NCBI GenBank assembly: GCA_903881545.1 | Contig: CAIRTQ010000048.1 | Coordinates: 25,914-89,913, forward strand | DNA: 64,000 bases | Direction: 5' to 3' | Origin: an uncultured Elusimicrobia bacterium | GTDB lineage: Bacteria > Elusimicrobiota > Elusimicrobia > UBA1565 > UBA9628 | In this document: one piece after another, positions 1-64,000 of the stretch | Layout of the letters: every line of letters begins with the position of its first letter | Numbering within the stretch: the first letter of the stretch is position 1 | Notes under the pieces: generated by a model | What the model saw: only the letters and a program-made list of their open reading frames with translations | Databases searched by the model: none | Told to the model about the DNA's origin: nothing | Program-made: the position numbers and the translations under genes

Positions 1-228
1 TTACCACGTCGTTCTAAACGTCCACTATCCCGGGGAGATCGACTTCCTGATCCTCGCGCGAAAGGCCATCATCGCCATCGAAGTCAAGGCCTGGGGTTCG
101 GCCGAGCCGCTGACCGAGGACGGCAATCCGGCCGGCGACTGGATACCGGACAACTACGGCCGGGTGTTCTTCAAGGATGACGTGCGCTACCGCCTGCTGG
201 ATTTCGTCGGCACCCTTTCCTTGGCCGC

Positions 229-1275
229 ATGGTCTCGGGGCTCGGGCTCTCCGTCCGCATCGACGACAATCTGGAGCTCTCCGCCGGCGATGTGGAGCTC
301 ACGGCCAAGGTGCGCCGCATGCTGGAGCGGCCCTATGAGGTCGGCCAGGAGGCCGCGATACAGGGGACGAGGCTGGCGTTCCGGGACGCCCTGCTCAAGG
401 TCCTTGCCGAGTTCCACAGGAAGCGGTCAGGCTGGCGGGTCGTGGTCGTCCTCGACGAGTTCTCGGAGGTGTTCCTCAAGGCCTGGCAGACGGCGCAGGC
501 CCCCGCGCCCAGGCGCGCGCCGGCGACCGACGCGGCGCCGGTGGGCCCCGACGACCTGCGCTTCATCGGGACGCTTCTGCGCGACCGCGAGGTCCTGAAG
601 AACTGCTCCGTCGTGCTCCTGGGCAAGCCCTTCATGGTGGACGCCGACCGCCGGCTCAAGAGCGAGATATTCGCCAGCCTGCCGGAGGTGCGGGTGGGCC
701 CCCAGGAACGAAAGGACATGGAGTTCCTGGTCAGCAGTCTGGCCGCGCCGGTCAAATTCGGCGCCGAACTGATGGCGCGGCTCTGGGGCCTGACGCGGGG
801 CTGTCCCTACTATGTTCAGCTCCTGTGCGACGCGGTGATCTCCGGGCTGGCGCCCAGCCAGGCCAAGGCGCTCGACGCGGACTTCGACCGCGCTGTCGCG
901 GCGGTTGTCGGGGACGATTCGAAGTTCTCCTTCGAGCTGACGGACTATGACCTGAGGTCATCCGAGATGGAGGACCGGTCCGTGGAGCAGTTGTATTCGG
1001 TGAAGCTGCTCTGCGTCCTGGACAAGCTCGGCCAGGCCCGGCCGGCCGAGGAGGCCCCTTGGGTGCAGACCGAGGCGGTGGTGGGCCTCTGCCGCAAGGC
1101 CATGCGCATGGACGAGAATCAGTCGCGCAACGTCTTGCGGGGGCTCGAAGGGGCCCGGGTCGTCGAGACTCGCGCAGGAGCCAATCAGCCGGAGGTCCGG
1201 ATCGGGATCCCCTTGCTGGCGGTATGGGCCAGGAAGCGGGATCTCTACACGGCCTGCGTCAGTCGCGCGGGTTAG
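229..1275 (+). CDS. Hypothetical protein. The upstream reading frame (window start to ~232) encodes a NERD/PD-(D/E)xK-like motif and may belong to the same gene through a frameshift.
   Basis: Frame-1 ORF with a credible, non-low-complexity translation (VVVVLDEFSEVF, Walker-B-like; C-terminal lid-like helices) and no Walker A. Frame 2 from position 2 reads YHVVLNVHYPGEIDFLILARKAIIAIEVKAWG, a NERD/PD-(D/E)xK-like D...E.K motif, then turns to Arg/Ser-rich junk after ~232. Confidence 0.4.
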   Translation: MVSGLGLSVRIDDNLELSAGDVELTAKVRRMLERPYEVGQEAAIQGTRLAFRDALLKVLAEFHRKRSGWRVVVVLDEFSEVFLKAWQTAQAPAPRRAPATDAAPVGPDDLRFIGTLLRDREVLKNCSVVLLGKPFMVDADRRLKSEIFASLPEVRVGPQERKDMEFLVSSLAAPVKFGAELMARLWGLTRGCPYYVQLLCDAVISGLAPSQAKALDADFDRAVAAVVGDDSKFSFELTDYDLRSSEMEDRSVEQLYSVKLLCVLDKLGQARPAEEAPWVQTEAVVGLCRKAMRMDENQSRNVLRGLEGARVVETRAGANQPEVRIGIPLLAVWARKRDLYTACVSRAG

Positions 1276-1284
1276 TCCTTTTTC

Positions 1285-2352
1285 TCATGGTGGTGTATTG
1301 AACCGGCGTTCAAAGTCGCCTACAACCGACAGTATCTCCGCGAAGGCCGGCGTCTCGCCGAAGAACATGACCTCGCGCATCGCCTCGTAGTCCTGCGCCC
1401 AAAGGGCGCGTTGATTCTCGTGCGGCAGCAAACGAAGGGAGCCGGGCCGAAGAGATTTATGGGCTTCCGGGCTCTTTCGAAAGAAAATCGCCCGATGGGC
1501 GGCCACGCGGGCAAAGAGCGCGGCGTCGGAGAGCGCCTTGTCGCCGATGCCGGCGCCGATGAGGCGCCAAAGGTCGTAGTAGTGCCGTGCCAAGCGGGCC
1601 TTCGGCCCGCTCGCGCCGGACCGATAGGTCTCCTCGTGCAGAAGCATGGCCTTCTCCCAAAAGGTCCTTTCGGGGGCGACCGTGCGAATCTTGAACGCGC
1701 TGTCCTTGAACTCGCCCGGCAGGACCTCAGCCAGGTAGGGCCGGATCTCCGGCCTGGCCGAAGGCTCCGTATCGGAGCGCGCGCCCAACTCGATCTTGAC
1801 TACCGGCCGCAGATAGGCGCCGGAGGCAAGCGCGGCGGGGTACTCGAAGAGAAGCGTCTGCTGGTCGGCATCGGCCGCATCGGCTCGAAGCGTCCACTTA
1901 AGTCCCGCAGGCAGCTTGTCATGAAGATTCTTATGGAGGGCGGGCTGAAGGCGCTCGCGTATGTGGGCTTGGCAGGCGGCTTTCAGTCCTTCAAGCCGCT
2001 TTTCCCGCTGGTTGTTGCTCGGCGCCGCCTCCGGCGCTTGGGCGCCTGCGAAGCCGAGGAAGCTCCGGTCGATGACCACGTCAATATCTTCGGAGAATCG
2101 CGCGATGAGCTTCCAGGCTTTCGAGAGCGAAGTCCCGCCCTTGAAAGTGAGATGGGGGCCGAAGTCGGCCAGGGTGAAAAGCTCCCGAAGCGTCCAGCAG
2201 ACCCAAAAATCCTTCTCGATGCTGGCCGCCGGCAGGTCGAGCTGGGTTCCCGCCTCCTCGCAGAGCTTGCGCCGCCGAGCTGGCGCAAGAGACAGGAAAG
2301 AATTCATGAGGACCGGCCTGCAGCGACACGGCGCATCACTTCTCCGACCCAA
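1285..2352 (-). CDS. abiEii: AbiEii/AbiGii-family nucleotidyltransferase toxin (type IV toxin-antitoxin)
   Basis: LTFKGGTSLSKAWKLIARFSEDIDVVI is the characteristic DUF1814/AbiEii nucleotidyltransferase motif. The protein is 355 aa and its start overlaps the end of the upstream antitoxin-like gene. Confidence 0.8.
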   Translation of the reverse strand: MGRRSDAPCRCRPVLMNSFLSLAPARRRKLCEEAGTQLDLPAASIEKDFWVCWTLRELFTLADFGPHLTFKGGTSLSKAWKLIARFSEDIDVVIDRSFLGFAGAQAPEAAPSNNQREKRLEGLKAACQAHIRERLQPALHKNLHDKLPAGLKWTLRADAADADQQTLLFEYPAALASGAYLRPVVKIELGARSDTEPSARPEIRPYLAEVLPGEFKDSAFKIRTVAPERTFWEKAMLLHEETYRSGASGPKARLARHYYDLWRLIGAGIGDKALSDAALFARVAAHRAIFFRKSPEAHKSLRPGSLRLLPHENQRALWAQDYEAMREVMFFGETPAFAEILSVVGDFERRFNTPP

Positions 2353-2930
2353 ACGGGCGCGTAGCGGATATCCTGGCGCAGGTCGCGCTTGTCGCGCTGC
2401 GAGAGGCGGCGCTGGAGAATCGACACGACCTTGTCGTCCACGTTGTGGCGGCCGAGCCAGCGCAATGCCTGAATGACGGTTCTGCTGAGGCGGCCTCTTG
2501 CCGCCATCTGGCGAGGCGTGGTTTTCTTCAATAGGATCGTCCGCCGGCCTATCCGGACCGTCCGCGACCGGCCGTCGGTGAGAAAGACCATCCTCATGGG
2601 CACCTGATCCGAAAGGCCCAGGATGTTGGCTGCGTGCGCGCCGGAAGGCTGCAGGCGCGAGGCATCCCGGCCCTGGAGGGCCGTGGCGATGTCATCGGTC
2701 GAGGGGCTCAAGAGGCCGAGGCGCGGGTCGCGGCGCGGGTAATCGTAGAGGCCGTGGGTGAGCTTGCGAATTTTTCCCGCGCGCGCATTGCGAGAGAGCG
2801 CCTGGTCTACCGCGGCGCGGCTGCCGAGGTCGAGAAAGTCAGCGGGAGTAAAGACATAGCCGGGTCTCCGCCCACGGATTCGAGCCATGATCTGCTGGCC
2901 GATTGAGCCGGAATGTGGTCCTCTGCCCAT
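2304..2930 (-). CDS. abiEi: AbiEi-family antitoxin/transcriptional regulator
   Basis: 208 aa. The N-terminal winged-HTH-like region (GYVFTPADFLDLGSRAAVDQALSRNARAGKIRKLTHGLYDYP) is typical of AbiEi_4. It overlaps abiEii by 49 nt in operon arrangement. Confidence 0.7.
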   Translation of the reverse strand: MGRGPHSGSIGQQIMARIRGRRPGYVFTPADFLDLGSRAAVDQALSRNARAGKIRKLTHGLYDYPRRDPRLGLLSPSTDDIATALQGRDASRLQPSGAHAANILGLSDQVPMRMVFLTDGRSRTVRIGRRTILLKKTTPRQMAARGRLSRTVIQALRWLGRHNVDDKVVSILQRRLSQRDKRDLRQDIRYAPVWVGEVMRRVAAGRSS

Positions 2931-3048
2931 AATCTATTTGTCAGAAAGTGTATCTGTTCTTCTGCCAAATAGCAATGGCTTCTTCTTCAATTATCGCCTA
3001 AAACGATATTAATTGGTCATTTGATGCTTTTCGCTCTTGGGAATTGGC

Positions 3049-3555
3049 CTATTCCTTCTTGCGAAAGGACGCCGCCGTGAGAAGCACCCAGGCCAGATCA
3101 TGGATGACGAACACCACCGTCAGGAGCAAGGATAAGAGCCACAGCAGCGAGTTGATGACCCCGCCCGGGCGGAGCTCCCCGCAACGAGGGCAGAACCATT
3201 TGTCCTCCATCCGCGCCTTGCACCTGCAGCATGTCTTTACCACGATTCCGGGCATCTTCGTGTTATATCTATACGGGGTGCCGCAGGCCCAGCACAATAC
3301 CCCGGCCGTGATAGCCCCGACCAAGTACATCAATCCTGGCTTGAGCATCCATAGATCCATCGTGCTGTCCAAGGCTGCAAAAATGCAGAACAGGGCTCTT
3401 ATGAGACAAAACAAGGTGACAAGTTCTAAGGCCAGAAAAGATACCAAGCGCAGAAAACGCATCAGCACATAGGCGGCCTCCTCGGATATGTCATCCCAAA
3501 GAGTCACTGGTTGTCCGGCCGTGATACCATCCCTCTTGCTCTTGGTTTTCATCAA
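3049..3555 (-). CDS. Small membrane protein with C-terminal zinc ribbon (hypothetical)
   Basis: Several hydrophobic helices plus CCRCKARMEDKWFCPRCGE. Lies in a locally lower-GC stretch and is coupled to the next ORF (3552/3555). Confidence 0.4.
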   Translation of the reverse strand: MMKTKSKRDGITAGQPVTLWDDISEEAAYVLMRFLRLVSFLALELVTLFCLIRALFCIFAALDSTMDLWMLKPGLMYLVGAITAGVLCWACGTPYRYNTKMPGIVVKTCCRCKARMEDKWFCPRCGELRPGGVINSLLWLLSLLLTVVFVIHDLAWVLLTAASFRKKE

Positions 3556-3908
3556 TTCCTCCTCTTCAGCGCGCGATTCATCCGGGTCAGGGCGATGGAG
3601 AATCCGGACCTCCTGCCCGTGATCAATCCCTGCAGGTCACTCGCGCTGAATGTGCCCAGCACCCTGAACAGCTCCTCTTCGGTGGTATTCAGCTCCTTGG
3701 CCGCCATCAAGGCGGCGGTCTCCGCGGGGACATCGCCGCCGATGTGCAGTTCCCTCAGCCGCGCCAGCGCCTCGCGCCTCTGCTTCTCGGTCGGGTCCTC
3801 CCAGATCAACCCGAACATCCGGTTGGCTACAGGGACGACATAGGCCGCCGAGAACCATAGGCACAGCAGAACGAAGACTCCCACCACGCCGTAGAGGATG
3901 GCTGCCAT
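3552..3908 (-). CDS. Small membrane protein (hypothetical)
   Basis: N-terminal transmembrane segment (ILYGVVGVFVLLCLWFSAAYVV). Coupled to the downstream ORF. Confidence 0.35.
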   Translation of the reverse strand: MAAILYGVVGVFVLLCLWFSAAYVVPVANRMFGLIWEDPTEKQRREALARLRELHIGGDVPAETAALMAAKELNTTEEELFRVLGTFSASDLQGLITGRRSGFSIALTRMNRALKRRN

Positions 3909-3912
3909 AGGC

Positions 3913-4374
3913 TTATGTGCAGGTGAACCCCTGCCGCGCGATCCGGAGGAGCCGCGCCTTCCACTGATTCACTTCCTTGGGATGGGCGTCCACCCACTTG
4001 TCCACGCGCTCCTCCATCTCGGGGCAGAAGGCCCTGACGACGATGTTTATGTCCTCCGTATCCTGTATCGACGGCGTGGACCTTATCCGATAGGCCATGT
4101 AGGCCATGGCCCCGTGGATCTGGCCCACGATCTCCGGCGTCAGCCTGGATTGCGGCGGATGAGGCCGCTTGGCTTCATTCAAGAGCCTTATGTGGGTGCT
4201 TTTGACGAGGAGCGCCAGGAAATATCCCTCGAGGGGCGCCAAGGATTTTGGTCCCCGCCAGCATCTTTCTTCTATCATCGTATTCTCCTCTTTATCGCGA
4301 AAGAGTCCGGGTCCTAATCGCTCCATCAGCCTTGTCCGCTTGCCGCATCTCATGCCATTGCCATCTCCACCCAT
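3913..4374 (-). CDS. Hypothetical protein; the true start is probably the internal Met near 4278
   Basis: ORF in the lower-GC islet with a non-repetitive translation (MIEERCWRGPKSLAPLEGYFLALLVK...). No recognisable motifs. Confidence 0.25.
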   Translation of the reverse strand: MGGDGNGMRCGKRTRLMERLGPGLFRDKEENTMIEERCWRGPKSLAPLEGYFLALLVKSTHIRLLNEAKRPHPPQSRLTPEIVGQIHGAMAYMAYRIRSTPSIQDTEDINIVVRAFCPEMEERVDKWVDAHPKEVNQWKARLLRIARQGFTCT

Positions 4375-4721
4375 ATAACGCGCGGACGGCCCTTCATGTT
4401 GCAGCCTGCGCTATAACGCCGCCTGGGCGGTCTACCGGCGGGATGTGGAGTGAACGATGCGGGCTCGCACCAACTGCAGGCAGTCGATGCGGCGGGCCGG
4501 GAGGTTGCGCGGGGTAGGTCTGCAACCAACAGCCAGGCCTGGCCGTTTATAAAGGAGAAGCGGCCTAAGCATACAGCTATGGGGAGGTCCTGAAATGATA
4601 CTATCGCGTAGGCATATGCGCGTTGACGACCGCCTGCTGAGTCCCCTTGCCAAGGTCTGCCGGGGGACCATGGATTTCAAGATGGACAATGTCGTTCGGA
4701 AGGTTCTTCTTTTCTTGAGCA

Positions 4722-5708
4722 ATGGAGACCCTGTTCGAGTCTGACCATATGGCAATGGAGAAGATTAACGGCATCCAGGTCGTCAATCTCTCCGGCATGC
4801 CGTTTGGCAAGGCGGCTGCCCTTTTTGACCAGCGTCTCAAGGCCGAGAAGATCATCCTCCTGCCGGACTTGTGCCCTGGCCGGGGCGCCCTGCCGACAGG
4901 CTGCGCGGTGCTGGTGGACCCGGCACGGGAGCCTGATTGGCGTCGATATGCGGTCTCGGACGTTGGTTGCGGCATCTGCCTGCACTGGTCTTCGCTGGAC
5001 CGGGTCGAATTCGAAAAGCGCAGGCCCTCCTGGGACGCCCTGGCGTCGGATCTGTCCGGCCGGGCCGGGGCGCTGGGCGAACTGGGCGGCGGGAACCATT
5101 TCCTAGATGCCGTTGTCGATGCAGGGCAGCGCGTCGGCTTCGTCGTCCATTCAGGGTCCCGGGACGAGGGGCATGACCTGGGCGGGCTTCTCGCTGCCCC
5201 GGCCCTTTTTGACAGGAGATTCGCGGAGGCCGCGCAATGGGCGGCGGACAACAGGCGGGCGATCGCCGCGGCGGCCACGAGGCGTTTCGGGAAGCTCGAG
5301 TTCGCACTGGATCTGCCGCACAACACCTTTGAGATGGTCGGCGGCAAAGTCCTCATCAGGAAGGGCGCCATGAAGCTGCCTTTTGGCGGGACCGGGCTCA
5401 TCCCGTCGAGCATGGATGGAGACATGGCCTTGGTGGAGGGGAAGCCCGCGATGGCGGAACTTCTGGACAGCATGCTGCACGGCACCGGGCGCATCCTGCC
5501 GCGTGGCCGTGCCAAGATGGCGGCCGCGGATTACGATTTCGCTGGTCTTCGCCGGAAGGTCTACATCCCAGAGGCCATCAAGGACGCATCGCTCAGGACC
5601 GAACATCCCGAATGTTACAGGCCGCTGGATGGGCATCTTCAACTCTTGGAAAGATATTTCGAGATCAAGGGGCGGTTGAAGCCGATCGCTTACATCGGGC
5701 AGGTTTAA
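4722..5708 (+). CDS. rtcB: RtcB-family RNA ligase-like protein (compact, 328 aa)
   Basis: GGGNHFLDAVV, VVHSGSRDEGHDLG and LHGTGRI match the RtcB metal/GTP-binding motifs (GGNHF, HSGSRG, HGAGR). Confidence 0.55.
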   Translation: METLFESDHMAMEKINGIQVVNLSGMPFGKAAALFDQRLKAEKIILLPDLCPGRGALPTGCAVLVDPAREPDWRRYAVSDVGCGICLHWSSLDRVEFEKRRPSWDALASDLSGRAGALGELGGGNHFLDAVVDAGQRVGFVVHSGSRDEGHDLGGLLAAPALFDRRFAEAAQWAADNRRAIAAAATRRFGKLEFALDLPHNTFEMVGGKVLIRKGAMKLPFGGTGLIPSSMDGDMALVEGKPAMAELLDSMLHGTGRILPRGRAKMAAADYDFAGLRRKVYIPEAIKDASLRTEHPECYRPLDGHLQLLERYFEIKGRLKPIAYIGQV

Positions 5709-5717
5709 GGGAGAGTC

Positions 5718-6140
5718 ATGATGCGCGCGCGGAAGACGGGCAGGGTGCGGCGAGACGGGCCGCCGATTTTCCTCAATATAAGCAACCATCCGCTCTCGGA
5801 TTGGCCTCCGGAGCAGGTCCGGGCGGCTTTGCGGCTTGCGCCCGGGGCAAGGCTGGTGGACCTGCCTTTCCCGCAGGTGCCGCCGGAGGCGGGGAAAGCG
5901 GATGTCGCGGCGCTCATGGAGGCCGTTTTGCGCCGGGTCCCGGCTGGGACGACCCACGCGATGGTGATGGGAGAGTTCGCCTTGGCCTTCGCGCTTGTGG
6001 CGCGGCTTGAACGGTTCGGGGTGGAGTGCTTCGCTTCGACTACGACGCGCCGGCCGATGAAGGAGGCTTTCCGATTCGGTCGGTTCAGAAGATACTCCCC
6101 TTTGACGGCGGGGAAAAGAGAGGTCAGGGGTGACAAATGA
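5718..6140 (+). CDS. Small hypothetical protein immediately upstream of cas10 (possible type III accessory)
   Basis: 140 aa with a clean translation (ISNHPLSDWPPEQVRAAL...). Its stop overlaps the cas10 start (6137-6140). Confidence 0.35.
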   Translation: MMRARKTGRVRRDGPPIFLNISNHPLSDWPPEQVRAALRLAPGARLVDLPFPQVPPEAGKADVAALMEAVLRRVPAGTTHAMVMGEFALAFALVARLERFGVECFASTTTRRPMKEAFRFGRFRRYSPLTAGKREVRGDK

Positions 6141-7567
6141 TCCATTATTACTGCTTTGCGGCAAAGGGCATACAAGATTACATCCTACGAGGGGACAGAC
6201 TGCGCCTCATGGTCGGCGGCAGCGAGCTCATCGAGTCCCTGCCTAACAAATTTCTGGCGAGACTGCTCGATGGCCTCGGGCTCAAAGAGCCCTCGGACTA
6301 CGAGATACTCTCCCGCGTGGCCGGCGGAGCCAGGATCATCTTTAAGGAAGGCAAGGATGCCGAGCGGCTTGCGGAAGTCCTGCCCCTGGCGGTCAGCCTG
6401 TACGCTCCCGGGCTCGAGGTGGTGCAGGACTTGCGCCCACTCAACCGTGGGCTGGCTGATGTTATGGCCGATGCCGAGAAAGCCCTCTCCCGCCGGCGCA
6501 GTGTGCTTTTCGCCGCCAGTCCGTCCGCCGGACCGCTGGTCGAGCGCGCCCCGCGCACCGGGCTGCCGGTGGCGGAGGAGTTGCGTCATCGCGGACGCCG
6601 CGAGCCCGCGGACGCCGCCATGCTGGCCCGGGACGGAGCGGCGGACGCGGAGGCGCTCCGGCGCAAGATATACCCGGATAAGGCCATGCGCTTCGCGGAG
6701 AACATCGAGGAGATCGCGGGCGAGCGGGGTTGCGTCGCCGTCCTGCACGCCGACGGCAACGGTCTAGGGCGCGCGTTGAGCTCGCTCCTGAAGGAACTCG
6801 CCGGTCCGGACCAGACGACCGAGCGGTACCGGTCCTTCTGCGCCGCGGTCGATGCTTCGGCCCTCGCCGCTACGCGCGCGGCGCTCGACTGCGCCGATAC
6901 GGGCACGGCCCTGCTGGCGCGGCCGCTGGTGTGCGCGGGCGACGATGTGACGATGATCCTGCGCGGCAAGGACGCCCTTGCCGCTGCCAAAACCTTCCTG
7001 GAAACCTTCGAGAGCGAAAGTCTTGGTCGTCTGGGAAGAGGTCTGACGGCCGCGGCCGGCATAGCCTTCGTCCCGGCCGCTTTCCCGTTCGCTCAAGCCT
7101 ACAGGCTCTGCGAATCGCTCTGCGCCTTCGCCAAAGAAAAAAGCGGCAGGCGCGAATCCTCGCTCGCGTTCTGGAGGGTCACGTCCTCGGCCGCGGAGAG
7201 CTTCGGCGACATCCTCAAGAGCGAGCTCACGGCCCCGGATGGCAATATCCTGACCATGATGCCCTATGGGACAGGCGGCGACCTGCCTTCCGTCGCTGAT
7301 CTGCTCAAGCTGAAGGATGCTGTAGCTGCCATGCCCCGAGGCGGCCTGCGTGGCCTGCTCTCCGACATCTTCGTGGGCCGCGAGGTCGCCCAGCGGGCCT
7401 TTGAGCGCGTCGTGGATGTGGCTAAAGGCCGTGGCAAGGACCAGGACAAGCAGAGGGTAGAGGCCCTGCAGGGCGCGCTCAGCGCGCTGACCCAGGGCGG
7501 GCTCTGGAAAGGCCAGTCCACTCCCCTGCACGACGCCGTCGAACTGCTGGCAGCGGAGGCTTCATGA
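6137..7567 (+). CDS. cas10: Cas10-like cyclase subunit lacking an HD domain (type III-D-like Cas10)
   Basis: The N-terminus starts directly with the palm-domain signature (YCFAAKGIQDYIL...GGSEL). Palm-1 is AVLHADGNGLGRAL and Palm-2 is the GGDD-type LVCAGDDVTMILRG. No HD motif is present. Translationally coupled to the downstream RAMP genes. Confidence 0.65.
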   Translation: MIHYYCFAAKGIQDYILRGDRLRLMVGGSELIESLPNKFLARLLDGLGLKEPSDYEILSRVAGGARIIFKEGKDAERLAEVLPLAVSLYAPGLEVVQDLRPLNRGLADVMADAEKALSRRRSVLFAASPSAGPLVERAPRTGLPVAEELRHRGRREPADAAMLARDGAADAEALRRKIYPDKAMRFAENIEEIAGERGCVAVLHADGNGLGRALSSLLKELAGPDQTTERYRSFCAAVDASALAATRAALDCADTGTALLARPLVCAGDDVTMILRGKDALAAAKTFLETFESESLGRLGRGLTAAAGIAFVPAAFPFAQAYRLCESLCAFAKEKSGRRESSLAFWRVTSSAAESFGDILKSELTAPDGNILTMMPYGTGGDLPSVADLLKLKDAVAAMPRGGLRGLLSDIFVGREVAQRAFERVVDVAKGRGKDQDKQRVEALQGALSALTQGGLWKGQSTPLHDAVELLAAEAS

Positions 7568-8154
7568 ACATGGCAAGATTCTCGGTCAAGGTGGAGATAT
7601 CGTCCTATTGGCACGCCGGCTCCGGCGCCGGAAGGGGGGCGGATGTCGACGCCTTGGTGCTCAAGGGTCGCGACGGCATCCCTTACCTCCCCGGCCGGAC
7701 CCTGAAGGGCCTTCTGCGGGAGGGCATGGCGGTCTGCGAGGAGCTGGGCCACATCAGCCCGGGCCGTACCGATGCGCTTTTCGGCAAGCCGGCTCCGGAG
7801 GGGCGCGGCGACGGCTCGGTCCCAGGAGCCCTGATCGTCTCAGGCGCGGCCCTGCCCGAAGCCGAGCGCCTCTGGCTGGCCTCGAAAGAGGGGCACGGCG
7901 CCCGCGAGGCCCTCTTCGACCGGTTCGCTTCCACCCGCATCAGCGAGGACGGGACGGCCGAGGAGCATACCCTGCGCGCCATCGAGCTGTGCGTCCCGCT
8001 CACCCTGCACGCCGAAGTCGAGGGGCCTCCGGATGCGCAAGCCGACCTGGAGAAGGCCTGTTCTTTCGTCCGAGGGCTCGGCAGCCATCGCAGTCGTGGC
8101 CTCGGCCGCTGCCGCTTGAGCATAGAGGACATCAAGGAGCTTCCCCATGCTTGA
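7564..8154 (+). CDS. Small RAMP protein (Cas7/Cas5 group)
   Basis: YWHAGSGAGRG...IPYLPGRTLKGLLREG (RAMP core) and a C-terminal G-rich loop GLGSHRSRGLGRCRL. Start overlaps the cas10 stop. Confidence 0.55.
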   Translation: MNMARFSVKVEISSYWHAGSGAGRGADVDALVLKGRDGIPYLPGRTLKGLLREGMAVCEELGHISPGRTDALFGKPAPEGRGDGSVPGALIVSGAALPEAERLWLASKEGHGAREALFDRFASTRISEDGTAEEHTLRAIELCVPLTLHAEVEGPPDAQADLEKACSFVRGLGSHRSRGLGRCRLSIEDIKELPHA

Positions 8155-9580
8155 GAAAACCTTCAAGGTCGAACTTCTCTCAGGCGCGGTCGTCACCGCC
8201 GATTCGGCCACGGCGGGCGGACACCGCGGACTTGATTTTCTCCCCGGCTCCGTGTTCCTCGGCGCCGCCGCGGCCCAGGCCCAGCGGGAAGGAGTGTTTC
8301 AGGCCGGATTCTTCCTTTCCGGAGAGGTCCGGTTCCTTGATGCCCTGCCTGACGTCGGAAGCAATCCTTCCTTCCCTATACCCCTGTCCTTCCATCGCGG
8401 GAAGGGCGCGGACTGGGAGGGAAAAACTCCGTGCAATCTGGTCTATGAGGAGCCCCCTGAGGGTGTGCAGGTCCAGCAATGGCGCAGCGGCTACATGAGC
8501 GAGGACGGGCAGGTCCTGCAGGTCGTCCTCGACCACCGCATGAAGACCGCCGTAGACCGCGAGCAGAGGCGCAGCGCGGTGGGACAGCTCTTCGGCTATC
8601 AATCTATTCCCTCCGGCACGGTCCTGCGCATGCGCGTCCAGGTGGAAAAGGCGGAAAACCTCGCCCGGGTTTCAGGATGGTTCGACGGCCACACCATCAG
8701 GGTCGGGAGGTCGCGCTCCGCGGAATACGGGACGGCGCGGCTGACGGCCTTGTCCTCCGGTCCCGAATCTCAGCCTGGCAACGGCGGGGAGCGCCTCGTC
8801 TTGTATCTGGTCTCAGACCTCGCCCTGCTGCGCGATGGGATGCCCTCGCTGCTGCCCGAGGCCAAGGACTTCGGCATCCCCGAAAACGCTGGGTTCGACT
8901 CGGGGAACAGCTTCCTCAGGGCCAGGCGCTATTCCCCCTGGAATTCGTTCTTCAACTGCCGCATGGGTGAGAGGCTGGTGCTTTGCAGGGGCGGCGTCAT
9001 CGCTTTCCAGTTGCCCAAAGGCACTGCCTGCGACCGCGCCGCCCTGCAGAAGCGGCTCGCCTCGGGTGTAGGCCTGAATCGCGAAGAGGGCCTCGGGCAA
9101 CTACTCGTCGACCCGCCATGGCTCCTGAAACCTCCCGTGCTGACCCGTTATCAAGCGAAGGAGCCTCCGGCGCAGGGTATGCCGAAGACGCTGCTTACTG
9201 ATTACCTGAAACGCAAGCACCAGCGGCGCCAGACGTCTTTCGAAGCCTTCAAGACCGGATTGGAGTGGGCGCAGGAGTGGGGCAGGCTGGCTAAACGCGT
9301 GCGGGACGAGCACGGCAAGGCTCCGGGCAAGTCGCAATGGGCCGGCGTGCGCGAGATCGCGGTGCGTTGCCAGACGCAGCCCAACAGCTTGAGCCAGCAG
9401 ATCGAGCAGTTCTGCGGAGAGGCCCTGCGCAGGAAGCTTTGGCAGGCGAAAGCGGGCCGGGGCGGTTCCCTGCTCGACGCGGTGAAGGGAAAGGTGGGCC
9501 TCTCGCCGACGGGAAAGGAATGCCTCGCCCTCTACCACGCCGCCGTGGAGATGGGCCGGCTCATCGGGAGGGGTTCATGA
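8147..9580 (+). CDS. Cas5-group RAMP (Csx10/Cmr3/Csm4-like)
   Basis: N-terminal FKVELLSGAVVTADSATAGGHRGLDFLPGSVFLGAAAA is the typical Cas5-family pattern. Coupled in the operon (stop overlaps the next start). Confidence 0.5.
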   Translation: MLEKTFKVELLSGAVVTADSATAGGHRGLDFLPGSVFLGAAAAQAQREGVFQAGFFLSGEVRFLDALPDVGSNPSFPIPLSFHRGKGADWEGKTPCNLVYEEPPEGVQVQQWRSGYMSEDGQVLQVVLDHRMKTAVDREQRRSAVGQLFGYQSIPSGTVLRMRVQVEKAENLARVSGWFDGHTIRVGRSRSAEYGTARLTALSSGPESQPGNGGERLVLYLVSDLALLRDGMPSLLPEAKDFGIPENAGFDSGNSFLRARRYSPWNSFFNCRMGERLVLCRGGVIAFQLPKGTACDRAALQKRLASGVGLNREEGLGQLLVDPPWLLKPPVLTRYQAKEPPAQGMPKTLLTDYLKRKHQRRQTSFEAFKTGLEWAQEWGRLAKRVRDEHGKAPGKSQWAGVREIAVRCQTQPNSLSQQIEQFCGEALRRKLWQAKAGRGGSLLDAVKGKVGLSPTGKECLALYHAAVEMGRLIGRGS

Positions 9581-10959
9581 AAACGCATCGCTTCGTGGCG
9601 CGGGCGGTCGTCGAATTCACGACGCCGTTCATCGTGGGCGCTTCCCGGGGCGGCGATATCGCTGACGCGGTCTGCGTGACCGACGCCAACGGCCTGCCCG
9701 CCATCCCCGGTTCGAGTCTGGCCGGCGCTCTGCGCGCAGCCTTCCGGCGCGCGGCCGGGCAGGAGGCCGAGAAATCCATCTTCGGCTATCAGGAGAATGA
9801 CGACGGCCGGGGTTCGAGGCTGACCGTGTCGTGGGCCTGCATCCATGACTCGAAGGACGTGCCGGTCGAGGGCATCGCGGCCCCAGAGAGGCTCGCCGAC
9901 GCCGTGCTGGCCAAGGCCATGTGCCCGGCTGTTCGGGACCATGTGCGCATCAGCCACAAGGGTGCCTCGGACAGTGCGGAGCGCGGCAAATTCGACGAGC
10001 AGGCGGTCTGCGCCGGGCACCGGTTCAGCTTCGAGCTCGAGCTGGCCGGCGGCCCAGAGGACGCGACGGCCTGGAAGACGCTCCTTGGACTGCTGAGCGG
10101 AGGCTCCCTGCGGCTCGGCGGCAAGACCCGCCGCGGCTTCGGCGCATTCAAGCTGGTCAGCCTCAGCCTGCGCGACCGCGCTTTCGACCTGCGCAAGGAG
10201 GCCGACTTCTCGGCTTACCGGAAGCATCCCGTGTCCCTAAAAGAGAAGGACAGCCTGCCGTTGACCAAACTGGAGGGAGAAGCCGGCCGGGGCGGCATGC
10301 TGACCGTGCTCCTGGAGCTCACACCCCGGGGCTTCTGGATGTTCGGCGGAGGGCATGACCTCCCTGAAAGCAAGGGAGATGCGGATATGGCTCCGGTGCG
10401 GGATTGCCGCATAGCGTGGGAGGGCGGGAAAGGTGCGGTCGAGGAGGACCTGATTCTCATCCCGGCCGCCTCAATCAAAGGCGCCCTCTCCCACCGCGTC
10501 GCCTTCCATTACAACGCTCTGACCGGGAGGTTCTGCGACAAGGAAAGGCCGGAAGACATCTGCGGCGAGAACAACGGCGCGGTTAAGGCGCTGTTCGGCT
10601 TCGTCAAGGACCAGTCCGGCGGCAGGCGGGGGCGGGTCTTGATCGACGATATCCTGCTCAAGAAGACGGTGGCGGACCAGCTTGTCCACCATGTGGGCAT
10701 CGACCGCTACACCGGCGGGGCCCGTGACCAGGCGCTCTTCTGCGAGCGCCCCCTCTGGGGAGAGAAGCTGGGTATCGCGATCCATGTCAGCGAACCCGAG
10801 GACTTCAAGGACGACGCGGTCAAGAAGGCCTTCGCCCTGGCCTTGGATGACCTCGCCCAGGGACGCCTCCAGCTCGGGGCGGGCTCCGGGCGGGGGGAGG
10901 GCTATTTCGAGGGCAAGGTGGTCTGGCCGAAGGACGCCCGCTGGGGAGGGAAGATATGA
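9577..10959 (+). CDS. Tandem-duplicated Cas7 RAMP (Cas7x2 fusion)
   Basis: Two RAMP cores, each with its own G-rich loop: LPAIPGSSLAGALRAAF then GKTRRGFGAFKL, and ILIPAASIKGALSHRVAFHY then LGAGSGRGEGYFEG. The ATG at 9577 overlaps the upstream stop. Confidence 0.55.
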   Translation: MKTHRFVARAVVEFTTPFIVGASRGGDIADAVCVTDANGLPAIPGSSLAGALRAAFRRAAGQEAEKSIFGYQENDDGRGSRLTVSWACIHDSKDVPVEGIAAPERLADAVLAKAMCPAVRDHVRISHKGASDSAERGKFDEQAVCAGHRFSFELELAGGPEDATAWKTLLGLLSGGSLRLGGKTRRGFGAFKLVSLSLRDRAFDLRKEADFSAYRKHPVSLKEKDSLPLTKLEGEAGRGGMLTVLLELTPRGFWMFGGGHDLPESKGDADMAPVRDCRIAWEGGKGAVEEDLILIPAASIKGALSHRVAFHYNALTGRFCDKERPEDICGENNGAVKALFGFVKDQSGGRRGRVLIDDILLKKTVADQLVHHVGIDRYTGGARDQALFCERPLWGEKLGIAIHVSEPEDFKDDAVKKAFALALDDLAQGRLQLGAGSGRGEGYFEGKVVWPKDARWGGKI

Positions 10960-11423
10960 GTGTCGTCGAACTGCTGGGCAAAGTCGGTTTGAACAAGGAG
11001 GTCGCGGTCTCGATCGGTGGGCTTAAGCGCCACAGCGAGATCGTCAAGACCGCGCAGGATGTCCTGGTCAGGTTTGCCGGATTCGGGGGGGAGGGGTGGC
11101 TCTGTGCCACGGACTCCAAGGAGATCCGGCGCTTTTCACCTGCGGCGCCTCTGCCCGAGCTCAAGGACTGCTGGCCCTTGTGCGCCGAGGCGGTTAAAGG
11201 AGATGAGAGCCTGCATCTTGCGCGCGGCGCCGAGGGATGGATCTTGACCACGCTGCGCCGCGCACTGGGCGAAGATGGGGTTCTTGTGGCTTCGTCCCTC
11301 ATGGCCAAGGACGGCAAGGGCTGGCTCTGCTACGAGACAGCCTGGGAGTCGACCACTGCGGCCGGCCAACGGGAACTGCGGCCGGCGGTTTTCCGGTTTA
11401 CGGGATTTAAGGCGGAGAGGTAA
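10956..11423 (+). CDS. Small effector-operon protein (possibly Csx19 or small-subunit-like; unassigned)
   Basis: 155-aa ORF coupled to both neighbours. No recognisable motifs. Confidence 0.3.
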   Translation: MSVVELLGKVGLNKEVAVSIGGLKRHSEIVKTAQDVLVRFAGFGGEGWLCATDSKEIRRFSPAAPLPELKDCWPLCAEAVKGDESLHLARGAEGWILTTLRRALGEDGVLVASSLMAKDGKGWLCYETAWESTTAAGQRELRPAVFRFTGFKAER

Positions 11424-11426
11424 TCT

Positions 11427-13565
11427 ATGGCTAACGGGTTCAATATGCACGGCGGGCGGCAGGGCGGCGGCGGAAGGCCGTTGAATGGGCCGCAGGGACG
11501 CGGCGGTGGCAATACGCCGATTCCGTCGCCATATAATTTCGTGCCTCTCGCGGACAAGGTCTTCTTCCCGGATTGGGCCGGGCAGGTGTCGATGGACGCG
11601 CCTTTCTCAGACGGCATCAGCGGGCATTTTGACATCAAGGTGACGGCGAAGACACCGGTCTACATCCGCAGCGGCGGAGTGCATCCTGAAAAGCACGAAG
11701 ATCGGCTCAAGGATGCCGGCTACAAGTCCTTCTTTAGGACGCCGGACGGGAAGTACGCCATCCCGGGGACTTCCCTCAAGGGGATGCTCAGGGCGGTGGT
11801 CGAGATCGCATCGTTCGGCAAGATCATCGGGGGGAAATCGGCCCCGCGCGTGGACGACCACCGCTATGCGATGCGGGACCTGAACAACAACAGCTACCGC
11901 GAGCAGTTTACCGAGAACATGGACCCGAAGGTGAAGGCGGCGTGGCTGAGCGCCGATGAGAATGGGGATTGGCAGCTGGCCCTGTGTGATTTCGCCCGCC
12001 CGGAGCAGGAAGACTTGGAGAGGCATTTCGGGCTAGAGAAATTCTCACTGGGAAAGCGTGACCCATCGTCGCCGCAAGATAAATACCAGGCTATCTCGCG
12101 GGAAAACGGTTCTTTGGAGGCATTGAAGTTCGATCGCGGGCCTAGAGACGGATTGGGCAGGAATCCGGCCGTCAATCTCGGAAAGGGGAAGCTTGAGGGG
12201 ACGCTGGTGCTCACCGGACAGCCCATGCCGCGTGACCCGAACAAGACTAGGCGCAAGCACATGGAGTTCGTTTTCTATGGTAAAGAACGGGAATCTGTTC
12301 CCGTTTCGCCTCAACTGAAAGAAGAATTCCAGTTCGTCCATTCCGAGCTGGGTCAGAATCGGAAATTCAACCCGCAATGGACTTACTGGAAGAGCAAGTT
12401 GGATGCCGGCAAGCGCGTGCCGGTCTTCGTCCTTCTGGATGGGCAAGAGAAGATCTCGTCCATGGGGCTGGCCATGATGTACCGCCTTCCGTACAAGTAT
12501 TCCATCCATGAAATGATTGGTCACAGTTTGGAGGAACACAAGAATGCTGAGAGGCTAGACCTGGCTGAGCTGATCTTTGGCCGCGTGGAAGACAAGGACG
12601 CCCTGCGCGGCCGGGTTTGCGTCGAGACCCTGGCCGCCGAAGGCGACCCCAAACCGATGACCGAGGTCAAGACGGTGCTCAGCGGCCCCAAGCCGACCTA
12701 CTATCCCAACTACGTCGAGCAGGATGCCGGTCCTGATGGGGCGTTGCGGGGCGAATACAAGACCTTCATGCATGACGACGCCAAGATCCGCGGCTGGAAG
12801 CGGTACATTGTCAGAAAGGATTCGGAGGACATTCCGAGGTTTGACACGTCGCCCACTGAATCCGTCGCCACCGCGTTCAATCCCCTCCCGGCTGGGACCA
12901 GCTTCACTGGGCGCGTGCATATCCACAACATGAGGCCGCAGGAACTGGGCGCCTTGGTCTGGGCCATGACATGGGGCGGGGACAACAATCTGCGTCACAG
13001 CCTGGGCATGGGAAAGCCATATGGATTCGGCTCTGTGACCGTCGAAATCTCCGGCTATTCTTTGGCATGGTGCGATCCGCTCAAGAGGGATGACATCGAC
13101 ACGGAGGGCATGGGTAAGGAATTCGAGGCGCTCATGCAGAAGGCCGTGCCCTGCTGGCCGGATTCCCCGCAGATCAAGGCGCTCAAGGCCATGGCAAATC
13201 CCGAGACACATTGGCCGCAGGAACTCCGCTATCCGCGCCTTGATAATAATGGGAATAATGAATTCGCCACATTCAAGGGCGCCGGCCTTGCGCCCAAGCG
13301 GGTGCTCGTGCACCCGCCGGGCGGCTCTGTTCCTGCGCCGGCGGTTGCGCCCGGACAAAAGTTCTCTGCAGGTCAAAAGGTGCGCGTCAAGAGTGTGGAA
13401 GATCCAAGGGGGAAGGGGCGCCCTTGGTTTGAAGCCCCCGACGGGGACCAGGGCACCGTTGTCGGCGGCAACGCGCCGGTGGTTGCCATCGGCGAGTATT
13501 GCGAGCTGGAGATTGCATCCTGCAACTCGCCAAAAGGATATAACTTCCGCGTGCCGAGGCGTTAG
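11427..13565 (+). CDS. Large Cas7-family RAMP with a Gly/Arg-rich N-tail and a C-terminal extension
   Basis: PYNFVPL and YAIPGTSLKGMLRAVVEI (RAMP core), plus the G-rich loop GMGKPYGFGSVTVEI. 712 aa. The N-terminus carries GGRQGGGGRPLNGPQGRGGG and there is an extra C-terminal ~120-aa domain. Confidence 0.6.
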   Translation: MANGFNMHGGRQGGGGRPLNGPQGRGGGNTPIPSPYNFVPLADKVFFPDWAGQVSMDAPFSDGISGHFDIKVTAKTPVYIRSGGVHPEKHEDRLKDAGYKSFFRTPDGKYAIPGTSLKGMLRAVVEIASFGKIIGGKSAPRVDDHRYAMRDLNNNSYREQFTENMDPKVKAAWLSADENGDWQLALCDFARPEQEDLERHFGLEKFSLGKRDPSSPQDKYQAISRENGSLEALKFDRGPRDGLGRNPAVNLGKGKLEGTLVLTGQPMPRDPNKTRRKHMEFVFYGKERESVPVSPQLKEEFQFVHSELGQNRKFNPQWTYWKSKLDAGKRVPVFVLLDGQEKISSMGLAMMYRLPYKYSIHEMIGHSLEEHKNAERLDLAELIFGRVEDKDALRGRVCVETLAAEGDPKPMTEVKTVLSGPKPTYYPNYVEQDAGPDGALRGEYKTFMHDDAKIRGWKRYIVRKDSEDIPRFDTSPTESVATAFNPLPAGTSFTGRVHIHNMRPQELGALVWAMTWGGDNNLRHSLGMGKPYGFGSVTVEISGYSLAWCDPLKRDDIDTEGMGKEFEALMQKAVPCWPDSPQIKALKAMANPETHWPQELRYPRLDNNGNNEFATFKGAGLAPKRVLVHPPGGSVPAPAVAPGQKFSAGQKVRVKSVEDPRGKGRPWFEAPDGDQGTVVGGNAPVVAIGEYCELEIASCNSPKGYNFRVPRR

Positions 13566-13567
13566 GT

Positions 13568-14974
13568 ATGGGTTTCCCGCTGTCCGACGGGCAGGTCCTT
13601 AGGTGGCTCACGGGAAAGGGTGACGGTGCTTTTCATGGAGAGATGGCGCAGCGCCGTCTGTGCGCGTTCATCCTTTTCGACCCCCAGCTCGATCCCGACT
13701 TCCTGCGCGGACTCGAATGGGATTTCCGGGAAATGGATCGGCGTACCGGGCGGCATTTCCTCTTCTTCGCCGTCTGCCAGCCGCGACATGAGGAAGATCT
13801 TTCCTTGGCTCGGTATTTTTCAGGGCCCCTGCGGGCGCGTAGGGACCGCTTCTTGAACATGTCTAGCATCCGCACGCTGAACTTCGCGGCGGCGGCCGAG
13901 CTGGGCGTTCCCATGCAAGAACTGCCGTGCATTGTCGTGGCGGAGAGCCTCCTGGCGCGGCATTGCTGGGCTTGCGGGACCGATTCCGGACGACTCATGC
14001 AGCAGATCCTGGAGCTCGATGCGATGGCGGAACACCTGCATTCCGGAGGAGAGCGGGGCGGCTCCCTACAGCTAGTCCTCCGATTGGGCTGCGACGGAAG
14101 TCCTTGGATAAGGCTCCCAGAGGGCCCGCGGAACATTGCGGCCCGCCTTCTTCATTGCTGGAGACTGCTGGAGGATGATGACTATCAGGCGCGATGGCGG
14201 AGAAACCTGCAGTCGGACCTGGCGCAGGCGCGCCGGAACGATTCCCGGGATGCCTCTGATGAGGATGAGGGGATTTCTGAACGGATTTCGAACCTGGGCG
14301 CCCGCATGGCGGCCTGCGCCGCATCGGGCCGGGACTTGGCCGAAGCCCCCGAGTTCGCCGGCGCGGGGCAGCTCGAGCGCGGCGCCGCCATGAACCTGCG
14401 CGCCGCGCGGCTCTGTCTCGATGCCCTTTCCGACGCCGGGATGCAGGAGGATTTTTCAGCCGCGGCGATATGCGCTGGGAAGGCCTTCGAGATAGAGGCG
14501 CGGGCCTCCATGGCGCAATGGATCCGGTCCCGCCACGACATCGGCATGCCTGATTACTTCTGTCGCTGGAAGCCCGGGACGCCGGCCGTGGAGGTCCTGC
14601 CGCCCGCCGGCGGCCGGCACCGCGAGGAGCGTGTGGATTTCAACAAGGCCTTCAACCGCCGATGGTCCGCGCCCACCGTCAACCGCATCAGGGAGGCTTT
14701 TTTCCGCCGTGATGAGAACAATGATACGGCGAAGGAGCTGCGGGAATTCTCTCGGGATGCCCGCGCCGCCTGGAACGTGGGATTGCATGAATTGCTCCGT
14801 CTGCGCAACACCGGCGCCCATGAGCGCGAGTTGAGCCGCGAGGAAGGGGATCAAGCCCTGGCGGTCTCCGGCCGCCTCCTTTTGGATCCGGTTTTTGGCG
14901 GACTGCTGAGGATGAAGTCGAACCTGCGGGGACAGCAAGGCCGCATGAACCAGCCGATTGGCGGGGGGGATTGA
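13568..14974 (+). CDS. HEPN-motif protein (Csm6/Csx1-like C-terminal R-x4-H); N-terminal domain unassigned
   Basis: C-terminal WNVGLHELLRLRNTGAHERELS contains an R-N-xxx-H HEPN-type motif. Stop overlaps the start of the CARF gene. Confidence 0.45.
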   Translation: MGFPLSDGQVLRWLTGKGDGAFHGEMAQRRLCAFILFDPQLDPDFLRGLEWDFREMDRRTGRHFLFFAVCQPRHEEDLSLARYFSGPLRARRDRFLNMSSIRTLNFAAAAELGVPMQELPCIVVAESLLARHCWACGTDSGRLMQQILELDAMAEHLHSGGERGGSLQLVLRLGCDGSPWIRLPEGPRNIAARLLHCWRLLEDDDYQARWRRNLQSDLAQARRNDSRDASDEDEGISERISNLGARMAACAASGRDLAEAPEFAGAGQLERGAAMNLRAARLCLDALSDAGMQEDFSAAAICAGKAFEIEARASMAQWIRSRHDIGMPDYFCRWKPGTPAVEVLPPAGGRHREERVDFNKAFNRRWSAPTVNRIREAFFRRDENNDTAKELREFSRDARAAWNVGLHELLRLRNTGAHERELSREEGDQALAVSGRLLLDPVFGGLLRMKSNLRGQQGRMNQPIGGGD

Positions 14975-15900
14975 TGGGAGTCTGGCATCTCAGCGGCCTG
15001 GGCTTTAGCCCGGGGGCGGTGACCGCGCCGCTGACCAACGTCTATATCGCGGTCGAATGTGCGCGCCGCGGCGACCCTCTGGCCAAAGCTCTGCTGGCTT
15101 GTTCCGGCGAACCTGACAATGCGCAGGAGATCAAGGGCCTCCCGGAAGCTCTGATCTTCTTCACTTCCCCGGAGGTGGCGTCGGGCGCTCTGGCCCCTTC
15201 CAGCTACAGAGACCGCTGGTTCAATACGCAATTCCGGGTCAGCGTCCCGGCCACCATCCTGGCTTATCTTGAAAAGCTCTGCGCAAAGACCGGGCTCAGG
15301 ATGCCGAAGTACATATATGCGGTGAAGACGGATGTCTTCGATTTTCAGGCCTGCTTCAAGCTCGTCTATCTCACCATGCGGGCTTTGACCGACAAGGAAC
15401 TCTGGGTCAACATGACCCCGGGGACCAACTCGTGCAATGCGGCGCTCCTGGCCTGCGCCGGCCTTCAGACGGACGTCGCCCGCTTGTATTATTCAACGAG
15501 CAATCCTCCCGATTTGGCGCATCCGGATGCGGCCCCGCCGAACTGGGGGGACCTGTCGGCCTATCGCCCGCCGCCGACCCCGTGGCACGAATTCCCATTC
15601 TTCAGCATGGGTATGAGCCAGCTGTTTCAAGAGCTACAGAAACGCTTCGCCGCCGGCCAGAGTCTGCATCACAATGAACTGAGTCCCATCATGGAGGGTT
15701 GCGGTTTCGGCGAAAGGATGCTTCCGAAGCTCGCTTCCAGGGATGGGCTTCTTCATTCCGAACCGGGGGACCGATTCTCGCGGGGCCCGGCGTTCTCCGT
15801 GTGGGAGGGCCTCATGACGCTTCCTGATGGCGCCCCCACGGACTTTAGCGCCTGGCGGCGATGGATTGGAGACCGTGCTATCATCTTGCGCCATGAATAG
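14971..15900 (+). CDS. CARF-domain protein (Csx1/Csm6-like sensor, 309 aa)
   Basis: WHLSGLGFSPGAVTAPL matches the CARF N-terminal GxSPG motif. WVNMTPGTNSCNAALLACAG matches the CARF TxGT(K/N)-type ligand-binding motif. A possible Rx5H lies at the extreme C-terminus (RAIILRH). Confidence 0.6.
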   Translation: MMGVWHLSGLGFSPGAVTAPLTNVYIAVECARRGDPLAKALLACSGEPDNAQEIKGLPEALIFFTSPEVASGALAPSSYRDRWFNTQFRVSVPATILAYLEKLCAKTGLRMPKYIYAVKTDVFDFQACFKLVYLTMRALTDKELWVNMTPGTNSCNAALLACAGLQTDVARLYYSTSNPPDLAHPDAAPPNWGDLSAYRPPPTPWHEFPFFSMGMSQLFQELQKRFAAGQSLHHNELSPIMEGCGFGERMLPKLASRDGLLHSEPGDRFSRGPAFSVWEGLMTLPDGAPTDFSAWRRWIGDRAIILRHE

Positions 15901-16681
15901 GATGGGCGGTCGAACGAACGCGCCCGTCATCCCGGCAGCCGAGCGGCAGGTCTTCCTGCGCGCCCTCGAAAACGGGGCCGTGAGCGACTCGTCCGGCGAA
16001 CTGATCCACGGCGCCTTCTTCGCGGCGCTCGCAAGCCGCGACGCCGGGCTGGCAAGGGAGGTCCACGACGGGCCGGTCAAGCCGTTCACCCTGAGCGTGC
16101 TCCAGGCTCCCGAGGGCAGGCCGGCGGAGCGCATCCTCGCTGGCGGCGAATATTGGTTTCGCTTCACGGCCATGGGCCCGAGGGCGGCGTCCTTGTGCCT
16201 GGCCTGGGAGGGGGGGCAGGCCTTGCGCATCGGCCGGATTCGGTTTGCCATAGGCGAGGTCCGGCATCCGGCGGAGGAAGCCGAGGTCCGGGCATCCGGC
16301 GCCTTTGAGATAGAATTCCTTTCCCCGGCCGCGTTCAAATGCGGTGACAGCCACCTTCCCCTGCCCGAGCCGGGCCTGCTCTGGGATGGGCTCGACCGCA
16401 AATGGGCCCTGGCCTCGGGGTCGCCTGGGGAAATGATTTCGGCTGACGCATGGCGGCGGGTGGTGCGCCTGCGGGAGCATGAGCTGCGCACCGTGGCTTT
16501 CCGCCTGCGCGATTGCATCATCCCGGGCTTCGTGGGGCGGGCGGTCTTCGAGACCGACAAGCGGGCGCCCGCGGACCTGCGCTCACGCGCCGCGCGCCTG
16601 GCCGCCTTCGCCCGTATCGCGGGCGTCGGGGTCAAGACCACGGTCGGCATGGGCCAGGTCCGTACGCGCTTGCTTCCGTAG
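15893..16681 (+). CDS. cas6: Cas6 endoribonuclease
   Basis: C-terminal G-rich loop ARIAGVGVKTTVGMGQV. Sits between the effector genes and cas1. The ATG overlaps the upstream stop. Confidence 0.7.
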   Translation: MNRMGGRTNAPVIPAAERQVFLRALENGAVSDSSGELIHGAFFAALASRDAGLAREVHDGPVKPFTLSVLQAPEGRPAERILAGGEYWFRFTAMGPRAASLCLAWEGGQALRIGRIRFAIGEVRHPAEEAEVRASGAFEIEFLSPAAFKCGDSHLPLPEPGLLWDGLDRKWALASGSPGEMISADAWRRVVRLREHELRTVAFRLRDCIIPGFVGRAVFETDKRAPADLRSRAARLAAFARIAGVGVKTTVGMGQVRTRLLP

Positions 16682-16727
16682 ACCCCATTCCGCACTGCAA
16701 CCTCGCGCAGTCCGTGCGCGTTATTTC

Positions 16728-17699
16728 ATGGGGACCATGCCAGCTCTCTACATCCTGGACCAGGGCGCCGCGTTGGGCAAGGAATCCGAGCGCATCGTGG
16801 TGCGCAAGGAGGGCGCCGTCATCGCCGAATTCCCACTGGCCAGGATAGAGAAGGTCCTGCTCTTCGGGGCCGTGCAGGTTTCCACCCAGGCCATCGGCGC
16901 TCTCCTGGAGGCGCGCATCCCCACGGCGTTCTGCAATTACGGCGGCCGCCTGCGCGGCGTGCTGACGCCGGTGGGGGGCAAGAACGTGTTCCTGCGCGTC
17001 TGCCAGGTCCGAAGGCTGGATGATGCGCCCTTCCGGCTGGCCGCGGCCAGGGAGAGCGTCCTGGCGAAGCTCCGCGGCCAGCGCTCCTTCCTGGCGCGGT
17101 CCGAGCGCAACGAGCCCGGCGGCCGCGAGGCGGCCCTGGCCGAGCTCGCGCGGCTGCTCGCGGACGCTGCCGGGGCCGGGGGGATCGGGGTCCTGCGGGG
17201 CGTGGAGGGGCGCGCCGCGGCGGTCTATTTCCGGCAGTTCCCGGGCATGCTGAAATCGGATTGGGGGTTCCCCGGCCGCCGCCGCAGGCCGCCCACGGAT
17301 CCGGCCAACTGCCTTCTTTCGTTCGGTTACGCGGTGCTGACCAACGACGCGGCCTCCCTGCTGGCGGGGTATGCGCTGGACCCGTGCATCGGTTATCTGC
17401 ACGAACTGGACTACGGCAGGCCCTCGCTGGCCCTGGACCTCATCGAGGAGTTCCGCGTCCCGGTGGTGGACCGTACCGTGGTGCGGTTCCTGAACCTGAA
17501 CATGGCGGGAAGGGATGATTTTGAGGTTTTTGAGGATGGGCTTCGCATGACGGATGCCTGTCGGAAGGCCTTTCTGTCCGAATACGAGCGCACTGTGCGG
17601 GATGGCAGACTGCGTGATGCGATGCGCAGACAGATCGAGGCGCTCTGCCAGGCGATATTGGAAGGCAGAGGCTATCATGCCCATCGCTGGGAAGCATGA
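16728..17699 (+). CDS. cas1: Cas1 integrase
   Basis: LYILDQGAALGKESERIVVR...IEKVLLFGAVQVSTQAIGALLEARIPTAF is the typical Cas1 N-terminus. Precedes cas2 and the array. Start chosen at the internal Met of the 16479 ORF. Confidence 0.85.
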   Translation: MGTMPALYILDQGAALGKESERIVVRKEGAVIAEFPLARIEKVLLFGAVQVSTQAIGALLEARIPTAFCNYGGRLRGVLTPVGGKNVFLRVCQVRRLDDAPFRLAAARESVLAKLRGQRSFLARSERNEPGGREAALAELARLLADAAGAGGIGVLRGVEGRAAAVYFRQFPGMLKSDWGFPGRRRRPPTDPANCLLSFGYAVLTNDAASLLAGYALDPCIGYLHELDYGRPSLALDLIEEFRVPVVDRTVVRFLNLNMAGRDDFEVFEDGLRMTDACRKAFLSEYERTVRDGRLRDAMRRQIEALCQAILEGRGYHAHRWEA

Positions 17700-17976
17700 G
17701 CTTCTGGTATTGGTGGTCTATGACATCAGGTCGCCGAAGCGGCTGGCGCGGATGGGCAGGCGCATGAAGGATTTCGGGGTGCGCGTGCAGAACAGCGTTT
17801 TCGAGTGCCGTCTGGCGGTCTCCGAGTATCCGAGGCTGAAGGATGCGGCGCTGAAGATCGTGGACCCGCGGGTGGATTCCCTGCGGTTATACCGGATCTG
17901 CGCGGCCTGCGAAGAGAAGGTGGATTTCCTGGGCGCGGAGGTGCCGGGATTGCCTGACGATGTGCTTGTCCTGTGA
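17677..17976 (+). CDS. cas2: Cas2
   Basis: MPIAGKHELLVLVVYDIRSPKRLARMGRRMKDFGVRVQNSVFEC is the canonical Cas2 fold signature. Overlaps the end of cas1. Confidence 0.8.
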   Translation: MPIAGKHELLVLVVYDIRSPKRLARMGRRMKDFGVRVQNSVFECRLAVSEYPRLKDAALKIVDPRVDSLRLYRICAACEEKVDFLGAEVPGLPDDVLVL

Positions 17977-18200
17977 CCGCCAACTTGCCCGAGGTAGAAA
18001 GGGGGGGGTGGCTAGCGGTCTGGGTCTTGCGGGATTTCGGGAATGGAGTTATGCTTGTGCGGTCGGTGCAATTCTGCGGCGGCGTTGTTGGGATCGGTTG
18101 TCGGAGCAGGTTGGAGGTGGGATTGTCGGAATGGAATAGAGAGGGGTTAGCGGAATGGGGCCGAATTGGAGTGGGATTAGTAGAGGTATTTTGGGCTGCG
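17977..18200 (+). promoter_or_regulatory. Putative CRISPR leader
   Basis: Locally less GC-rich segment between cas2 and the first repeat, with reiterated GGAATGG-like short motifs. Confidence 0.45.
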
Positions 18201-19336
18201 GTCGGAAAGAAGTGACTCCCTGATAAGGGATTGAGACCCGTAACTTCTCTCTCTGTTGCTTCGTCATAGTTTCTCGTCGGAAAGAAGTGACTCCCTGATA
18301 AGGGATTGAGACGGACTTGGCCTGCGCTATGAGACTGCGGGCGAGGGTAGTCGGAAAGAAGTGACTCCCTGATAAGGGATTGAGACCCTCGAACTCGGCG
18401 TCCGATAGGGGGACGATGCCGGTCGGAAAGAAGTGACTCCCTGATAAGGGATTGAGACCGAGTGATAGACATCGACTCGCGCTTGGCGGCTATGTCGGAA
18501 AGAAGTGACTCCCTGATAAGGGATTGAGACCTGGCTTCGGCTCGATATTTAGCGCTCGGTAATGTTGTCGGAAAGAAGTGACTCCCTGATAAGGGATTGA
18601 GACTATCGCCGTGGCGCGCATCTGCGCCAAGGTGGCCGTGTCGGAAAGAAGTGACTCCCTGATAAGGGATTGAGACTTCGAAGAAGCCGCCTGCTTCACC
18701 ACATATCTGACGCGTCGGAAAGAAGTGACTCCCTGATAAGGGATTGAGACGACCCCGTCCGGATCATTACTTGTGTAGCAGTTCATTTGTCGGAAAGAAG
18801 TGACTCCCTGATAAGGGATTGAGACCACGCCGCGCTCGCCGCGCTCCACGCCGCGCTCTCCGCGTCGGAAAGAAGTGACTCCCTGATAAGGGATTGAGAC
18901 TTATTGCCATATAGAAGACCACAGCCGCTTTGATGGTCGGAAAGAAGTGACTCCCTGATAAGGGATTGAGACACCGTCTCGGGCCAGGCCGGATGCTTTC
19001 TCACAAAGGTCGGAAAGAAGTGACTCCCTGATAAGGGATTGAGACCTGGAAAGAGTGTGTTGTCCCCTTGCTATGTCCAAGTCGGAAAGAAGTGACTCCC
19101 TGATAAGGGATTGAGACAAGGCAGAGCCTTCACCGATCCGGACGACGTCCGTCAGGTCGGAAAGAAGTGACTCCCTGATAAGGGATTGAGACGAAGGAGG
19201 CGCGTCTGATTGGGCGTGAACGTGTAGTCGGAAAGAAGTGACTCCCTGATAAGGGATTGAGACTCGCCGCCGAGCCACACGCCGCCGCGCCACTCGCCGG
19301 TCGGAAAGAAGTGACTCCCTTATGCTGTACAGGCCT
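18201..19336 (+). CRISPR. CRISPR array: 15 full copies plus 1 degenerate terminal copy of a 37-bp repeat GTCGGAAAGAAGTGACTCCCTGATAAGGGATTGAGAC, with 34-38-bp spacers
   Basis: Exact repeat copies start at ~18201, 18276, 18350, 18422, 18494, 18567, 18640, 18714, 18789, 18864, 18936, 19009, 19081, 19156 and 19227. A truncated, diverged copy starts at ~19300. The repeat has an internal hairpin (TCCC TGATAA GGGA) and a 3' ATTGAGAC handle-like end. Leader side and orientation are consistent with cas1-cas2 upstream. Confidence 0.95.
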
Positions 19337-19355
19337 AGCCCGGTCAGTTCCAGAG

Positions 19356-21140
19356 ATGATGGTTAAGCGCGGATGCCCCGTGCGCCAGTCAAGGAGGAGT
19401 GCAATCATAGCCGCCAAAACAGTTCGGGCGCTTCTGCATAAAGCCGCCGCATCCGACCCCGCCCTGCGCGCCGCCCTGCGCGATCGCCGCCTCGACCGCG
19501 CCCTCGGCGAGATCCCGGCCGAGCCATTCATCCTCTCCACCAAGACCGACCCGAACCAACTGCAGTACTTCTTCGCCGGCAAAAAGGCCACCTTCGTCCA
19601 CCGTTTCCCGCATAACGTCTCGGTAGGCGCCCCCGGCCAGGCCGTCCTCGCGCTATCGGCGCTCAGGCTCAAGCCCGGCATGTCCGTGCTCATGGTCGGC
19701 GCCCGGGGCGGCTTCTGGGAGGCGCTCATCATGAGCATCTTGGGGCCCCGCGGGCGTTTGGTGGTCGTCGAGGCCGACGGCGAGGCCGCGCGGGCCACCA
19801 TCCGCAACCTGCGGCGGACCCACCGCGACGGCGGCGTGCTTGTAGTCCCGGACGATTACCCCCTGCGGGGCTTCCCCGTGGGCGCGCCCTACCACCGCAT
19901 CCTGATTTCGGCCGCCATCGAAGCCCCGCCCCGGCCGCTGATCGCGCAGTTGCGGCCGGAGGGCGAACTGGTCGCGGCGATAGAGCGCGAGGGAGGGCAG
20001 ACCCTCTGGCGCTATGCCGCCGGTGAGAAGGCGCAGCTACTGGGTCCGATCCAATTGCCTTCCTTCCTGAAGAGGGACGAATGCGGCCTGTGGCGGCTGC
20101 GCATCGGCCAGAGCGGCAAGGAAGGCGGGCTTCGCCGGCTCGATTTCACCCTGGAGACCCCGGGCGAGACCGTTGCGGTGCGGGCCCGGGCGCAGTTGTC
20201 ACGTTCGTGCGCCGAAGAATGGAGACGCGACCTTGCGGCGCTCCTGCGCGTCGATGCCCCGTCCGCGCGCGGGCAGGATCTCAGACAGCGGCGGATCGAG
20301 AAGATCGGCCGCCACATCTGGACGCATCTCCTGCCCCGGGAGATCCGGGAGAAGCTCTCCCGCGCGGAGACGGCGCGCGGCTTCATCATGCTCTGCTCGG
20401 ATGAGGACGAGGTGCCCTGGGAGCTGACCATGGTCCCGGGGACCGGCGGGGCGCGCGACAAGCACCTCTGGGAGCGCAGCATCGTGTCCCGGCGGCCCCA
20501 AGCCTCGGCCCTGCGGCTGTCAGGAGGCTACGCCTGGCGGCCGCTGAGCGCCCTGCTGGCCTTCACCCCGGGCCGCGGTTTCGGCGGGGAGGCGGAGACG
20601 CGCGAGGTCCGCCGCATACTCGAAGGCGCGGGCGTCGGCGTCCGCGTGGCGCGCGGCCGCCGCGAGCTCGACGTGCTGCTCGCCGAAAGACGGCGCTTCG
20701 ACATATTCCATTTCGCGGGCCACGCCGAGATCGATCCGGCCTGCGCCCGGCATAGCCGGCTGTGGCTCGACGAGCCCATCACGGCCGGGGAACTGCGCAA
20801 CCGCATGGAAGGGGTGGGTGGGGCGAGCCTGGCGTTCCTCAACGCCTGCCGCTGTGCGGGCGGGAAGGGGAAGGACGGCTTCGGCAGCCTGCTCAGCGTG
20901 TTCCTCGACTGGTCCGAGACCGCGGTCGGGCCGCTCTGGGAGGTCTGCCCGTTCGGGGCCCGCAAGGTCGCCAGGACCTTCTATAAGCGGCTCGTCGAGG
21001 GGCACTACATGGGCCACGCCCTGCGCGCCGCCAAAGGCAAGACCCGCAACGTCTACGGCGACCGGGACCTGACCGCGAGCTGGGCCGCTTATGTCCTCTA
21101 CGGCGACCCCGCCCGGGCCCTCTTCCCCCTGCCCGACTGA
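19356..21140 (+). CDS. Fusion of a PCMT-like (protein-L-isoaspartate O-methyltransferase fold) domain and a CHAT-family protease
   Basis: The N-terminal half aligns in pattern to the PCMT family (APYHRILISAAIEAPPRPLIAQLRPEGELVAAIE...LGPIQLPSF), but the SAM glycine motif is degenerate (LMVGARGGFW). The C-terminal CHAT dyad is FHFAGHAEID (His) and AFLNACRCAGG (Cys). Start at the internal Met just past the array. Confidence 0.6.
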   Translation: MMVKRGCPVRQSRRSAIIAAKTVRALLHKAAASDPALRAALRDRRLDRALGEIPAEPFILSTKTDPNQLQYFFAGKKATFVHRFPHNVSVGAPGQAVLALSALRLKPGMSVLMVGARGGFWEALIMSILGPRGRLVVVEADGEAARATIRNLRRTHRDGGVLVVPDDYPLRGFPVGAPYHRILISAAIEAPPRPLIAQLRPEGELVAAIEREGGQTLWRYAAGEKAQLLGPIQLPSFLKRDECGLWRLRIGQSGKEGGLRRLDFTLETPGETVAVRARAQLSRSCAEEWRRDLAALLRVDAPSARGQDLRQRRIEKIGRHIWTHLLPREIREKLSRAETARGFIMLCSDEDEVPWELTMVPGTGGARDKHLWERSIVSRRPQASALRLSGGYAWRPLSALLAFTPGRGFGGEAETREVRRILEGAGVGVRVARGRRELDVLLAERRRFDIFHFAGHAEIDPACARHSRLWLDEPITAGELRNRMEGVGGASLAFLNACRCAGGKGKDGFGSLLSVFLDWSETAVGPLWEVCPFGARKVARTFYKRLVEGHYMGHALRAAKGKTRNVYGDRDLTASWAAYVLYGDPARALFPLPD

Positions 21141-21142
21141 GC

Positions 21143-22114
21143 TTAGGCGGAGGTTCCCAGCAGGCCTGCGGTCAGCGTCGCGGCGTCGAGCAGCCTGCGG
21201 CCGCGGACGATGCGCATCGCGCAGAGTTCGCGGGTCGCATTCTTGAGCAGAAGCAGGATATCCGCGGGCGGGCGGTGCATGCGGCGCGCGATCTGCGCCG
21301 GGGAAAGGCCATCGACCAGGAGCATCTTCAGCGCGGCGCTTTCGGCCGGGTGGTCCTCGGCGAGGGCCTCAAGGTGCTCCTCCTTCAGGATGAAGTGGCC
21401 GCGGACGTAGTCGAGCGCGGCCTTGGCCGTGGCGAGGTCGTAGCCCATCTCGCGCAGAAGGGCCGCTGAGCCTCGGGTCACCAGCAGTTCGGTGTCGTCG
21501 CGGTCCATGATCGGGCCCGCTTCATCGTGCGGCACGCGCAGGACGTGCGTCAGGAACAGCGCGAGCTGGTAGTTTTCGTTCTTAAGCGCGTAGAGCGCAT
21601 CCATCACCTCGCGCCTGAGCCGTGCGACCCAGAGAGCTTCGAGCGGCGGCAGGTCCTCGGCGGAAGTGACCTCCGCCAGCTCCCGCTGCGCTCCTTCCTC
21701 GGTTGATATCTTGCCGTTGAGCGAACGGGCCCTGACGATGATTTTTCCATCGTCCTCGTCGGATCCGGACTCCCTTTGGGGCCGTTCTTCGCTGCTGTAG
21801 ACGCGGTACTGGGTCCGGGTGAAATTGTACGCGACCGTATCGGACCAGGAGAGGAAATTGCCTTTCTCCGGGTTCCATTTCTCGTTACGGATCTGGAACA
21901 GGACGTATGCCTCGGCGGCCTTGATGTGGAGCTTCAGATCCAGGAAGAACGCCTTTCGGTCGCTCGGATGGAAGATCCTGAGCATGGCTTTCTTGACGGA
22001 GGCTTCCAGGCCCGGGCGCATGAGAGCCTTCAGGGATTCCTCGCCCCGGCGCTTCCTGTTCGAATAGCTCCGGGCGAGAGTGTTCGCCCGTTCGTGGTCC
22101 CTAGGCATGGTCAT
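21143..22114 (-). CDS. Atypical sigma-70-family factor
   Basis: Region-2-like FLSWSDTVAYNFTRTQYR and region-4-like HTH LSPAQIARRMHRPPADILLLLKNATREL, with a ~100-aa acidic insert between them. Tail-to-tail with the CHAT gene. Confidence 0.45.
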   Translation of the reverse strand: MTMPRDHERANTLARSYSNRKRRGEESLKALMRPGLEASVKKAMLRIFHPSDRKAFFLDLKLHIKAAEAYVLFQIRNEKWNPEKGNFLSWSDTVAYNFTRTQYRVYSSEERPQRESGSDEDDGKIIVRARSLNGKISTEEGAQRELAEVTSAEDLPPLEALWVARLRREVMDALYALKNENYQLALFLTHVLRVPHDEAGPIMDRDDTELLVTRGSAALLREMGYDLATAKAALDYVRGHFILKEEHLEALAEDHPAESAALKMLLVDGLSPAQIARRMHRPPADILLLLKNATRELCAMRIVRGRRLLDAATLTAGLLGTSA

Positions 22115-22246
22115 CCTCCTGAACGATAGGACATTTTACCAAGTTGCAGTCTGCCGCGTTCTGCGGATTTGCAGGGTGCGCGGAGGCTGGTAAAATGCTT
22201 TCATCGGGACAGGATGCCGGCCCAACTGACATAAAGGAGCAGACCC

Positions 22247-24709
22247 ATGCCTACCAACGCCATACGTGCCCGCCGGCCGGCCGAAGCCGTTGTTTCGTTC
22301 ATTCCTCTGGGCTCCGTCGGAGACATCGGCGCCGGCTGCCATTATCTGAAGTTCTCGGGCACCCCGCTCCTGCTTGACAGCGGCATGATGTCGGAATGCT
22401 CCGCGGGCTCCGGGCTTCCCGCCTACGACCGCGTCGGGGGCCTCGCCGATGTGGAGGCCATCGTCATCAGCCATGCCCATCACGACCATATAGGAAGCCT
22501 GCCCATCACGGCCCAGCGCTGTCCCAAGGCCAAAATCGTCATGACCGAGGCCACCCGGAAGATCGCCCTGCTCATGCTCGCCGATTCCGGCAGGCTCATG
22601 GCCAAGAGGGCGGCGGCCGACGATGGCGGCGGCAAGCCGCCGCATGCCGGGCTTTATCAGGAGGACGCCCTGCGCAAGCTGTTCGAGGAGAGGGTCGTGA
22701 CTGTCGCCTATAAGGCGCCCCTCGCCGTGGGGGGCCTGACCGTGAGGCTCTTCGACGCCGGGCATGTGCTCGGCTCGGCCATGGCGCTGGTCAGCGACGG
22801 CCAGGCGAGCGTGCTCTACACGGGCGACTTCTGCGACCAGCCGACCATCCTGCACCAGGGGGCTGATTTCGCCTCGGTGGGCAAGCCCGACATCGTCATC
22901 ACCGAATCCACCTATGGCTCCGACATGGGCCGGCACGACCGCGCCGAGACCGTGCGCAAGCTCGGCCAGGCCATCAGCGCCACCATCGCACGGGATGCCA
23001 TAGCCCTGATCCCCGCCTTCGCCCTCGGCCGGACCCAGGAGGTCCTGTCCGCTATCCTCGCCCTGCAGAAGAGGGTGAACCTGCCGGCCGATGTCCCCAT
23101 CTATCTTCGCGGCGGGATCAGCCGCAAGATAAACGATATTTACGAAGGTTGTGAGTGGCCGGAGTTCGATGCGGGGCATGGCCCGATCGGCACAGGCGCC
23201 GGCATCGTCATCGCCACGAGCGGCTTCCTGACGCCGGGCACGGCGTCGTTCGGGATAGCGTCGACCATCGCCCCGAATTCGGCCAACGCCATCATCTTCC
23301 CCAGCCTTTATTGCTCCAAGACGAGCTATTACAAGAATTTTATCGAGGCGCTGCAGCCTAAATGCCGGATGGAGGAGGTGGACTTCTCGGCGCATGCCAA
23401 GGGATCGGGCATCGTGGAGAATATCTCCGGCCTGAAGCCGCAGAGCGTCATCCTGGTGCATGGCGGTAATGCCCAGCGGGCCGCCCTCCAAAAGGCTTTC
23501 CAACAGCGCGGCATCACCGCCTTCTATCCCGCCTCGGCGGGCGATGAGATCCTGGCCGTCAAGAGCGGCGGAGCCTGGAGTGTGCAGTGGAGCGCGGACA
23601 TGGAAGCCGTCATCGTGACGGTCGGGACCTCGGCCCTGCGTTCCTTCGAAAAGAAGCACGGCGGCCGGGCGCCGGAATCCGTCGAGGAGCTCGCCGGGTT
23701 CGTCGCGGGGAGTCCCCGAAACTGCGCTGAGATGAACACCATCAGCCGGATGCCGCCCCAGGGCCCGCCGGCCAAACGCTTCTTCTATCTGCTCGCCTCG
23801 GCCGCGGCCAAGGACTCCGGCATGCTCTGCGCGCAGGCGTTGGCCCTGCACCTGCAGGATGCGGGCTTCCGCGTCAGTATCTCGCCCGTCGACGGGCTCG
23901 AGATGAACGCCCGCCGGTTCCGGGACAAAGGGCTGCCGAACCTGGTGGACGCGCTCATCTCGATCGCCCTGCGCCATCCCCGGGCGCGCATAGTGGCGAC
24001 CGGCGGCTTCAAGGCGACGACGGCCTTCGCCACCCTCGTGGGGGCCTGCCTCAATCTCGAGGTCCTTTATGTGCACGAGGACATGTCGTCGGACGACCCG
24101 CTGGTGCGGATGCCGGCTTTCCCGGCGGTCTTCGACTCGAACCTGGTGGCCTTCTACGCCAGCGCGATCGAGGCCGTGGTGAAACACACCGACCGTCAGC
24201 TCGCGGAGAAGCTCTGGCGCAAGCTGCCGCCTCAGCTCCAGTCGCTTTTCGACCGGGACCGAAACCTGGCTTTGTCTCCCATGGGTCGGGTGCTGTGGGC
24301 GGCGCATCGCCGCCTGCAGGCCGCGGCGCAGGCCGCCGCGGATCCGGGGCTGAAGGGCGCGGAGAAGTTCGGCTGGCCGAAGGAGGCCTGGGTGATGCCG
24401 GGGGTGTGGGAGCGCGGGGAGGATGGGACCTTGACGGTCCGCGACGCCTGCTTCGAGACTTTGCGCAACCGCCTGCGGAACCACTTCCTCGTGACGCATG
24501 TGCGGGTCTACCCGCCCGAAGAGGGAAAGCCTGCGGCCGAGGCCCCTCTGATCAAGCGCTTGAGCGTTAAGCGCAAGAAGATCGACTGCTATTTGCGCGC
24601 CGGGAAGTTATCCCAGAAGCTGAGCATCTTCGTCGAGCCTCCTTTCGAGCATGTGGTCGTGTCCTCTATCGGGGTTGACCTGGAGTGGAAGCCGCTGTCT
24701 GATCTGTAG
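22247..24709 (+). CDS. beta-CASP metallo-beta-lactamase (MBL) nuclease fused to a C-terminal CARF domain
   Basis: MBL motif ISHAHHDHIGSLP and a beta-CASP-type FSAHAKGSG. CARF motifs downstream: VIVTVGTSALRS and IVATGGFKATTAFATLVGACLNLEVLYVHED, which closely parallels the Csm6 CARF DLTSGTKAMS...VVYVDN. Confidence 0.6.
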   Translation: MPTNAIRARRPAEAVVSFIPLGSVGDIGAGCHYLKFSGTPLLLDSGMMSECSAGSGLPAYDRVGGLADVEAIVISHAHHDHIGSLPITAQRCPKAKIVMTEATRKIALLMLADSGRLMAKRAAADDGGGKPPHAGLYQEDALRKLFEERVVTVAYKAPLAVGGLTVRLFDAGHVLGSAMALVSDGQASVLYTGDFCDQPTILHQGADFASVGKPDIVITESTYGSDMGRHDRAETVRKLGQAISATIARDAIALIPAFALGRTQEVLSAILALQKRVNLPADVPIYLRGGISRKINDIYEGCEWPEFDAGHGPIGTGAGIVIATSGFLTPGTASFGIASTIAPNSANAIIFPSLYCSKTSYYKNFIEALQPKCRMEEVDFSAHAKGSGIVENISGLKPQSVILVHGGNAQRAALQKAFQQRGITAFYPASAGDEILAVKSGGAWSVQWSADMEAVIVTVGTSALRSFEKKHGGRAPESVEELAGFVAGSPRNCAEMNTISRMPPQGPPAKRFFYLLASAAAKDSGMLCAQALALHLQDAGFRVSISPVDGLEMNARRFRDKGLPNLVDALISIALRHPRARIVATGGFKATTAFATLVGACLNLEVLYVHEDMSSDDPLVRMPAFPAVFDSNLVAFYASAIEAVVKHTDRQLAEKLWRKLPPQLQSLFDRDRNLALSPMGRVLWAAHRRLQAAAQAAADPGLKGAEKFGWPKEAWVMPGVWERGEDGTLTVRDACFETLRNRLRNHFLVTHVRVYPPEEGKPAAEAPLIKRLSVKRKKIDCYLRAGKLSQKLSIFVEPPFEHVVVSSIGVDLEWKPLSDL

Positions 24710-24822
24710 CGGGATTGGCGCCTGCAGCCTGCCGTCCGGCCTGCCCGTTCATATGGGCAGGCAGGCATGGAGGTCCCCCGAAATCTTGGAGAGTGCCTAG
24801 GGCAAGAACTGGATGGCTGGCC

Positions 24823-25641
24823 TTATGGCACGGCGTGACACTGTTGAAACTGCTGATGAATGAGGTGTCGCAGGTTCTTATCCAGCGCATCGCCGATCTG
24901 CCTCCCCCAGGTACACCATTGAGCATTCCCAACTCCTTCTATGGGCCTTCGTGGATGCGGCAATACATTCCCTCCGTTGGGAAGTCGGATGGCTTCAGGA
25001 AGAAATCCATTATGCTTTTGCATTTGGGGCACATCGCCGTACGGAATAATCACTACGTTATCCGGGACGGATTGCGGTAAGACCCCGTCGTGCCCTACGC
25101 GCATCGCGACTGATTGGTTTATATACTCATCATAATCCATGTGGAATAACGCAGGGCCGCCGGCATCAATGTACGCACCGTTGGAATGGTTGGTAAGAGG
25201 GCATGGGAATAACTCCGCAAGCATTACTTCGCATGTTATAGCTGAGCGGCCCAAGAAGTCTCGCTGATAGAGCCTGCGAATCGCAGGCGGGGGGGGACTA
25301 TCCGGCTCGTAGCCTGCAATGCCAGCTAGAAGAACAATGAGCTTGTCCCAGGTGGGCTGGAGTGTCGGGAGGTGCGCCAGAACCTGGTTTTGAATTTTTT
25401 TGCAGGCCTCTTTAAATTCAGGCCCATCGGGATAATGGCGCAAATATTGCTCATGGAGTTCCCGGACATCTCCGCAGAAACCTGGTGCGGGATTCTCTGC
25501 ATTTTGGTGGCCTCGATATAATTGCGTCAGGACTTTAAGACGATAATTCACCTCTGCGGGAATCGTTACCCGTTCTTCCAATCCTAAAAGCCATATCCGC
25601 GCTTCTCGTCGTCCATAGCCGATGAAATGGTTTAGTGGCAC
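24823..25641 (-). CDS. Hypothetical protein (lower-GC segment)
   Basis: 272-aa ORF with a non-repetitive translation and no recognisable motifs. Confidence 0.3.
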   Translation of the reverse strand: MPLNHFIGYGRREARIWLLGLEERVTIPAEVNYRLKVLTQLYRGHQNAENPAPGFCGDVRELHEQYLRHYPDGPEFKEACKKIQNQVLAHLPTLQPTWDKLIVLLAGIAGYEPDSPPPPAIRRLYQRDFLGRSAITCEVMLAELFPCPLTNHSNGAYIDAGGPALFHMDYDEYINQSVAMRVGHDGVLPQSVPDNVVIIPYGDVPQMQKHNGFLPEAIRLPNGGNVLPHPRRPIEGVGNAQWCTWGRQIGDALDKNLRHLIHQQFQQCHAVP

Positions 25642-25658
25642 AATCCCTCCTCAAGGTT

Positions 25659-27779
25659 TTACGCCGCACTCCCCACCAGCTTAAACGCCGCCCAATGATA
25701 CGGATGCGGATGCGCGCGCATCACCGCCAACTGCGCCTGCCGTAACGCCTCCGCCTTCCGCTTCCCCTCGGCCAGATGCTTGTAGAACGCCGTCACCAGC
25801 CGTCGGGCCACCGCGTCCTCGATGTCCCACAAGGTCACCACCACCGACCGCGCCCCGGCCATCAAGAACGCCCGGTGCACGCTCTCCACCTCGTCGCAGC
25901 CCCGGTGCCGCCCCTGCGCCGTCTTGCAGCAGCTCAGAAACGCCAGGTCCAGCCCCGACAAAGGCAAGTCCAAAATCTCATTCACGCGGAGCAAGCCGTC
26001 ATCCCCATCGTGCTCCGCCAGGATCAGGTGCGAGCCCAAGGCGTCGTCCGGCGAAAACTCCCCGTGGCAGGCGATGTGCAGAAGGCCGCAATGCCGGCAA
26101 AGCGCCAAAGCCTTCTTGTTCGCCTCAGTCCCCACGAATACCTTCGCGCCCGGGAACACCTTGGCGATCTCCGCGGCCTCTTCCTCGGCGTGCGCCAGCC
26201 CGCCCGTAGGATTGGCCAAAGCCAGCAGGCCTTTCCGCGAAGGCCGCGGATGGCTTGAGGCCGCCAGCATGGACGCATGGGGCAGATAGCTCACCGGCAA
26301 GCGCTCCAGCAGCGGCTTGCCGTCAGCCAAAGGCAAGGCCGCGAAAGGCACATCGATGAGAGCGCCGCTCGGCACTACATGCAGACAGGAGGCGGCGTCA
26401 ATCTCATCAGCCACAGGCGCGATCAAGTCCTGCGCCAGGCGCTTCAAAGCCCAATTGCAGAATTGCAGGTTCTTGTCCGTCTGCGCTTGGCGCAGGAAGC
26501 CCTTGATCTGTCCGACCTTGGCGGTCAGGGCCTCCGGGGCCATTTCGATGCGGCGGGCGGCCAGGCCCTTATTGCTCACCGCGAAGATGGACAAGGCGTG
26601 GCGGCCCAGGTGATAGTCGAGAAGAAGTTCGCCTTCGGCAAGCCGGGCCGAAAGCTGTTTGGCTGTCAGAACGGCCTGCGGCTTGACCTTGGCATCGTCG
26701 CTGGTCCGCGAGCGCAACTGCTCGATGAAGACCCGCGCCTTGCAGCGTTGGGAAAGCTCGAGGCCCAGCTCCGGCCGGTCGAGCTGATGGGCCAGGCAGA
26801 TCCCCAGGTCGTAGATGCCGAGCTTGCCCTTCTGGTAGCCGATCCGGCTGTCGTCCGTGGAGTATGTCTCCCGGCCGGATTCCATGATAGCCACGGCCTT
26901 GAGGCATTCCTCAAGCGCGGGCTCAAGCTGGCCTCGGTCGCGCAAAATCTTGGCGAGATGGTAGTTCTCCCATTGGCTCGGGGTATCGTTCTCGGCGTTC
27001 ATTTCCATGGACTGGCGCAGGATCGCCTCGGCCCGGTCCAGGTAGCGCTTGGCGGCCTTTGGATCGGACTCGCGCAGGAATTTGCTCCAGGAGCGGCACA
27101 CCCGGGCTAGCTCGCGCAGGGCCTTGGCCATCGAGCCCTTGGACCTCTCGTCCTTTATCCGCTCAAAGGTATCCAGGGCTTTCTTGAGGTGCTCCTCCGC
27201 ATTGGAAAGGCTCACCTTGGTCTTGGGCCTGTGCCGAGCCCAGATGCGCCCGATCGACCGATAGAAGAGTGCCTCGTAGCGGGTCCATCTATCATCGGCG
27301 CCCCAGGTTTTTTCCAGGTGGCGGAAGACGCTGAGCCCGTTGCTGCAGGCGGCCATCTGCTCCTCTTCCGTGGCGCCGCTCTCGCCCATGGCGCGCCAGG
27401 CCTGCATCAGCCATTTGCAGTTCTCTTGATTGGTTCTGGGCAGGGGCTTGAGCCATTCGAGAGCCTTGAGGGCCGAATTCCGGGAAACACCCTCATGGTT
27501 GAGCGTGCCGCCGAGCATGGAATGCCCCACCCGGGCTTTGCCTGCTTCCAGCCCCATCTTCATCTCTTCAAAGATAGGGACGGCGGCCGCGAAGAGCTGA
27601 TAGGAGCTTTCCAGCCCCTCCGCGATCTCCCGCTCCTCCTTGTCGTTCAAGGCGAAGTACAACTTCCAGCCCGCGTTGTAGGCGGCCTTGGCGCTGGCCG
27701 CGGTGGGGGAACTGCTGCAATCTGCGATGAGCCGGTCCGACTGCCCTTTGTCGGGCGGTTCTTGAGGCATGGCGCTCAA
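25659..27779 (-). CDS. TPR-CHAT protease (Csx29-like architecture)
   Basis: N-terminal TPR-like helical repeats. The C-terminal CHAT dyad is LLHIACHGEFSPDD (His) and LAFLSCCKTAQG (Cys). Coupled to the upstream sigma gene (27776-27779 overlap). Confidence 0.65.
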   Translation of the reverse strand: MSAMPQEPPDKGQSDRLIADCSSSPTAASAKAAYNAGWKLYFALNDKEEREIAEGLESSYQLFAAAVPIFEEMKMGLEAGKARVGHSMLGGTLNHEGVSRNSALKALEWLKPLPRTNQENCKWLMQAWRAMGESGATEEEQMAACSNGLSVFRHLEKTWGADDRWTRYEALFYRSIGRIWARHRPKTKVSLSNAEEHLKKALDTFERIKDERSKGSMAKALRELARVCRSWSKFLRESDPKAAKRYLDRAEAILRQSMEMNAENDTPSQWENYHLAKILRDRGQLEPALEECLKAVAIMESGRETYSTDDSRIGYQKGKLGIYDLGICLAHQLDRPELGLELSQRCKARVFIEQLRSRTSDDAKVKPQAVLTAKQLSARLAEGELLLDYHLGRHALSIFAVSNKGLAARRIEMAPEALTAKVGQIKGFLRQAQTDKNLQFCNWALKRLAQDLIAPVADEIDAASCLHVVPSGALIDVPFAALPLADGKPLLERLPVSYLPHASMLAASSHPRPSRKGLLALANPTGGLAHAEEEAAEIAKVFPGAKVFVGTEANKKALALCRHCGLLHIACHGEFSPDDALGSHLILAEHDGDDGLLRVNEILDLPLSGLDLAFLSCCKTAQGRHRGCDEVESVHRAFLMAGARSVVVTLWDIEDAVARRLVTAFYKHLAEGKRKAEALRQAQLAVMRAHPHPYHWAAFKLVGSAA

Positions 27780-29167
27780 CCTTTTATTGCGTCGCGGCGC
27801 AGGCGCGCGTAATAGCGGTCGCGCTCCGCGCCGGAAAGCCCGCGGGTGGGGGAGCTCTGGCCCTGGGGCGGGGTGCGCATGGCCGCGGCGAGGACCGGCT
27901 CTGTGATGTCGAAGCGTTTCATCAGGCGCTTGAGGAGTCCGGCGGTCAGCAGGCCGGCAGGAGCGGTGTCCGAGAGGATGGCCATGCAGTCATCTTCCGT
28001 GATTCCCAGCCCCTTGGCCAAAGTCGCGGGGTCGCCATCCACGCGCGAGGTGATGAGCTCGCCCAAGGACTGCCGCTTCTCGCTGTCGCCGGAGAAGCCC
28101 AGGGCCACGGCCACGGCGCAGAGGTCGGCCAATTCCTGGGCGCCCGGCTCCACTGCGCCGGCGCGTGTCGCTGGAGCCATGTCCGGGTATTGGGCAAGGG
28201 CCTGCTCCACGCTCTGCCATAGCCAGTCGTCAAGCTTGGGGTCTTCGGCGGCGGGCAGGGCGGGCTTGGCCCGCTTGACCTTGGCCTTGGAAAGGGCGAT
28301 AAGGGCTTGGCGCAGGGTCGCGAGCGCCTGGCGGGGTTCTTGGCGCAGGCCTTCGGCCAGCTTCCCCACGTTGAGCGGCAACTGGCTGGCGAGCTTGAGG
28401 GCCTTCTTGTGCGCCGGGGCCTCCACCAGTTCGACATCGGAGTCCCGGAGGTCCATCCTGGACAGGACAAGCGCTTTTAGTTTGTCGAATCGGGCGTCCT
28501 TGTAATCGGGCAGGGCGCAGAACTTCTGGTGGATGGCAACGCAGGCCCTACGGAAGTGGCTCGCCAAGGTCGCGCGGGGCATTTCGAAGATGGCGCTGAG
28601 GACCTCGTCACTGTGCCCTAAAAAGACCCTGCCGACCCAGATCGCGGCCGCTGTCTCGTTGGCCAGACCGCGCTCGGCGCAAAGGATTGCGTTGAGCATG
28701 TCCATTTCCATGGCCACGCCCACCGGCTGGTCGCAGTAGGCCTGGGGCTCCGCTCTCCGGGAGCGGGGTCTTTCGCTCTGCTCCTCGTCCTCTTCGTCGA
28801 GGTCATACTCGTAGGGGAGCTTTTTGCGCTTCATCGTGTCGAGAAATGCATTCTTGGCAACGGAGAGGGCATAATTCTTGAAATTTTCCGGTTCGTACTG
28901 CTTCTTCTTGAGGGCGCGGGATATGTTGCCCAAGGTGACGCTGAGAATATCGCCGGGGTCTATGTAGGCAGGAACGCCGCTTACGCCGCCGGCCAGGCGG
29001 GAATCCCGTACCTTGGAACATATGAAGCCTTCGACGCAGGCTTGGGCCAGTTTGAGGATTTTGTTGAGCTGGTCTTCGTCAGGCTTCTTATAATAGAGGG
29101 CGATGAGCGCGTCGGCCTCTTTCCCAAAATCCGAATAGATGCTGTTCGCCATAGCTCTCCTGTTCAT
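27776..29167 (-). CDS. ECF/sigma-70-family factor with a ~230-aa C-terminal extension
   Basis: Region 2 is ENFKNYALSVAKNAFLDTMKRKKLP. Region 4 HTH is ETAAAIWVGRVFLGHSDEVLSAIFEMPRATLASHFRRA. A long extra C-terminal region follows. Confidence 0.55.
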   Translation of the reverse strand: MNRRAMANSIYSDFGKEADALIALYYKKPDEDQLNKILKLAQACVEGFICSKVRDSRLAGGVSGVPAYIDPGDILSVTLGNISRALKKKQYEPENFKNYALSVAKNAFLDTMKRKKLPYEYDLDEEDEEQSERPRSRRAEPQAYCDQPVGVAMEMDMLNAILCAERGLANETAAAIWVGRVFLGHSDEVLSAIFEMPRATLASHFRRACVAIHQKFCALPDYKDARFDKLKALVLSRMDLRDSDVELVEAPAHKKALKLASQLPLNVGKLAEGLRQEPRQALATLRQALIALSKAKVKRAKPALPAAEDPKLDDWLWQSVEQALAQYPDMAPATRAGAVEPGAQELADLCAVAVALGFSGDSEKRQSLGELITSRVDGDPATLAKGLGITEDDCMAILSDTAPAGLLTAGLLKRLMKRFDITEPVLAAAMRTPPQGQSSPTRGLSGAERDRYYARLRRDAIKG

Positions 29168-29249
29168 CCAATTTAACCACTTGGACAGAGGAAGTCAAGG
29201 CCATGGTCCTATGTCTCGACGGCAAAGGAGAGGCTTGGATTCCGGTGGC

Positions 29250-29438
29250 CTACGCACCTTCGGCTTTCTCCAGCGCCAGGGCTTGTTCCATCGCCAGCAG
29301 GGCAGCCTTGACCGCGGCATGCTTCTTCTTGCGTTGCGAAGGGGTCATCCGGTTCCAAAAATACTTGCCGCCAACCTCTAGCATGCACAGCCGTTTGATC
29401 CGAGCCTTCCTGGCTTGCGCCATTTCTCGCGGCTTCAT
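29250..29438 (-). CDS. Small basic hypothetical protein between the clpX-like and sigma genes
   Basis: 62-aa ORF, Lys/Arg-rich. Uncertain. Confidence 0.2.
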   Translation of the reverse strand: MKPREMAQARKARIKRLCMLEVGGKYFWNRMTPSQRKKKHAAVKAALLAMEQALALEKAEGA

Positions 29439-29441
29439 GGA

Positions 29442-30998
29442 TTATGCCTCGCTTAGCTTCGGCCCATCCTCGGCCTCCGGCTCAAACACCACCTCCTTAA
29501 GCCCCGCCCTCTCCGCCCCGCCGCACGCCTCGTCCCCGTTCTCGAACAAGATCGGCGCCAACCCCGCCTCCAGTATCCCCTTCAGGCCGCGCGCTCCCGT
29601 ATGGTTTTCCAACGCCCGCTCGGCCACCCACTCCAGCGTCGCCTGCGGCACCCGCAGGTCCATCCCGCTGGCCCCAAACAAAGCCCGGTACTGGCTCAGT
29701 AGATTATTCCGCGGCTCGGTCATGATGTGGACCAAGTCCTCCTTGGTCAAAGCGTCCAACGCCACCACGCTGGCGAAGCGCCCCACGAACTCAGGCGCGA
29801 AACCGTAGGCCACAAGGTCATCCGTGGTCGCCTGCGCCAGGCAACTGCCGCCTGCATCCGCCTGCTGGCTATGGCCCGCGGAAAAGCCAATCTGCCGATT
29901 CTTCTGCCTCGCCTGGATGAGCTCCTCCATCCCAGCAAAGGCCCCGCCGGCGATGAAGAGGATATTGCCCACGTTGTAAGTCGCGCCCTGATGGGTCACC
30001 GTGTCGCCCTCCAGCAGCTTCAGCAGTTCCTCCTGCACGCACCGCCCGCTGACGTCCCTGTTGCTGTTGTGCGCCCCAATGGCCTCCCTCGACGCGATTT
30101 TGTCCACCTCGTCTATGTAGATGATTCCGGTCTCCGTGCGCTTAAGGTCGTTGCCCGCGGCCTTGTATAGGGCGACCACCATCTCCTCCACGCTCCCTCC
30201 CACATAGCCCGTCTCCGTGTACTGCGTGGCGTCGCAGATCACCATAGGGACGTTCATGACCTTCGCCAAGGTCCGGCACAGGTGCGTCTTGCCCGTGCCC
30301 GTCGGCCCCAGGAGCAGGATGTTCGCCTTATGCAGTTTGTCCATGCCCTTGCGTGTCTTGTTCAGCTTGACCGTCTGCAGGTGCTTGAATACCGCCGTGG
30401 CGATCGCCCGCTTGGCGCGGTCCTGGCCCACCACATACGCGCAGAGCTTCTGATGGAGCGACCGGGGGGAACACTTGGCCGGCGGCCGGCCGGCCCGCTT
30501 GGGCTTCTTGCCCACCACGCGGTCGAGGACCGCAGGCTCGACCGTGAATTGTTCCGGCGCCCCGGAGGACTGGAACCTGTATGCAAAGCCGGGTACGACG
30601 AGCTTCTTCTTGATGAGCTTGGCGTCGCTCTGCCAGTACTTCATCAGCGCGATCTTTCCCAGATGGCTTGGGGCGCTGACCAGCTTCCGGATCACCGGAA
30701 TCCTGTTGAGCTCGCCTTCAGCGCAGACCGCCGCGTAAACGAGAATCCACAGCATCTGCACCTCGACATCGTCGAGCCTGTTCTTGCGGGCCAGCTTCTC
30801 AAGGGGAATGTCTACTCCGTCGAGCAGTGAAGCTTTGGCCTTGGCCCTGATCTCGCGATACATGGGAAAAAGGCCATTCTCGGCCGGGCTTTCGGAATCC
30901 TCCCGTCCAGGCCTGGACCGGGTCTGCTCGCGCAGGAGTTCGACGAACGCGAAGCAGTCGTTGAGATACTGCGTATTATCGGCGTAGCATTGATCCAT
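29442..30998 (-). CDS. ClpX-like AAA+ unfoldase with a non-canonical N-terminal domain (no zinc-binding domain)
   Basis: Walker A LLGPTGTGKTHL. Also TGYVGGSVEEMV, Walker B IIYIDEVDKIASR, GGAFAGMEELI and LDALTKEDLVHIMTEPRNNLLSQYRALF, all ClpX hallmarks. The first ~190 aa lack the C4 zinc-ribbon. Confidence 0.7.
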   Translation of the reverse strand: MDQCYADNTQYLNDCFAFVELLREQTRSRPGREDSESPAENGLFPMYREIRAKAKASLLDGVDIPLEKLARKNRLDDVEVQMLWILVYAAVCAEGELNRIPVIRKLVSAPSHLGKIALMKYWQSDAKLIKKKLVVPGFAYRFQSSGAPEQFTVEPAVLDRVVGKKPKRAGRPPAKCSPRSLHQKLCAYVVGQDRAKRAIATAVFKHLQTVKLNKTRKGMDKLHKANILLLGPTGTGKTHLCRTLAKVMNVPMVICDATQYTETGYVGGSVEEMVVALYKAAGNDLKRTETGIIYIDEVDKIASREAIGAHNSNRDVSGRCVQEELLKLLEGDTVTHQGATYNVGNILFIAGGAFAGMEELIQARQKNRQIGFSAGHSQQADAGGSCLAQATTDDLVAYGFAPEFVGRFASVVALDALTKEDLVHIMTEPRNNLLSQYRALFGASGMDLRVPQATLEWVAERALENHTGARGLKGILEAGLAPILFENGDEACGGAERAGLKEVVFEPEAEDGPKLSEA

Positions 30999-31278
30999 AC
31001 AGCCTCCAGGTCTCTATCCAAGAGAACGCTGCTGATAGGGCCGAGGTTGCAGGGACGGGTTTGGGGTCAAGGGACGCTGGCGGCTATTTGCCGTTCCATG
31101 ACCCTGCGACCCGCAAGGTCGCAGGGCCGGCGCGAGCGATTCCACTCTCGCGCCGAATTTATGAAAAGCCTTTTTCTCTTACCTCCAGCGCTGGAGGTAA
31201 ACCATCGGAAATTGATGAGAAAATAGGCGCTTTTCTTCGGGCAAGTCGCCGGATGACGATATGAGGGGCTCGGGCCTC

Positions 31279-31372
31279 GGATTTTAACCGGACAGGAGGG
31301 TTTCGGCCTGGGATTTGGGGGAGCCTTAGGATTTTAACCGGACAGGAGGGTTTGCCTGGGTTTTTGGGGAGC
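31279..31372. repeat. Tandem direct repeat (~48-bp unit, 2 copies) upstream of the HNH gene
   Basis: GGATTTTAACCGGACAGGAGGGTTT...GGGATTTGGGGGAGCC occurs twice in tandem, with minor differences between the copies. Confidence 0.55.
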
Positions 31373-31450
31373 CTCGCGCCCTGCACGATGCTTTTGAGGC
31401 GAAGGCGCAGGATAGGGGGAACTATTCTCGGGGTCATTCGTATATTCAGC

Positions 31451-32662
31451 ATGGACCTCGCCCGGATTTCTGATGAGGCGCTGATGGGCAAGGTGGAGGC
31501 GCTGGCCGAGACCGAACGCTTCAGCTTGATCGACTTCCTCATCCATCTGGGTGAACTCGACCTGCGCACCGCCTGCCAGAACAGGGGCTATGCGTCGGTC
31601 TTTGCCTACCTCACCCGCCACCTGGGCTATTCAGAAAGCGACGCCGTAAGGCGCATCCGAGTCGCCCGCGCGGCGCGGAAGTACCCGTCGGTACTGCGCA
31701 TGCTTGCCAGCGGCGACCTGCACCTGGTCGGCGTGGCCATGCTCGAGCCGATCCTCACCTCCGACAACCATGAGCGGCTGTTGCGTCAGGCCTCACGCCG
31801 GAGCACGCGGGAGGTGGAGCGCCTTGTCGCCGGGCTGGCTCCCGCCGCAGTCGAACCGCGCGACCGCATCCGGCCCCTTCCCGCGTCTTGCGCAAGCGGC
31901 GCCGGCCGGCCTTCGGGAGATGCCGCGCCGCTCGGCATGGAACCATCGCCCTTGCCAAGCGCCGGACTTGCGCTACCGGTTGACCTTGTCCTTGCCGCCG
32001 GACCCGCCTCGTCTTGCACCCCGGCTGCCCCCGTCATTGCCGCCGGACCCGTTACGCCTTGCGCGCCGGCAAGCCCGGCAAGGGATCGCGTGGTGTTCAC
32101 CTTTGCCGCGGGCGAGCAGGTACAAAGTTGGTTCGAGGAGGCCCGCGACCTGCTCCGGCACCGCTTCCCCATGGGCCGCATGGAAGATGTGATCGGCGAA
32201 GCCCTCAGGCGGCTGGTGGAGGCCGAGCGCCGCGCCTTCCTCGCACTGCCGTCAGCGAAGCCCCTGCGCCCGCCGTCAACTCAGCACCGCGGTCCTTCTT
32301 CTCCGGAGCGCAGCGGACCTGCGCCCGTGCCGGCTGCAGGCTCCTCGCCTGAGAGCCGCTATGTCCCGCGGCGGGTCAAAGACGAGGTTTGGCGCCGGGA
32401 CTCTGGCCGGTGCGCTTATGTCAGCGCGGACGGGGTCCGCTGCGGCGAGACGGCTTGGCTGGAATGGGACCATGTCGTGCCGCGGGCCATGGGCGGAGCC
32501 TCGAACGACCCGGCGAACATCCGCCTGCTCTGCCGGGCGCACAATCAGTCAGAAGCGCGGCGGATCTTCGGCGATGCCAAGTGTTCGGGCCGCAAGACCG
32601 CGGCTGATGCAACGGCGGTCAAGAAAGGTGTTCCCGTGCCGAGCTCCGGAGCGCCTGCATGA
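31451..32662 (+). CDS. DUF222 (13E12-repeat type) HNH endonuclease
   Basis: N-terminal DUF222-like (ALMGKVEALAETERFSLIDFLIHLGELDLR). C-terminal HNH (CAYVSADGVRCGETAWLEWDHVVPRAMGG...NIRLLCRAHNQ). Confidence 0.6.
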   Translation: MDLARISDEALMGKVEALAETERFSLIDFLIHLGELDLRTACQNRGYASVFAYLTRHLGYSESDAVRRIRVARAARKYPSVLRMLASGDLHLVGVAMLEPILTSDNHERLLRQASRRSTREVERLVAGLAPAAVEPRDRIRPLPASCASGAGRPSGDAAPLGMEPSPLPSAGLALPVDLVLAAGPASSCTPAAPVIAAGPVTPCAPASPARDRVVFTFAAGEQVQSWFEEARDLLRHRFPMGRMEDVIGEALRRLVEAERRAFLALPSAKPLRPPSTQHRGPSSPERSGPAPVPAAGSSPESRYVPRRVKDEVWRRDSGRCAYVSADGVRCGETAWLEWDHVVPRAMGGASNDPANIRLLCRAHNQSEARRIFGDAKCSGRKTAADATAVKKGVPVPSSGAPA

Positions 32663-32664
32663 CG

Positions 32665-33753
32665 TCACGCATGCGCGCATCCTTCCGGCTTGCGCAAATC
32701 TATTGCGCGTCCCCACGGCATGTCCGCCTCCGAGGTCAGGCACCAGAGCACCGGATATCCCTTGGGGGCGGATTTCGGGAAGGTCCCGCAGCCGTCGGTC
32801 AGGTAGAGCAGAACATCGGGCCGCAGGCGATTCTTGGCCACCTGGTCGAATACCGGTTGGAAATCCGTCCCGCCGCCTCCTTTGAACTTCAGCTTCTTGA
32901 GAAAATCAGCCAGCCCGTCCGCCCGGACCGCTTCATGGACCTTGGCGTCGCAGGTCATGACGGTCAGCGTCTCGCAGAACGCGGATATGGCTTTGAGCTC
33001 GGCGGCGAAGGTTTCGAGCATATCTTTCGAGATCGAGCCCGAGGTGTCCACGGCGACCACCAGCCGGCCTTTCTGCCCGGCAGCCGGCCCCGGCAGGTAC
33101 TGCTCCTGCCACACGCGCCTGCGGTTTGGCGGCAGGTAGGACTGCTCCTCCTTGCCTAATGACTCCCGCAGGTAGCGCCGCAGAAGCCTCTGCCAGGGCA
33201 CCTGGCTGCGGCGCAGTCCCTTGACCAGCCGGGCGATGCCCGCCGGCAGTCTGCCGCGGCCCGAGCAGGCGGCGGCCGCGGCCAGGACCCGGCCTATCAT
33301 CTCGCCCGACATCTCCTCGCGCAGGGGCAGATGCTCGTCCAGGCATTTCAGGATGATGGCCGGCGATTGCAGCTCGTAGATCTGTTCCGCGGTCATACCG
33401 TCGTACTTCCGGTCCAGCAATACCCCTTCAGGCAGATCGAGGCGCATGTCGCGCAGCTCTTGGTTGACCGCGAAATCACAGGCCGCGTTCCATCTGAAAT
33501 GCTCCCGGCCCGCGCGCCGGGAAGGGTGGCAGTGCAGGTAGGCGATGTGCAGAAGCTCGTGCATGAGCACACCGGCGGTCTCCTCGTTGGTGAGCTTGTC
33601 CAGGAACGCCTTGTTGTAGAAGATGCGCTCGCCGTCGGTGGCCATGGTTGCAAGGCTGGGCTCCTCCGAAACCCCGGCCATGGCCAGTAAGGTGCCGAAA
33701 AAGGGCTGGTCCATGGCCAGGCGGGTCAATGCCCGCTCAAGCTTATCTGACAT
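32665..33753 (-). CDS. VWA-domain protein with an N-terminal HExxH putative metallopeptidase domain (DUF2201-like, MoxR partner)
   Basis: HELLHIAYLH (HExxH). VWA MIDAS-like VVAVDTSGSISKDM. Overlaps the MoxR gene end. Confidence 0.6.
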   Translation of the reverse strand: MSDKLERALTRLAMDQPFFGTLLAMAGVSEEPSLATMATDGERIFYNKAFLDKLTNEETAGVLMHELLHIAYLHCHPSRRAGREHFRWNAACDFAVNQELRDMRLDLPEGVLLDRKYDGMTAEQIYELQSPAIILKCLDEHLPLREEMSGEMIGRVLAAAAACSGRGRLPAGIARLVKGLRRSQVPWQRLLRRYLRESLGKEEQSYLPPNRRRVWQEQYLPGPAAGQKGRLVVAVDTSGSISKDMLETFAAELKAISAFCETLTVMTCDAKVHEAVRADGLADFLKKLKFKGGGGTDFQPVFDQVAKNRLRPDVLLYLTDGCGTFPKSAPKGYPVLWCLTSEADMPWGRAIDLRKPEGCAHA

Positions 33754-34738
33754 AAGCCATCACCATCTTGGACGCCATGTTGCGCAGGGCCGGGTGCGCC
33801 GCCAGCCGGGAGACCAGCTTGGGCGGCAGGCTCTTGAACATCAGCACGCGCAGTTCCGGGGTCACTGCTTCCAGCAGGCTTCCCAGATGCGGGACAGCCC
33901 CATCTTCGATGTCGTGGCGGGATATGTGCGAAGCCACGGCCAGAACCACCGCGTAGCGCACGCTCGCATCGTTCGGGGGCAAGGCGGGCAGCTTGCCCGC
34001 CAGTATCTCCTTGACCTCGATGGCGCGGTAGATCCGGCACCAGCCCGAGAACTCGGAGGCCGCGCCCTGGCCCACGGCCGAGGCCACGAGCTTGACCTTC
34101 TCCGTTGCGGGCTCCTGGCCCGAGTAAAGGCGCGAGGCCGCGGCCCAGGAGCGGGGGGTGGGGAAAGCGGGCTCGCCCGTGTTCTTGCAGAGCAGTTCCG
34201 GCCGGAAGCGCAGGAATGAGACCATGTCGCCGTTGACTCCATTCTCCTTGGCCCAGGCCGCCCAGGTGTCCAGGTCCGGCTCCACCTCCACATGGAGCAT
34301 GCGGTTGGCCAGGGCCGAGCCCAGGGCCGAGGAGAGGGCGTCGTCTTCCTCGCGGTTGCCCGCTGCCACCACGCGCCAGCCGGGAGGCAGGACATAATCG
34401 CCCACGCGGCGGTCCAGGACCAGCTGGAGCGCCGCGTTCTTGACCAACGAGGGGGCCTTGTCTATCTCATCGAGGAACAGGACTCCCTTGCCCTCGCGGG
34501 GCAGAAAGGCGGGGGGATACCAGACCAGCTCCTTGGCGCCGTGGTCAGGCACGGGCAGGCCGCGCAGGTCGGTGGCGTCGAGCTGGGCCAGGCGCAGGTC
34601 GCGGACCGGAAGCTTGCGCTTGGCCGCGGTCTCGGCCACGAGGGAGCTCTTGCCAACGCCGGGTGGGCCCCAGAGCATCAGCGGGATGTCGAGGGTCAGT
34701 GATTTTTCGAGGATGAGCCTGGCTTCGTTGAGGTTCAT
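33743..34738 (-). CDS. MoxR-family AAA+ ATPase
   Basis: LMLWGPPGVGKSSLV (Walker A), VLFLDEIDKAPS (Walker B) and the AAA_5-type VLPPGWRVVAAGNREEDD. Start taken at the internal Met (MNLNEARL) of the longer ORF. Confidence 0.75.
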   Translation of the reverse strand: MNLNEARLILEKSLTLDIPLMLWGPPGVGKSSLVAETAAKRKLPVRDLRLAQLDATDLRGLPVPDHGAKELVWYPPAFLPREGKGVLFLDEIDKAPSLVKNAALQLVLDRRVGDYVLPPGWRVVAAGNREEDDALSSALGSALANRMLHVEVEPDLDTWAAWAKENGVNGDMVSFLRFRPELLCKNTGEPAFPTPRSWAAASRLYSGQEPATEKVKLVASAVGQGAASEFSGWCRIYRAIEVKEILAGKLPALPPNDASVRYAVVLAVASHISRHDIEDGAVPHLGSLLEAVTPELRVLMFKSLPPKLVSRLAAHPALRNMASKMVMAYVR

Positions 34739-35211
34739 GGTTTGCCTCTGAAGTGCTTGCGAAAGTCGGTGAATAGGCCTGGGTGACTGCAAATGCAGAT
34801 CGGCTCTCGGCCGGTCTTTGCCAGCAGCAGAATAGGCATGGTCAAGAGGTGGGCTTTGCGCGGGGCGAGCAGGATGGCGATGACATGCTTGCACAGGCTG
34901 CCTCCGCCGGATGAGACTTCGACCTTCCGGGCGCCGTCCGGGCAGGTGCAGTGATGGCCGTTCTTCCCGCTTAGGTCTATGGAAACATGATAGGGTTCGT
35001 CGCCGCCGCGGACCATGTAGGACGCCTCGGCCTTGCCGGCCGCGAGCCGTTCGAAATTGTATCTCCTGCGCACCTTTTTGGCCCGAGCCAGGCGGAGGCG
35101 GAATCCCAAAGGATCGAAGGGGACGGTCTCGGTCCATTCTTTTGGGACGACGGGGCGTTTTCTTTTCATGTCCTTTTCAAGCTGCCAATGCGGATAAGAG
35201 CAAAGCCGCAT
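34735..35211 (-). CDS. SWIM zinc-finger protein
   Basis: HHCTCPDG...CKHVIAILLA is a CxC...CxH SWIM signature. Confidence 0.5.
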   Translation of the reverse strand: MRLCSYPHWQLEKDMKRKRPVVPKEWTETVPFDPLGFRLRLARAKKVRRRYNFERLAAGKAEASYMVRGGDEPYHVSIDLSGKNGHHCTCPDGARKVEVSSGGGSLCKHVIAILLAPRKAHLLTMPILLLAKTGREPICICSHPGLFTDFRKHFRGKP

Positions 35212-35482
35212 GGCCTTCCTGCAAGGCGGCGACCACCAGATGCCGGCAGATGACGGGGCCCTTGTTCATCCGCCGGACCAGCCCTCCCCAGGCCCAATCC
35301 CGGCAGGTGCAGTAGTGCCGGCCCTGGCCCGAGATGTCGAGGTACACATAGCAGGTCCGGCCGTTGTGGCGGGCGCGCAGGACGATCTCCGAGGCCTTGC
35401 GTTCGATCTCATCGAGGCGGACCTCGTCGCGGCTCTTGCGGGAGAACCACCCCGCGATGGACTTCCGCGGCATGGCGATCAT
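35177..35482 (-). CDS. SWIM zinc-finger protein (paralogue)
   Basis: HYCTCRDW...CRHLVVAAL is a SWIM signature. Overlaps both neighbours. Confidence 0.5.
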   Translation of the reverse strand: MIAMPRKSIAGWFSRKSRDEVRLDEIERKASEIVLRARHNGRTCYVYLDISGQGRHYCTCRDWAWGGLVRRMNKGPVICRHLVVAALQEGHAALLLSALAA

Positions 35483-36807
35483 GACCCGGCCTCGATCCCT
35501 TTCGGAAGGTCCTTCTTTCCGTTGCCGTTGCTGGCTCCGTTGCCGGCGCCGTTGCCGCTGGGGACCGCGAAGCCGACCGAGGCCAGGGGCTTGAGGGCGC
35601 CGTCCGCCTTGAAGTTCGTGTCGAGCTGGGACCTGAGCTTGGCGACGCTGTCTGTAAGGTCCGTGTCGCGCGACGGCCGGCCTTCGTTGACGCCGTGCAG
35701 AAGGGCCGCGACCGCGGTTTCCTGGACATAGGCCATGGAGAACCCGTGGCTGTCCCGCGCGGCGCGGCGCAGGGCCGCCTCGCCGAAGCGGCCGAGCCCC
35801 TTCTTGCGCAGGAGGCGCAGGCGCTCGTCCTCGCCGGGCAGGCCGAAATGCCAGACCTTGTCGAATCGGCTGGGCCGGTTGAGCAGGGCGGGGTCGAGCT
35901 TTTCCGGGGCGTTGGTCGTGGCGATGACGATGAGCCCGTCCGGCGCGGTGATGCCGTCGAGCAGGTTCAGGAGGTAGGACAGAGAGACCTTCGTGCCGTC
36001 TTGCAGGCGGTCGAGGTCTTCCAGGATGAGGATGGCTGGCCCTTCCTCGGACGGCATGCGGAAGGCGCGCGCCAGGGTGGCGTCGTCGATGTCGCTCTTG
36101 AGCGGCAGGAGGAATATGCCGACCTTGGTGTTGGCGGCGATGATCTTGGCGGTCAAGGTCTTGCCGCAGCCGGGAGGGCCGGAGAACAGGAATCCGCGGC
36201 GGAAGGGAAGGTTGAGTTCCTTGTAGAGCGGCTTGGCTTTGAGGAAGCTGCGTACGCTGTCGCGGATCTCCTCGATGCGGCCGGTAGGCAGGACCACGTC
36301 GTCCCAGCCGAGCTTGGGCCGCGGGATGGGGCCCTCCTGGAAGATGTAGATGCAGGAGGTCCTGGAGTTGAAGCGGCGCTCGAATGCCTTGAGCTCGCGC
36401 CAGAGGTCTTCGAGAGCGTCGCGGTCCTTGATGGCGATCAGCGTGCTTGGTTCCTCCCCGAAGCGCATCACCAGGGAGAACCTCTGATAATGGACGGGGG
36501 TATTCTTCCAGACGAAATCAATCTCGCCGACCCAGGTCTCCTCGTCTATCCCCGCGCCGCGGCGGTGCAGGGGGGGAGTGAGCAGGCTCTGGCGCCGTCC
36601 GGACTTCCCGGAGTCCCAGTCGATGCTGGGAGAGACTTCTTCGCGGACGACGGCGCCCGGCGCATGGGAGCGCAGGAAGGCGGGCAGGAGCGCGTGGCTC
36701 ACGCTCGACGCATGGGGTGCGATGCGGTAGGTCAGCCAGCCGTCCGACAAGGGGTGCTTGCGCCGGAACTCGGCCAGCTTTTCATCGATGAAGTGTGAAT
36801 CGCTCAT
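35479..36807 (-). CDS. Classic-clade AAA ATPase with an N-terminal domain
   Basis: LFSGPPGCGKTLTAK (Walker A), ILILEDLDRL (Walker B), ATTNAPEKLDPALLNRPSRFDKV (second region of homology). Gly/Asn-rich C-tail. Confidence 0.7.
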   Translation of the reverse strand: MSDSHFIDEKLAEFRRKHPLSDGWLTYRIAPHASSVSHALLPAFLRSHAPGAVVREEVSPSIDWDSGKSGRRQSLLTPPLHRRGAGIDEETWVGEIDFVWKNTPVHYQRFSLVMRFGEEPSTLIAIKDRDALEDLWRELKAFERRFNSRTSCIYIFQEGPIPRPKLGWDDVVLPTGRIEEIRDSVRSFLKAKPLYKELNLPFRRGFLFSGPPGCGKTLTAKIIAANTKVGIFLLPLKSDIDDATLARAFRMPSEEGPAILILEDLDRLQDGTKVSLSYLLNLLDGITAPDGLIVIATTNAPEKLDPALLNRPSRFDKVWHFGLPGEDERLRLLRKKGLGRFGEAALRRAARDSHGFSMAYVQETAVAALLHGVNEGRPSRDTDLTDSVAKLRSQLDTNFKADGALKPLASVGFAVPSGNGAGNGASNGNGKKDLPKGIEAGS

Positions 36808-36870
36808 ATCATTCCTCCTGCTTATGAAACGGCCCCGGCAGGCGCCAGGTTGCAGTCCGGCGCGATGCTC

Positions 36871-38127
36871 CTAGGCCGAAAAGCCGATGGACTGCGGGCT
36901 GCCGACAGCGGCGCTGCCGCTGGAAGCCTCCTTGATCTGGACTTTGAGCTGGGCCACGGCCGTGTCCAGATGCGCGTCAACGGCCTTGACCTTGGCGTGC
37001 AGGGCCGCGAGCATGGCGCTGGTAAGGGCTTCCTGGACATAGGCCATGGAGAAGCCCTGGGAGGCCTTGGCGGCGCGTTCGACGGCGGCGTCGGAAAAGC
37101 CGGCCCGGTTCTTGAGCTTGAGCAGGGCGAGGCGCTCGGCGAAGCCGGGGAGCTTGAACTCCCAGACCCGGTCGAAGCGGCTGGGCCGGTGCAGGAGCGC
37201 GGGGTCGAGCCGCCCCGGGTTGTTGGTGGTGGCGATGACGATGATGCCTTCCGGACAGCTGAGGCCGTCGAGTGTGTTGAGCAGGTAGGCCAGGGACACC
37301 TGCCTGCTGTCCACCATCTTGTCGAGGTCTTCGAGCAGGAGCACGCAGGGCGCGTTGTGCACGGCCGTCGAAAAGGCCTGGTCCATGGTCCTTTCGTCGA
37401 GGTTGCTCTTGATGAGCAGGGTGACCATGTTGACGCGGTATTCGGACGCGATGACCTTGCTCACCAAGGTCTTGCCGTTGCCGGGGGGGCCGATGAAGAG
37501 GAAGCCGCGGCGGTAGGGCAAGCCCATCTCTTTGTACGCCGGGCGCGCTTTGAGGAAGGCTTCGAAGTTGTCGCGGATCTGGGCTTTCATGCCGTCGGGC
37601 AGGACCACGTCCGTCCAGCGCTGCTTCGGCCTGGGCAGGTCCGGCCCGTTGATCACGTTGATCTTCCTGATGAAGGTGTGCCGGCGTTGTTTACAGAAAC
37701 GCAGCCCTTCTTTCCAGAATGACTCCAGGGCGGCCAGGTCCGTGGTCGCGATGAAAGTGAGCTCATGGGCGGTGGGGCCTTCCCTGGGAGCCCACAGCCG
37801 GCGCAAATGGATGCGGGCGCCGCGCCATTTGAGGCTGATGTCGCCTTGCCAGTCGTACTCGATGGCGCCCTTGCCGCGGAGCATGCGGGGGAGGTAGGTC
37901 AGGCGTTCCCGGACATGGCCCTGGTCGTAGAAGATATGAGTGACGATGGCCTCATCGAAGTCCGCGGGCTTGAGCGCGGAGCGCAGGAAGGCCGGAGCCT
38001 TCGGTATGAAGGACATGTAAGAGTTCGCGCAGAGATGGACATGCCAGCCGTCCTCGGCCGGATGCCGGGCGCGGAACCGGGAGCGTTCGTCCTTTATGAA
38101 TTCGTGAAGGGTCATGGGTGCCTCCAC
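36871..38127 (-). CDS. Classic-clade AAA ATPase (paralogue of 35479-36807)
   Basis: LFIGPPGNGKTLVSK, LLLEDLDKM, ATTNNPGRLDPALLHRPSRFDRV. N-terminal domain similar to the paralogue. Confidence 0.7.
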   Translation of the reverse strand: MEAPMTLHEFIKDERSRFRARHPAEDGWHVHLCANSYMSFIPKAPAFLRSALKPADFDEAIVTHIFYDQGHVRERLTYLPRMLRGKGAIEYDWQGDISLKWRGARIHLRRLWAPREGPTAHELTFIATTDLAALESFWKEGLRFCKQRRHTFIRKINVINGPDLPRPKQRWTDVVLPDGMKAQIRDNFEAFLKARPAYKEMGLPYRRGFLFIGPPGNGKTLVSKVIASEYRVNMVTLLIKSNLDERTMDQAFSTAVHNAPCVLLLEDLDKMVDSRQVSLAYLLNTLDGLSCPEGIIVIATTNNPGRLDPALLHRPSRFDRVWEFKLPGFAERLALLKLKNRAGFSDAAVERAAKASQGFSMAYVQEALTSAMLAALHAKVKAVDAHLDTAVAQLKVQIKEASSGSAAVGSPQSIGFSA

Positions 38128-38278
38128 TCAATGAACGCCCTCAGGGAACGATAGGTTGCAGATAGCCTCGGTGAGGACAGAAGACGGATGCAACATTCCT
38201 GCCCCCAGCGGCGTTTAGTCAAGCAGAAGCGACTCACTAAACGGTCAAGCTAAACCATAAGGAAGGCGGTCCAAGACC

Positions 38279-39607
38279 ATGAATCTCATTATCCACCGCG
38301 GCACCCAAGAAATCGGCGGCACCCTCATCGAGCTCCTCTCCGGCAAATCCCGCATCATCCTCGACGCCGGCCTCCCTCTCATGGACCCCGGCGACAAAAC
38401 CAAGAAGCTCACGCTCAACCTCCGCGGCAAGACCACCAAACAACTCCGCGACCTCGGCATCCTCCCCGCCGTGCGCGGCCTCTGGGCCGGCCTCGACGAC
38501 GGCCCCTCCGTTGACGCCGTCCTCCTCTCCCATCCCCATCAGGACCACTACGGCCTGCTCCGCTACATCCGTTCCGGCATCCCCATCTATCTCAGCGCCG
38601 ACACCCTGCGCATCCTCAACCGCTCCAATGTCTTCATCAAGCCCGGCGTCCAGGTGCGCGACGCCCAGTTCCTCAACCACCGCAAGCCCAAAAGGGTCGG
38701 GGAAACTCCCTTCACAGTCACGCCCTACACTATGGACCACTCCGCCTACGGCGCCATGGCCTTCCTGATCGAGGCCGACGGCAAGCGGCTCTTCTACACC
38801 GGCGACTTCCGCGGGCACGGCCGCAAGGCCGCGCTCTTCGAAGAGCTTTGCGCGGAGCCTCCCCGGCGCATAGACCGCCTCCTCATCGAAGGCACCACCC
38901 TCGGCAGCGACAGCCATGATGACAAGACGGAAGGGCAGCTTGAAAACGAGCTCATCAAGGCTTTCCGGCAGTATTCCGGCCTCAAGCTCGTCAGCGTCTC
39001 CGGCCAGAACATAGACCGGCTCGTCACGCTCTACCGCGCCTGCAAGCGCTCCGGCCGCGTCCTGGTCATCGACCTCTACACCGCCGCCATCCTTGAGGGC
39101 ACGAAGCGGAGCAGCATCCCGCATCCCGGCCCGGACTGGCGGGATGCGAAGCACCTGAGGATCCTGTTCACCAAGAAGTACGAGCAGATACTCCAGAAGA
39201 ACCCGTCCTATGACGAAGTCCTGGACCTCTCCGAACCCTTCCGCATCACGCAGGATGAGATCGGCCGCGACCCGGGCCGGCACGTGGTCATCTTCCGGGA
39301 TTCCTGCCTGGACGAGTACACGGCCATCGGAGACTGGGGCAAGGCCGCGCTCATCTACTCCCAATGGAAGGGCTACATGGACGAGCCGGCCTTCCAGAGG
39401 ACCGCGGCAAAGCTCAAAACCCGCGGGGTGGACATCCTTTCGCACCTGCACACCAGCGGGCACGCGTCCAAGGCCCATATAAGCAGACTAATCGAGGCGC
39501 TTGCGCCCAAGGTCCTGACGCCGATCCACACATTTCACGCGGACGCCTTCAAGGAACTCTGGCCCAAGGTCGAGCTTCTTGAGGACGGGATGCCGCATGA
39601 AGTCTAA
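38279..39607 (+). CDS. beta-CASP-family metallo-beta-lactamase-fold nuclease
   Basis: MBL motif VLLSHPHQDHYGLL. The beta-CASP motif C is HTSGHASKAH. Confidence 0.6.
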   Translation: MNLIIHRGTQEIGGTLIELLSGKSRIILDAGLPLMDPGDKTKKLTLNLRGKTTKQLRDLGILPAVRGLWAGLDDGPSVDAVLLSHPHQDHYGLLRYIRSGIPIYLSADTLRILNRSNVFIKPGVQVRDAQFLNHRKPKRVGETPFTVTPYTMDHSAYGAMAFLIEADGKRLFYTGDFRGHGRKAALFEELCAEPPRRIDRLLIEGTTLGSDSHDDKTEGQLENELIKAFRQYSGLKLVSVSGQNIDRLVTLYRACKRSGRVLVIDLYTAAILEGTKRSSIPHPGPDWRDAKHLRILFTKKYEQILQKNPSYDEVLDLSEPFRITQDEIGRDPGRHVVIFRDSCLDEYTAIGDWGKAALIYSQWKGYMDEPAFQRTAAKLKTRGVDILSHLHTSGHASKAHISRLIEALAPKVLTPIHTFHADAFKELWPKVELLEDGMPHEV

Positions 39608-40177
39608 CGATGCCGGAGGACTCAGCCTATGAAGAAATGCCCCTATTGCAGCCGAGCCATGACGGACGCGCTGGCGCGAAAGTCCGAGGAATTGGACCGC
39701 CTCTGCAAGGTGCAAGAAGCTCTTAAGCGGCAGATAACGGATACGGGAATGGCGGCAAGAGCGTCGAAGAGCCGATCAATGAAGCGGCATTCAGAGGATA
39801 AAATCGCGTCCATGCAGAAGAGCCTTCAGCGGGTCGAGCGCGCTTTCAGGAACCACCGCCGCTTGCGGCGTCCGCCGCGCTAAACCGCTGCTCAAAGAGC
39901 GCCTTAGCAGGGCTACAGGTTGCAGGACCGGACTGTTCTTATTGCGGGGCGGGCGGATCGTCTTGCCGCAGAAGCTCGCTGAGCTCGCGCAGTGCCTCGA
40001 CGGCCTCTTTGGAGAACGCAGCGCGGTTGGCGCGGTAGGCGGCGCGCAAAGTCACAAGGACGCCCTCGCAGTGGGCCTTCAGGGCCGCGTCGGTGGGGTC
40101 GCCGTCGGCTAGGCGCTCTTGGAGGTCGAGGACGGCCGCGTCTACCGCTTTGCGGTCTGCCGGGGGGGACGCCATGC

Positions 40178-41566
40178 TCAGCCCGCCTCTTCCATCTGCA
40201 CCGGCACCGGCAAGGGTTCCTGCATCGGCGGCGGCATCCGCACGACCACCTTGTGCTTCCAGCGTCCCGTCTTATAATACCCGACCGAAAGAGCCAGCCC
40301 CACGGCCCAGGCGATGGGCACGCCCCACCAGATGCCGTCGGTGCCGATGCGGCGCGCCAGCGCGACCGAGATCGGGATGCGGATGAGCCACAGCGACAGG
40401 ATGGTGATGAACATCGGGATCATCGTATCCCCGGCCCCGCGCAGCAGGCCCGTGATCACGAACATGCTCGAAAAGACCGCGTAGAACCCGCCCACGATCA
40501 GCAGATAGCGCGAGCCGATGGCCACCACGGCGGGGTCCGCGTTGAACAGCCCCACCAAGGGCTTGCCGAAGAAGATGACCGCCACGGTCGTCACCGCCGA
40601 GAAGCACCCGGCGATCAGCAGTCCCGCCCGGAGCCCGTGCTTGACCCTTTCCATCTTGCCCGCCCCCAGGTTCTGGCCCGTGAAGGTCGAGACCGCCGCG
40701 GCCAGGTTCATGGCCGGCATGACCGCGAAAGCATCCAGGCGGCCCGCCGCGGTGAAGGCCGCGATGGCGTCCGTGCCGAAGGCGTTGACGATGCGCGCTA
40801 AAGCCATCATCCCGGTGGCCACCAGCACCTGCTGGACGCCCGTGGGCAGACCGATGGCCAGGCCTTTCTTGAAGATATCCCAATCGAACGCCAGGCCGGT
40901 CCAGCGGGGCCGGACCACCTTATGGGAACGGTTGAGGTGGATGACGCCCAGGGTGAAGGCCGTCGCCTGCGCGATGACGGTCGCCCAGGCCGAGCCGGCG
41001 ATGCCCCAATGGAGGACCAAGACGAAGAACGCCACCAAGGCGATGTTGAGCACGGTCGAGACCATGAGGAAATAGAGCGGCGTCTTGGAGTCGCCCAGGC
41101 CGCGCAGGATGGCGCTGATGGTGGCGAAGCCGAAGAGGAACAGCATCCCCGCGAACATGATGTTCAAGAAGGTCGTGGCCTGGGCCAGCAGTTCCGGCGG
41201 GGTCTTGAGCATCACCAGCACGGGGCGGGAAAGCCAGAGGCCGGCCGCGGTGATGGCCAGCGAGGCGAAGAACACGAAGACGAGAGATGTGTCTATGGCG
41301 CGCTGGACCTTGTGCATCTGCTTGGCGCCGTAGTATTGGGAGATGAGGATGGAGAACCCCATGGTCACGCCGATGCTCAAGGCGATGAGCAGGAAGATGA
41401 TGGGAAAGCTCGCGCCCACCGCGGCCAGGGCGGTCTTGCCGATGGCCCGTCCCACGATGACGCTGTCCACTACGTTGTAGGACTGCTGGAACACGTTGCC
41501 GATGAGCATGGGCACGGCGAAGTTCAGGATCAGCTTGCCTTCAGAGCCGGTGGTCAGGTCTTTCAT
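40178..41566 (-). CDS. MATE-family efflux transporter
   Basis: FAVPMLIGNVFQQSYNVVDSVIVGRAIG and ~12 predicted transmembrane helices. Start taken at the internal Met (MKDLTTG). Confidence 0.8.
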   Translation of the reverse strand: MKDLTTGSEGKLILNFAVPMLIGNVFQQSYNVVDSVIVGRAIGKTALAAVGASFPIIFLLIALSIGVTMGFSILISQYYGAKQMHKVQRAIDTSLVFVFFASLAITAAGLWLSRPVLVMLKTPPELLAQATTFLNIMFAGMLFLFGFATISAILRGLGDSKTPLYFLMVSTVLNIALVAFFVLVLHWGIAGSAWATVIAQATAFTLGVIHLNRSHKVVRPRWTGLAFDWDIFKKGLAIGLPTGVQQVLVATGMMALARIVNAFGTDAIAAFTAAGRLDAFAVMPAMNLAAAVSTFTGQNLGAGKMERVKHGLRAGLLIAGCFSAVTTVAVIFFGKPLVGLFNADPAVVAIGSRYLLIVGGFYAVFSSMFVITGLLRGAGDTMIPMFITILSLWLIRIPISVALARRIGTDGIWWGVPIAWAVGLALSVGYYKTGRWKHKVVVRMPPPMQEPLPVPVQMEEAG

Positions 41567-41665
41567 AGCGGGTGCCAATAGGGTATCAAAAATCGATTCG
41601 GCCTTGATTGGTCCGGCGGGCGCAAGACAGGGTGCGCGGGCAGGATTTGATAGAATCCTGTCCCG

Positions 41666-42877
41666 ATGACAGCCCGGCTGACCCCGCCGCTCGCTAAGGA
41701 CCTCTTCGATTTCCCGCCGGATCTGGTCTGGGCCTTGCACTGCGCCAAAGGGCCCGTGCCCCGGTCGGCGGTGCAGGCCGCGCGGGACTTCCTGAACCTG
41801 GAACTGCGGCCTTGGGAGAGCGGCCCGGACAATTGGCTTAAGCCCACCCAGAGCCTGCGCGAGGAAGCGGCGCGGCTCTGCAGCGCCCGCGCCGAGGACT
41901 TCACCTTGGTCGCCAGCACCTCGGACGGCCTAACGAAGGTGGCGCAAAGCTATCCGTGGCGCGAAGGCGACGAGGCGCTCGCTCCGCTGGGCGAGTTCCC
42001 CAGCAACGCCTGGCCGTGGAAGGCCCTGGCGGCGCACGGGGTGAGCTGGCGCGAGGTCCCGCTTTGGGATGGTCATAAGGCGGGACGCGACGCCTTGGCC
42101 GGCGCTCCGCCTGCCGCGGGCCTGAAACCCGAACAGAGTCTATTGGAAGCCATCGGCACCCGCACGAGGATCCTTACCGTCTCCTGGGTCCGCTTCCAGG
42201 ACGGCCTGCGCCTGGACCTCAAGCGTCTGGCCGCGGGCTGCGCCGAGCGCGGGGTGGACCTTGTGGTGGACGGCATCCAGGGCGCCGGGACATTGCCCGT
42301 TGTGCTCGAGGGCCTCGCCGCTTTCTGCACCGGCGTGCACAAAGGCCTGCTTTCTCCTCAGGGCGTGGGCCTGCTCTGGACGGACCCTGGTTTTCGCGCC
42401 CGTCTTAACCCCATGGGCTCCTGGCTCTCCGTGGAACAGGGGGCGGATTTCTCGCGGCCGGTGACGGATTTCGAGCGGGCCTGGCTTGGCGACGGCCGCA
42501 AGCTTGAGCAGGGCGGATCGGGCGGACTGCTTCTGACCGCCGCGGCCGCGTCGCTGGCCGCGCTCAACCGGGCCGGAACCGAGGACATCGCCCGGCATGT
42601 CGACGCCCTACAGGCTGAATTCCTGCGCCGCCTGGCGGGCAGCGGCCAGTGGGGGGAAGAAGCTCGCCGGCTTGAAGCCCTGCGGGCGGAGAATAGGCTG
42701 GGGCCTATCTTGAGCCTGCATCATCGCGGCCGCGGGATGGCGGCGCTGGATGCCGCGCAAAAGGCAGGCCTGGGCCGCCGGATATTCACTTCCACTCGCG
42801 AAGGCTATCTGCGCATCGCCCTGCACGGCTGGCATGACGACCGGGATATCGCCCGGCTGGTCGACTGGCTGGCCTAA
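41666..42877 (+). CDS. Aminotransferase class V-fold PLP enzyme (cysteine-desulfurase-like)
   Basis: LVVDGIQGAG and the PLP-lysine motif CTGVHKGLLSPQG. Confidence 0.55.
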   Translation: MTARLTPPLAKDLFDFPPDLVWALHCAKGPVPRSAVQAARDFLNLELRPWESGPDNWLKPTQSLREEAARLCSARAEDFTLVASTSDGLTKVAQSYPWREGDEALAPLGEFPSNAWPWKALAAHGVSWREVPLWDGHKAGRDALAGAPPAAGLKPEQSLLEAIGTRTRILTVSWVRFQDGLRLDLKRLAAGCAERGVDLVVDGIQGAGTLPVVLEGLAAFCTGVHKGLLSPQGVGLLWTDPGFRARLNPMGSWLSVEQGADFSRPVTDFERAWLGDGRKLEQGGSGGLLLTAAAASLAALNRAGTEDIARHVDALQAEFLRRLAGSGQWGEEARRLEALRAENRLGPILSLHHRGRGMAALDAAQKAGLGRRIFTSTREGYLRIALHGWHDDRDIARLVDWLA

Positions 42878-42968
42878 AAGCGCCAGGGGAGGTGTTCGGC
42901 ACCATCCCCAACGGACCGTCCGGGTATTAATTTGGATATGATGTATCATACGGAACAAGCCGCAGCGC

Positions 42969-44441
42969 ATGGAGGTCAGGAATATGTCGAACGCTATCGC
43001 AGGCCTACAGCCGCAACTGATCTGGAAATACTTCGCGGAGATATCCCGCATCCCCCGCGGCTCCAAGAACGAGACAGCTATCTCCCAGTATGTCTTTGAA
43101 ACCGCCAAGAGACTGGGCCTCAAGGCCAAGCAGGACCGCCTTGGCAATGTGGTGGTCAAGAAGCCCGCTTCCCCCGGCAAGCGCGAGGCCCGGCCTATTT
43201 GCCTGCAAGGCCACCTCGACATGGTCTGCGAGAAGAACGCCGCCACGCAGCACGATTTCGCGAAGGACCCGATAGAGTTCGTGCGCCAGGGCGATGTCAT
43301 CAAGGCGAACGGCACGACGCTGGGCGGCGACAACGGCATCGCCGTGGCCACGAACCTTGCCATCATGGAAGACGCTTTGCTCGAGCACGGCCCGCTGGAA
43401 CTGCTCTTCACCGTGGATGAGGAGACCGGTCTGACCGGCGCCGCGAACCTTAAGCCGAATTTTCTGGAGAGCAAGCGGCTGTTGAACCTGGACTCCGAGG
43501 AGGACTGGGTGCTCACCGTGGGTTGCGCGGGCGGACGCGATACGCGCGGCATCTGGAAAACCAGGTTCGAACCGGCCCCGGCAGGGACGGCCGCGGTCTC
43601 CATCCAGGTCTCGGGCCTGCGCGGCGGCCACTCGGGGATGGATATCTCGGCCGGCCGGGGCAACGCCATCAAGCTCGCCAATCGGCTGGTCATGGAGCTG
43701 GCGGGCCTGGGCGCGCGCCTGGCCGTCATCAACGGCGGCAGCAAGCGCAACGCCATCCCGCGTGAATGCGAAGCGGTCCTCTTCGTGCCCCAGGACCAGA
43801 TGCAGAAGGCGCGGGAGGCCGCGGTCCGCTTCAACGCCACGGCGCGCGCCGAGTTCGCGACCGTGGAACCGGACCTTGCCGTCAAGCTGACGGAACCGTC
43901 CCGGCCTCCGGAAGCGAAGGTGCTTAAGGCTTCGCTCCAAAAGAAGCTATGCCGGACCATCTGCGCCCTGCCCCACGGCGTCATCAAGATGAGCGCGGAC
44001 ATCCCGGGGCTCGTCGAGACCTCCACCAACGTCGCGGTCATCGCCACGACCGAAGCGGCCGTGGAGCTGGCCACCAGCCAGCGCAGCTCCGTCGCCTCCG
44101 AGATCGAGGAGATCGTCCAGGCCGTGACGGCGGTCTTCGCCTTGGGCGGCGCGCGCGTCAAGTCCAGCGACGGCTATCCGGGCTGGGCTCCCAACCTGGG
44201 CTCGCCCATCCTCAAGCTGGCCAAGGAAACTTATAAGTCTCTCTTCGGCAAGGAGCCCGAGGTCAAGGCGATACACGCGGGGCTGGAGTGCGGCATCATC
44301 GGAGAGAGGTTCCCGGGGATGGACATGGTGTCCTTGGGGCCGACCCTGCACGACGTGCATTCCCCTGACGAGAAACTCGACATCCCCTCGGTCGAGAAAT
44401 TCTGGAAGTACCTGTCGGCGATCCTGAAAGCCGCGGACTAG
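42969..44441 (+). CDS. pepD: Aminoacyl-histidine dipeptidase (PepD, M20 family)
   Basis: GTTLGGDNGIAVA and the LQGHLDMVCEKN motifs are characteristic of PepD. Confidence 0.8.
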   Translation: MEVRNMSNAIAGLQPQLIWKYFAEISRIPRGSKNETAISQYVFETAKRLGLKAKQDRLGNVVVKKPASPGKREARPICLQGHLDMVCEKNAATQHDFAKDPIEFVRQGDVIKANGTTLGGDNGIAVATNLAIMEDALLEHGPLELLFTVDEETGLTGAANLKPNFLESKRLLNLDSEEDWVLTVGCAGGRDTRGIWKTRFEPAPAGTAAVSIQVSGLRGGHSGMDISAGRGNAIKLANRLVMELAGLGARLAVINGGSKRNAIPRECEAVLFVPQDQMQKAREAAVRFNATARAEFATVEPDLAVKLTEPSRPPEAKVLKASLQKKLCRTICALPHGVIKMSADIPGLVETSTNVAVIATTEAAVELATSQRSSVASEIEEIVQAVTAVFALGGARVKSSDGYPGWAPNLGSPILKLAKETYKSLFGKEPEVKAIHAGLECGIIGERFPGMDMVSLGPTLHDVHSPDEKLDIPSVEKFWKYLSAILKAAD

Positions 44442-44534
44442 GCGGTGGGGCCGCTCGGAGCTGCGGCTGAAAATTTGTTTAATATATGCCGTAGGCTTCA
44501 TATAGGAATATGAGAATATCGATGAGAGGGGGAA

Positions 44535-45194
44535 ATGCAGCTTTCCATCCGTGAGGCGGCCCGGCTGCTCAATGTCGAGGAGCGGCAGGTGTATCGCTGG
44601 CTGGATGCCGGCGACATCCCGGCCTGCCGGATCGGAGACGAGGCGCGTTTCAACCGCGCCGAACTTCTGGAATGGGCGACCATGCGGAGGCTGCCGCTGT
44701 CCTCCGAACTGCTCCAGGAACCCGCCGACGGCTGCCGCCTGAGCCAGGCTCTGGAGGAAGGCGGCGTCCGCTACGGCCTGCGCGCCGTGGACCGGGCGCA
44801 AGCCTTTTCCGCCATGATCGCGGCCCTCCCGCTCCCGGAGGGGGCGGATCGTGAGACCATAGCGGGCCTGCTCCTGGCGCGCGGCGAGCACGCCATGACG
44901 CCGGTGGGCGACGGCATCGCCATACCTCACGTGCGCCAACCGGCGGTCCTGGAACTACCACGGCCGCTCGTGACCTTGCTTTTTTTCCAGGCGCCGGTGG
45001 ACCTCGGGGCTCCGGATGGGATTCCCGTGGGCACGATGTTCTTTCTTTTGAGCCCCACGGTGCGGGCCCATCTGCAGATCCTGTCGCGTCTGGCGGCGGC
45101 GCTGCGGGATCCGGGCCTGAAGGCGGCCTTGGCCCGCCAGGCGCCGGCGGCGGACATCCTGCGCGAGGTCCGGCGCATCGAGGGCATCGGCTGA
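44535..45194 (+). CDS. HTH (MerR/excisionase-type) plus PTS EIIA-2-like domain regulator
   Basis: N-terminal REAARLLNVEERQVYRWLDAGDIPACRIG. C-terminal PTS_EIIA_2 with GDGIAIPHVR (phospho-His motif). Sits directly upstream of the hydrogenase-like operon. Confidence 0.55.
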   Translation: MQLSIREAARLLNVEERQVYRWLDAGDIPACRIGDEARFNRAELLEWATMRRLPLSSELLQEPADGCRLSQALEEGGVRYGLRAVDRAQAFSAMIAALPLPEGADRETIAGLLLARGEHAMTPVGDGIAIPHVRQPAVLELPRPLVTLLFFQAPVDLGAPDGIPVGTMFFLLSPTVRAHLQILSRLAAALRDPGLKAALARQAPAADILREVRRIEGIG

Positions 45195-47146
45195 TGGCAT
45201 GGCTCCTGCTCAGCCTCGGCATCCTGCTGGCCAGCGGCTTGGCCGCGTGGGTTCTGCGCCGGGAATCCATAGGCTTGGCAGGGGCACTCGTCGGTTGCGC
45301 CGCGGGCCTGGCCTCCGCGGCCGCGCCCTTGATGACAGGGCGAAGCTGCGCCCTGTCCTTGCCCTGGTCCGTGCCCTACGGTTCCTTTCACCTTGAGATA
45401 GATGCCTTGTCGGCCTTCTTCCTGCTGCCGCTTTTCTTGGTGGGGGCCCTGTCCGCGGTCTACGCCTACGGCTACCTGGCGCCCTATCGGAAAAGTCAGC
45501 CGCTGGGCCGGACCTGGTTCTTCTACAACGCCTTGGTGGCCAGCATGGCTTTAGTCGTGACGGCCCGCAACGCGGTCTTGTTCCTTACGGCCTGGGAAGC
45601 GATGGCCCTGACTTCGTTCTTCCTGGTCGTCTTCGAATCCGAGCGCAAGGATGCGCGGGAGGCGGGCTGGAGCTACCTGGTGGCCGGCCATCTGGGCACG
45701 GCATTCCTCATCATCCTCTTCGTCTGGCTGGGCAGCCGCGCCGGGAGCCTGGAATTTGAACGGTTCGGCAACCTCGACAGCCGCGCGGCCGGCATGCTCT
45801 TCCTCCTGGCTTTGATAGGGTTCGGGACCAAGGCGGGGTTCTTCCCGCTCCACGTCTGGCTGCCCGAGGCGCACCCGGCCGCCCCCAGCCATGTCTCCGC
45901 TTTGATGTCCGGGGTCATGATCAAGATGGGCATCTACGGCCTGCTGCGGATCTATATATGCCTGGGGCCGGGCCCGGCCTGGTGGGGCTGGCTCATGGTC
46001 GCCGTCGGCGTCGTCTCCGGAGTTCTGGGCGTTCTCTTCGCTTTGGCCCAGAGTGATCTCAAGCGGCTGCTCGCCTACTCCAGCGTGGAGAACATAGGGA
46101 TCATCGCCCTGGGCCTGGGGCTGGGCATGCTGGGCCGCAGCCTCGGGATCCCGGCTTTGGCCGCTCTGGGCTTCGCCGGAGGGCTGCTGCATCTGCTCAA
46201 CCACGCCCTGTTCAAGAGCCTGCTCTTCCTGGGCGCGGGCGCCGTGGCCCACTCGGCCGGTACCCGCGATATCGAGCATCTGGGCGGTCTGGCCAAAGCT
46301 ATGCCCTGGACTGCGGGCTTCTTCCTCTTGGGGGCGGTTGCCATCTGTGGACTGCCCCCGCTCAACGGCTTCGTCGGAGAATTCCTGATCCTGCTTGGCG
46401 CTTACCACGGGGCCTGCGCCGTGGGACACCTGGCCGCGGCGGGGGCGGCCGCCATAGCGGCCATCGCTCTCATCGGGGGCTTGGCCGCCGCATGCTTCAC
46501 CAGAGCTTTCGGCATCGTGTTCCTGGGCCAGCCGCGCCGCCGCCACACCGAAAGCATCCACGAGGTCGGGTGGTCCATGCGCATCCCCATGGCGGTGCTG
46601 GCCGCGAGCTGCGTCGCCATCGGCCTGGGCGCACCTTGGCTGTTCGCCTCGGCGGACCGAGTCCTGGGTCCCCTGGGAGTCGGCGCGGGATCCTGGGCTG
46701 GAAGCGGGGCCAGAGGCTGTCTGCTTGGGCTGACCCTATTGTGGGCCGGCCTTTTGGCCGTCGCCTTGGCGGCGGCTGGGTTTCGGCGCTGGCTTCTCGG
46801 CGGCAGGCCGATAGGGGAGGGGGGCACTTGGGACTGCGGTTATGACCGTCCCTCGGAGCGTATGCAGTACACCGCCTCGTCTTTCGCCCAGCCGCTGATC
46901 TCGCTGTTCGCACCTGTTTTGCGTACCCGCAGGGAGCTGGCCACCCCGACCGGATACTACCCGGGACCCGCGGACCTGGCCACGACCACGCCGGATATCG
47001 CCAGCCGCAGACTGTTCAGCCCGGCTTATGAGGCAATGCAGGCCTTGCTGGCAAGGTTCCGCTGGCTCCAGCACGGCTATCTCCAGCTCTATGTCCTTCA
47101 ACTCGCGGTCACGTTGCTGGTGCTGCTGATATGGAAACTGGGTTGA
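45194..47146 (+). CDS. Proton-pumping antiporter-like subunit (HyfB/NuoL family)
   Basis: 650-aa polytopic protein with the NuoL/M/N family core (WLPEAHPAAPSHVSALMSGVMIK). Confidence 0.75.
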   Translation: MAWLLLSLGILLASGLAAWVLRRESIGLAGALVGCAAGLASAAAPLMTGRSCALSLPWSVPYGSFHLEIDALSAFFLLPLFLVGALSAVYAYGYLAPYRKSQPLGRTWFFYNALVASMALVVTARNAVLFLTAWEAMALTSFFLVVFESERKDAREAGWSYLVAGHLGTAFLIILFVWLGSRAGSLEFERFGNLDSRAAGMLFLLALIGFGTKAGFFPLHVWLPEAHPAAPSHVSALMSGVMIKMGIYGLLRIYICLGPGPAWWGWLMVAVGVVSGVLGVLFALAQSDLKRLLAYSSVENIGIIALGLGLGMLGRSLGIPALAALGFAGGLLHLLNHALFKSLLFLGAGAVAHSAGTRDIEHLGGLAKAMPWTAGFFLLGAVAICGLPPLNGFVGEFLILLGAYHGACAVGHLAAAGAAAIAAIALIGGLAAACFTRAFGIVFLGQPRRRHTESIHEVGWSMRIPMAVLAASCVAIGLGAPWLFASADRVLGPLGVGAGSWAGSGARGCLLGLTLLWAGLLAVALAAAGFRRWLLGGRPIGEGGTWDCGYDRPSERMQYTASSFAQPLISLFAPVLRTRRELATPTGYYPGPADLATTTPDIASRRLFSPAYEAMQALLARFRWLQHGYLQLYVLQLAVTLLVLLIWKLG

Positions 47147-48045
47147 TCTTGTCGTCCGCAGGCGGCATCGCCGGCGCGGCCTTGGCCGCCCCGTTGCTGT
47201 CCGGTGTCATTAACCGGACCAAGGCCGTCTTCGCGGGCCGCCGGGGCCAGCCGCTCCTGCAGGCTTACCACGACATCATCAAGCTTCTGGGCAAGGGCGC
47301 GGTCTACAGCAGGACCACGACCTGGGTGTTCCGGGCGGGGCCCGTCATCCAATTTTCATGCGCGGCCTTGGCTCTGGCTTTGCTGCCCATGGGATCCCGG
47401 CCGGCCCTGCTCGCATTCCCGGGCGACTTCATCTGCCTGGCCGGCCTGCTGGCATTGATGCGCTTCTTCCTAATGACGGCGGCCTTGGATACGGGCTCGA
47501 GTTTCGAGGGGATGGGCGCCAGCCGCGAAGCGGCTTTCTCCGCGCTGGCCGAGCCGGTCTTCCTGCTGAGCCTTGCGGTCCTGGCGCGCTTGACGGGCGC
47601 GCTGTCCCTTTCCGGAATGGCCTCCCGGCTGGCCTTGCATCCGGCGGAGGGATCCGGGCCGGTCCTGGCGCTTACGGCCTTGGCTCTCTTCGTGGTCTTC
47701 CTGGCGGAAAACGCCCGGGTGCCCGTCGACGACCCGAACACGCACCTGGAGCTGACCATGATACACGAGGTCATGGCGCTCGACCATGGCGGTCCGGACC
47801 TGGCCTTCATCCAATATGCGGCGCAGCTCAAGCTCTGGATCATGGGCATTCTGGTCGTCAACGCCTTGGGGCTGGGAGGACGCGGCGGCTGGGCCTGCGC
47901 CGGGGGCATGGCCGCGCTGGCGGTGCTCATCGGGATCGTGGAATCCACGATGGCGCGTCTGCGTCTTCTGAGGGTGCCCCAGCTCATGATCGGAGCGGGC
48001 GCGCTCTCACTGTTGGCCCTCCTGCTGACATTGGTGCGGCCATGA
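47131..48045 (+). CDS. HycD/HyfC/NuoH-like membrane subunit
   Basis: Polytopic protein of the NuoH/HycD family pattern (LTMIHEVMALDHGG...). Confidence 0.7.
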   Translation: METGLILSSAGGIAGAALAAPLLSGVINRTKAVFAGRRGQPLLQAYHDIIKLLGKGAVYSRTTTWVFRAGPVIQFSCAALALALLPMGSRPALLAFPGDFICLAGLLALMRFFLMTAALDTGSSFEGMGASREAAFSALAEPVFLLSLAVLARLTGALSLSGMASRLALHPAEGSGPVLALTALALFVVFLAENARVPVDDPNTHLELTMIHEVMALDHGGPDLAFIQYAAQLKLWIMGILVVNALGLGGRGGWACAGGMAALAVLIGIVESTMARLRLLRVPQLMIGAGALSLLALLLTLVRP

Positions 48046-48686
48046 ACGCTTGGAGCGAGCTGATCTTGATCCTGGTCATCCTCACGAACCTGCTGCTGGT
48101 CGGCGGCAACCGCCTGACCGGTCTCATAAGATTCGCCGCCGTCCAGGGGTTGCTGGCAGGCTTGCTGCCTCTGCTGGCGCATTCCCAAGCGCTCACCGCC
48201 AGGCTGGTCTTCCTCGCCGCGTTGGCGGTCGCGCTCAAAGGCGTGGCGTTCCCTCTGCTGCTGGGCCGGGCCTTGCGCGAAGCCGATATCCGGCGCGAGG
48301 TGGAGCCGTTCGTGGGTTCCGAGTTCTCCATTTTTGTGGGGATATCCCTGCTGGCCTTCTCTTTCTGGCTGAGCGAGTGGCTGGGCATCGCGCAGGCGGG
48401 CTGGCTGCGGCTCATGCTGCCGGTCGGGTTCTTCACGATGATGACCGGGCTTTTCCTCATCATCTCCCGCCACAAGGCCTTGACCCAGGTGCTGGGTTAC
48501 CTGGTCATGGAGAACGGCATCTTCCTGCTCGGCGTGGCGCTGGTGGGTGAAGTCCCTTTCATCGTCGAGCTGGGTGTCCTTCTGGACGCTTTCGTGGCGG
48601 TCTTCGTCATGGGCATCGCGATCCACCACATCAACCGCGAGTTCAATCATATGGATGTCCACTTGATGGCGAGGCTCAAGGAATGA
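48042..48686 (+). CDS. HyfE-like small membrane subunit
   Basis: 214-aa hydrophobic protein, coupled between the HycD-like and HyfF-like genes. Start at the internal Met (ATG/TGA overlap at 48042-48045). Confidence 0.5.
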   Translation: MNAWSELILILVILTNLLLVGGNRLTGLIRFAAVQGLLAGLLPLLAHSQALTARLVFLAALAVALKGVAFPLLLGRALREADIRREVEPFVGSEFSIFVGISLLAFSFWLSEWLGIAQAGWLRLMLPVGFFTMMTGLFLIISRHKALTQVLGYLVMENGIFLLGVALVGEVPFIVELGVLLDAFVAVFVMGIAIHHINREFNHMDVHLMARLKE

Positions 48687-50176
48687 ACGGACTGCCCCAG
48701 CCCGGTTTGGCGGCCTTGGTCCTCCTGCCCTTGGCGGGCTGCGGACTCTGCTGGGTGCTCCGCGCGCCCAAGCGCATCCTCGCCGTGACCTGGCTGGCCA
48801 GCCTGCTCAGCGCCTTGGCCGCCGCGCCCGCGGTGTGGGCCTGCCTGCATGGCCGGGCGCTGCAGGAGGCCCAGGGCTGGCTCGCCCTTGACGCTCTTTC
48901 CGCCTTCCATCTGGCCGTAATGTACTGCGTCTTCATCCTGAGCTCGGCCTATGCGCAGATCTACTTTAACGGGGGACTCTCTTCTGGGGAGCTTTCCCTG
49001 GCGCAGATCCGGCAATTCGCTTCCCTGTGGCTTGGCTCCTTGGCGGCCTTGACCCTTACCTTGATATCCAACAACCTCGGGATGATGTGGGTCGGGATGG
49101 AAGCGACCACGCTGCTGACGGCATTCCTCATCATCGTGCGCCGCAGCCCCGACGCCCTCGAGGCCATGTGGAAGTACCTGCTCATCTGCTCCGTAGGCAT
49201 CGCCTTTGCCTTCATCGGAACCTTGCTGGTCGCGGCGTCGGCCAAGGGCCTGGTCCAGGATCCCGGCCAGCTTCTGCACTGGTCGCGGCTGATGGCCGCG
49301 GCATCCGGCTTGAACCCGAAACTGCTCAAGGCGGGCTTCCTGTTCGTCCTGGTCGGCTACGGCACCAAGGCGGGCCTGGCGCCCATGCACAGCTGGCTGC
49401 CCGACGCCCACAGCCAGGCCCCGGCGCCCGTCTCCGCCATCTTCTCCGGCTGCATGCTCAACGCCGGGCTCTACTGCATCCTGCGCTACGGCGCCCTTTG
49501 CCACGCCCTGCCGCAGCTGGCGGATTGGAGCGCGGGTCTGCTGCGGCTCCTGGGACTGCTCTCCATCAGCGTGGCCGCCGTCTTCATCCTCTTTCAGAAC
49601 GACGGCAAGCGCCTGCTGGCCTACAGCAGCGTGGAGCATCTGGGCATCATCGCATTGGGGATGGGACTGGGGACACCCGGGATATTCGCGGCCCTCTTCC
49701 ATACCTTGAATCATGCCCTAGGTAAGAGCGTGGGCTTCTTCTGCATGGGCCGGCTGGGCCAAATCTATGGCACCAATGATCTGCGGCGCCTGGCGGGCGC
49801 CGCCCGGCGCGAGCCGATCTGGGGCAACGGCCTGTTGCTGAGTCTCCTGGCCATCCTGGGCGCGGCGCCTTCCGCGGTGTTCCTCAGCGAGTTCCTGATC
49901 CTCAAGGCCGCCGTGGAAGCGCATCGTGCCGGGGTGGTGGCCGTGTTCCTGGCGGGCACCTGCATCATCTTCATCAGCGCCTCCCGCCGCGCCATCGCCA
50001 CGGCCTGGGGCGAGCCGGCTTCTCCCGCGCGCCTCCCTGGGCCGCGCGCGGGCCTGGCCGCGACCCTGCTCGTGGCGCTGCCTTTGGCGCTGTTGTTCTG
50101 CCTCGGCGTCTGGATGCCGGGACCTTTCCGCGGGGCGCTGGAGCGCTGCGCGGCGGTGCTGAACGGCAGCCGATGA
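48683..50176 (+). CDS. Proton-pumping antiporter-like subunit (HyfF/NuoN/M family)
   Basis: WLPDAHSQAPAPVSAIFSGCMLNAG is the conserved antiporter-subunit motif. Confidence 0.7.
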   Translation: MNGLPQPGLAALVLLPLAGCGLCWVLRAPKRILAVTWLASLLSALAAAPAVWACLHGRALQEAQGWLALDALSAFHLAVMYCVFILSSAYAQIYFNGGLSSGELSLAQIRQFASLWLGSLAALTLTLISNNLGMMWVGMEATTLLTAFLIIVRRSPDALEAMWKYLLICSVGIAFAFIGTLLVAASAKGLVQDPGQLLHWSRLMAAASGLNPKLLKAGFLFVLVGYGTKAGLAPMHSWLPDAHSQAPAPVSAIFSGCMLNAGLYCILRYGALCHALPQLADWSAGLLRLLGLLSISVAAVFILFQNDGKRLLAYSSVEHLGIIALGMGLGTPGIFAALFHTLNHALGKSVGFFCMGRLGQIYGTNDLRRLAGAARREPIWGNGLLLSLLAILGAAPSAVFLSEFLILKAAVEAHRAGVVAVFLAGTCIIFISASRRAIATAWGEPASPARLPGPRAGLAATLLVALPLALLFCLGVWMPGPFRGALERCAAVLNGSR

Positions 50177-50180
50177 ACCG

Positions 50181-51608
50181 ATGAAGATGAGAAACGCCCA
50201 GTCCGTCCCGCTGTCCGAGATCCCGCGGCTGGCCATCGGCGAATTCCGCGTCGAGGTCTTGCGGGCGGTCCGGGAGGGGGAACGCCTCTGCGCATTCTTC
50301 CATCACGGCGGGCGGCTCTGGGCCGTCTTGGCCTGCGACGAGAGCGGCCTCCTGCGCCTGGTCAGCGGCGAGGTCCAGGATTCTTACGCGGCCTTGACGC
50401 CGGAGTGCCCGCAGGCGCACTGGTTCGAGCGCGAGGTCTGCGAAGAGTCCGGCATCCGGCCCGAGGGGCATCCTTGGCTGCGGCCGATCCGGTCCGGTTA
50501 CGCCGATTTTTATCGCGTCGAGGGAGATGAGGTCCACGAGGTGGCCGTGGGCCCGGTGCACGCCGGCGTCATAGAGCCCGGGCATTTCCGTTTCCAGTGC
50601 CACGGCGAGGACGTCCTGCATCTGGAGATCGCCCTGGGCTATCAACGCCGCGGCGCGCAGGCTCTGATCCAAGGCGGTCCGGACCGCAGGACGGTCCATG
50701 TCATGGAGACCTTGGCCGGCGACACCTCCATCGGACATGTCCTGGCCTATGCGCAAGCGATGGAGTCTCTTTCCGGCACGCGCGTCCCGGCCCGGGCGCT
50801 GGCCTGGCGCGGGGTGGCGCTGGAGCTGGAGCGGCTCGCCAACCATTGCGGCGATCTGGGGGCCTTGGCCAACGACGTGGGTTATCTGCCCACGGCCTCC
50901 TTCTGCGGCCGCCTCCGCGGCGACTTCCTCAACATGACCGCCTTGCTTTGCGGCAGCCGCTTCGGACGGGGACTGGTCCGGCCCGGCGGGGTCAGGTTCG
51001 ACGCCGAGCCCGGCCGGATCGAGGACCTGTTGCGCCGGTTGGAAGCCGCGGCCAGGGATTCGGCGTCCGCCGTGGGACTGCTTTGGAAATCCAATTCGGT
51101 CATGGGGCGCTTCGAGGACACGGGGAAGCTCTCCCGGGAGGACTGCCTGGCGCTGGGTCTCGTGGGCCCGGCCGCCCGGGCCTGCGGGGTCGAGCGCGAC
51201 GTGCGCCATGATTTTCCGCACGGGATCTACAGCTATGCCCAGGTGCCGGTCTCGACCGCGCAGACCGGCGACGTGCTGGGCCGCGCTTTCGTCAGATGGC
51301 TGGAGATGCAGCGCAGCTTGGCCTTCGCCAAGGAGACTCTGGAGCATCTGCCCACGGGGAGCATTGCCGCGGCGCCAGCGCCCTGCGCGCCGGAGAGGAT
51401 CTGCGTCAGCTTGGTCGAGGGCTGGCGGGGGGAGATCTGCCACGTCGCCCTGACCGACGGCGCCGGGCGCTTCGCGCGCTATCAGGTCGTCGATGCCTCC
51501 TTCCATAACTGGTTCGGTTTGGCCCATGCCATGCGCGGCCAGCAGATATCGGATTTCCCTCTCTGCAACAAGAGCTTCAATCTTTCCTATTGCGGCCATG
51601 ATCTCTAG
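50181..51608 (+). CDS. Fused NuoC-NuoD/HycE-like large subunit; the canonical N-terminal NiFe CxxC appears to be absent
   Basis: GPVHAGVIEPGHFRF (the NuoD/HycE GPxHP motif). At the expected RxCGxC position the sequence is ETLAGDTSIGH. The C-terminus has PLCNKSFNLSYCGHD instead of DPCxxCxxH. Confidence 0.7.
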   Translation: MKMRNAQSVPLSEIPRLAIGEFRVEVLRAVREGERLCAFFHHGGRLWAVLACDESGLLRLVSGEVQDSYAALTPECPQAHWFEREVCEESGIRPEGHPWLRPIRSGYADFYRVEGDEVHEVAVGPVHAGVIEPGHFRFQCHGEDVLHLEIALGYQRRGAQALIQGGPDRRTVHVMETLAGDTSIGHVLAYAQAMESLSGTRVPARALAWRGVALELERLANHCGDLGALANDVGYLPTASFCGRLRGDFLNMTALLCGSRFGRGLVRPGGVRFDAEPGRIEDLLRRLEAAARDSASAVGLLWKSNSVMGRFEDTGKLSREDCLALGLVGPAARACGVERDVRHDFPHGIYSYAQVPVSTAQTGDVLGRAFVRWLEMQRSLAFAKETLEHLPTGSIAAAPAPCAPERICVSLVEGWRGEICHVALTDGAGRFARYQVVDASFHNWFGLAHAMRGQQISDFPLCNKSFNLSYCGHDL

Positions 51609-51617
51609 GGACTGCCC

Positions 51618-52370
51618 ATGCTTAAAGAATTGATCGCCAGATTCCGGCAGGGGCATCGGACCATCGCCTTCCCCGTCGCGGAGCCCCAGTTGCCGGACCG
51701 CTTCAGAGGCCGCCCCTCATGGGAGCGCGCCAAATGCGTCGCGGACTGCACGGAATGCGCTAAGGTCTGCCCCACGGGGGCCATCCAAGGCGCCGGGCCT
51801 GCCGGCCTGGACCTGGGGCGCTGTCTTTTTTGCGAGGACTGCGCGCGGGTCTGCCCTTCCGGGGCCTTGCGCTTCACCCAGGACTTCCACCTGGCCGCCC
51901 GGTCCCGGCAGGACCTCATCACTTCCGACGGGACCCTGAAAGAGATGGAAGGGCTCAGCGCGCAATTACGCGGACTCCTGGGCCGTTCGCTGAAGCTACG
52001 CCAAGTCAGCGCCGGAGGCTGCAACGCCTGTGAAGCCGACATCAACGTCCTGGGCACGGTGGTATTCGACTTGGGGCGCTTCGGCGTCCAGTTCGTGGCT
52101 TCCCCCAGGCATGCCGACGGCCTTCTGATTACGGGGCCGGTGACCAAGAACATGGAGCTGGCGCTGCGCAAGACCTACGACGCCGTGCCTGCGCCCAAGA
52201 TCGTCATCGCCTGCGGCGCCTGCGCCGTCTCGGGCGGGCCATACCTAGGCAGTCCCCAGGTGCTCGACGGCGCGGCCGGCGTAGTGCCGGTGGACCTCTT
52301 CATCCCGGGCTGCCCGCCGCATCCCCTCACCATCCTCGACGCGATTTTGCGGCTCTTGGGACCGCGCTAG
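51618..52370 (+). CDS. Fusion of a 2x[4Fe-4S] ferredoxin (HycF/NuoI-like) with a NuoB/HycG-like small subunit
   Basis: [13 protein letters not shown] and [12 protein letters not shown] (two CxxCxxCxxxCP motifs). NuoB-type ligands [18 protein letters not shown] and IPGCPPHP. Confidence 0.7.
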
Positions 52371-52417
52371 ACGGCCGGCCGCCCGAGCCCCGAGGACCGG
52401 TCGCCTTTTTATGTAGA

Positions 52418-54826
52418 ATGGCAAAGCCAAGCACCGTTATTGGAGATACCATGACGCTGGAACCTGAACTGCTGCGCCGGATGGACGCGTACTGGCGGGC
52501 CGCCAACTACCTTTCGGTCGGCCAGATATATCTATACGATAATCCTCTCCTCAAGCGGCCGCTGCTGTTGTCGGACATCAAGCGTATGCTGCTGGGGCAC
52601 TGGGGCACGGTCCCCGGGCAGAACTTCGCCTATGTGCACCTCAACCGGGTCATCAAAAAATACGACCTGGACATGATCTTCGTCTCCGGACCAGGGCACG
52701 GTGGTCCGGCCGTCGTGGGCAATACCTACCTCGAAGGCACTTACAGCGAGGTCTATCCCGATATCAGCCGTGACGAGGGCGGCCTGCGCAAGCTCTTCCG
52801 GCAGTTCTCCTTCCCGGGGGGCATCCCCAGCCACGCGTCGCCCGAATGCCCGGGCTCGATCCACGAGGGCGGCGAGCTAGGCTATTCGCTGAGCCATTCC
52901 TTCGGGGCCGCGTTCGACAATCCCAGCCTCATCGTGGCTTGCATCGTAGGCGACGGCGAGGCCGAGGCCGGCCCCCTGGCCACGGCGTGGCATTCCAATA
53001 AGTTCCTGGACCCGGCGGGCGACGGGGCGGTCCTGCCCATCCTGCATCTCAACGGCTATAAGATCAGCAATCCGACGGTGCTGGCCCGCATCCCGCGCGA
53101 GGAGCTGGAACAGTTCTTCCTCGGCTGCGGCTGGCAGCCCATTTTCGTCGCGGGCCATGAACCCGAACCGATGCACCAGGCCATGGCCGCGGCTCTGGAT
53201 ACGGCAGTGGAGCGTATCCAGGAGATCCAGCGGGAAGCCCGCGTCCGCCGCGGCGCGCGGCCGCGCTGGCCGATGATCGTCCTCGATTCGCCCAAGGGCT
53301 GGACCGGGCCGAAGGCCGTAGGCGGCCTAAAAGTGGAAGGCACTTTCCGTTCGCATCAGGTGCCCTTGCCGGTGGATGCGGCGCATCCCGATAACATCGC
53401 GCAGCTCGAGAACTGGCTCAAGAGCTATCGGCCGGAGGAGCTCTTTGACGAGGCCGGCCGCTTGAAGCCGGAGCTGGCCGAGCTCGCGCCCCAGGGCGAG
53501 CGGCGCATGGGCGCCAATCCGCACGCTAACGGCGGCCTCCTTCTGCGCGACCTGAGGATGCCTGATTTCCGCGACTACGCGGTCGAAGTGCCATCGCCGG
53601 GCGTGCGCGGCATCGGCGACACGCATGTGCTGGGGAAATTCCTGCGCGACGTGACCAAGCTCAACGCCGAGCAGAGGAATTTCCGTGTCTTTGGCCCGGA
53701 CGAGACCCTCTCCAACGGCCTGGAGGCACTCTTCGAGACGACCCAGCGCCAGTGGGACGCCGAGTCCAGGCCCGACGACATTTTCCTGGCACCCGCCGGA
53801 CGGGTTATGGAGATGCTCAGCGAACACCAGTGTGAGGGCTGGCTGGAAGGCTATCTGCTCACCGGCCGGCACGGGATATTCAACTGCTACGAGGCCTTTA
53901 TCCATATCGTGGACTCGATGTTCAATCAGCACGCCAAATGGCTAAAGATCACTTCACGCCTGCCCTGGCGGCGCAAGATCGCCTCGCTCAACTATCTGCT
54001 GACCTCCCATGTCTGGCGGCAGGACCACAACGGCTTCACGCATCAAGATCCTGGCTTCATCGACCATGTCACCAACAAAAAAGCCGAAATCGTACGGGTG
54101 TATTTGCCGCCTGACGCCAACTGCCTGCTCTCCGTTATGGACCACTGTCTGCGCAGCCGCCATTACGTCAACGTGGTAGTCGCGGGCAAACACCCGGCGC
54201 CGCAGTGGCTCGGCATGGACGCGGCCGTCAAGCATTGCGCTGAGGGCATCGGCATCTGGCAATGGGCCAGCAACGACCAGGACGCGGAGCCCGACGCGGT
54301 CATGGCCTGCTGCGGAGACGTGCCTACGCTGGAGGCCCTGGCGGCGGTGTCTATCCTGCGCGAGCACTTGCCGGGCCTGAAGCTCCGGGTGGTCAACGTC
54401 ATGGACCTCATGAAGCTACAGCCCCAGAGCGAGCACCCGCATGGCTTGAGCGACCAGGACTTCGACGAGCTGTTCACCACGGACAAGCCGGTCATCTTCG
54501 CCTTCCACGGCTACCCTTGGCTGATCCACAGGCTGACCTACCGCCGCGCCAACCACGACAACATCCATGTGCGCGGCTACAAGGAAGAGGGGACCATCAC
54601 CACGCCCTTCGACATGACGGTGCTCAACGAGCTGGACCGTTTTCATCTGGTGATGGATACCGTGGACCGTCTGCCTCAGACTGGGGCGAAGGGCATCCAT
54701 CTCAAGCGGATGCTCAAAGACAAGTTGGCGGAGCACCGGCAGCACATCGTCCAGAACGGCGAGGACCTGCCGGAGGTCCGCGGCTGGTTGTGGCCGGGCG
54801 CCGTGCCCATGCGGCAGCAGTTATAA
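52418..54826 (+). CDS. xfp: Phosphoketolase (Xfp family)
   Basis: [23 protein letters not shown], and the thiamine-diphosphate-binding region GDGEAE. 802 aa. Confidence 0.85.
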
Positions 54827-54923
54827 TAACGCCGGATTCGTGCTAAAATATAATCAATGGGAAAAGGTTCCCATAACCACAGGATGTTAGTGGACTAGAC
54901 GCAAGAAAAGAGGATAAGCGAAA

Positions 54924-55127
54924 ATGGCAACAGGTAAAGTGAAGTGGTTCAACGACCAGAAGGGATTCGGCTTCATCACGCCGGATGACGGTTCCAAAGA
55001 TCTTTTCGTCCATCACTCGTCCATCACGGGTGACGGGTTCAAGACTTTGGCCGAGAATCAGGCCGTTGAGTTCGAAGTGCAAGAGTCCGACAAGGGCCCT
55101 CGCGCCGCCAACGTCAAGAAGCTCTAA
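54924..55127 (+). CDS. cspA: Cold-shock protein (CspA family)
   Basis: [34 protein letters not shown]. Confidence 0.9.
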
Positions 55128-55218
55128 ACTGAGCAAGCCCTGAAATAGCCCCGGCCGCCGCGCCCCCGTCAGGAGGCGCGCGGCCCGGGCCAGGGCCCCT
55201 GAGGCGGGGGGCGTCGGC

Positions 55219-56214
55219 TTACCATACGATGCGCAGCTGGCCGGTCAAAGTCAATTCCGCCAGCTCTTGGGGACTGAGCGTCCTCTGTTGGCCGGAAGGC
55301 AAGGTCATGTCCAGGCTATCGATGGCGGCAGGATGCAAGAGCACCGTAGCCTTCCCATCCGGGCCGGTCTTCCCGACGGAACGGACCAGACGGCCGCAGG
55401 TTTTAGTGCAGTCTGATTCCTCGATATTCGCTCCGGACAGCGGATTCCCGTCGGCGCTTGAGACCGTGACCTCGAATTTCTCCTCCGGCACATCCCAGAT
55501 GCGTTTGATGGTCATATAAGGCGCGGGCTTGGTCAGCTTCAGGCCCGGATTGATGCAGTACCTGCGCCTTTCGTTCGTCCAATAGGGGATGTCGAGATAG
55601 AGCGGATACTCCCCCGCGCGCAGGTGCAGCACGCCCCGCTTGTCCGTGCGCTGAGCCCCGAGGTCGATCCCGAAGTGCGCGGCGCAATGATTGTAATCGT
55701 AAACATAGATGGCGACCGGTACCTGGCGCGAAACCAGAGGACGGCCGTCGGGATATTGCAGCGTCACCTGACGCTCGGCGTAGGGCGGGAGGGTCAAGGT
55801 CGTTCGGCCGCGGGAATCACGGCGCGTCTGGCCCAAGGCATCGAGCGCGGCGGAAAAATCGTCGAACAGCTTCGCGGGCTTGATGTTCCCGGACCGATAC
55901 CACGATCCGCCGAAGTCGACCAGAAGCAGGTAGGATTCCACCTTGGGGTCCGGCTTGACCTCCCGGGCAAGCTTTCTTTCGTCGAGCGCTATCCAGGCCT
56001 CTCCGTCCAGGATCCTGGCCAATTCGAATTTCTCCAGTCTGTTCCAGGAATAATGGAACAGCCACACCATGCCCGAGGACGCCGAAGGCGCCCCTTCCAG
56101 GATGAATCGGTAGTGCAGAGACACATCCTTCTGGGCCATGGCCAGGGAGCCGCAGGACAGCAGCAGCCCCGCCAACGACAAAGGCCTTAGGGCCGGACCG
56201 AAAACGCGCATCAT
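55219..56214 (-). CDS. Secreted hypothetical protein
   Basis: Signal peptide MMRVFGPALRPLSLAGLLLSCGSLAMA. 331 aa. Confidence 0.35.
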   Translation of the reverse strand: MMRVFGPALRPLSLAGLLLSCGSLAMAQKDVSLHYRFILEGAPSASSGMVWLFHYSWNRLEKFELARILDGEAWIALDERKLAREVKPDPKVESYLLLVDFGGSWYRSGNIKPAKLFDDFSAALDALGQTRRDSRGRTTLTLPPYAERQVTLQYPDGRPLVSRQVPVAIYVYDYNHCAAHFGIDLGAQRTDKRGVLHLRAGEYPLYLDIPYWTNERRRYCINPGLKLTKPAPYMTIKRIWDVPEEKFEVTVSSADGNPLSGANIEESDCTKTCGRLVRSVGKTGPDGKATVLLHPAAIDSLDMTLPSGQQRTLSPQELAELTLTGQLRIVW

Positions 56215-56289
56215 CGCCTAAGAATCATACAAAGAACGAGCCCCGATCCGCGTGGCAGGGACGCGAAAATTAATATGATAAAATAACGA

Positions 56290-56772
56290 ATGATGAGTAC
56301 GCGGGCGTGGATGTTCGCAGTTCTGGCCGGGCCATTGCTGGCTCTGGCCTGCTCGGGAGGCGAGTCGCCATCCCAGAAGCTCCCCGACGTGCGCCTGCCG
56401 ACCTATGCGGCGCAGCAGGCCGCCTCGCTGGCCTCCTGCTCCATGGCCAAGTGCCTGACCGTGTATGTGGCGCCCTGGTGCGGCTATTGCCGGGCCGCCA
56501 CGCCCATGCTTCTCAAATTGCGGCGCTACCTCAAGGACCACGGCGTCGAGACCCGGTTCGTGGTGGGCAAGGACGAGACGCCGGCTTTACGCGCCTACGC
56601 CGAGATCTTCGGTCCGGACACCCAGCTCGACATCGACGACTCCCTGTCAGTCGGCGGCGTCCCCCATTTTTTCGTCAGCGACTCCAGCGGGGGGATAGTG
56701 AAGGAAGTCTCCGGGATACCTATGGGGGACTTTTCCTCCGCCGAGATGGCCGCTTACTTCGGGCTTCCCTGA
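56290..56772 (+). CDS. Secreted thioredoxin-fold protein (CxxC)
   Basis: Signal peptide plus VYVAPWCGYCRAATP. Confidence 0.6.
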   Translation: MMSTRAWMFAVLAGPLLALACSGGESPSQKLPDVRLPTYAAQQAASLASCSMAKCLTVYVAPWCGYCRAATPMLLKLRRYLKDHGVETRFVVGKDETPALRAYAEIFGPDTQLDIDDSLSVGGVPHFFVSDSSGGIVKEVSGIPMGDFSSAEMAAYFGLP

Positions 56773-56779
56773 GCCGGCG

Positions 56780-57541
56780 CTACAGGCAGGACAGCGGCGC
56801 GAGGTAGAAATCCGTCACCAAAGGCGCAAGGCCGGGCGGCTGAAGGGCGGCAAGTTCACGGACGGCGGTGGCGAGCTCGCGACAAAGGTGCCTGCGCTCG
56901 GCAGCAGGCTTGCGGGGCACATCCAGAGTGGCGGGATCCACGTAGGTCGGGACATAGTCGGCCTGGGCTAATCGAATCGAGTAGCCGCGCCCCGGCAAGG
57001 ACGGCAGAATGGCGCGATAAAGTCCGGCGTCATCCGTGGCGGTCTCAAAACGCTTATCCGTCTCCAGGTCTGACAGAATGACGGCGCAGCGAGTTACGGG
57101 CTTGAGAGTCATCAGGTCGTAGACGTGCCCGCGCAGCCGCCACTCCTTGACGGCAGGAGCGGATTTGACGACGGGCACGGCCACAAGCGCGGCATCGTCC
57201 GCTTCCGGGGCCGGCACGACAGGATGCCGGGCGGCTTCGGCCGCCTTTTGCGGCGGCGCCTCCGGGATCGCCGCCGGGACGGCCGGCGCCAGGGCGGATT
57301 GCGGTGCGGCCGGGGGCTCGCGGTCCGAGCGCCCCACGGTCTTCACGAATACTATCCAACCCCCGGCGATCGCCAATGCCACCCCGGCGAGTATCAGCAT
57401 CGGCAGAGGAGACCAGGGGGCGGGGACCGTTTTCTCCATCCGGGCGGACGTCATCTCGTCCGGGAATATCCAGGGGCAATTCGGGCATACGGAGGCATCG
57501 TCGTCAACGACGGTGCGACAGGACGGACAGCGCTTGGACAT
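56780..57541 (-). CDS. Membrane protein with a zinc ribbon, a transmembrane segment and a CarboxypepD_reg-like domain
   Basis: CPSCRTVVDDDASVCPNCPW, then one transmembrane helix and a Pro-rich linker, then a beta-sandwich-like LRGHVYDLMTLKPVTRCAVILSDLETDKRFETATDDAGLYRA. Start at the internal Met; the longer ORF overlaps the aminotransferase. Confidence 0.4.
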   Translation of the reverse strand: MSKRCPSCRTVVDDDASVCPNCPWIFPDEMTSARMEKTVPAPWSPLPMLILAGVALAIAGGWIVFVKTVGRSDREPPAAPQSALAPAVPAAIPEAPPQKAAEAARHPVVPAPEADDAALVAVPVVKSAPAVKEWRLRGHVYDLMTLKPVTRCAVILSDLETDKRFETATDDAGLYRAILPSLPGRGYSIRLAQADYVPTYVDPATLDVPRKPAAERRHLCRELATAVRELAALQPPGLAPLVTDFYLAPLSCL

Positions 57542-57552
57542 GGTTCTGTCCT

Positions 57553-58640
57553 TCAGGCCGCCGCTGGGGCCAGCCGGCGGGCTAGCGCCGCAAAGCCAGC
57601 CTCCAGGTCGGCCCGGCTGATGTAGCCCATATGCGCCACGCGCAGCAAGTGGCCCTTGAGTCGGCCCTGGCCGCCGGCGATGGAGATGCCGTCCTCCGCC
57701 AGCAGGCGCGCCGTCAAAATATCCCCATCCACGCCGGGCGGCAGGCGCAAGGCGGTGAGGATGTTGGAAGGATTGCGCGCGAAGAGCTCCAGGCCGAGTT
57801 CCTGTCCGCGCGCGCGGGCGTAGGCGGCCAGCGCCGCGGTGCGCTTCCAGACATTCTCCAGGCCTTCCTTGCGGATGAGCTTGAGGGCTTCCGCCTGCCC
57901 CGCGATGACCGTGATGGCGGGAGTGAAAGGGGTCTCCAGGTCCGGCAGGGACTTGCGCATGCGCCGCCAATCGAAATAGAAACGGGGCAGCTTGGCCGAT
58001 TCCACCAGCTTCCAGGCGCGCTCGGAGACCGCGGCGAAGGCCAACCCCGGGGCGCACATGAGCCCCTTCTGAGAACCGGTGACCACCACGTCCAAGTCCC
58101 AGGCGTCAGTCTCCAACGGCTCCGCGGCCAGCCCCGAGACCGAATCCACCACGATCACGGCGTCAGAGTTCCGGCGCACGGTCTCGGCCAGGGCCCGCAC
58201 GTCGTTGAGCACGCCCGTGGAGGTATCCGTATGCTGGAAGAAGACCGCCTTGACCGCGCTGAGGCTGCGCAGAGCCGCCTCCAACTTCCGCGGGTCCGCG
58301 GCGCAGCCCCATTCCTCGGCCACGACGACGGGTTCCATGCCGTAGGCCTCCAAGATAGCGGCGAAGCGGTCCCCGAACACGCCGGTGGTGTGCACCACGA
58401 CTCGGTCGCCGGGACTGAGCAGATTGACGGCCGCGGACTCCATGGCTCCCGTGCCCGAGGTGGTCATCAGGAGCACGGTGTTCCGGGTCCGGTAGACCGC
58501 GCGCATCTCGTTGAGGACGAAATCGAACAGCTGGCCGAATTCCCGGGTGCGGTGATGCAGGATGGGCCGGGCCATCGCCTCGCGCACCTGCGGGGGCAGC
58601 GGGGTGGGGCCGGGAGTCAGCAGGATATTGGCTTTGGGGC

Positions 58641-58644
<4 letters not shown>
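57553..58644 (-). CDS. Class V aminotransferase (serine-pyruvate/alanine-glyoxylate type)
   Basis: LLTPGPTPLPPQV N-terminus and the PLP-lysine motif TGSQKGLMCAPG. Confidence 0.75.
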
Positions 58645-61063
<2,419 letters not shown>

Positions 61064-61067
<4 letters not shown>

Positions 61068-61666
61068 GGCTTGCCCAGCGCCAGGACGTGGTCGACCATG
61101 CCATAGGCCTTGGCCTCGTCGGCAGACATGTAATAGTTGCGCTCCATGTCCTGGGCCAGCTTGGCCTGGGGCTGCCCCGTGTGCTTCTGGAGGATAGCGA
61201 TGATCTTATCTTTGGTCCGGCTCATCTCCTCGGCCGCGATGCGGATGTCGGTGGCTTGCCCGGAGAGGCCGCCGCGGATGAGGGGTTGGTGGATCATGAC
61301 CCGGGCCCGAGGCAGGATGAAGCGCTTGCCCTTGCTGCCGGCGGCCAGGAGCACGGCGCCGAAGGACATGGCCATGCCCATGCACATGGTGGCGATCGGC
61401 GCCTTGATGTAGCGCATGGTGTCGTAGACGGCCATGCCCGCGGAGACCATCCCGCCGGGGGAGTTGATGTAGAGGTTGATGTCCTTCTCCGGATCCTCGG
61501 CGTCAAGATAGAGCAATTGCGCGACGATGAGGTTGGCGGAGTCCGTGGTGACGGAGCCTTCCGAGCCGCCCGCGAAGACGATGCGGTCCTTGAGCAGACG
61601 CGAGAAGATGTCGTAGCTGACAGCCGAGCCTTGGTTCCAGCGCTCCAGTATCGTCGGGATCATCAT
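61064..61666 (-). CDS. clpP: ClpP protease subunit
   Basis: [19 protein letters not shown]...[17 protein letters not shown]...IMIHQP. Confidence 0.9.
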
Positions 61667-61679
61667 AACCGCAACGGGG

Positions 61680-62951
61680 TCAGGCGTCCGTGATGGCCGC
61701 CTTGGCGCGCAAGAACTCCAGGGTCTTGCGATCCCGCATCATCCCCAGGACATCCTCGCGGCGCTCGGCGAACGACCGGCGCACGGCTTCCTTGCGCTCC
61801 TCGGTGGGCGCGGCGGCCAAGCTCTTCTCCAGCTCCGCGGCAACCTCGGGCTCGGCGACATCGATCTTCTCGCGCTGCGCGATGGCGGGCAGCAGGAAGG
61901 AGAGGCGCACCCGGTCCTCGGCCTGGGGCCGCAGCTTGGTCTTGAACTCCTCGACCTGCTGGGCCGTGAACTCGTCCCGGCCGCGCAGGACTTGACGCTG
62001 CAAGGTCTCGATCATGTGCTCCAGCTGGGCCGTGACCAAGGCGGGGGGGACGGGCATGTGGTTGGCCTTCAGGAGCGCCGCCTCCATCTGCTCCGCGAGC
62101 TCGCGCTCGCTGCGCGAGCGACCCTCATCCGTGATGACCTCCCGGAGCTTGACCTTGAGCGCATCGACGGACTCGAAGCCCATGTCCTTGGCGAAATCCG
62201 CGTCCAGAGCGGGCAGGATCTTGCTCTTGATCTCCTTGACGGTCACCTGAAGCTCGGTATCCTTGCCGCCGATCTTGACCATGACGGCCTTGGTCTGCGC
62301 GCGCTTCATGCCCAGCAGCCCTTCGCAGAGGCCCGCCACGGTCTGCTCCGACGACAGATCCACGAGTTCGTTGGCGCCCTTGACATCGGCCAGGGGCTTG
62401 CCGTCGCGCACGCCCGCATAGTCCATCACCACGTAATGGCTGCGGCCCGCTGCCTCTTCGGCGGCCGGCTCCAGGCGGGCGTGGGCCTCGCGCAGCTCCG
62501 TCAGGCGCGCCTCCACCGCCGCATCGTCAGCCGGATAGGAATTCCGGGTCAGCTTGATGCCGGCGTAGTCCTTGGGGACGACGCGCGGCGGCACCTCCAC
62601 GCGCACCTGAAATTGCAACGGCTTGCCTGTGGCTTGCGAGACATCCACGATGGCCGGGGTGGCCACGGGATTCAGGTTCAGTTCGCGCAGGGCCTCGGGG
62701 ACGTGCTTGCGCACGAAATGGTCGAGGACAGCTTCCTGCGCATGGCCCGCGAACTGTTGGCGCACCAGGTCGAGCGGAACCTTCCCGGGCCGGAACCCGG
62801 GAACCTTGGCCCGCTGCTGGATGCGCAGGATGGCGTTATGTCCCTCGGCCTCCACTTGGACGGCGGGGACCTCGACGGAGAACGTGGCCACGCAGGCGTC
62901 CTCCTTCACGATCTTGAAGCGAACTTTGTCCGACGCGGTGAAAAGGCCCAT
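61680..62951 (-). CDS. tig: Trigger factor
   Basis: Ribosome-binding N-domain pattern, an FKBP-like middle domain and a C-terminal domain. Conserved position upstream of clpP. Confidence 0.8.
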
Positions 62952-62986
62952 GTTACCTCCTGAAGGTATCGCCATTTGCGGCGGAT

Positions 62987-63067
62987 GGGCGGGGGGGGAT
63001 TTGAACCCCCAAGCCTTGCGGCACACGGTCCTAAGCCGTGCGCGTCTGCCAGTTCCGCCACCCGCCC
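62987..63067 (-). tRNA. tRNA-Leu (anticodon UAG)
   Basis: The reverse complement folds as a type II tRNA: acceptor GGGCGGG/CCCGCCC, anticodon loop CUUAGGA, T-loop GGGGGTTCAAATCCCCC. Highly similar to bacterial tRNA-Leu. Confidence 0.75.
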
Positions 63068-63149
63068 GATGAGGGCGCCGAAAAAATCAGGACCGAGGGC
63101 CGGCCCGAACCTGACCACTCAGTCCTAATCCTGACGAGCACTAAATCCC

Positions 63150-63222
63150 TGGGCCATATAGGACTCGAACCTATAACCTTGTCCTTAAGAGGGACCTGCT
63201 CTACCAATTGAGCTAATGACCC
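63150..63222 (-). tRNA. tRNA-Lys (anticodon CUU)
   Basis: The reverse complement GGGTCATTAGCTCAATTGGTAGAGCAGGTCCCTCTTAAGGACAAGGTTATAGGTTCGAGTCCTATATGGCCCA forms a canonical cloverleaf with anticodon loop CTCTTAA. Confidence 0.75.
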
Positions 63223-63391
63223 GAAGCCACATTATAGCAAAGTTGCACGGCTGCATTTCAACCCGGCCTCACGGCGCTATATAAAGGAAGAGGCCGACCC
63301 GTAAACATTTAACATCTTTGTCATTGATTTTTTTTGACGCGCTGTTATACTTACGCAGCGCCGAGGATTACCGGCGCCAGCGATGACAAAC

Positions 63392-64000
63392 ATGAAATAT
63401 TGGATATTCCAAGACAACGCGGTCAGCGGACCATACGAACCTGAAGACCTGGTACAGACTCCGGGCTTCTCGACGGAGACATTGGTGTGCCCGGAAGGGC
63501 GCAAGGGAACCCGCATGGGGGATTGGCAGCGCTCCTCCGCCGTGCCGGCGCTCTCCGCCTCGCTGGTCAAGGCCGCCCAGCTCTCCAGCGCGGGTCGGGC
63601 CGCGCCTGCTGGCAACGCCTACTCGGGGCCGGCCGTCCCCGCTCTCAAGGACCTGGCCATGCTAGGCAGCCTGCAGGAGAAGATGGTACTCCTGGAGAAC
63701 GCTATCGCCCAGCTCCAGAAAGAGCTCCAATCCAAGGGAGCCGAAGTCCTCAGTCTCCAGAGCGAGGTCACCCTGCGCAAGACCGCGGAAGCCGAGCTAC
63801 AGGGGAAGGCCCAAGAGTTCCAACAACGCCTGGCCGCCTTATCTGAACGGCAGTCCACCCTGGACGGGGCCATCGCTGCGGAGCAGTCCGTGGCGACGGA
63901 AGTCAAGGGTGTCGCATCTTCGGTGCAGGAAGTCCGGACTTCGGTGGACGGGGTCAGCGGCACGGTCAAGAACCTAGAATCGGCCCTAGAGCTGCAACGC
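63392..64000 (+). CDS. DUF4339 (GYF-like) domain protein with a coiled-coil region, 3'-truncated by the window end
   Basis: MKYWIFQDNAVSGPYEPEDLVQTPGF (DUF4339-type), then an Ala/Gln/Leu-rich coiled-coil. No stop codon before the window end. Confidence 0.4.
   Translation, partial: MKYWIFQDNAVSGPYEPEDLVQTPGFSTETLVCPEGRKGTRMGDWQRSSAVPALSASLVKAAQLSSAGRAAPAGNAYSGPAVPALKDLAMLGSLQEKMVLLENAIAQLQKELQSKGAEVLSLQSEVTLRKTAEAELQGKAQEFQQRLAALSERQSTLDGAIAAEQSVATEVKGVASSVQEVRTSVDGVSGTVKNLESALELQR

Follow-up and report, generated by a model that had tools for sequence, protein, structure and literature searches.

A beta-CASP metallo-beta-lactamase nuclease fused to a Cami1-like CARF module, a candidate cA4-activated effector of a type III-D(v)-like CRISPR locus

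What is the role of a large protein that joins a predicted nuclease to a CARF domain and is encoded close to a CRISPR array? The question is raised by an 820-residue protein encoded in a 64,000-nucleotide stretch of DNA from an uncultured Elusimicrobia bacterium, the whole of which is called here the window. Its architecture was confirmed: a metallo-beta-lactamase (MBL)/beta-CASP nuclease and a CARF domain are found in one protein. By analogy with known systems, we take it on balance to be a beta-CASP RNase effector that serves the adjacent type III-D(v)-like system, is activated by cA4 and probably limits its own activity. The coordinates of the features are collected in Table 1.

Table 1 Features of the fusion gene and of the CRISPR locus, in window coordinates.
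Feature	Position	Strand	Support
Csx20-family ring nuclease gene, immediately 5' of cas10	5718..6140	+	PADLOC Csx20 E 4e-18
Small Cas10, 476 aa	6137..7567	+	PADLOC Cas10 E 9e-62, full length
Type III-D/Dv-like effector genes	7564..13565	+	
RAMP	7564-8154	+	
Csx10/Cas5-like protein	8147-9580	+	
Double RAMP	~9577-10959	+	
155-aa protein	10956-11423	+	
TIGR03986 RAMP	11427-13565	+	
Second CARF protein of the locus, CARF3 family, 309 aa	14971..15900	+	PADLOC CARF3 E 9e-53
Cas1	16479..17699	+	NCBIfam TIGR00287 E 2.5e-71
CRISPR array, 15 identical 37-nt repeats GTCGGAAAGAAGTGACTCCCTGATAAGGGATTGAGAC	18201..19263	+	0/100 shuffles matched
Promoter-like site: TTTGCA, 17-nt spacer, TAAAAT, TG extension	22168..22196	+	consensus match only
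Ribosome-binding site AAGGAG	22234..22239	+	7 nt 5' of the fusion-gene ATG, read from sequence
Beta-CASP MBL nuclease / CARF7 fusion ORF	22247..24709	+	820 aa plus stop codon, complete, ATG start
MBL/beta-CASP nuclease module, aa 13-448	22283..23590	+	Pfam, NCBIfam, PDB sequence and Foldseek matches
HxHxDH metal-binding motif (HAHHDH), aa 76-81	22472..22489	+	
CARF domain, CARF7/Crf7 (Crn1/Cami1) clade, aa 452-625	23600..24121	+	
Helical wHTH-like middle domain, aa 626-698	24122..24340	+	phmmer, Foldseek
Low-confidence linker, aa 699-732	24341..24442	+	pLDDT
C-terminal alpha/beta domain (helix, four strands, helix), aa 733-820	24443..24706	+	

All four motifs quoted in a first-pass annotation of this DNA lie within the fusion reading frame, namely HAHHDH (aa 76-81), FSAHAKGSG (aa 380-388) and the CARF signature strings VIVTVGTSALRS (aa 455-466) and IVATGGFKATTAFATLVGACLNLEVLYVHED (aa 582-612). 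The gene lies about 3 kb away from the array and forms a transcription unit of its own, with both neighbours on the opposite strand, a position that speaks to some degree against the effector reading proposed here. The promoter-like site lies inside the 132-bp divergent intergenic region at its 5' side. The presence of the array and of flanking CHAT and sigma-like genes agrees with that annotation. An antisense ORF of 787 aa (22136-24499) covers nearly the whole fusion gene on the opposite strand in DNA of 65% G+C, and is treated here as a shadow ORF. In the full-length AlphaFold model of the fusion protein (pLDDT 80.2, pTM 0.77), confidence falls below pLDDT 50 at aa 695-732, as it does in the matching stretch of a model of the C-terminal half, and only about 4 residues separate an MBL strand (443-448) from the CARF strand that follows (453-458).

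The CARF domain was recognised by the Cas_APE2256 CARF family of Pfam (E=1.5e-17, above the gathering score; PF09651, 64.2 bits against a cut-off of 24.8), by NCBIfam TIGR02619 (46.2 against 37.45) and by the CARF7 models of PADLOC, down to E 5e-35. The concern that this region might be a generic Rossmann fold is therefore answered by the Cas_APE2256 and CARF7 profiles; the fold is indeed Rossmann-like and nearest to solved CARF7 structures, first among them Cami1 and three ring nucleases of the Crn1 family (Sso1393, Sis0811 and Sso2081). The likeness to Csm6 put forward at first pass did not hold, as the domain falls in the Crn1/Cami1 clade (CARF7/Crf7). Motif I reads G460-T461-S462 and motif II G586-G587-F588-K589; G460, G587 and K589 are conserved in 29 of 29 fusions and S462 in 28. 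These positions correspond to the Crn1 motifs G9-T10-S11 and G104-x-K106 (PMC10018336), the second of which is matched by G587-F588-K589. Cami1 and Crn1 have been described as cA4-specific (PMC11229360; PMC12409355; PMC12669027 Supplementary Table 2). Because the fusion CARF belongs to their clade, cA4 rather than cA6 is its predicted ligand, and the domain would be a cA4-type sensor, binding cA4 as a homodimer in the manner of Crn1, Sis0811 and Cami1.

The resemblance to Cami1 extends past the CARF domain. With phmmer, aa 495-690 align to residues 63-261 of Cami1 (8PHB), and the helical middle domain is common to Cami1 and the Sso1393/Sis0811 ring nucleases; Foldseek aligns 361-405 columns of the C-terminal half with Cami1, against about 277 with the two-domain ring nucleases. 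The C-terminal domain occupies the place of the RelE domain of Cami1, and stand-alone CARF7 proteins of about 350 aa end in a homologous domain (hhalign probability 95.2%, E 2.8e-8); these proteins are themselves alignable with Cami1 residues 3-365 of 406. The C-terminal half is a whole Cami1-like module made of a CARF domain, a helical domain and a degenerate terminal domain, a point that the first-pass annotation had overlooked.

One reading of such a module is a ribosome- or RNA-targeted enzyme, in which the C-terminal half docks on the ribosome or a particular RNA after cA4 binding and cleavage is directed rather than indiscriminate, mRNA or rRNA being cut at the docking site by the beta-CASP nuclease or by a still-active RelE-like domain. 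The full-length match to Cami1 and the homology of the terminal domain speak for this reading, as do the retention of that domain in 26 of the 29 fusions and the action of Cami1 on ribosome-bound mRNA (PMC11229360; PDB 8PHJ title). However, the conservation table shows no invariant polar or conserved catalytic residue in the C-terminal domain, which carries a Cys in the window protein where most members have a Tyr; none of the 69 relatives scanned gave a RelE/ParE Pfam match, and three of the 29 fusions lack the domain altogether. We consider directed cleavage of this kind unlikely, and an accessory (binding or structural) role of the C-terminal domain most likely.

Could the predicted signal be made at this locus? 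The window locus is type III-Dv-like, and the Cas10 that had been called cyclase-competent is present, with the correction that it is a minimal III-Dv-type protein with AGDD in place of the canonical GGDD. It matches Cas10-Cmr2_palm2 of Pfam above the cut-off, with VLHADGNGLG and CAGDD as its palm motifs, and showed no sign of a canonical HD domain at the N-terminus. When it is aligned with the 575-aa Cas10 of PDB 8S9T chain C (E 4e-19), AGDD stands opposite GGDD; the two Asp residues are retained, as is the D-G-N-G-L-G loop upstream. The III-Dv preprint argues from the structure that its own Cas10 is capable of cyclic oligoadenylate (cOA) synthesis. The AGDD variant weighs against the effector reading; the presence of Csx20 and of two CARF genes argues that cOA signalling works in the window locus; Csx20 has been shown experimentally to degrade cA4 (PMC12409355; PMC12669027 Supplementary Table 2).

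At least 28 other proteins share the architecture of the fusion, at 25-30% identity, and with about 29 clusters found the family is rare. In BLAST, 26 of 29 nuclease halves and 23 of 29 CARF halves find their best partner in another fusion, and the partners agree between halves, which suggests one coherent, selected family. CRISPR genes were found in 7 of 8 informative homologue loci, a small sample rather than a statistical census, in line with the predicted co-occurrence of CARF-MBL fusions and type III systems. Type III effector genes are present at four homologue contexts (L001/L002, L003, L005 and L088). The operons of L001-L003 read Cas6-Cmr2-Cmr3-RAMP-Cmr5-RAMP-...-Crn2-FUSION-Cas1-Cas2-Cas4, and in two type III-B loci the fusion gene comes immediately after the gene of the Crn2 cA4 ring nuclease. 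In L088 the homologue P0007 directly follows a RAMP x3-Csx19-RAMP operon, and the effector gene order of the window recurs there, the small protein being Csx19. L005 holds Cas10 and a RAMP; L086, L087 and L089 hold Cas1/Cas2 together with Csx1-like or CARF7 genes; and a Csx1-like gene is the only such neighbour within the available sequence of L093. No cas gene lies within the available 13 kb around P0009 (L004), whose neighbours are kinase, VWA, FHA, PP2C and ThiF genes. Across homologues the gene thus lies within or beside cas loci of type III, as an ancillary effector would, and the window locus is a further case.

The same surroundings bear on the idea of a signal-clearing enzyme, in which cA4 or its linear products are captured by the CARF domain, while the MBL/beta-CASP half, as a metal-dependent phosphodiesterase, degrades cyclic or linear oligoadenylates; the protein would then reset signalling as a ring nuclease or nano-RNase of high capacity. 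Effector/ring-nuclease fusions are known, for example Csx1-Crn2 (PMC12409355). CARF7 is the Crn1 ring-nuclease clade, both ring-nuclease motifs are conserved, and a few family members show Apyc1 (Anti-Pycsar_Apyc1) and PDEase_II Pfam matches, precomputed or weak. Moreover, some MBL-fold enzymes are cyclic-nucleotide phosphodiesterases. Apyc1-type enzymes, however, are small MBLs without the beta-CASP insert, whereas the nuclease half of the fusion belongs specifically with CPSF73, INTS11 and TTHA0252, has the beta-CASP insert in full as well as RMMBL, and has close structural matches that all act on polymeric RNA. In addition, Csx20 is already present in the window locus and Crn2 lies directly upstream of the fusion in the III-B loci, which would make a second dedicated ring nuclease redundant; more than one ring nuclease occurs in only ~4% of ring-nuclease-positive loci (Hoikkala et al., PMC12409355). 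We regard signal clearing as the main activity as quite unlikely.

The nuclease half matches Lactamase_B (aa 40-195, E=5e-10) and RMMBL (aa 372-428, E=8e-11) of Pfam above the gathering scores, while the Beta-Casp match (aa 263-353) reaches 24.5 bits in the window protein, just below the cut-off of 27.7, and is found in 21 of 25 fusions scanned. NCBIfam models of aCPSF1 (9e-45) and Cas14 (7.7e-44) match over this half, and a sequence search of the PDB returned INTS11, CPSF73 and Ysh1 at about E 4e-39. Against the catalytic segment of CPSF73, Foldseek gave E 2.9e-32 and a target-normalised TM-score of 0.83 over ~460 columns, a match that supports structurally the insertion of the beta-CASP domain into the MBL fold. 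The MBL motifs 1-4 are complete (D44, H76-A-H78-H-D80-H81, H173 and D194), as are the beta-CASP motifs A (E220), B (H383) and C (H405), and these ten catalytic residues are invariant in all 29 fusions in spite of an identity of only ~25-30%. The loss of metal ligands that, by the first-pass annotation, would have refuted its proposal was therefore not observed, and the nuclease half is predicted from its sequence to be an intact, catalytic CPSF73/INTS11-type beta-CASP MBL nuclease. Elsewhere in the window, the second stand-alone beta-CASP MBL gene noted earlier (38279-39607) carries a full HxHxDH/beta-CASP-like motif set, but has no Pfam Beta-Casp match and matches the RNase J family weakly only.

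The substrate had been left as RNA or DNA, and RNA is the more likely of the two. A His at motif C is said to mark RNA-type enzymes and a Val the Artemis/SNM1 DNases, a distinction reportedly drawn by Callebaut et al. in 2002; the catalytic site of the fusion is intact with the RNA-type His in 29 of 29 proteins. The RMMBL 'RNA specificity' domain was matched in 25 of 25 fusions scanned, and the top structural matches in Foldseek (CPSF73, INTS11, Ysh1, aCPSF1/FttA, TTHA0252, Cas14 and RNase J) all cleave RNA, the best sequence matches likewise being RNA-processing enzymes. A cA4-activated DNase cutting ssDNA or dsDNA, like Artemis/SNM1 or, functionally, Can1/Can2 and NucC, would degrade phage or host DNA. 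DNA-repair nucleases do exist within the beta-CASP family, and some beta-CASP RNases also cut ssDNA; of the 25 fusions scanned, 10 gave weak matches to DRMBL (DNA-repair MBL), the best of them at E 1.7e-4, and the ligase-associated DNA-damage exonuclease of NCBIfam matches in part (E 1e-17, aa 149-299). Set against the motif C His, the RMMBL domain, above cut-off here, and a top 50 of matches among which no Artemis, SNM1 or Apollo structure appears, these observations leave a DNase improbable. That the protein is an RNA-processing factor lying near CRISPR by chance, acting for example in cOA-modulated crRNA 3'-end trimming or RNA turnover, seems most improbable of all: its nuclease half does have 'Cft2 family RNA processing exonucleases', widespread proteins of ~460 aa, as closest stand-alone relatives, and host degradosome nucleases including the beta-CASP enzyme RNase J2 reportedly take part in crRNA maturation and target degradation in the Staphylococcus epidermidis type III-A system, but the CARF domain comes from an effector/ring-nuclease clade, the fused cOA sensor implies control by an infection signal that arises later than crRNA maturation, and the family is rare, with ancillary effector genes (Csx1-like, Crn2, CARF7) and not core processing genes as neighbours.

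For the favoured cA4-activated RNase effector, the following sequence of events can be proposed. Binding of a matching foreign transcript by the effector complex would lead the small Cas10, through its AGDD palm, to make cyclic oligoadenylate. cA4 would then bind in a pocket between the two CARF7 domains of a homodimer, touching the G-T-S and G-G-x-K loops; the fold and the motifs of this pocket are present in the protein, and the ligand and the dimer are predicted from Crn1, Sis0811 and Cami1. The MBL and beta-CASP lobes of CPSF73-type enzymes enclose a cleft that stays closed until activation. Ligand-induced movement may open this cleft in the fusion, and could reach the nuclease directly because the CARF domain begins only ~4 residues past the last MBL strand. 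The two-metal site would next cut RNA non-specifically, as an endonuclease and/or a 5'-to-3' exonuclease, presumably leaving 5'-phosphate and 3'-OH ends, with arrest of the infected cell or destruction of phage transcripts as the likely outcome. With both ring-nuclease motifs retained, the CARF7 domain probably also breaks cA4 down at a slow rate, which together with Csx20 would turn the enzyme off.

A description of a CARF/beta-CASP fusion was looked for in the effector catalogues of 2024-2025 and in the literature open to search, Makarova et al. 2020 excepted, and none was found; the first-pass annotation was likewise aware of no characterised effector of this kind. Judged from sequence, the family seems to represent a class of CRISPR effector not described before, and its standing is best seen by comparison with known systems.

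Cami1, a CARF-RelE ribonuclease (PDB 8PHB/8PHJ; Crf7), shares with the fusion the CARF7 clade, the helical middle domain, the position of a third domain and a place in type III loci, and is activated by cA4. It has ~400 aa and a catalytic RelE domain, whereas the fusion adds an N-terminal 450-aa beta-CASP MBL nuclease with its catalytic residues. Because the domain at the RelE position has neither a RelE/ParE match (0/69) nor an invariant polar residue, the fusion was not classified as Cami1. The Crn1 family (Sso2081, Sso1393, Sis0811, Sis0455) has the G-T-S and G-x-K motifs conserved in the fusion, but its members are small, stand-alone proteins of ~180-275 aa with cA4 cleavage as sole activity, while in the fusion the CARF serves a large nuclease as its C-terminal sensor. 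Hoikkala et al. set a length cut-off of 250 aa or less for ring nucleases (PMC12409355). With 820 aa and an intact 450-aa nuclease module, the fusion was rejected as a stand-alone ring nuclease of the Crn1 type.

CPSF73, INTS11, Ysh1, aCPSF1 (FttA) and TTHA0252 have the same fold, MBL motifs 1-4, motifs A-C (with His at C) and RMMBL as the N-terminal half. They serve housekeeping RNA 3'-end processing, termination or decay under the control of partner proteins or KH domains, and to our knowledge a cyclic-oligonucleotide sensor occurs in none of them. Cas14 of type VII, a beta-CASP nuclease with a Cas10 C-terminal-like domain that is classed as an RNase (PMC12669027), is like the fusion a beta-CASP nuclease recruited by a type III-related CRISPR system. 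It was matched by NCBIfam (E 7.7e-44 over aa 21-300), in the PDB (8YHD/8YHE, E ~1e-20) and by Foldseek (9J9E, rank 43), and the fusion is no nearer to Cas14 than to eukaryotic CPSF73/INTS11 (137 vs 76 bits). In its own system Cas14 is a crRNA-guided, integral subunit whose Cas10-like domain attaches it to Cas7/Cas5, whereas the fusion has a CARF module and would act in trans; we know of no cOA signalling in type VII. An identity with Cas14 was rejected, as the match to cas14_MBL_CASP (NCBIfam) reaches 150 bits where the cut-off is 800, and covers aa 21-300 only, the C-terminal half is a CARF module and the window locus, unlike the Cas5/Cas7 operons of Cas14, has a Cas10.

Finally, Csx1/Csm6 (HEPN), Can1/Can2/Card1 (PD-(D/E)xK) and CARF-PIN share with the fusion the logic of a CARF sensor joined to a nuclease. 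These effectors, too, are encoded beside cas genes of type III systems, and cOA switches them on, as it is predicted by analogy to do with the fusion. Unlike in these effectors, the nuclease of the fusion belongs to an unrelated superfamily, the two-metal MBL/beta-CASP enzymes, and precedes the CARF domain; it is expected to leave 5'-P/3'-OH ends, whereas HEPN and RelE enzymes leave a 2',3'-cyclic phosphate.

The gene under study corresponds exactly to an ORF of 820 codons with an ATG start at 22247-24709 on the forward strand, where the first-pass annotation had placed it, and the four peptide strings quoted there are all found in the protein. A ribosome-binding site (AAGGAG) lies 7 nt 5' of the ATG, and a predicted sigma-70-like promoter, matched by consensus only, lies at 22168-22196 within the 132-bp divergent intergenic region. 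In this DNA of 65% G+C, an antisense 787-aa ORF (22136-24499) spans nearly the entire gene on the opposite strand; we treat it as a shadow ORF.

The N-terminal half of the protein (hereafter, the fusion) is a metallo-beta-lactamase (MBL)/beta-CASP nuclease. Pfam recognises Lactamase_B (aa 40-195), RMMBL (aa 372-428) and, at 24.5 bits, slightly below the cut-off of 27.7, Beta-Casp (aa 263-353). The full-length AlphaFold2 model, for which nine family members were used (pLDDT 80, pTM 0.77), is disordered at residues 1-10 and 695-732 only. The top 50 Foldseek matches of this half are all RNA-cleaving beta-CASP enzymes, the best being CPSF73 (E 3e-32, target-normalised TM-score 0.83), with INTS11, Ysh1, archaeal aCPSF1/FttA, TTHA0252, Cas14 and RNase J among the others; PDB sequence searches gave the same picture. 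In NCBIfam the models for aCPSF1 (9e-45) and Cas14 (7.7e-44) match, both far under the membership cut-offs of those families. A special kinship with Cas14 was considered and rejected, as these two scores are about equal and the PDB searches place INTS11/CPSF73 (about 137 bits) above Cas14 (about 76 bits). The MBL assignment of the first-pass annotation also withstands inspection of the metal ligands: none of the ten catalytic residues (D44, H76, H78, D80, H81, H173, D194, E220, H383 and H405) varies among the 29 fusions.

The C-terminal half follows with hardly any spacer, about four residues separating the last MBL strand (443-448) from the first CARF strand (453-458) in the full-length model. 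Pfam Cas_APE2256, a CARF family, matches aa 491-615 (E 1.5e-17), the PADLOC CARF7 models match aa 453-694 (5e-35), and NCBIfam TIGR02619 matches this half as well, in agreement with the CARF domain first proposed. Since a separate model of aa 445-820 (69 sequences) reaches a pLDDT of 88.9, we consider the assignment secure. The suggested likeness to Csm6 did not hold, the clade being instead CARF7/Crf7 (Crn1/Cami1). Residues G460, E495, G586, G587, K589 and Y608 are invariant across the 29 fusions, and S462 is kept in 28. The PADLOC match covers profile positions 3-241 of 344, ending before these models reach their terminal effector domain; known fusion partners of Crf7 are RelE and DUF2103 (PMC12669027). 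Odd CARF7 architectures were seen among three relatives (P0192, P0142 and P0205), namely a 970-aa NB-ARC (STAND NTPase)-TPR-CARF7 protein and, at about 760-820 aa each, two with tandem CARF7 domains.

The last 88 residues (aa 733-820) are predicted in both models to have the order helix, four strands, helix. Built from 26 fusions, a profile of this domain aligns with the C-terminal 120 residues of 77 stand-alone CARF7 proteins of about 350 aa (hhalign 95%, E 2.8e-8), and a profile of 43 of these 77 aligns with residues 3-365 of the 406 of Cami1 (E 1.8e-38, the C-terminal stretch at low posterior confidence). Foldseek aligns the C-terminal half over 361-405 columns with Cami1, versus about 277 with two-domain ring nucleases. 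Taken together, these alignments show that the domain occupies the position of the RelE domain of Cami1, from which it probably derives. No RelE/ParE Pfam match was obtained among the 69 relatives scanned, nor any Pfam match for the domain searched alone, and no polar residue is invariant across the 26 fusions, whose conservation table holds no catalytic constellation. The best-kept positions are R742 (16/26), a tyrosine at 781 (19/26, cysteine in the window protein) and Q790 (21/26), and three fusions are missing the domain altogether. An active RelE was thus rejected, only the correspondence of position and fold to Cami1 remaining, and we treat the domain as a putative accessory domain rather than a second nuclease. 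PADLOC labels the nearest stand-alone relatives 'CARF_DUF2103' or 'CARF_RelE'; the former label was not adopted, as Pfam finds no DUF2103 in them, and a paper on Cdn1, taken up as a lead on a DUF2103-type domain, proved irrelevant.

A word-indexed search of 5.8 billion clusters returned eight proteins of the same architecture at 25-29% identity, and when 1.84 billion cluster representatives were searched exhaustively with HMMER, the C-terminal half serving as query, twenty further fusions came to light, all with HxHxDH near residue 60-78 and GGFK near residue 553-638. The family is thus rare, at about 29 clusters, which probably explains its absence from the complete-genome surveys consulted. 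That the residues listed for both halves are invariant despite so little overall identity shows that purifying selection has kept an active two-metal nuclease site and a ligand-binding CARF pocket alike. For 26 of the 29 nuclease halves and 23 of the 29 CARF halves, BLAST pairs the query best with another fusion, some of the 'stand-alone' CARF matches being probably gene fragments; the partners agree between halves, which fits a single old fusion that would since have diverged as one unit. The window protein branches deeply, neither of its halves exceeding 36% identity to any other member. Its full-length sequence is not in the collections searched, and the sole identical sequence is a 104-aa fragment (P0121; ENA ERZ18667529 scaffold_52752, 73-387, locus L091) equal at 100% to aa 717-820. 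Just downstream of it on the opposite strand lies a 272-aa gene of the size and arrangement found in the window at 24823-25641; a public metagenome has therefore sampled this organism or one near-identical to it. One homologue is annotated at NCBI merely as 'MBL fold metallo-hydrolase'. In GTDB genomes scanned with MBL patterns, the matches were all stand-alone beta-CASP genes, and none exceeded 34% identity. The scan of viral contigs likewise gave stand-alone beta-CASP genes and no fusion, and an anti-CRISPR or viral origin was rejected, none of these matches extending beyond residue 422.

Several homologues lie in type III loci. P0005 and P0003 (L001-L003) are encoded within canonical type III-B operons, Cas6-Cmr2-Cmr3-RAMP-Cmr5-RAMP-(420-aa protein or Csx1)-STIV_B116-like-fusion-Cas1-Cas2-Cas4; P0007 (L088) directly follows RAMP-RAMP-RAMP-Csx19-RAMP; P0004 (L005) is near Cas10, RAMP, CHAT, VWA and dynamin-like genes; P0122, P0124 and P0125 each adjoin Cas1/Cas2 plus Csx1-like or CARF7 genes; and P0148 (L093) is followed by a Csx1-like protein. 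No cas gene occurs within the 13 kb available for P0009 (L004), and P0123 and P0156, on contigs too short, were left out of this comparison. In L001-L003 the 108-aa STIV_B116-like (Crn2/DUF1874) gene, at about 9616-10004, is immediately upstream of the fusion gene and overlaps it; we take its product to have the DUF1874 fold of Crn2/AcrIII-1. The latter is a cA4 (cyclic tetra-adenylate)-specific ring nuclease (PMC12409355). In L086, L089 and L093 a Csx1-like protein of about 415-433 aa with an 'MJ1674_2nd' domain is encoded at most two genes downstream. The fusion apparently keeps company with other genes of the cA4 pathway, and the co-occurrence with type III loci raised in the first-pass annotation is recurrent, those loci also encoding cA4-specific ring nucleases.

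Features of the window around the fusion gene
Feature	Position	Strand	Remark
RtcB-like RNA ligase, short, 328 aa	4722-5708	+	head of type III operon
Csx20, 140 aa	5718-6140	+	PADLOC E 4e-18
Cas10, 476 aa	6137-7567	+	full-length match to PADLOC Cas10 models, 9e-62
RAMP, 196 aa	7564-8154	+	
Csx10/Cas5-like	8147-9580	+	
Double RAMP	~9577-10959	+	
155-aa protein	10956-11423	+	Csx19 position, no profile match
TIGR03986 RAMP, 712 aa	11427-13565	+	
468-aa protein	13568-14974		no match in any library
CARF3 protein, 309 aa	14971-15900	+	PADLOC E 9e-53
Cas1	16479-17699	+	
CRISPR array	18201-19263		15 repeats
PCMT-CHAT	19257-21140	+	PCMT-type methyltransferase fused to CHAT protease
ECF-sigma-like, weak	21143-22114	-	
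Fusion	22247-24709	+	
272-aa protein	24823-25641	-	
TPR-CHAT	25659-27779	-	
Second ECF-sigma-like, weak	27776-29167	-	
AAA+ ATPase cluster	29442-30998, 33743-35137, 35479-36807	both across 29442-36807	
HNH protein	31352-32662		
DUF2201 VWA-like metallopeptidase	32665-33753		
Stand-alone MBL protein, 442 aa	38279-39607	+	

The window operon at 6137-13565, with its small Cas10, 196-aa RAMP, Csx10/Cas5-like protein, double RAMP, Csx19-position protein and TIGR03986 RAMP, resembles type III-Dv. Its Cas10 aligns (E 4e-19) to the 575-aa Cas10 of PDB 8S9T chain C, presumably the Synechocystis type III-Dv complex, with corresponding motifs (VLHADGNGLG/VVHADGNGLG, CAGDD/LGGDD), and no canonical HD domain was detected in it. 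A III-Dv preprint argues from structure that this type of Cas10 is capable of cyclic oligoadenylate (cOA) synthesis; cyclase competence appears only plausible here, because the first glycine of GGDD is alanine (AGDD). The gene immediately upstream, overlapping the cas10 start, encodes Csx20, an experimentally confirmed family of cA4 ring nucleases (PMC12409355; PMC12669027). With Csx20 encoded here, cA4 is the implied signal of this type III-D-like system, and Csx20 and the two CARF proteins together support working cOA signalling. The CARF3 gene sits between the RAMP genes and cas1, just after that of the 468-aa protein; CARF3 is typically not CRISPR-associated (PMC12669027).

The RtcB-like gene points to a repair of RNA tied to the damage done by CRISPR-triggered RNases. 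The ends that RtcB joins carry a 2',3'-cyclic phosphate and are not expected from a beta-CASP nuclease. The two CHAT proteases and two ECF-sigma-like genes flanking the fusion gene resemble the type III-E TPR-CHAT/RpoE module and the logic of CalpL/T/S, the window locus keeping Cas10; no SAVED or CARF sensor is recognisable in either CHAT protein. The second MBL gene reported in this island does carry a full set of beta-CASP-like motifs (HPHQDH, DHS, YTGDF, IEGT, SGHAS and PIHT), with weak RNase J family matches and no Pfam Beta-Casp match, and encodes a putative nuclease. Together with the AAA, VWA, kinase and dynamin-like genes adjoining P0009 and P0004, the AAA+/VWA-like cluster is a hint of a recurring association with conflict systems of the VWA/MoxR type. 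The defence island ends near 40-41 kb, and housekeeping genes occupy about 41600-63000 (class-V aminotransferase, M20 peptidase, Mrp/complex-I-like membrane subunits, phosphoketolase, trigger factor and Lon protease), which places the locus on the chromosome of a bacterium of high GC content (about 65%).

We lean, by a little, towards the fusion being a cA4-activated beta-CASP RNase acting in trans after type III target recognition. The observed basis is the domain identities, the selected intact catalytic site, the CARF7 ligand motifs, likewise intact and selected, the linker of about four residues and the repeated occurrence in type III loci with genes for cA4-specific ring nucleases. The protein would dimerise through its CARF domains and bind cA4 as ligand, the MBL/beta-CASP cleft would open allosterically, RNA would be cleaved non-specifically to 5'-P/3'-OH ends, and CARF7 ring-nuclease activity would slowly inactivate the enzyme. 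Among the alternatives, a ribosome- or RNA-directed enzyme docking through the Cami1-like module is unlikely; the terminal domain has the place of RelE in Cami1, and some fusions are without it. Slightly less credible still is a phosphodiesterase that clears cOA or oligoadenylates; the CARF7 clade includes Crn1, and the window locus already has its own Csx20. We regard a DNase as improbable: motif C has the RNA-type histidine, and an RMMBL domain is present. An RNA-processing factor is very improbable.

No MBL architecture occurs among the matched PADLOC CARF profiles (CARF, CARF_RelE, CARF_RelE_like, CARF_DUF2103, CARF_HD and CARF_CYTH_HD), which we take to derive from the CARF classification of Makarova et al. 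2020. In line with the first-pass annotation, no characterised CARF/beta-CASP effector was found in the literature consulted: an MBL/beta-CASP effector is unlisted in the surveys of type III effectors (2024, PMC11229360), ring nucleases (2025, PMC12409355) and accessory genes (2018, PMC6546367), in a paper on rare systems (2023, PMC10910872) and in the 2025 CRISPR classification, with the sensors, effectors and ring nucleases of its Supplementary Table 2 (PMC12669027). Searching full-text literature for CARF joined to beta-CASP, MBL or CPSF gave nothing relevant, though an earlier bioinformatic listing may exist. It is conceivable, if somewhat doubtful, that the family is an unrecognised class of type III CRISPR effector and the first cOA-gated MBL/beta-CASP nuclease, seemingly a CPSF73-like RNase added to a complete Cami1-like module whose RelE-position domain, its catalytic residues lost, may dock the ribosome or RNA.

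If the fusion is a beta-CASP RNase, it would bring a new chemistry, that of a two-metal hydrolytic nuclease with 5'-P/3'-OH ends expected, which RtcB-type repair ligases should fail to reseal. Type III CRISPR immunity acts mainly through cOA-activated CARF effectors, and to our knowledge every new effector chemistry so far (HEPN, PD-(D/E)xK, RelE in Cami1, deaminase in Cad1, membrane pores in Cam1) has revealed a new way of stopping phage. The fusion would also be a model for small-ligand opening of a closed CPSF73-type site, bearing on the activation of eukaryotic CPSF73/INTS11, and a cA4-triggered metal-dependent RNase might serve as reporter enzyme in type III-based diagnostics.

The fusion is alike in logic to other CARF-nuclease effectors and belongs to the beta-CASP family and the CARF7/Crf7 clade. 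It is not Cami1, since it has no RelE signature, nor a stand-alone ring nuclease such as Crn1. Neither is it Cas14, given its score far under the cut-off of that family, its different C-terminal half and the Cas10 in its locus. As an RNase it would provide, beside type VII Cas14, a second evolutionary connection of type III systems to beta-CASP nucleases; were the family indeed a cOA-gated effector class, beta-CASP nucleases would have been recruited at least two times, and in two ways, by type III-derived CRISPR systems, as a guide-directed subunit in Cas14 and as a second-messenger-controlled enzyme acting in trans in the fusion.

Follow-up and report, generated by a model that had tools for sequence, protein, structure and literature searches.

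ClpX is usually viewed as one housekeeping unfoldase that owes its specificity to a zinc-ribbon domain, RKH loops and adaptors. In the canonical enzyme the RKH loop serves C-terminal degrons of the ssrA/RseA type, and the IGF/LGF loop docks on ClpP. HslU carries an I-domain insertion and is not known to have an IGF loop. Two further systems are relevant here. Cleavage of the anti-sigma factor CalpT by CalpL exposes a ClpXP-type degron (bioRxiv 10.1101/2024.05.08.593097). Regulators of the CapW type with wHTH-WYL-WCX architecture are reported to sense ssDNA (PMC11662680).

The gene examined here encodes a ClpX-like AAA+ unfoldase, named ClpXL in the following, and is located at 29442..30998 (minus strand) of the window, i.e. 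the whole analysed stretch of 64 kb. On balance, ClpXL is probably an accessory, horizontally distributed unfoldase derived from ClpX, which would belong to an island cassette, dock on the host ClpP and choose its targets by a winged-helix domain.

AAA+ module and motifs

The open reading frame of ClpXL is intact (518 aa) and its ATG is preceded at 5 nt by the Shine-Dalgarno sequence GGAGG. A ClpX-type AAA+ module with large and small subdomains covers 29535..30473 (minus strand, aa 176-488). PF07724 and ClpX were the best motor models, and PF00004 matched weakly. With the NCBIfam model NF003745 (ClpX) 336.4 bits were obtained (E=2.3e-100, aa 174-488), which is below the cut-off of 359. The score with TIGR00382, 298.4 bits, is likewise below the equivalog cut-off of 370.75. 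Solved ClpX chains of the PDB were matched with E=1e-73 and about 45% identity across the AAA+ module, and the AF2 model of ClpXL was superimposed by Foldseek on chains of the ClpX hexamer with TM up to 0.88.

The initial annotation described all ATPase hallmarks of ClpX as present. This is correct for Walker A (GPTGTGKT, 30285..30308, minus strand, aa 231-238; invariant across the family), Walker B (IIYIDE, 30108..30125, minus strand, aa 292-297), the family-conserved pore-1 loop GYVG (30198..30209, minus strand, aa 264-267), which lies within the family-specific DATQYTETGYVG motif, RDVSG of the arginine-finger region (aa 314-318) and the sensor-2 GAR (aa 468-470). It also applies to the IGF tripeptide (29883..29891, minus strand, aa 370-372), which occupies the alignment position of LGF in a solved ClpX chain; the 22 family members compared, at 35-57% identity, all retain G371 and F372. 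In contrast, the RKH loop is deleted. The alignment shows a gap opposite GGRKHPHQEF of the solved chain, and RKH is absent from these columns in every family member compared. By its module and motifs, ClpXL is predicted to be a real ClpX-type protein unfoldase.

N-terminal domain

Upstream of the AAA+ module a domain with a helical bundle and a winged-helix-like fold was found (30474..30998, minus strand, aa 1-175). It matches the Pfam family PF22977 'WHD' with 36.4 bits (cut-off 27) at aa 4-91, corresponding to the first half of the model only. The structure prediction suggested for this domain in the initial annotation was carried out with AF2 and resulted in a confident model with winged-helix fold. 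PF06689, the C4 zinc ribbon, had no match in ClpXL. The pattern CxxC...CxxC is absent, and the cysteines are confined to positions 4, 15, 92 and 176. Hence, the C4 zinc domain is indeed missing as stated before, but the replaced region comprises about 175 aa and not about 190.

The domain had also been considered unique, with reference to the peptide DDVEVQMLWILVYAAVCAEGE (residues 75-95). This view has to be given up, given the PF22977 match and an exhaustive profile search that yielded 447 cluster representatives, many of them fused to classical AAA ATPases. PF22977 was present in all 10 sampled representatives and the classical PF00004 AAA domain in nine of these 10. Such an exhaustive search was needed, for the N-domain alone gave no match as query in a word-indexed protein search. 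The N-termini of the two classical AAA+ ATPases encoded in the window (AAA_a, AAA_b) are dissimilar to it. Domain content and alignment indicate that ClpXL has swapped the zinc ribbon and the RKH loop, the canonical devices for substrate selection, for a PF22977 winged-helix domain.

Family and distribution

ClpXL belongs to a family of proteins with about 500-545 aa, which is distinct from canonical ClpX. A phylogeny against housekeeping ClpX, as proposed in the initial annotation, placed the family in a separate lineage; the bipartition of the AAA module was recovered in 100 of 100 bootstraps. Among the canonical ClpX matches listed, the QYTE motif occurred in none and the zinc ribbon in 77 of 79. 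The source annotation of one family member, found in an Elusimicrobia MAG, reads 'ClpX'.

Close relatives show 81% and at least 90% identity to ClpXL, at least two of them originating from neighbouring ENA assembly accessions. Outside the source project the best relatives reach at most 57%. For the Lon protein of the window more than 10 orthologues with 72-83% identity were found in Elusimicrobiota MAGs. Compared with Lon, the distribution of ClpXL is patchy, as judged from these matches.

The family-specific motif TQYTETGYVG had no match in IMG/VR. An alignment scan of the same database gave matches that start at query residues 155-188 only, and none of them included the N-domain. A full-length family member was not found among the PLSDB plasmids. 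With Walker A and SVQQELLK patterns derived from the full-length family alignment, only canonical clpX loci were retrieved from genome contigs. In the literature on PF22977, on ClpX paralogues, on ClpX-like proteins with CRISPR/CHAT or anti-phage functions and on Elusimicrobia ClpX, a description of the family was not found. The hits and their neighbourhoods characterize it as a sparsely distributed accessory family whose genes appear to travel in defence islands together with those for a nuclease and further ATPases.

Conserved partners and island context

The comparison of genomic context covered 17 independent family lineages besides that of the window. The recurrent partners include one or two classical AAA+ ATPases, homologues of which are located 0-96 bp from ClpXL in five lineages. 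A co-oriented wHTH-WYL-WCX regulator is found 19-146 bp upstream in five lineages and further away in two more. Beta-CASP homologues (31-49% identity) and a DUF2779 gene, the product of which we take to be a nuclease, are each present nearby in four. None of these recurrent partners was seen in 8 of the 17 lineages, several of these eight contigs being shorter than 3 kb. The surroundings further contain AbiE, Fic, DUF3800, SbcCD-like genes, a PD-(D/E)xK nuclease and type III-B cas genes; such variable gene content seems typical of defence islands. clpP is located beside no member of the family.

In the window the corresponding partners are the classical AAA+ ATPases AAA_b (35479..36807, minus strand, PF00004) and AAA_a (36871..38127, minus strand) as well as a beta-CASP-like metallo-beta-lactamase nuclease of 442 aa (38279..39607, plus strand, Lactamase_B_2). 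The latter matches PDB 2az4 with 6.5e-21, and CPSF73, RNase J and Apollo are matched, too. As these homologues are present at 35.5-39.6 kb, ClpXL can be assigned to that cassette. A distance of 4.5-7 kb, filled by MoxR/VWA/SWIM/HNH genes, separates ClpXL from the AAA pair and the beta-CASP gene, and a WYL gene is absent from the window. Thus, the cassette is apparently rearranged here.

The intervening genes are a divergent gene of 436 aa with a weak C-terminal HNH match (31352..32662, plus strand), the position of which is conserved in close relatives only, a gene for a DUF2201 metallopeptidase-like and VWA-like protein (32665..33753, minus strand), a MoxR-type AAA_5 ATPase (33743..35137, minus strand) and two SWIM zinc-finger ORFs (34735-35211 and 35177-35482). 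AAA_5 probably starts further downstream than listed; in a relative the protein has 331 aa. The same gene order, namely AAA, SWIM ORFs, AAA_5, DUF2201, a gene on the opposite strand and ClpXL, is found in the close relatives with 81% and at least 90% identity. The intergenic sequence 5' of ClpXL contains two exact 22-bp copies of CCCTCCTGTCCGGTTAAAATCC, which form a direct repeat, 50 bp apart (31279..31350, minus strand). No match is expected by chance, and the pair is a candidate operator.

The cassette did not match a known defence system of PADLOC-DB 2.0. With this database ClpXL gave weak generic P-loop matches only (DolB 2.8e-6, IetA 4e-5), and the AAA pair matched IetA at 1e-15 to 2e-19, without the partner IetS.

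Possible function

According to the explanation favoured above, a ClpXL hexamer would dock on the host ClpP (61064-61666, minus strand), as the single conserved IGF loop suggests. A small set of targets, picked by the winged-helix domain, would then be unfolded or degraded, and ClpXL may act within a cassette triggered by stress or invaders. It is conceivable, though doubtful, that ClpXL, the AAA+ ATPase(s), the beta-CASP protein and the WYL regulator form an undescribed system against invaders or DNA damage which hijacks the host ClpP by means of a dedicated adaptor-motor derived from ClpX and which, in this Elusimicrobiota lineage, would additionally provide the finishing protease of a type III CRISPR TPR-CHAT/sigma cascade.

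Somewhat unlikely is a function independent of ClpP, with ClpXL as a non-proteolytic remodelling ATPase that is brought to DNA or nucleoprotein by the winged-helix domain and processes damaged or invader DNA together with the AAA+, beta-CASP and DUF2779 partners. Consistent with such a role are the beta-CASP nuclease, DUF2779 and the wHTH-WYL-WCX regulators among the partners, a DnaE-like polymerase gene downstream in one lineage, the SbcCD-like genes in others and the lack of linkage between clpP and the family. 

Neighbouring sigma-like/TPR-CHAT module

Downstream of ClpXL a module at 24823..29167 (minus strand) comprises a sigma-like gene (27776-29167; 463 aa, probably 458 aa from M6), a TPR-CHAT gene (25659-27779) and a gene of 272 aa (24823-25641). 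For the sigma-like and TPR-CHAT proteins no solved sequence relatives were found, and the TPR-CHAT protein reached 43 bits on the Csx29 model, the cut-off of which is 300. Between ClpXL and the module a basic ORF of 62 aa (29250..29438, minus strand) starts 3 nt past the ClpXL stop. This ORF is also called in the relative with at least 90% identity; conservation of this or other small ORFs downstream of ClpXL was not found between distant family loci.

The initial annotation offered, as one of two options, a specialised unfoldase dedicated to the protease/sigma module. A specialised paralogue with swapped N-domain agrees with our results, whereas the dedication does not. With tblastn and phmmer, homologues of the sigma-like, TPR-CHAT, 272-aa, PCMT-CHAT and CARF proteins were detected in none of the 17 other lineages. 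The linkage to CRISPR or CHAT genes expected for relatives was likewise not borne out, as just one of the 17 (L094/L103) has type III cas genes nearby, namely cmr genes of type III-B. Outside the window, adjacency of ClpXL and the sigma-like gene was found only in a contig with at least 90% identity. At this identity both loci represent the same lineage.

One detailed form of this proposal takes ClpXL as the finishing unfoldase of the CRISPR-linked module. TPR-CHAT would cut either an inhibitor or the sigma-like protein itself, and degradation of the fragment by ClpXL and ClpP would set active sigma free, analogous to the role of ClpXP for RseA/sigmaE and to that proposed for CalpT/CalpS. The genes for ClpXL, the 62-aa ORF, the sigma-like protein, TPR-CHAT and the 272-aa protein are contiguous and co-oriented with short gaps, and no terminator was detected. 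For these reasons co-transcription and local functional coupling may occur. The relative with at least 90% identity keeps ClpXL, the 62-aa ORF and the 458-aa gene in this order, a second family member, located near type III-B cmr genes, fits as well, and the CalpL-cleaved anti-sigma factor CalpT is a precedent (bioRxiv 10.1101/2024.05.08.593097). Nevertheless, we consider this scheme improbable. The conserved partners of ClpXL are other genes, the adjacency is shared only by a relative of the same lineage, and ClpXL has no RKH loop. Moreover, a promoter-like sequence TTGACT-17-TAAATT (29198-29170; a consensus match only) precedes the sigma-like gene, which suggests a separate transcription unit. 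The comparison of loci points to a lineage-specific juxtaposition of defence modules, with ClpXL beside a sigma-like/TPR-CHAT module linked to type III CRISPR. Co-option of ClpXL by this adjacent module is possible, but unsupported.

The tig-clpP-lon cluster

The housekeeping cluster at 58641..63026 (minus strand) consists of tig (61680-63026), clpP (61064-61666) and lon (58641-61067); the clpP product is the presumed proteolytic partner of ClpXL. As reported previously, clpX is missing and clpP is followed directly by lon, the clpP stop and the lon start sharing ATGA (4-nt overlap). In 52 of 80 canonical loci clpP is directly upstream of clpX. ClpXL is 30 kb away from clpP, and no other ClpX-like sequence was detected in the 64-kb window. 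The same arrangement exists in relatives. One with a 66% identical Lon has tig-clpP-lon without clpX, the same 4-nt overlap and no ClpX-like gene nearby, and another has tig-lon only. Since Elusimicrobiota relatives without ClpXL nearby share the cluster lacking clpX, the gap is clade-wide.

The other option of the initial annotation, that ClpXL is the only ClpX of the cell, a housekeeping gene relocated and remodelled, could draw on the lack of a canonical clpX both in the window and beside clpP and on the family member annotated 'ClpX', but is very unlikely. The protein belongs to a separate clade and has lost the zinc ribbon and the RKH loop, on which canonical classes of substrates depend. 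Beyond its relatives with 81% and at least 90% identity the next one has 57%, compared with the 72-83% of the Lon orthologues. Its gene is part of an accessory island flanked by CRISPR-linked and multi-ATPase genes, and the cluster without clpX is ancestral in the clade.

Comparison with known systems

In the ClpXL family the motor and the ClpP-docking loop are kept, and the specificity devices are exchanged for a winged-helix module of other AAA+ proteins. If ClpXL engages ClpP, mobile cassettes would redirect the central protease of the host with a ClpX of their own. Such a takeover would add a new route by which proteolysis is controlled in defence or stress responses, and N-domain swapping in AAA+ proteins could be tested on it. 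With respect to CRISPR the outcome is largely negative: ClpXL is not a conserved CRISPR/CHAT accessory.

With canonical ClpX of the E. coli type, ClpXL shares the fold, Walker A and B, GYVG, RDVSG, sensor-2 and the IGF loop. It differs by the missing zinc ribbon and RKH loop, by scores below the cut-offs and by its location apart from clpP, as well as by its separate clade, accessory island and patchy distribution. HslU belongs to the same AAA+ clade and is the second-best NCBIfam match (177 bits), but the alignment is split into three pieces and the score is far under the cut-off, which is 362.

The local combination of a site-specific protease with a ClpX-type unfoldase and a sigma-like protein would fit the logic of RseA/sigmaE and of CalpL-CalpT-CalpS of type III CRISPR. 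These systems, however, use the housekeeping ClpX and their loci encode no dedicated one, and the link of ClpXL to such genes is unconserved beyond one lineage. Defence operons regulated by WYL proteins (BrxR/CapW type) resemble the five ClpXL lineages with an upstream co-oriented wHTH-WYL-WCX gene; in the window, by contrast, the exact 22-bp direct repeat is found upstream of ClpXL instead of a WYL gene. Finally, the uncharacterised PF22977 'WHD' AAA+ ATPases (Cdc48/FtsH-like, single- or double-ring) have the N-terminal helical/winged-helix module in common with ClpXL. Their motor is of the classical clade (PF00004), whereas that of ClpXL belongs to the ClpX/HslU clade (PF07724) and carries the IGF loop.

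ClpXL motor and N-domain

The ORF of the ClpX-like AAA+ unfoldase ClpXL (29442-30998, minus strand, 518 aa) lies in a window with about 65% G+C and has a GGAGG 5 bases 5' of its ATG. Residues 174-488 form a ClpX-type AAA+ module with Walker A (GPTGTGKT, aa 231-238), pore-1 loop (GYVG, aa 264-267), Walker B (IIYIDE, aa 292-297), RDVSG (aa 314-318) and sensor-2 (GAR, aa 468-470). The IGF tripeptide (aa 370-372) was aligned to the LGF loop of a solved ClpX chain. Solved ClpX chains were matched with E=1e-73 and about 45% identity, and the AlphaFold2 model (mean pLDDT 82) reached a TM of up to 0.88 on ClpX hexamer subunits. Together with the score for NCBIfam ClpX NF003745 (336 bits, below the cut-off of 359), these motifs and matches bear out the ClpX ATPase hallmarks reported in the initial annotation. 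TIGR00382 scored 298 bits, below its cut-off of 371, and HslU was a distant second NCBIfam match (177 bits).

The C4 zinc ribbon is absent, as had been annotated, with neither a PF06689 match nor a CxxC pair. The RKH loop is deleted, leaving a gap opposite GGRKHPHQEF of the solved chain. The N-domain comprises about 175 aa, not the approximately 190 aa described before, and it is not unique: residues 4-91, scored alone, matched Pfam PF22977 ('Winged helix domain, variant') with 36 bits (cut-off 27), and an exhaustive profile search of 1.84 billion representatives (E<=1e-3) yielded 447 proteins. Its AlphaFold2 model is confident (pLDDT 86), with a helical bundle followed by a helix-turn-helix with beta hairpin. 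Some of the 447 proteins are ClpX-likes of about 500-540 aa, others proteins of 370-1000 aa. Ten of the latter were sampled; PF22977 was found in all ten, one or two classical PF00004 AAA domains in nine, and one examined further (P0166) is Cdc48-like. Thus, the zinc ribbon of ClpXL is replaced by a module used as N-domain in another AAA+ clade. In sum, ClpXL has an intact motor and pore loop and a conserved IGF loop, has lost zinc ribbon and RKH loop, and carries a winged-helix N-domain.

The ClpX-like family

A search with full-length ClpXL identified about 40 proteins of about 500-545 aa with 35-57% identity and more than 85% of the query aligned, including the N-domain. They derive from Elusimicrobia, a Wildermuthbacteria MAG and many unnamed metagenomic contigs. 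Canonical ClpX proteins ranked after this family and matched residues 178-486 only. Derived characters common to the family are the motif DATQYTETGYVG, an HNS insertion before RDVSG and the missing RKH, which occurred in none of the aligned members in the columns opposite the canonical loop. G371 and F372 are invariant. The phylogeny against housekeeping ClpX, suggested earlier, set the family apart from canonical ClpX in 100 of 100 neighbour-joining bootstraps, calculated for the AAA module alone. No full-length member was found in IMG/VR or among PLSDB plasmids, and the literature search yielded no description of the family; its members are labelled by their sources as 'AAA family ATPase' or, wrongly, as 'ClpX'. 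One contig (L106, 280-4872) has a tandem pair of family genes (552 and 518 aa), with a partner-type AAA ATPase gene 28 bp further downstream.

The tig-clpP-lon cluster

The lack of clpX between tig (61680-63026), clpP (61064-61666) and lon (58641-61067), all on the minus strand, was confirmed; clpP stop and lon start share ATGA. For comparison, 52 of 80 canonical clpX loci from other phyla have clpP immediately 5' of clpX. Among the 120 matches listed for the window Lon, all named ones were Elusimicrobia (61-83% identity). GCA_001799675.1 and a JGI contig, with a 66% identical Lon, have tig-clpP-lon-aminotransferase with the same 4-nt clpP/lon overlap, and no clpX or ClpX-like gene was present within 10 kb of the cluster in the 66%-Lon relative. 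Therefore, the clpX-less cluster is an old feature of the clade that has nothing to do with the gain of ClpXL. In GCA_003509925.1 (L109/L110, 8715-12433), an Elusimicrobiota relative with 79% identity in Lon, tig and lon are immediate neighbours overlapping by 4 nt, and clpP is missing from the site; Clp genes were thus reshuffled repeatedly in this clade.

More than ten orthologues of the window Lon share 72-83% identity, whereas for ClpXL nothing lies between 57% and the relatives at 81% and at least 90%. For the two high-identity relatives with samples read, the ENA accessions are adjacent to one also holding the window's ClpP. This distribution is the pattern of an accessory gene.

Genomic context

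Besides the window's own, 17 lineages dereplicated at 85% identity were surveyed, with neighbour homologues detected by tblastn (1e-5) and phmmer (0.01). The association of the family with AAA+ ATPases, a beta-CASP nuclease and WYL regulators is conserved. Homologues of the window AAA pair, two classical AAA+ ATPases (35479-36807 and 36871-38127, minus strand), occur in 5/17 lineages, co-oriented and 0-96 bp from the ClpX-like gene. A wHTH-WYL-WCX regulator is co-oriented 19-146 bp upstream in five lineages and lies farther off in two more. Four lineages have a metallo-beta-lactamase protein of about 440 aa, 31-49% identical to the product of 38279-39607 (plus strand); it is beta-CASP-like, matching PDB 2az4 (6.5e-21) as well as CPSF73, RNase J and Apollo. 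DUF2779 is found nearby in four lineages. Thus, ClpXL belongs with the block at 29.4-39.6 kb that holds the AAA pair and the beta-CASP gene. In the window this block is broken up by a MoxR/VWA-metallopeptidase/SWIM/HNH set. The insertion between AAA pair and ClpXL (32665-35482, minus strand) encodes an AAA_5 ATPase of the MoxR type and a DUF2201 metallopeptidase/VWA protein and includes two small ORFs with SWIM zinc fingers, an order repeated in the contig with the 81% identical protein. For the PCMT-CHAT, CARF-beta-CASP, HNH-like and DUF2201 genes of the window, no homologues were detected in the 17 lineages.

AbiE, Fic, DUF3800, PD-(D/E)xK nucleases, SbcCD-like pairs, a DnaE-like polymerase and helicases surround the family loci, genes typical of defence islands or mobile DNA. 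ClpXL matches no PADLOC system. In L099 (1457-5535), a WYL regulator, the ClpX-like gene and a DNA polymerase III alpha-like gene follow in that order, a hint that some lineages may have a link to DNA damage. In the divergent ClpXL/HNH-like intergenic region, a 22-bp sequence (CCCTCCTGTCCGGTTAAAATCC) occurs in two exact copies in direct orientation, 50 bp apart (31279-31350); chance alone would give no such pair. An operator in place of the WYL-controlled promoter of other family loci is one possible role.

The CRISPR island of the window

A type III CRISPR-Cas locus occupies 6137-19263. Multi-RAMP fusion proteins are encoded at 9337-10959 and 11427-13565 and Cas1 at 16479-17699, and the array (~18200-19263) has repeats of 37 nt (GTCGGAAAGAAGTGACTCCCTGATAAGGGATTGAGAC). 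The short Cas10-like protein of the locus (476 aa) has a palm2 match only, 'AGDD' for GGDD and no HD region. In 19257-22114, a protein-isoaspartate O-methyltransferase domain is fused to a CHAT protease (627 aa; its CHAT domain and that of TPR-CHAT share 33% identity). This gene is convergent with a 323-aa gene with weak ECF-sigma match, a second CHAT/sigma-like pair of the island. At 22247-24709 (plus strand), the 820-aa product is a fusion: its beta-CASP metallo-beta-lactamase nuclease half scored 150 bits against the type VII Cas14 MBL-CASP model (cut-off 800), and the other part is a Cas_APE2256 domain of the CARF type. Opposite to it, a probably spurious ORF of 787 aa spans 22136-24499.

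On the minus strand follow a 272-aa gene (24823-25641), TPR-CHAT (25659-27779) and, upstream with a 4-nt overlap, the sigma-like 463-aa gene (27776-29167). The true start of the latter is probably the second ATG, giving the 458 aa annotated in a close relative. TPR-CHAT weakly resembles Csx29 (43 bits, cut-off 300), and the sigma-like protein has a weak ECF-sigma region 2 match. No solved sequence relative was found for either.

Proposed function and comparison

A ClpXL hexamer probably docks on host ClpP via its IGF loops; that G371 and F372 stay invariant at identities down to 35% speaks for selection on docking. The main rival is a ClpP-independent remodeller of nucleoprotein substrates. 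In canonical ClpX, recognition of ssrA-type degrons depends on RKH; targets of a ClpP-docked ClpXL would be picked by the winged-helix domain, not by such degrons. ClpXL would act within a stress- or invader-induced cassette. One CapW/BrxR-type WYL regulator has been reported as ssDNA sensor (PMC11662680).

The initial annotation suggested, as one of two options, that ClpXL is dedicated to the protease/sigma module; it would then complete what TPR-CHAT begins and release a sigma factor. Precedents are RseA/sigmaE and CalpL-CalpT-CalpS, where cleavage exposes a ClpXP-type degron (bioRxiv 10.1101/2024.05.08.593097), and the genes are co-oriented with no terminator detected between them. However, a promoter-like site precedes the sigma-like gene, and homologues of the sigma-like, TPR-CHAT and 272-aa genes were found in 0/17 other lineages (tblastn, phmmer), so the idea is unsupported beyond one lineage. 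In two contigs (81% and at least 90% identity) the genes are arranged as in the window, AAA - two small ORFs - AAA_5 - DUF2201 - (opposite-strand gene) - ClpXL - 62-aa ORF - 458-aa gene; they belong to the window's lineage and thus give no independent support. The proposed linkage of ClpXL relatives to CRISPR or CHAT genes was not recovered either: CHAT homologues were detected in none of the 17, and type III-B cmr genes in one (L094/L103), 2 kb off behind an AbiE pair. There (L103, 35-8651), a 35% identical member stands beside an AbiEii-type toxin-antitoxin pair and type III-B Cas6, Cmr2/Cas10 and Cmr3. The sigma/CHAT module is a lineage-specific neighbour.

It is conceivable, if rather doubtful, that WYL regulator, ClpX-like protein, AAA ATPases and beta-CASP nuclease make up a so far undescribed system for defence or damage response that redirects host ClpP and is coupled in the window lineage to a CRISPR-linked CHAT/sigma cascade. 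Compared with canonical ClpX, ClpXL has the motor and probably the ClpP docking in common, but differs in zinc ribbon, RKH loop, equivalog score and genomic behaviour. The N-domain is common to ClpXL and the PF22977 AAA+ proteins, whereas the motor is different.

Follow-up and report, generated by a model that had tools for sequence, protein, structure and literature searches.

A two-module cluster of ATPase, SWIM and VWA-metallopeptidase genes in an Elusimicrobia conflict island: gene structure, synteny and predicted role

In MoxR/VWA partner pairs such as NorQ–NorD, RavA–ViaA and CbbQ–CbbO (compare midasin), the gene of an AAA_5/MoxR-clade ATPase directly precedes that of a VWA protein whose MIDAS is intact. 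The vWA–MoxR–VMAP systems and IetAS couple an NTPase and a VWA co-chaperone to proteases, including caspase-like ones, within variable islands; SWIM and DUF2201 are not mentioned in the account of the former by Kaur et al. 2020 (PMC7159879). Systems of the vWA–MoxR type have also been reported close to type III loci (PMC10910872). Among classical AAA proteins, Bcs1 acts in translocating a folded protein, and YjoB functions as a chambered chaperone with substrate specificity (PMC9565160). The locus analysed here lies in a window of 64,000 nucleotides from an uncultured Elusimicrobia bacterium and combines a conserved MoxR–VWA pair with SWIM proteins and tandem Bcs1/YjoB-like AAAs. The initial annotation had described an uncharacterised MoxR/VWA-peptidase pair extended by SWIM and classical AAA proteins, and this description is borne out.

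Gene structure and domain content

The six minus-strand genes proposed earlier, together with their domain assignments, are recovered by Pfam (Table 1), and all have a high GC3 (0.76–0.88). SWIM1 scores just under the Pfam cut-off; yet it carries a CxCx18CxH motif, and SWIM2 is its homologue (E 4e-8).

Table 1. Features of the cluster and of its surroundings in the window
Feature	Coordinates	Strand	Evidence or remark
PCMT-methyltransferase–CHAT fusion	19257–21140	+	window context
323-aa partner of PCMT-CHAT	21143–22114	−	window context
TPR-CHAT protease	25659–27779	−	CHAT 1.4e-62; after ECF-σ-like gene
ECF-σ-like protein, long C-terminal extension	27776–29167	−	σ2/σ4 matches for family
Winged-helix + ClpX-like AAA+ protein, IGF loop	29442–30998	−	Pfam WHD + AAA_2
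DUF2201 protein (VWA-metallopeptidase), 362 aa	32665–33753	−	DUF2201_N 2.1e-36 + DUF2201/VWA 1.3e-26
MoxR-like AAA+ ATPase (AAA_5 / midasin–NorQ clade), 331 aa	33743–34738	−	Pfam AAA_5 9.4e-7
SWIM2, SWIM protein, 144 aa	34735–35169	−	PF04434 1.4e-7, CTCx17CKH
SWIM1, stand-alone SWIM zinc-finger protein, 101 aa	35177–35482	−	PF04434 1.2e-3, CTCx18CRH
AAA2, AAA1 paralogue, 442 aa	35479–36807	−	Pfam AAA PF00004 2.8e-21
AAA1–AAA2 spacer, 63 nt	36808–36870	−	holds AGGAGG ribosome-binding site of AAA2
AAA1, Bcs1/YjoB-like AAA ATPase, 414 aa	36871–38115	−	Pfam AAA PF00004 3e-24
Divergent intergenic region AAA1/MBL gene, 163 bp	38116–38278		candidate promoter region of both
MBL-fold (β-CASP-like) hydrolase, 442 aa	38279–39607	+	Pfam Lactamase_B_2 1.1e-15

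The claim that all neighbours overlap by 4–35 nt stands for four junctions: AAA2/SWIM1 (4 nt, the SWIM1 start lying on the AAA2 stop), SWIM1/SWIM2 (35 nt), SWIM2/MoxR (4 nt, the SWIM2 stop lying on the MoxR start) and MoxR/VWA (11 nt). The 35-nt value applies to a SWIM2 start at 35211 (158 aa); the start at 35169, which agrees with homologue lengths, leaves a 7-nt gap instead. Given the former start, the AAA1/AAA2 junction is the sole non-overlapping one between AAA1 and VWA. No terminator-like hairpin was found in its spacer, across which co-transcription is assumed. Because no promoter or terminator signal rises above chance within the cluster, a single transcript carrying all six genes is plausible. 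The intergenic region upstream of AAA1 is likely the promoter region for both AAA1 and the MBL gene, and no σ70-type consensus was found in it.

AAA1 starts at ATG 38115 behind a GGAGG ribosome-binding site and consists of a family-specific N-domain (~1–160), a single classical AAA domain with intact Walker A (GPPGNGKT) and Walker B (VLLLED) motifs, and a C-terminal SIGFSA tail. Its AF2 model (pLDDT 86) is matched by Foldseek to YjoB (7w42, E 5e-24 over 419 columns) and to Bcs1 (E ~1e-21). AAA2 shares this architecture, with an SVGFAV motif and a low-complexity (NG)n tail; a 12-nt tandem repeat lies at 35524–35557 within the gene. The two proteins align over their full length (43% identity, 418 columns, E 1e-109), which confirms them as paralogues sharing N-domains, as first described. 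Elsewhere in Elusimicrobia, an AAA2 orthologue shows 54% identity to AAA2 vs 42% to AAA1, and one locus encodes separate AAA1 and AAA2 orthologues as well as the SWIM–MoxR–DUF2201 core. Within the family of both proteins (AAA-N), the Ar-Φ-Gly pore loop is absent from 105 of 112 members, an assessment backed by alignment to p97, and a C-terminal ΦGF tail is present in all 112. Since the aromatic pore loop is missing, threading or unfolding is unlikely, and the former label "unfoldase-like" is doubtful for what are Bcs1/YjoB-like AAAs.

The MoxR gene encodes 331 aa: the 464-aa open reading frame was rejected as over-extended, homologues of 324–339 aa aligning from ATG 34738. Both Walker motifs of the protein are intact. 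It matches PHROG 1297 (1.9e-83) and, in the PDB, the midasin AAA domains (2.6e-11) and NorQ (2.6e-4), with no match to the AAA_3 and bpMoxR models; it falls in a tight clade at identities of at least 54%.

The DUF2201 protein (PHROG 1314, 1.1e-83) joins an N-terminal minigluzincin-like metallopeptidase domain (HELLH at residues 65–69; H65-E66-x-x-H69, H74) to a C-terminal VWA domain with DTSGS at 236–240 and a full MIDAS (D236, S238, S240, T296, D320). The motif columns are invariant in a 38-sequence alignment, and Foldseek relates the AF2 model (pLDDT 83.5) to VWA/MIDAS domains, including MDN1 MIDAS and NorD, and to selecase (4qhi).

Synteny, island context and alternative readings

By comparative genomics the cluster splits into module A, the two AAAs, and module B, the SWIM, MoxR and DUF2201 genes. 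About 10 loci contain module B as a block, a sample of mostly metagenomic fragments from few phyla that are not phylogenetically independent. The order SWIM→MoxR→DUF2201 is common to the window and to homologous loci L008, L011+L078, L073–75, L076–77, L080, L159–160 and L161, and it is broken in L162 by a PIN/RHH pair. Orthologues of SWIM1 lie immediately 5' of MoxR in L008, L011, L073, L076, L080, L159 and L161; those of SWIM2 occur in L008, L009, L011, L073 and L162. A SWIM gene stands upstream of MoxR in 9 of the 10 distinct tight-clade loci vs 0 of 47 broad-clade loci (L095 being a possible exception), a count in which divergent SWIMs might escape an HMM built on tight-clade sequences. MoxR–VWA pairing extends to 30 of 42 broad-clade loci and 454 phage records. 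SWIM, MoxR and VWA are therefore a conserved block, which argues against chance juxtaposition.

The larger six-gene machine proposed at the outset does not emerge as a single co-conserved unit, the AAA-N family lacking SWIM, MoxR and VWA genes in 61 of 62 genome loci. It is accordingly unlikely that the six proteins form one obligate machine in which tandem AAA unfoldases feed the MoxR/VWA-peptidase. The tight packing with its short AAA2/SWIM1 overlap would suit such an assembly, as would the occurrence of AAA-N family members close to the core in five or more further loci: the gene order of L008 is identical (69% identity for AAA1), L011 has AAA1- and AAA2-type genes interspersed among those of the core, and in L159, L161, L078 and L009 AAA-N genes lie near the core. 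However, the flanks obtained for core loci L073, L076, L080 and L162 (up to 10 kb) contain no AAA-N gene, the AAA2 orthologue of L008 is broken across three frames, and the missing pore loop speaks against unfolding. In the closest relatives, both modules repeatedly co-occur together with an ECF-σ-like/TPR-CHAT pair, a PCMT-CHAT protein and a ClpX-like ATPase, all of which are also encoded in the window; the co-occurrence of AAA-N and the core may come solely from sharing the same kind of island.

The defence island described previously is confirmed by a type III-D CRISPR-Cas locus, a CARF7-nuclease, two CHAT proteases, AbiEii and HNH. Around the homologues, type I R-M, PIN/RHH, integrases and a Cas4-like DUF2779 nuclease add to the conflict setting. 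The convergent HNH gene directly adjoins the cluster, its end and the VWA stop being 2 nt apart. For the CRISPR array, "next to" was loose wording: it ends at 19263, and 13.4 kb with eight predicted genes separate it from the cluster. PADLOC reports no system at the locus, and none of its models matches MoxR, VWA or SWIM1. The window's ClpX-like protein (NCBIfam ClpX 2.3e-100, under the model cut-off) repeatedly accompanies both modules: in L159 a homologue (54%) immediately precedes p211–PEGA–SWIM–MoxR–VWA, and in L013 another (45%) immediately precedes the tandem AAA-N genes. The ECF-σ-like/TPR-CHAT pair precedes the core in L011, L073, L080 and L161, and the PCMT-CHAT gene and its 323-aa partner follow MoxR–DUF2201 in L076/L077.

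This setting, the recurrent σ-like/TPR-CHAT pair, the reported vicinity of vWA–MoxR systems to type III loci and the missing σ70-type promoter upstream of AAA1 would all fit an ancillary effector arm of the type III-D system, which cyclic-oligoadenylate or CHAT-protease signalling would trigger, for instance if CHAT cleaved the σ-like protein and so freed a σ factor that transcribes the operon. Such a cleavage is purely conjectural, however, and taking into account that a CARF or SAVED domain is found by Pfam in none of the six proteins, that the array is distant, and that no cas families appear in the Pfam tables of called genes from the homologous loci examined, this role is improbable.

The core usually stands behind a lipoprotein and PEGA pair, in place of the AAAs. 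A lipobox is present in p211 and signal peptides in PEGA and p679, and the Bcs1-like AAA of L161 carries a TM helix at its N-terminus. This commonest arrangement suggests a link to the envelope and not to immunity, although both genes are absent here. The window could thus represent a reduced variant of a cell-envelope or ECF-σ signalling/assembly system, in which MoxR/VWA would be a chaperone dedicated to maturing or turning over exported partners (PEGA or lipoprotein), while Bcs1-like AAAs would handle folded proteins. The activities of Bcs1 and YjoB, the encoded ECF-σ-like partner and the role of characterised MoxR/VWA pairs as maturation chaperones are consistent with this idea. It is nonetheless unlikely: none of the exported components occurs in the window or in L008, distribution is patchy with highly variable gene content, the neighbours include WYL regulators, nucleases, toxin–antitoxin and R-M genes, and the closest wider MoxR–DUF2201 relatives are found in lytic phages.

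That wider family is largely phage-borne, forming a standard early/middle pair of N4-like and jumbo phages beside nucleotide-metabolism genes. Four integrase genes flank L008, and an HNH gene abuts the cluster. A phage-derived or mobile-element cargo that serves the element (replication help, host takeover or anti-defence) and became fixed in the chromosome is still highly improbable, since neither the SWIM-associated tight clade nor full-length AAA-N was found in 2.9 million viral contigs, and the surroundings of the window cluster showed neither an integrase nor an att-like repeat nor a shift in composition.

Module A has associations of its own. AAA-N genes often stand behind a WYL regulator: an HTH-WYL-WCX protein is encoded near AAA-N in 27 loci, directly adjoining it in about 22. 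The divergent MBL gene, which had been overlooked in the initial annotation, encodes a hydrolase with weak RNase J/β-CASP matches. In L013, L020, L041, L043 and L044 its homologues are encoded no more than a few kb from AAA-N, and in the fusion protein P0015 an MBL domain (45% identity) is joined to a counterpart of AAA1 residues 135–412 (57%). Synteny and gene fusion thus link the MBL hydrolase to the Bcs1-like AAA family as a partner.

Predicted mechanism

With moderate confidence, the six genes are regarded as a chromosomal two-module composite, probably on one transcript, within a larger variable ATPase/protease conflict island. The cluster is probably an ATPase-driven conflict system of the kind used against invaders, with a predicted anti-phage or anti-MGE role. 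Its conserved core is module B. The examples of NorQ/NorD, RavA/ViaA and midasin suggest that the MoxR ring would hold on to the VWA/MIDAS protein and spend ATP on remodelling either this protein or an acidic ligand bound at the MIDAS. As the VWA protein has its own minigluzincin, the likely output would be proteolysis of a bound target under ATP gating, with the small SWIM proteins as presumed adaptors or sensors that deliver the target or keep the complex off.

AAA1 and AAA2 would form a pair of Bcs1/YjoB-like chambered rings without a threading pore loop, their ΦGF tail serving as a conserved disordered docking tail. In other genomes, such AAAs precede interchangeable partners (an MBL hydrolase, a σ-like protein with CHAT, or an exported 680-aa protein), and in the window they are linked with module B and with the MBL gene that diverges from them. 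Instead of unfolding their partner proteins, they probably hold, release or activate these.

Comparison with known systems

Unlike NorQ–NorD-type pairs, the window combines its VWA domain with an N-terminal HExxH minigluzincin (DUF2201_N), adds SWIM proteins and has no metalloenzyme client gene nearby; the similarity of its MoxR to NorQ is only remote. The MoxR and DUF2201 proteins also match, over their full length, the paired PHROG 1297 and PHROG 1314 proteins of N4-like and jumbo phages, which are encoded in the same order, ATPase then DUF2201. Identity to these is at most 46%, and the phage versions lack SWIM genes and CHAT, σ-like or AAA-N neighbours. In phages, a gene of the pair often carries a mistaken HNH endonuclease annotation.

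The addition of SWIM to MoxR/VWA has a precedent in the domain set of the E. coli K-12 operon yehLMPQ (AAA_5 MoxR YehL, VWA YehP, SWIM YehQ), which is uncharacterised, as is the window cluster. The two are not homologous, pairwise similarity being not significant (E 0.07–0.4). YehP is a VWA_CoxE protein without peptidase, YehQ has 614 aa in contrast to the small SWIM proteins of the window, and the operon includes a DUF5682 protein, YehM, and no classical AAA.

In contrast to vWA–MoxR–VMAP systems, which resemble the window in their protease coupling and variable islands, no VMAP, iSTAND, FtsH or β-propeller third component is encoded in the window. Likewise, it holds no IetS subtilase, and the IetA-like matches of AAA1 and AAA2 are weak (64 bits against a family cut-off of 510).

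AAA1 resembles Bcs1 and YjoB in its full-length fold, an N-domain followed by a single classical AAA domain, and it is soluble and of the same size as YjoB (NTD 1–159 + AAA; PMC9565160). Identity is about 21%, and AAA1 itself has no BCS1_N match in Pfam, whereas the L161 homologue shares with Bcs1 both a BCS1_N match and a TM anchor. The window AAAs differ from Bcs1 and YjoB in being tandem paralogues, in the invariant HP..DGW and C-terminal ΦGF specific to their family, and in their setting, a conflict island rather than respiratory-complex assembly or stationary-phase chaperoning.

Gene structure and domain content of the cluster

The cluster comprises six same-direction minus-strand genes between 32665 and 38115, with a GC content at third codon positions (GC3) of 0.76-0.88, as obtained from the ORF listing and codon-position GC; the gene limits were set from start-codon inspection and homologue lengths. 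The initial annotation, in which all six genes overlapped their neighbours, holds only in part. Overlaps are present at the AAA2/SWIM1 (4 nt), SWIM2/MoxR (4 nt) and MoxR/DUF2201 (11 nt) junctions, and the SWIM1/SWIM2 junction is either a 35-nt overlap or a 7-nt gap, depending on the choice of the SWIM2 start. AAA1 and AAA2 do not overlap, being separated by a 63-nt spacer in which a search for a hairpin found none. The 464-aa ORF previously taken for the MoxR-like gene is an upstream extension, without homologue support, of a 331-aa gene. The scan for promoter and terminator consensus sequences gave counts at chance level, with none inside the cluster, and the Rfam search returned no match in the cluster region. 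A 12-nt tandem repeat, GCCGTTGCCGGC (2.8 copies, 35524-35557), encodes the (N/A)G-rich low-complexity tail of AAA2.

The domain assignments (AAA, SWIM, MoxR-type and VWA-HExxH) were all upheld by Pfam matches, with intact Walker A and B, HExxH, MIDAS DxSxS and SWIM CxCxnCxH ligand motifs. The paralogy of AAA1 and AAA2 extends along the entire proteins (43% identity, E 1e-109), and that of SWIM1 and SWIM2 is distant (E 4e-8). The MoxR-like ATPase belongs to the AAA_5 clade (29.4 bits vs a cut-off of 22; midasin 2.6e-11, NorQ 2.6e-4) and carries the Walker motifs GPPGVGKS and VLFLDE, which places it among the MoxR/AAA_5 (helix-2-insert) ATPases. The adjacent DUF2201 gene (93.5 bits) encodes a VWA domain with a MIDAS, and the adjacency is conserved, as expected of a MoxR-VWA pair in the broad sense. 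In the predicted model of the DUF2201 protein (pLDDT 83.5), the N-terminal part is a helical zincin resembling the minigluzincin selecase, and the C-terminal VWA domain resembles integrin I-domains, Cav α2δ, the MDN1 MIDAS domain and NorD. Residues H65, E66, H69 and H74, together with the MIDAS residues D236, S238, S240, T296 and D320, are invariant across 38 homologues.

Both proteins also match a phage pair over their full length (MoxR to PHROG 1297, 1.9e-83, positions 5-349 of 356; DUF2201 to PHROG 1314, 1.1e-83), and they are encoded in tandem, like the phage ATPase/DUF2201 pair. The pair is very common in phages and bacteria. A tblastn search located the DUF2201 gene in 454 records of phages (N4-like, jumbo and Thermus phiFa), in most cases a few genes downstream of the gene for the ATPase, and the pair is represented by thousands of metagenomic proteins. 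The window pair itself falls in a distinct cellular clade, which was not found in viral contigs. The phage DUF2201 protein (zincin plus VWA) is widely labelled "HNH endonuclease" in GenBank and PHROG 1314 (e.g., NC_028908.2, 12325-13482). The window DUF2201 protein yielded no HNH domain, and the label is probably a propagated mis-annotation.

Features of the cluster and of the surrounding island (window positions)
Feature	Position	Strand	Description
AAA1	36871-38115	-	414 aa; ATG preceded by GGAGG
AAA2	35479-36807	-	442 aa
SWIM1	35177-35482	-	101 aa
SWIM2	34735-35169 (or -35211)	-	144 (or 158) aa
MoxR-like ATPase	33743-34738	-	331 aa
DUF2201 protein	32665-33753	-	362 aa
HNH endonuclease	31352-32662	+	436 aa; long N-terminal region, Pro/Ala-rich linker
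ClpX-like AAA+	29442-30998	-	winged-helix N-terminus replaces zinc-binding domain; IGF loop RQIGFSAG kept
ECF-σ-like and TPR-CHAT	25659-29167	-	ECF-σ-like protein at 27776-29167, σ2/σ4 regions with C-terminal extension of ~250 aa; then TPR-CHAT protease at 25659-27779
MBL/β-CASP/RMMBL nuclease fused to CARF7-type CARF (Cas_APE2256)	22247-24709	+	820 aa
PCMT-CHAT fusion and convergent partner	19257-22114		protein-isoaspartate methyltransferase plus CHAT; partner ~300 aa
Type III-D CRISPR-Cas locus	6137-19263		
Cas10d-like	6137-7567		
Further RAMP	7564-8154		
Cas7_IIId fusions	9337-10959, 11427-13565		
Cas1	16479-17699		
CRISPR array	about 18200-19263		37-nt repeats GTCGGAAAGAAGTGACTCCCTGATAAGGGATTGAGAC; after the cas genes
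Flanks of cas genes	1285-2352, 4722-5708	-, +	AbiEii-family nucleotidyltransferase toxin gene, short RtcB-like ORF

Conserved core and mobile AAA module

The six genes had been suggested to form one larger machine, and the co-conservation analysis supports this interpretation in part: the cluster is a composite of two modules, of which SWIM-MoxR-DUF2201 is genuinely conserved. Two groups can be told apart among the MoxR homologues: a tight clade, with an identity of 54% or more, and a broad, phage-like one, with 46% or less. In the tight clade, a SWIM gene lies upstream of MoxR in 9 of the 10 distinct loci with enough upstream sequence, whereas in the broad clade (below 54%) none of 47 such loci has one by HMM, with one possible case by motif (homologous locus L095). 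The DUF2201 gene follows MoxR at all tight-clade loci with sequence available and at 30 of 42 broad-clade loci.

The recurrent tight-clade block reads lipoprotein (~210 aa), PEGA (~715 aa), SWIM (one or two copies), MoxR and DUF2201, often after an ECF-σ-like (~500 aa) and TPR-CHAT (~710 aa) pair, and in some cases with PCMT-CHAT after it or a ClpX-like ATPase before it (the latter at locus L159). Bcs1-like AAAs stand beside or within the block in the window and in L008, L011+L078, L159, L161 and L009. At canonical loci (L161, 5510-8302 and 10952-12181; L078, 3575-5614) the 211-aa protein carries a lipoprotein signal, signal peptides are present in the PEGA and 680-aa proteins, and one Bcs1-like AAA has an N-terminal TM helix. 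The window version lacks this envelope link. A prophage origin of the tight clade is unsupported, as neither a tight-clade MoxR nor a full-length protein of the AAA1/AAA2 family was found in IMG/VR viral contigs.

The AAA genes follow a different distribution. A scan of GTDB species genomes yielded 62 loci with the AAA family (Nitrospira, Elusimicrobia, Myxococcota, Verrucomicrobiota and others), of which a single one, in an Elusimicrobia MAG, carries SWIM and MoxR. De novo clustering of neighbour genes identified other partners: an HTH-WYL-WCX regulator (27 loci, immediately upstream in about 22), a homologue of the divergent MBL-fold hydrolase of the window (5 loci), a ClpX-like homologue (3 loci) and a DUF2779/Cas4-like nuclease. 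The MBL gene (38279-39607) belongs to the AAA picture by a Rosetta-stone link, the homologous protein P0015 being a fusion of an MBL domain (45% identity) and AAA1 residues 135-412 (57% identity). The Bcs1-like AAAs and the MBL hydrolase thus form an independently mobile module that has repeatedly joined the core in the window's lineage, and in the window the AAA module stands in place of the lipoprotein/PEGA pair.

At the Elusimicrobia locus, separate AAA1-type and AAA2-type orthologues are present (50% and 54% identity), one type preceding the σ-like and CHAT genes and the other the lipoprotein, PEGA and SWIM genes. As each type has its own orthologue and its own downstream genes, the duplication is old and both copies have been kept. 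The closest syntenic contig, L008 (AAA1 identity 69%), has four tyrosine-recombinase genes upstream, and its AAA2 orthologue (7619-8872) is split over three reading frames, as a pseudogene or through an assembly error.

The ATPase domain of AAA1 and AAA2 is of the classical AAA type, with domain-level matches to Cdc48/p97, FtsH and PAN; membership of the FtsH, Cdc48, PAN and IetA families was rejected, every NCBIfam match being far below its cut-off. An AlphaFold2 monomer model built from 26 homologues (pLDDT 86) was matched by Foldseek to Bacillus subtilis YjoB (E 5e-24 over 419 columns, N-domain included) and to the Bcs1 translocase, likewise as a full-length match. By this comparison of predicted folds, the proteins appear to combine a Bcs1-type N-domain with a single classical AAA domain. 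The Pfam BCS1_N profile scored only in the L161 homologue, which has an N-terminal TM helix, and matched neither AAA1 nor AAA2. A phmmer search with the N-domain alone against 1.84 billion representatives gave 18 matches, a low number that reflects the fast evolution of this domain and provides no estimate of family size.

The earlier description of the tandem AAAs as unfoldase-like is downgraded. In alignment with p97, the pore-loop 1 segment is shortened and has no aromatic-hydrophobic-Gly motif, which 105 of 112 full-length homologues likewise lack; an unfoldase-like activity is therefore considered unlikely. YjoB forms a soluble hexamer in which the Bcs1-like N-domains build the roof of a chamber, and its behaviour is that of a substrate-specific chaperone (PMC9565160). 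AAA1 and AAA2 are more likely chambered proteins that hold or release partners. All 112 full-length homologues carry a Φ-G-F motif 2-34 residues from the C-terminus, in a tail predicted to be disordered. The C-terminus of AAA1 (36871-36912) ends in ...SIGFSA, and the ClpX-like neighbour has RQIGFSAG at its IGF loop. The tail recalls the IGF loop by which ClpX docks on ClpP, a resemblance that is taken as a lead only; no ClpP gene lies near the cluster.

The surrounding island and a proposed function

The island is flanked by the type III-D CRISPR-Cas locus with its CARF7-MBL nuclease on one side and a MATE transporter gene on the other, and it holds all the other recurrent families: the σ-like/TPR-CHAT pair, the ClpX-like ATPase, and PCMT-CHAT with its partner. 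The ECF-σ-like gene is followed by TPR-CHAT in 5/5 loci where it was found (window, L011, L073, L080, L161), and the pair is preceded by the ClpX-like ATPase in the window and by a Bcs1-like AAA in L011. A ClpX-like gene recurs directly upstream of a PEGA-SWIM-MoxR-VWA block (L159, 1-1506) and of tandem Bcs1-like AAAs (L013, 5243-6952), and PCMT-CHAT with its partner recurs straight after MoxR-DUF2201 in a metagenomic locus (L076, 10152-12878). The neighbouring HNH endonuclease is present as first described: it separates the ClpX-like/σ/CHAT operon from the six genes, lies in convergent orientation to the latter and ends 2 nt from the DUF2201 stop. The HNH-DUF2201 adjacency also occurs in two metagenome contigs (L001, L002), and the gene may be a mobile insertion that interrupts the island. 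The CARF7-MBL fusion is likely a cyclic-oligoadenylate-activated RNase of the type III-D system. For the RtcB-like ORF, the match is limited to the C-terminal portion of the RtcB profile.

If the proteins work like the solved MoxR-VWA pairs, the VWA/MIDAS protein would be engaged by the MoxR ring, and ATP hydrolysis could remodel this protein or a MIDAS-bound acidic ligand. With a zincin fused to the VWA protein, the simplest output would be ATP-gated cleavage of a bound target. For the SWIM proteins, which are specific to the cellular clade, a role as adaptors or sensors is proposed, and the AAA1/AAA2-family rings could hold or release partners (MBL; possibly SWIM or σ-like proteins) through the chamber and the ΦGF tails. 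A conflict role is favoured by the island context, by the WYL regulators, nucleases, toxin-antitoxin pairs, R-M genes and integrases around homologues, by the patchy distribution and modular shuffling, and by the phage ancestry of the MoxR-DUF2201 pair. The exported proteins encoded by canonical loci point instead to an envelope or ECF-signalling role, which is kept as a live alternative, the lack of a PADLOC model match also counting against the conflict role. On balance, we infer an NTPase/VWA/protease conflict-type system built of uncharacterised families with clear catalytic sites.

Craspase cleaves Csx30, freeing RpoE. The σ-like/TPR-CHAT pair resembles this Csx29/Csx30-RpoE logic, gRAMP being absent here, and suggests Craspase-like protease-to-σ signalling outside type III-E CRISPR. 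It is conceivable, albeit a long shot, that the window carries a reduced form of a CRISPR-independent proteolytic signalling system leading from CHAT through σ release to an effector operon. In such a system, TPR-CHAT and a partner ATPase of the ClpX-like or Bcs1-like kind would act on the ECF-σ-like protein, the protease cleaving its C-terminal extension, and the freed σ factor would turn on the effector operon; the SWIM adaptors and the MoxR motor would arm the VWA-tethered metallopeptidase, and the chambered Bcs1-like AAAs would release the MBL nuclease.

To our knowledge, the only described roles of Bcs1/YjoB-like AAAs are those of a mitochondrial translocase and of a chaperone in Bacillus. 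With a bacterial family linked to WYL regulators, CHAT proteases and nucleases, this fold would reach into conflict biology, and the invariant ΦGF tail of the family offers a testable, putative docking motif. The synteny network and this AAA family are the most original elements. What the analysis offers as a whole is a clearly delimited set of hypotheses, in which the functions are inferential.

Comparison with named systems

PADLOC gave no system-level match, only AAA-domain matches to IetA/TRIP13 and a weak PDC-S62 match for SWIM2. IetAS was rejected: the IetA match of the AAAs is confined to the AAA domain, the NCBIfam IetA-family model (listed as "IteA_antiphage") scores 64.4 bits vs a cut-off of 510, and no subtilase (IetS) occurs in the neighbourhood of the cluster. 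The vicinity of vWA-MoxR systems to type III loci has been noted (PMC10910872). A role as a type III ancillary effector is not supported, since the six proteins contain no CARF or SAVED sensor and there is no consistent cas10 linkage; no cas families appear in the Pfam tables of called genes at homologous loci, the sole linkage being the window's own type III-D locus.

The third component of vWA-MoxR-VMAP systems (VMAP, inactive STAND, FtsH or vWA-fused β-propeller) is absent from the six proteins by Pfam, VMAP being judged from domain tables, and the window MoxR has no bpMoxR or AAA_3 match. Kaur et al. 2020 (PMC7159879) mention neither SWIM nor DUF2201, so the window cluster is not one of their described systems. 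E. coli yehLMPQ (AAA_5 YehL, DUF5682 YehM, VWA_CoxE YehP and long SWIM YehQ) shares the AAA_5, VWA and SWIM classes with the window, and this domain combination is therefore not new. However, the window lacks DUF5682, the VWA of DUF2201 is not of the CoxE type, and yehLMPQ lacks the peptidase; orthology was rejected (pairwise E 0.07, 0.39 and 0.15). No functional study of DUF2201, PF09967, yehLMPQ or the N4 pair was found in the literature searchable here. The window pair has the defining features of MoxR-VWA pairs in the broad sense, and its cellular clade with dedicated SWIM partners, in which intact HExxH, MIDAS and Walker motifs allow clean mutants, offers a tractable way into the MoxR-like/DUF2201 systems.
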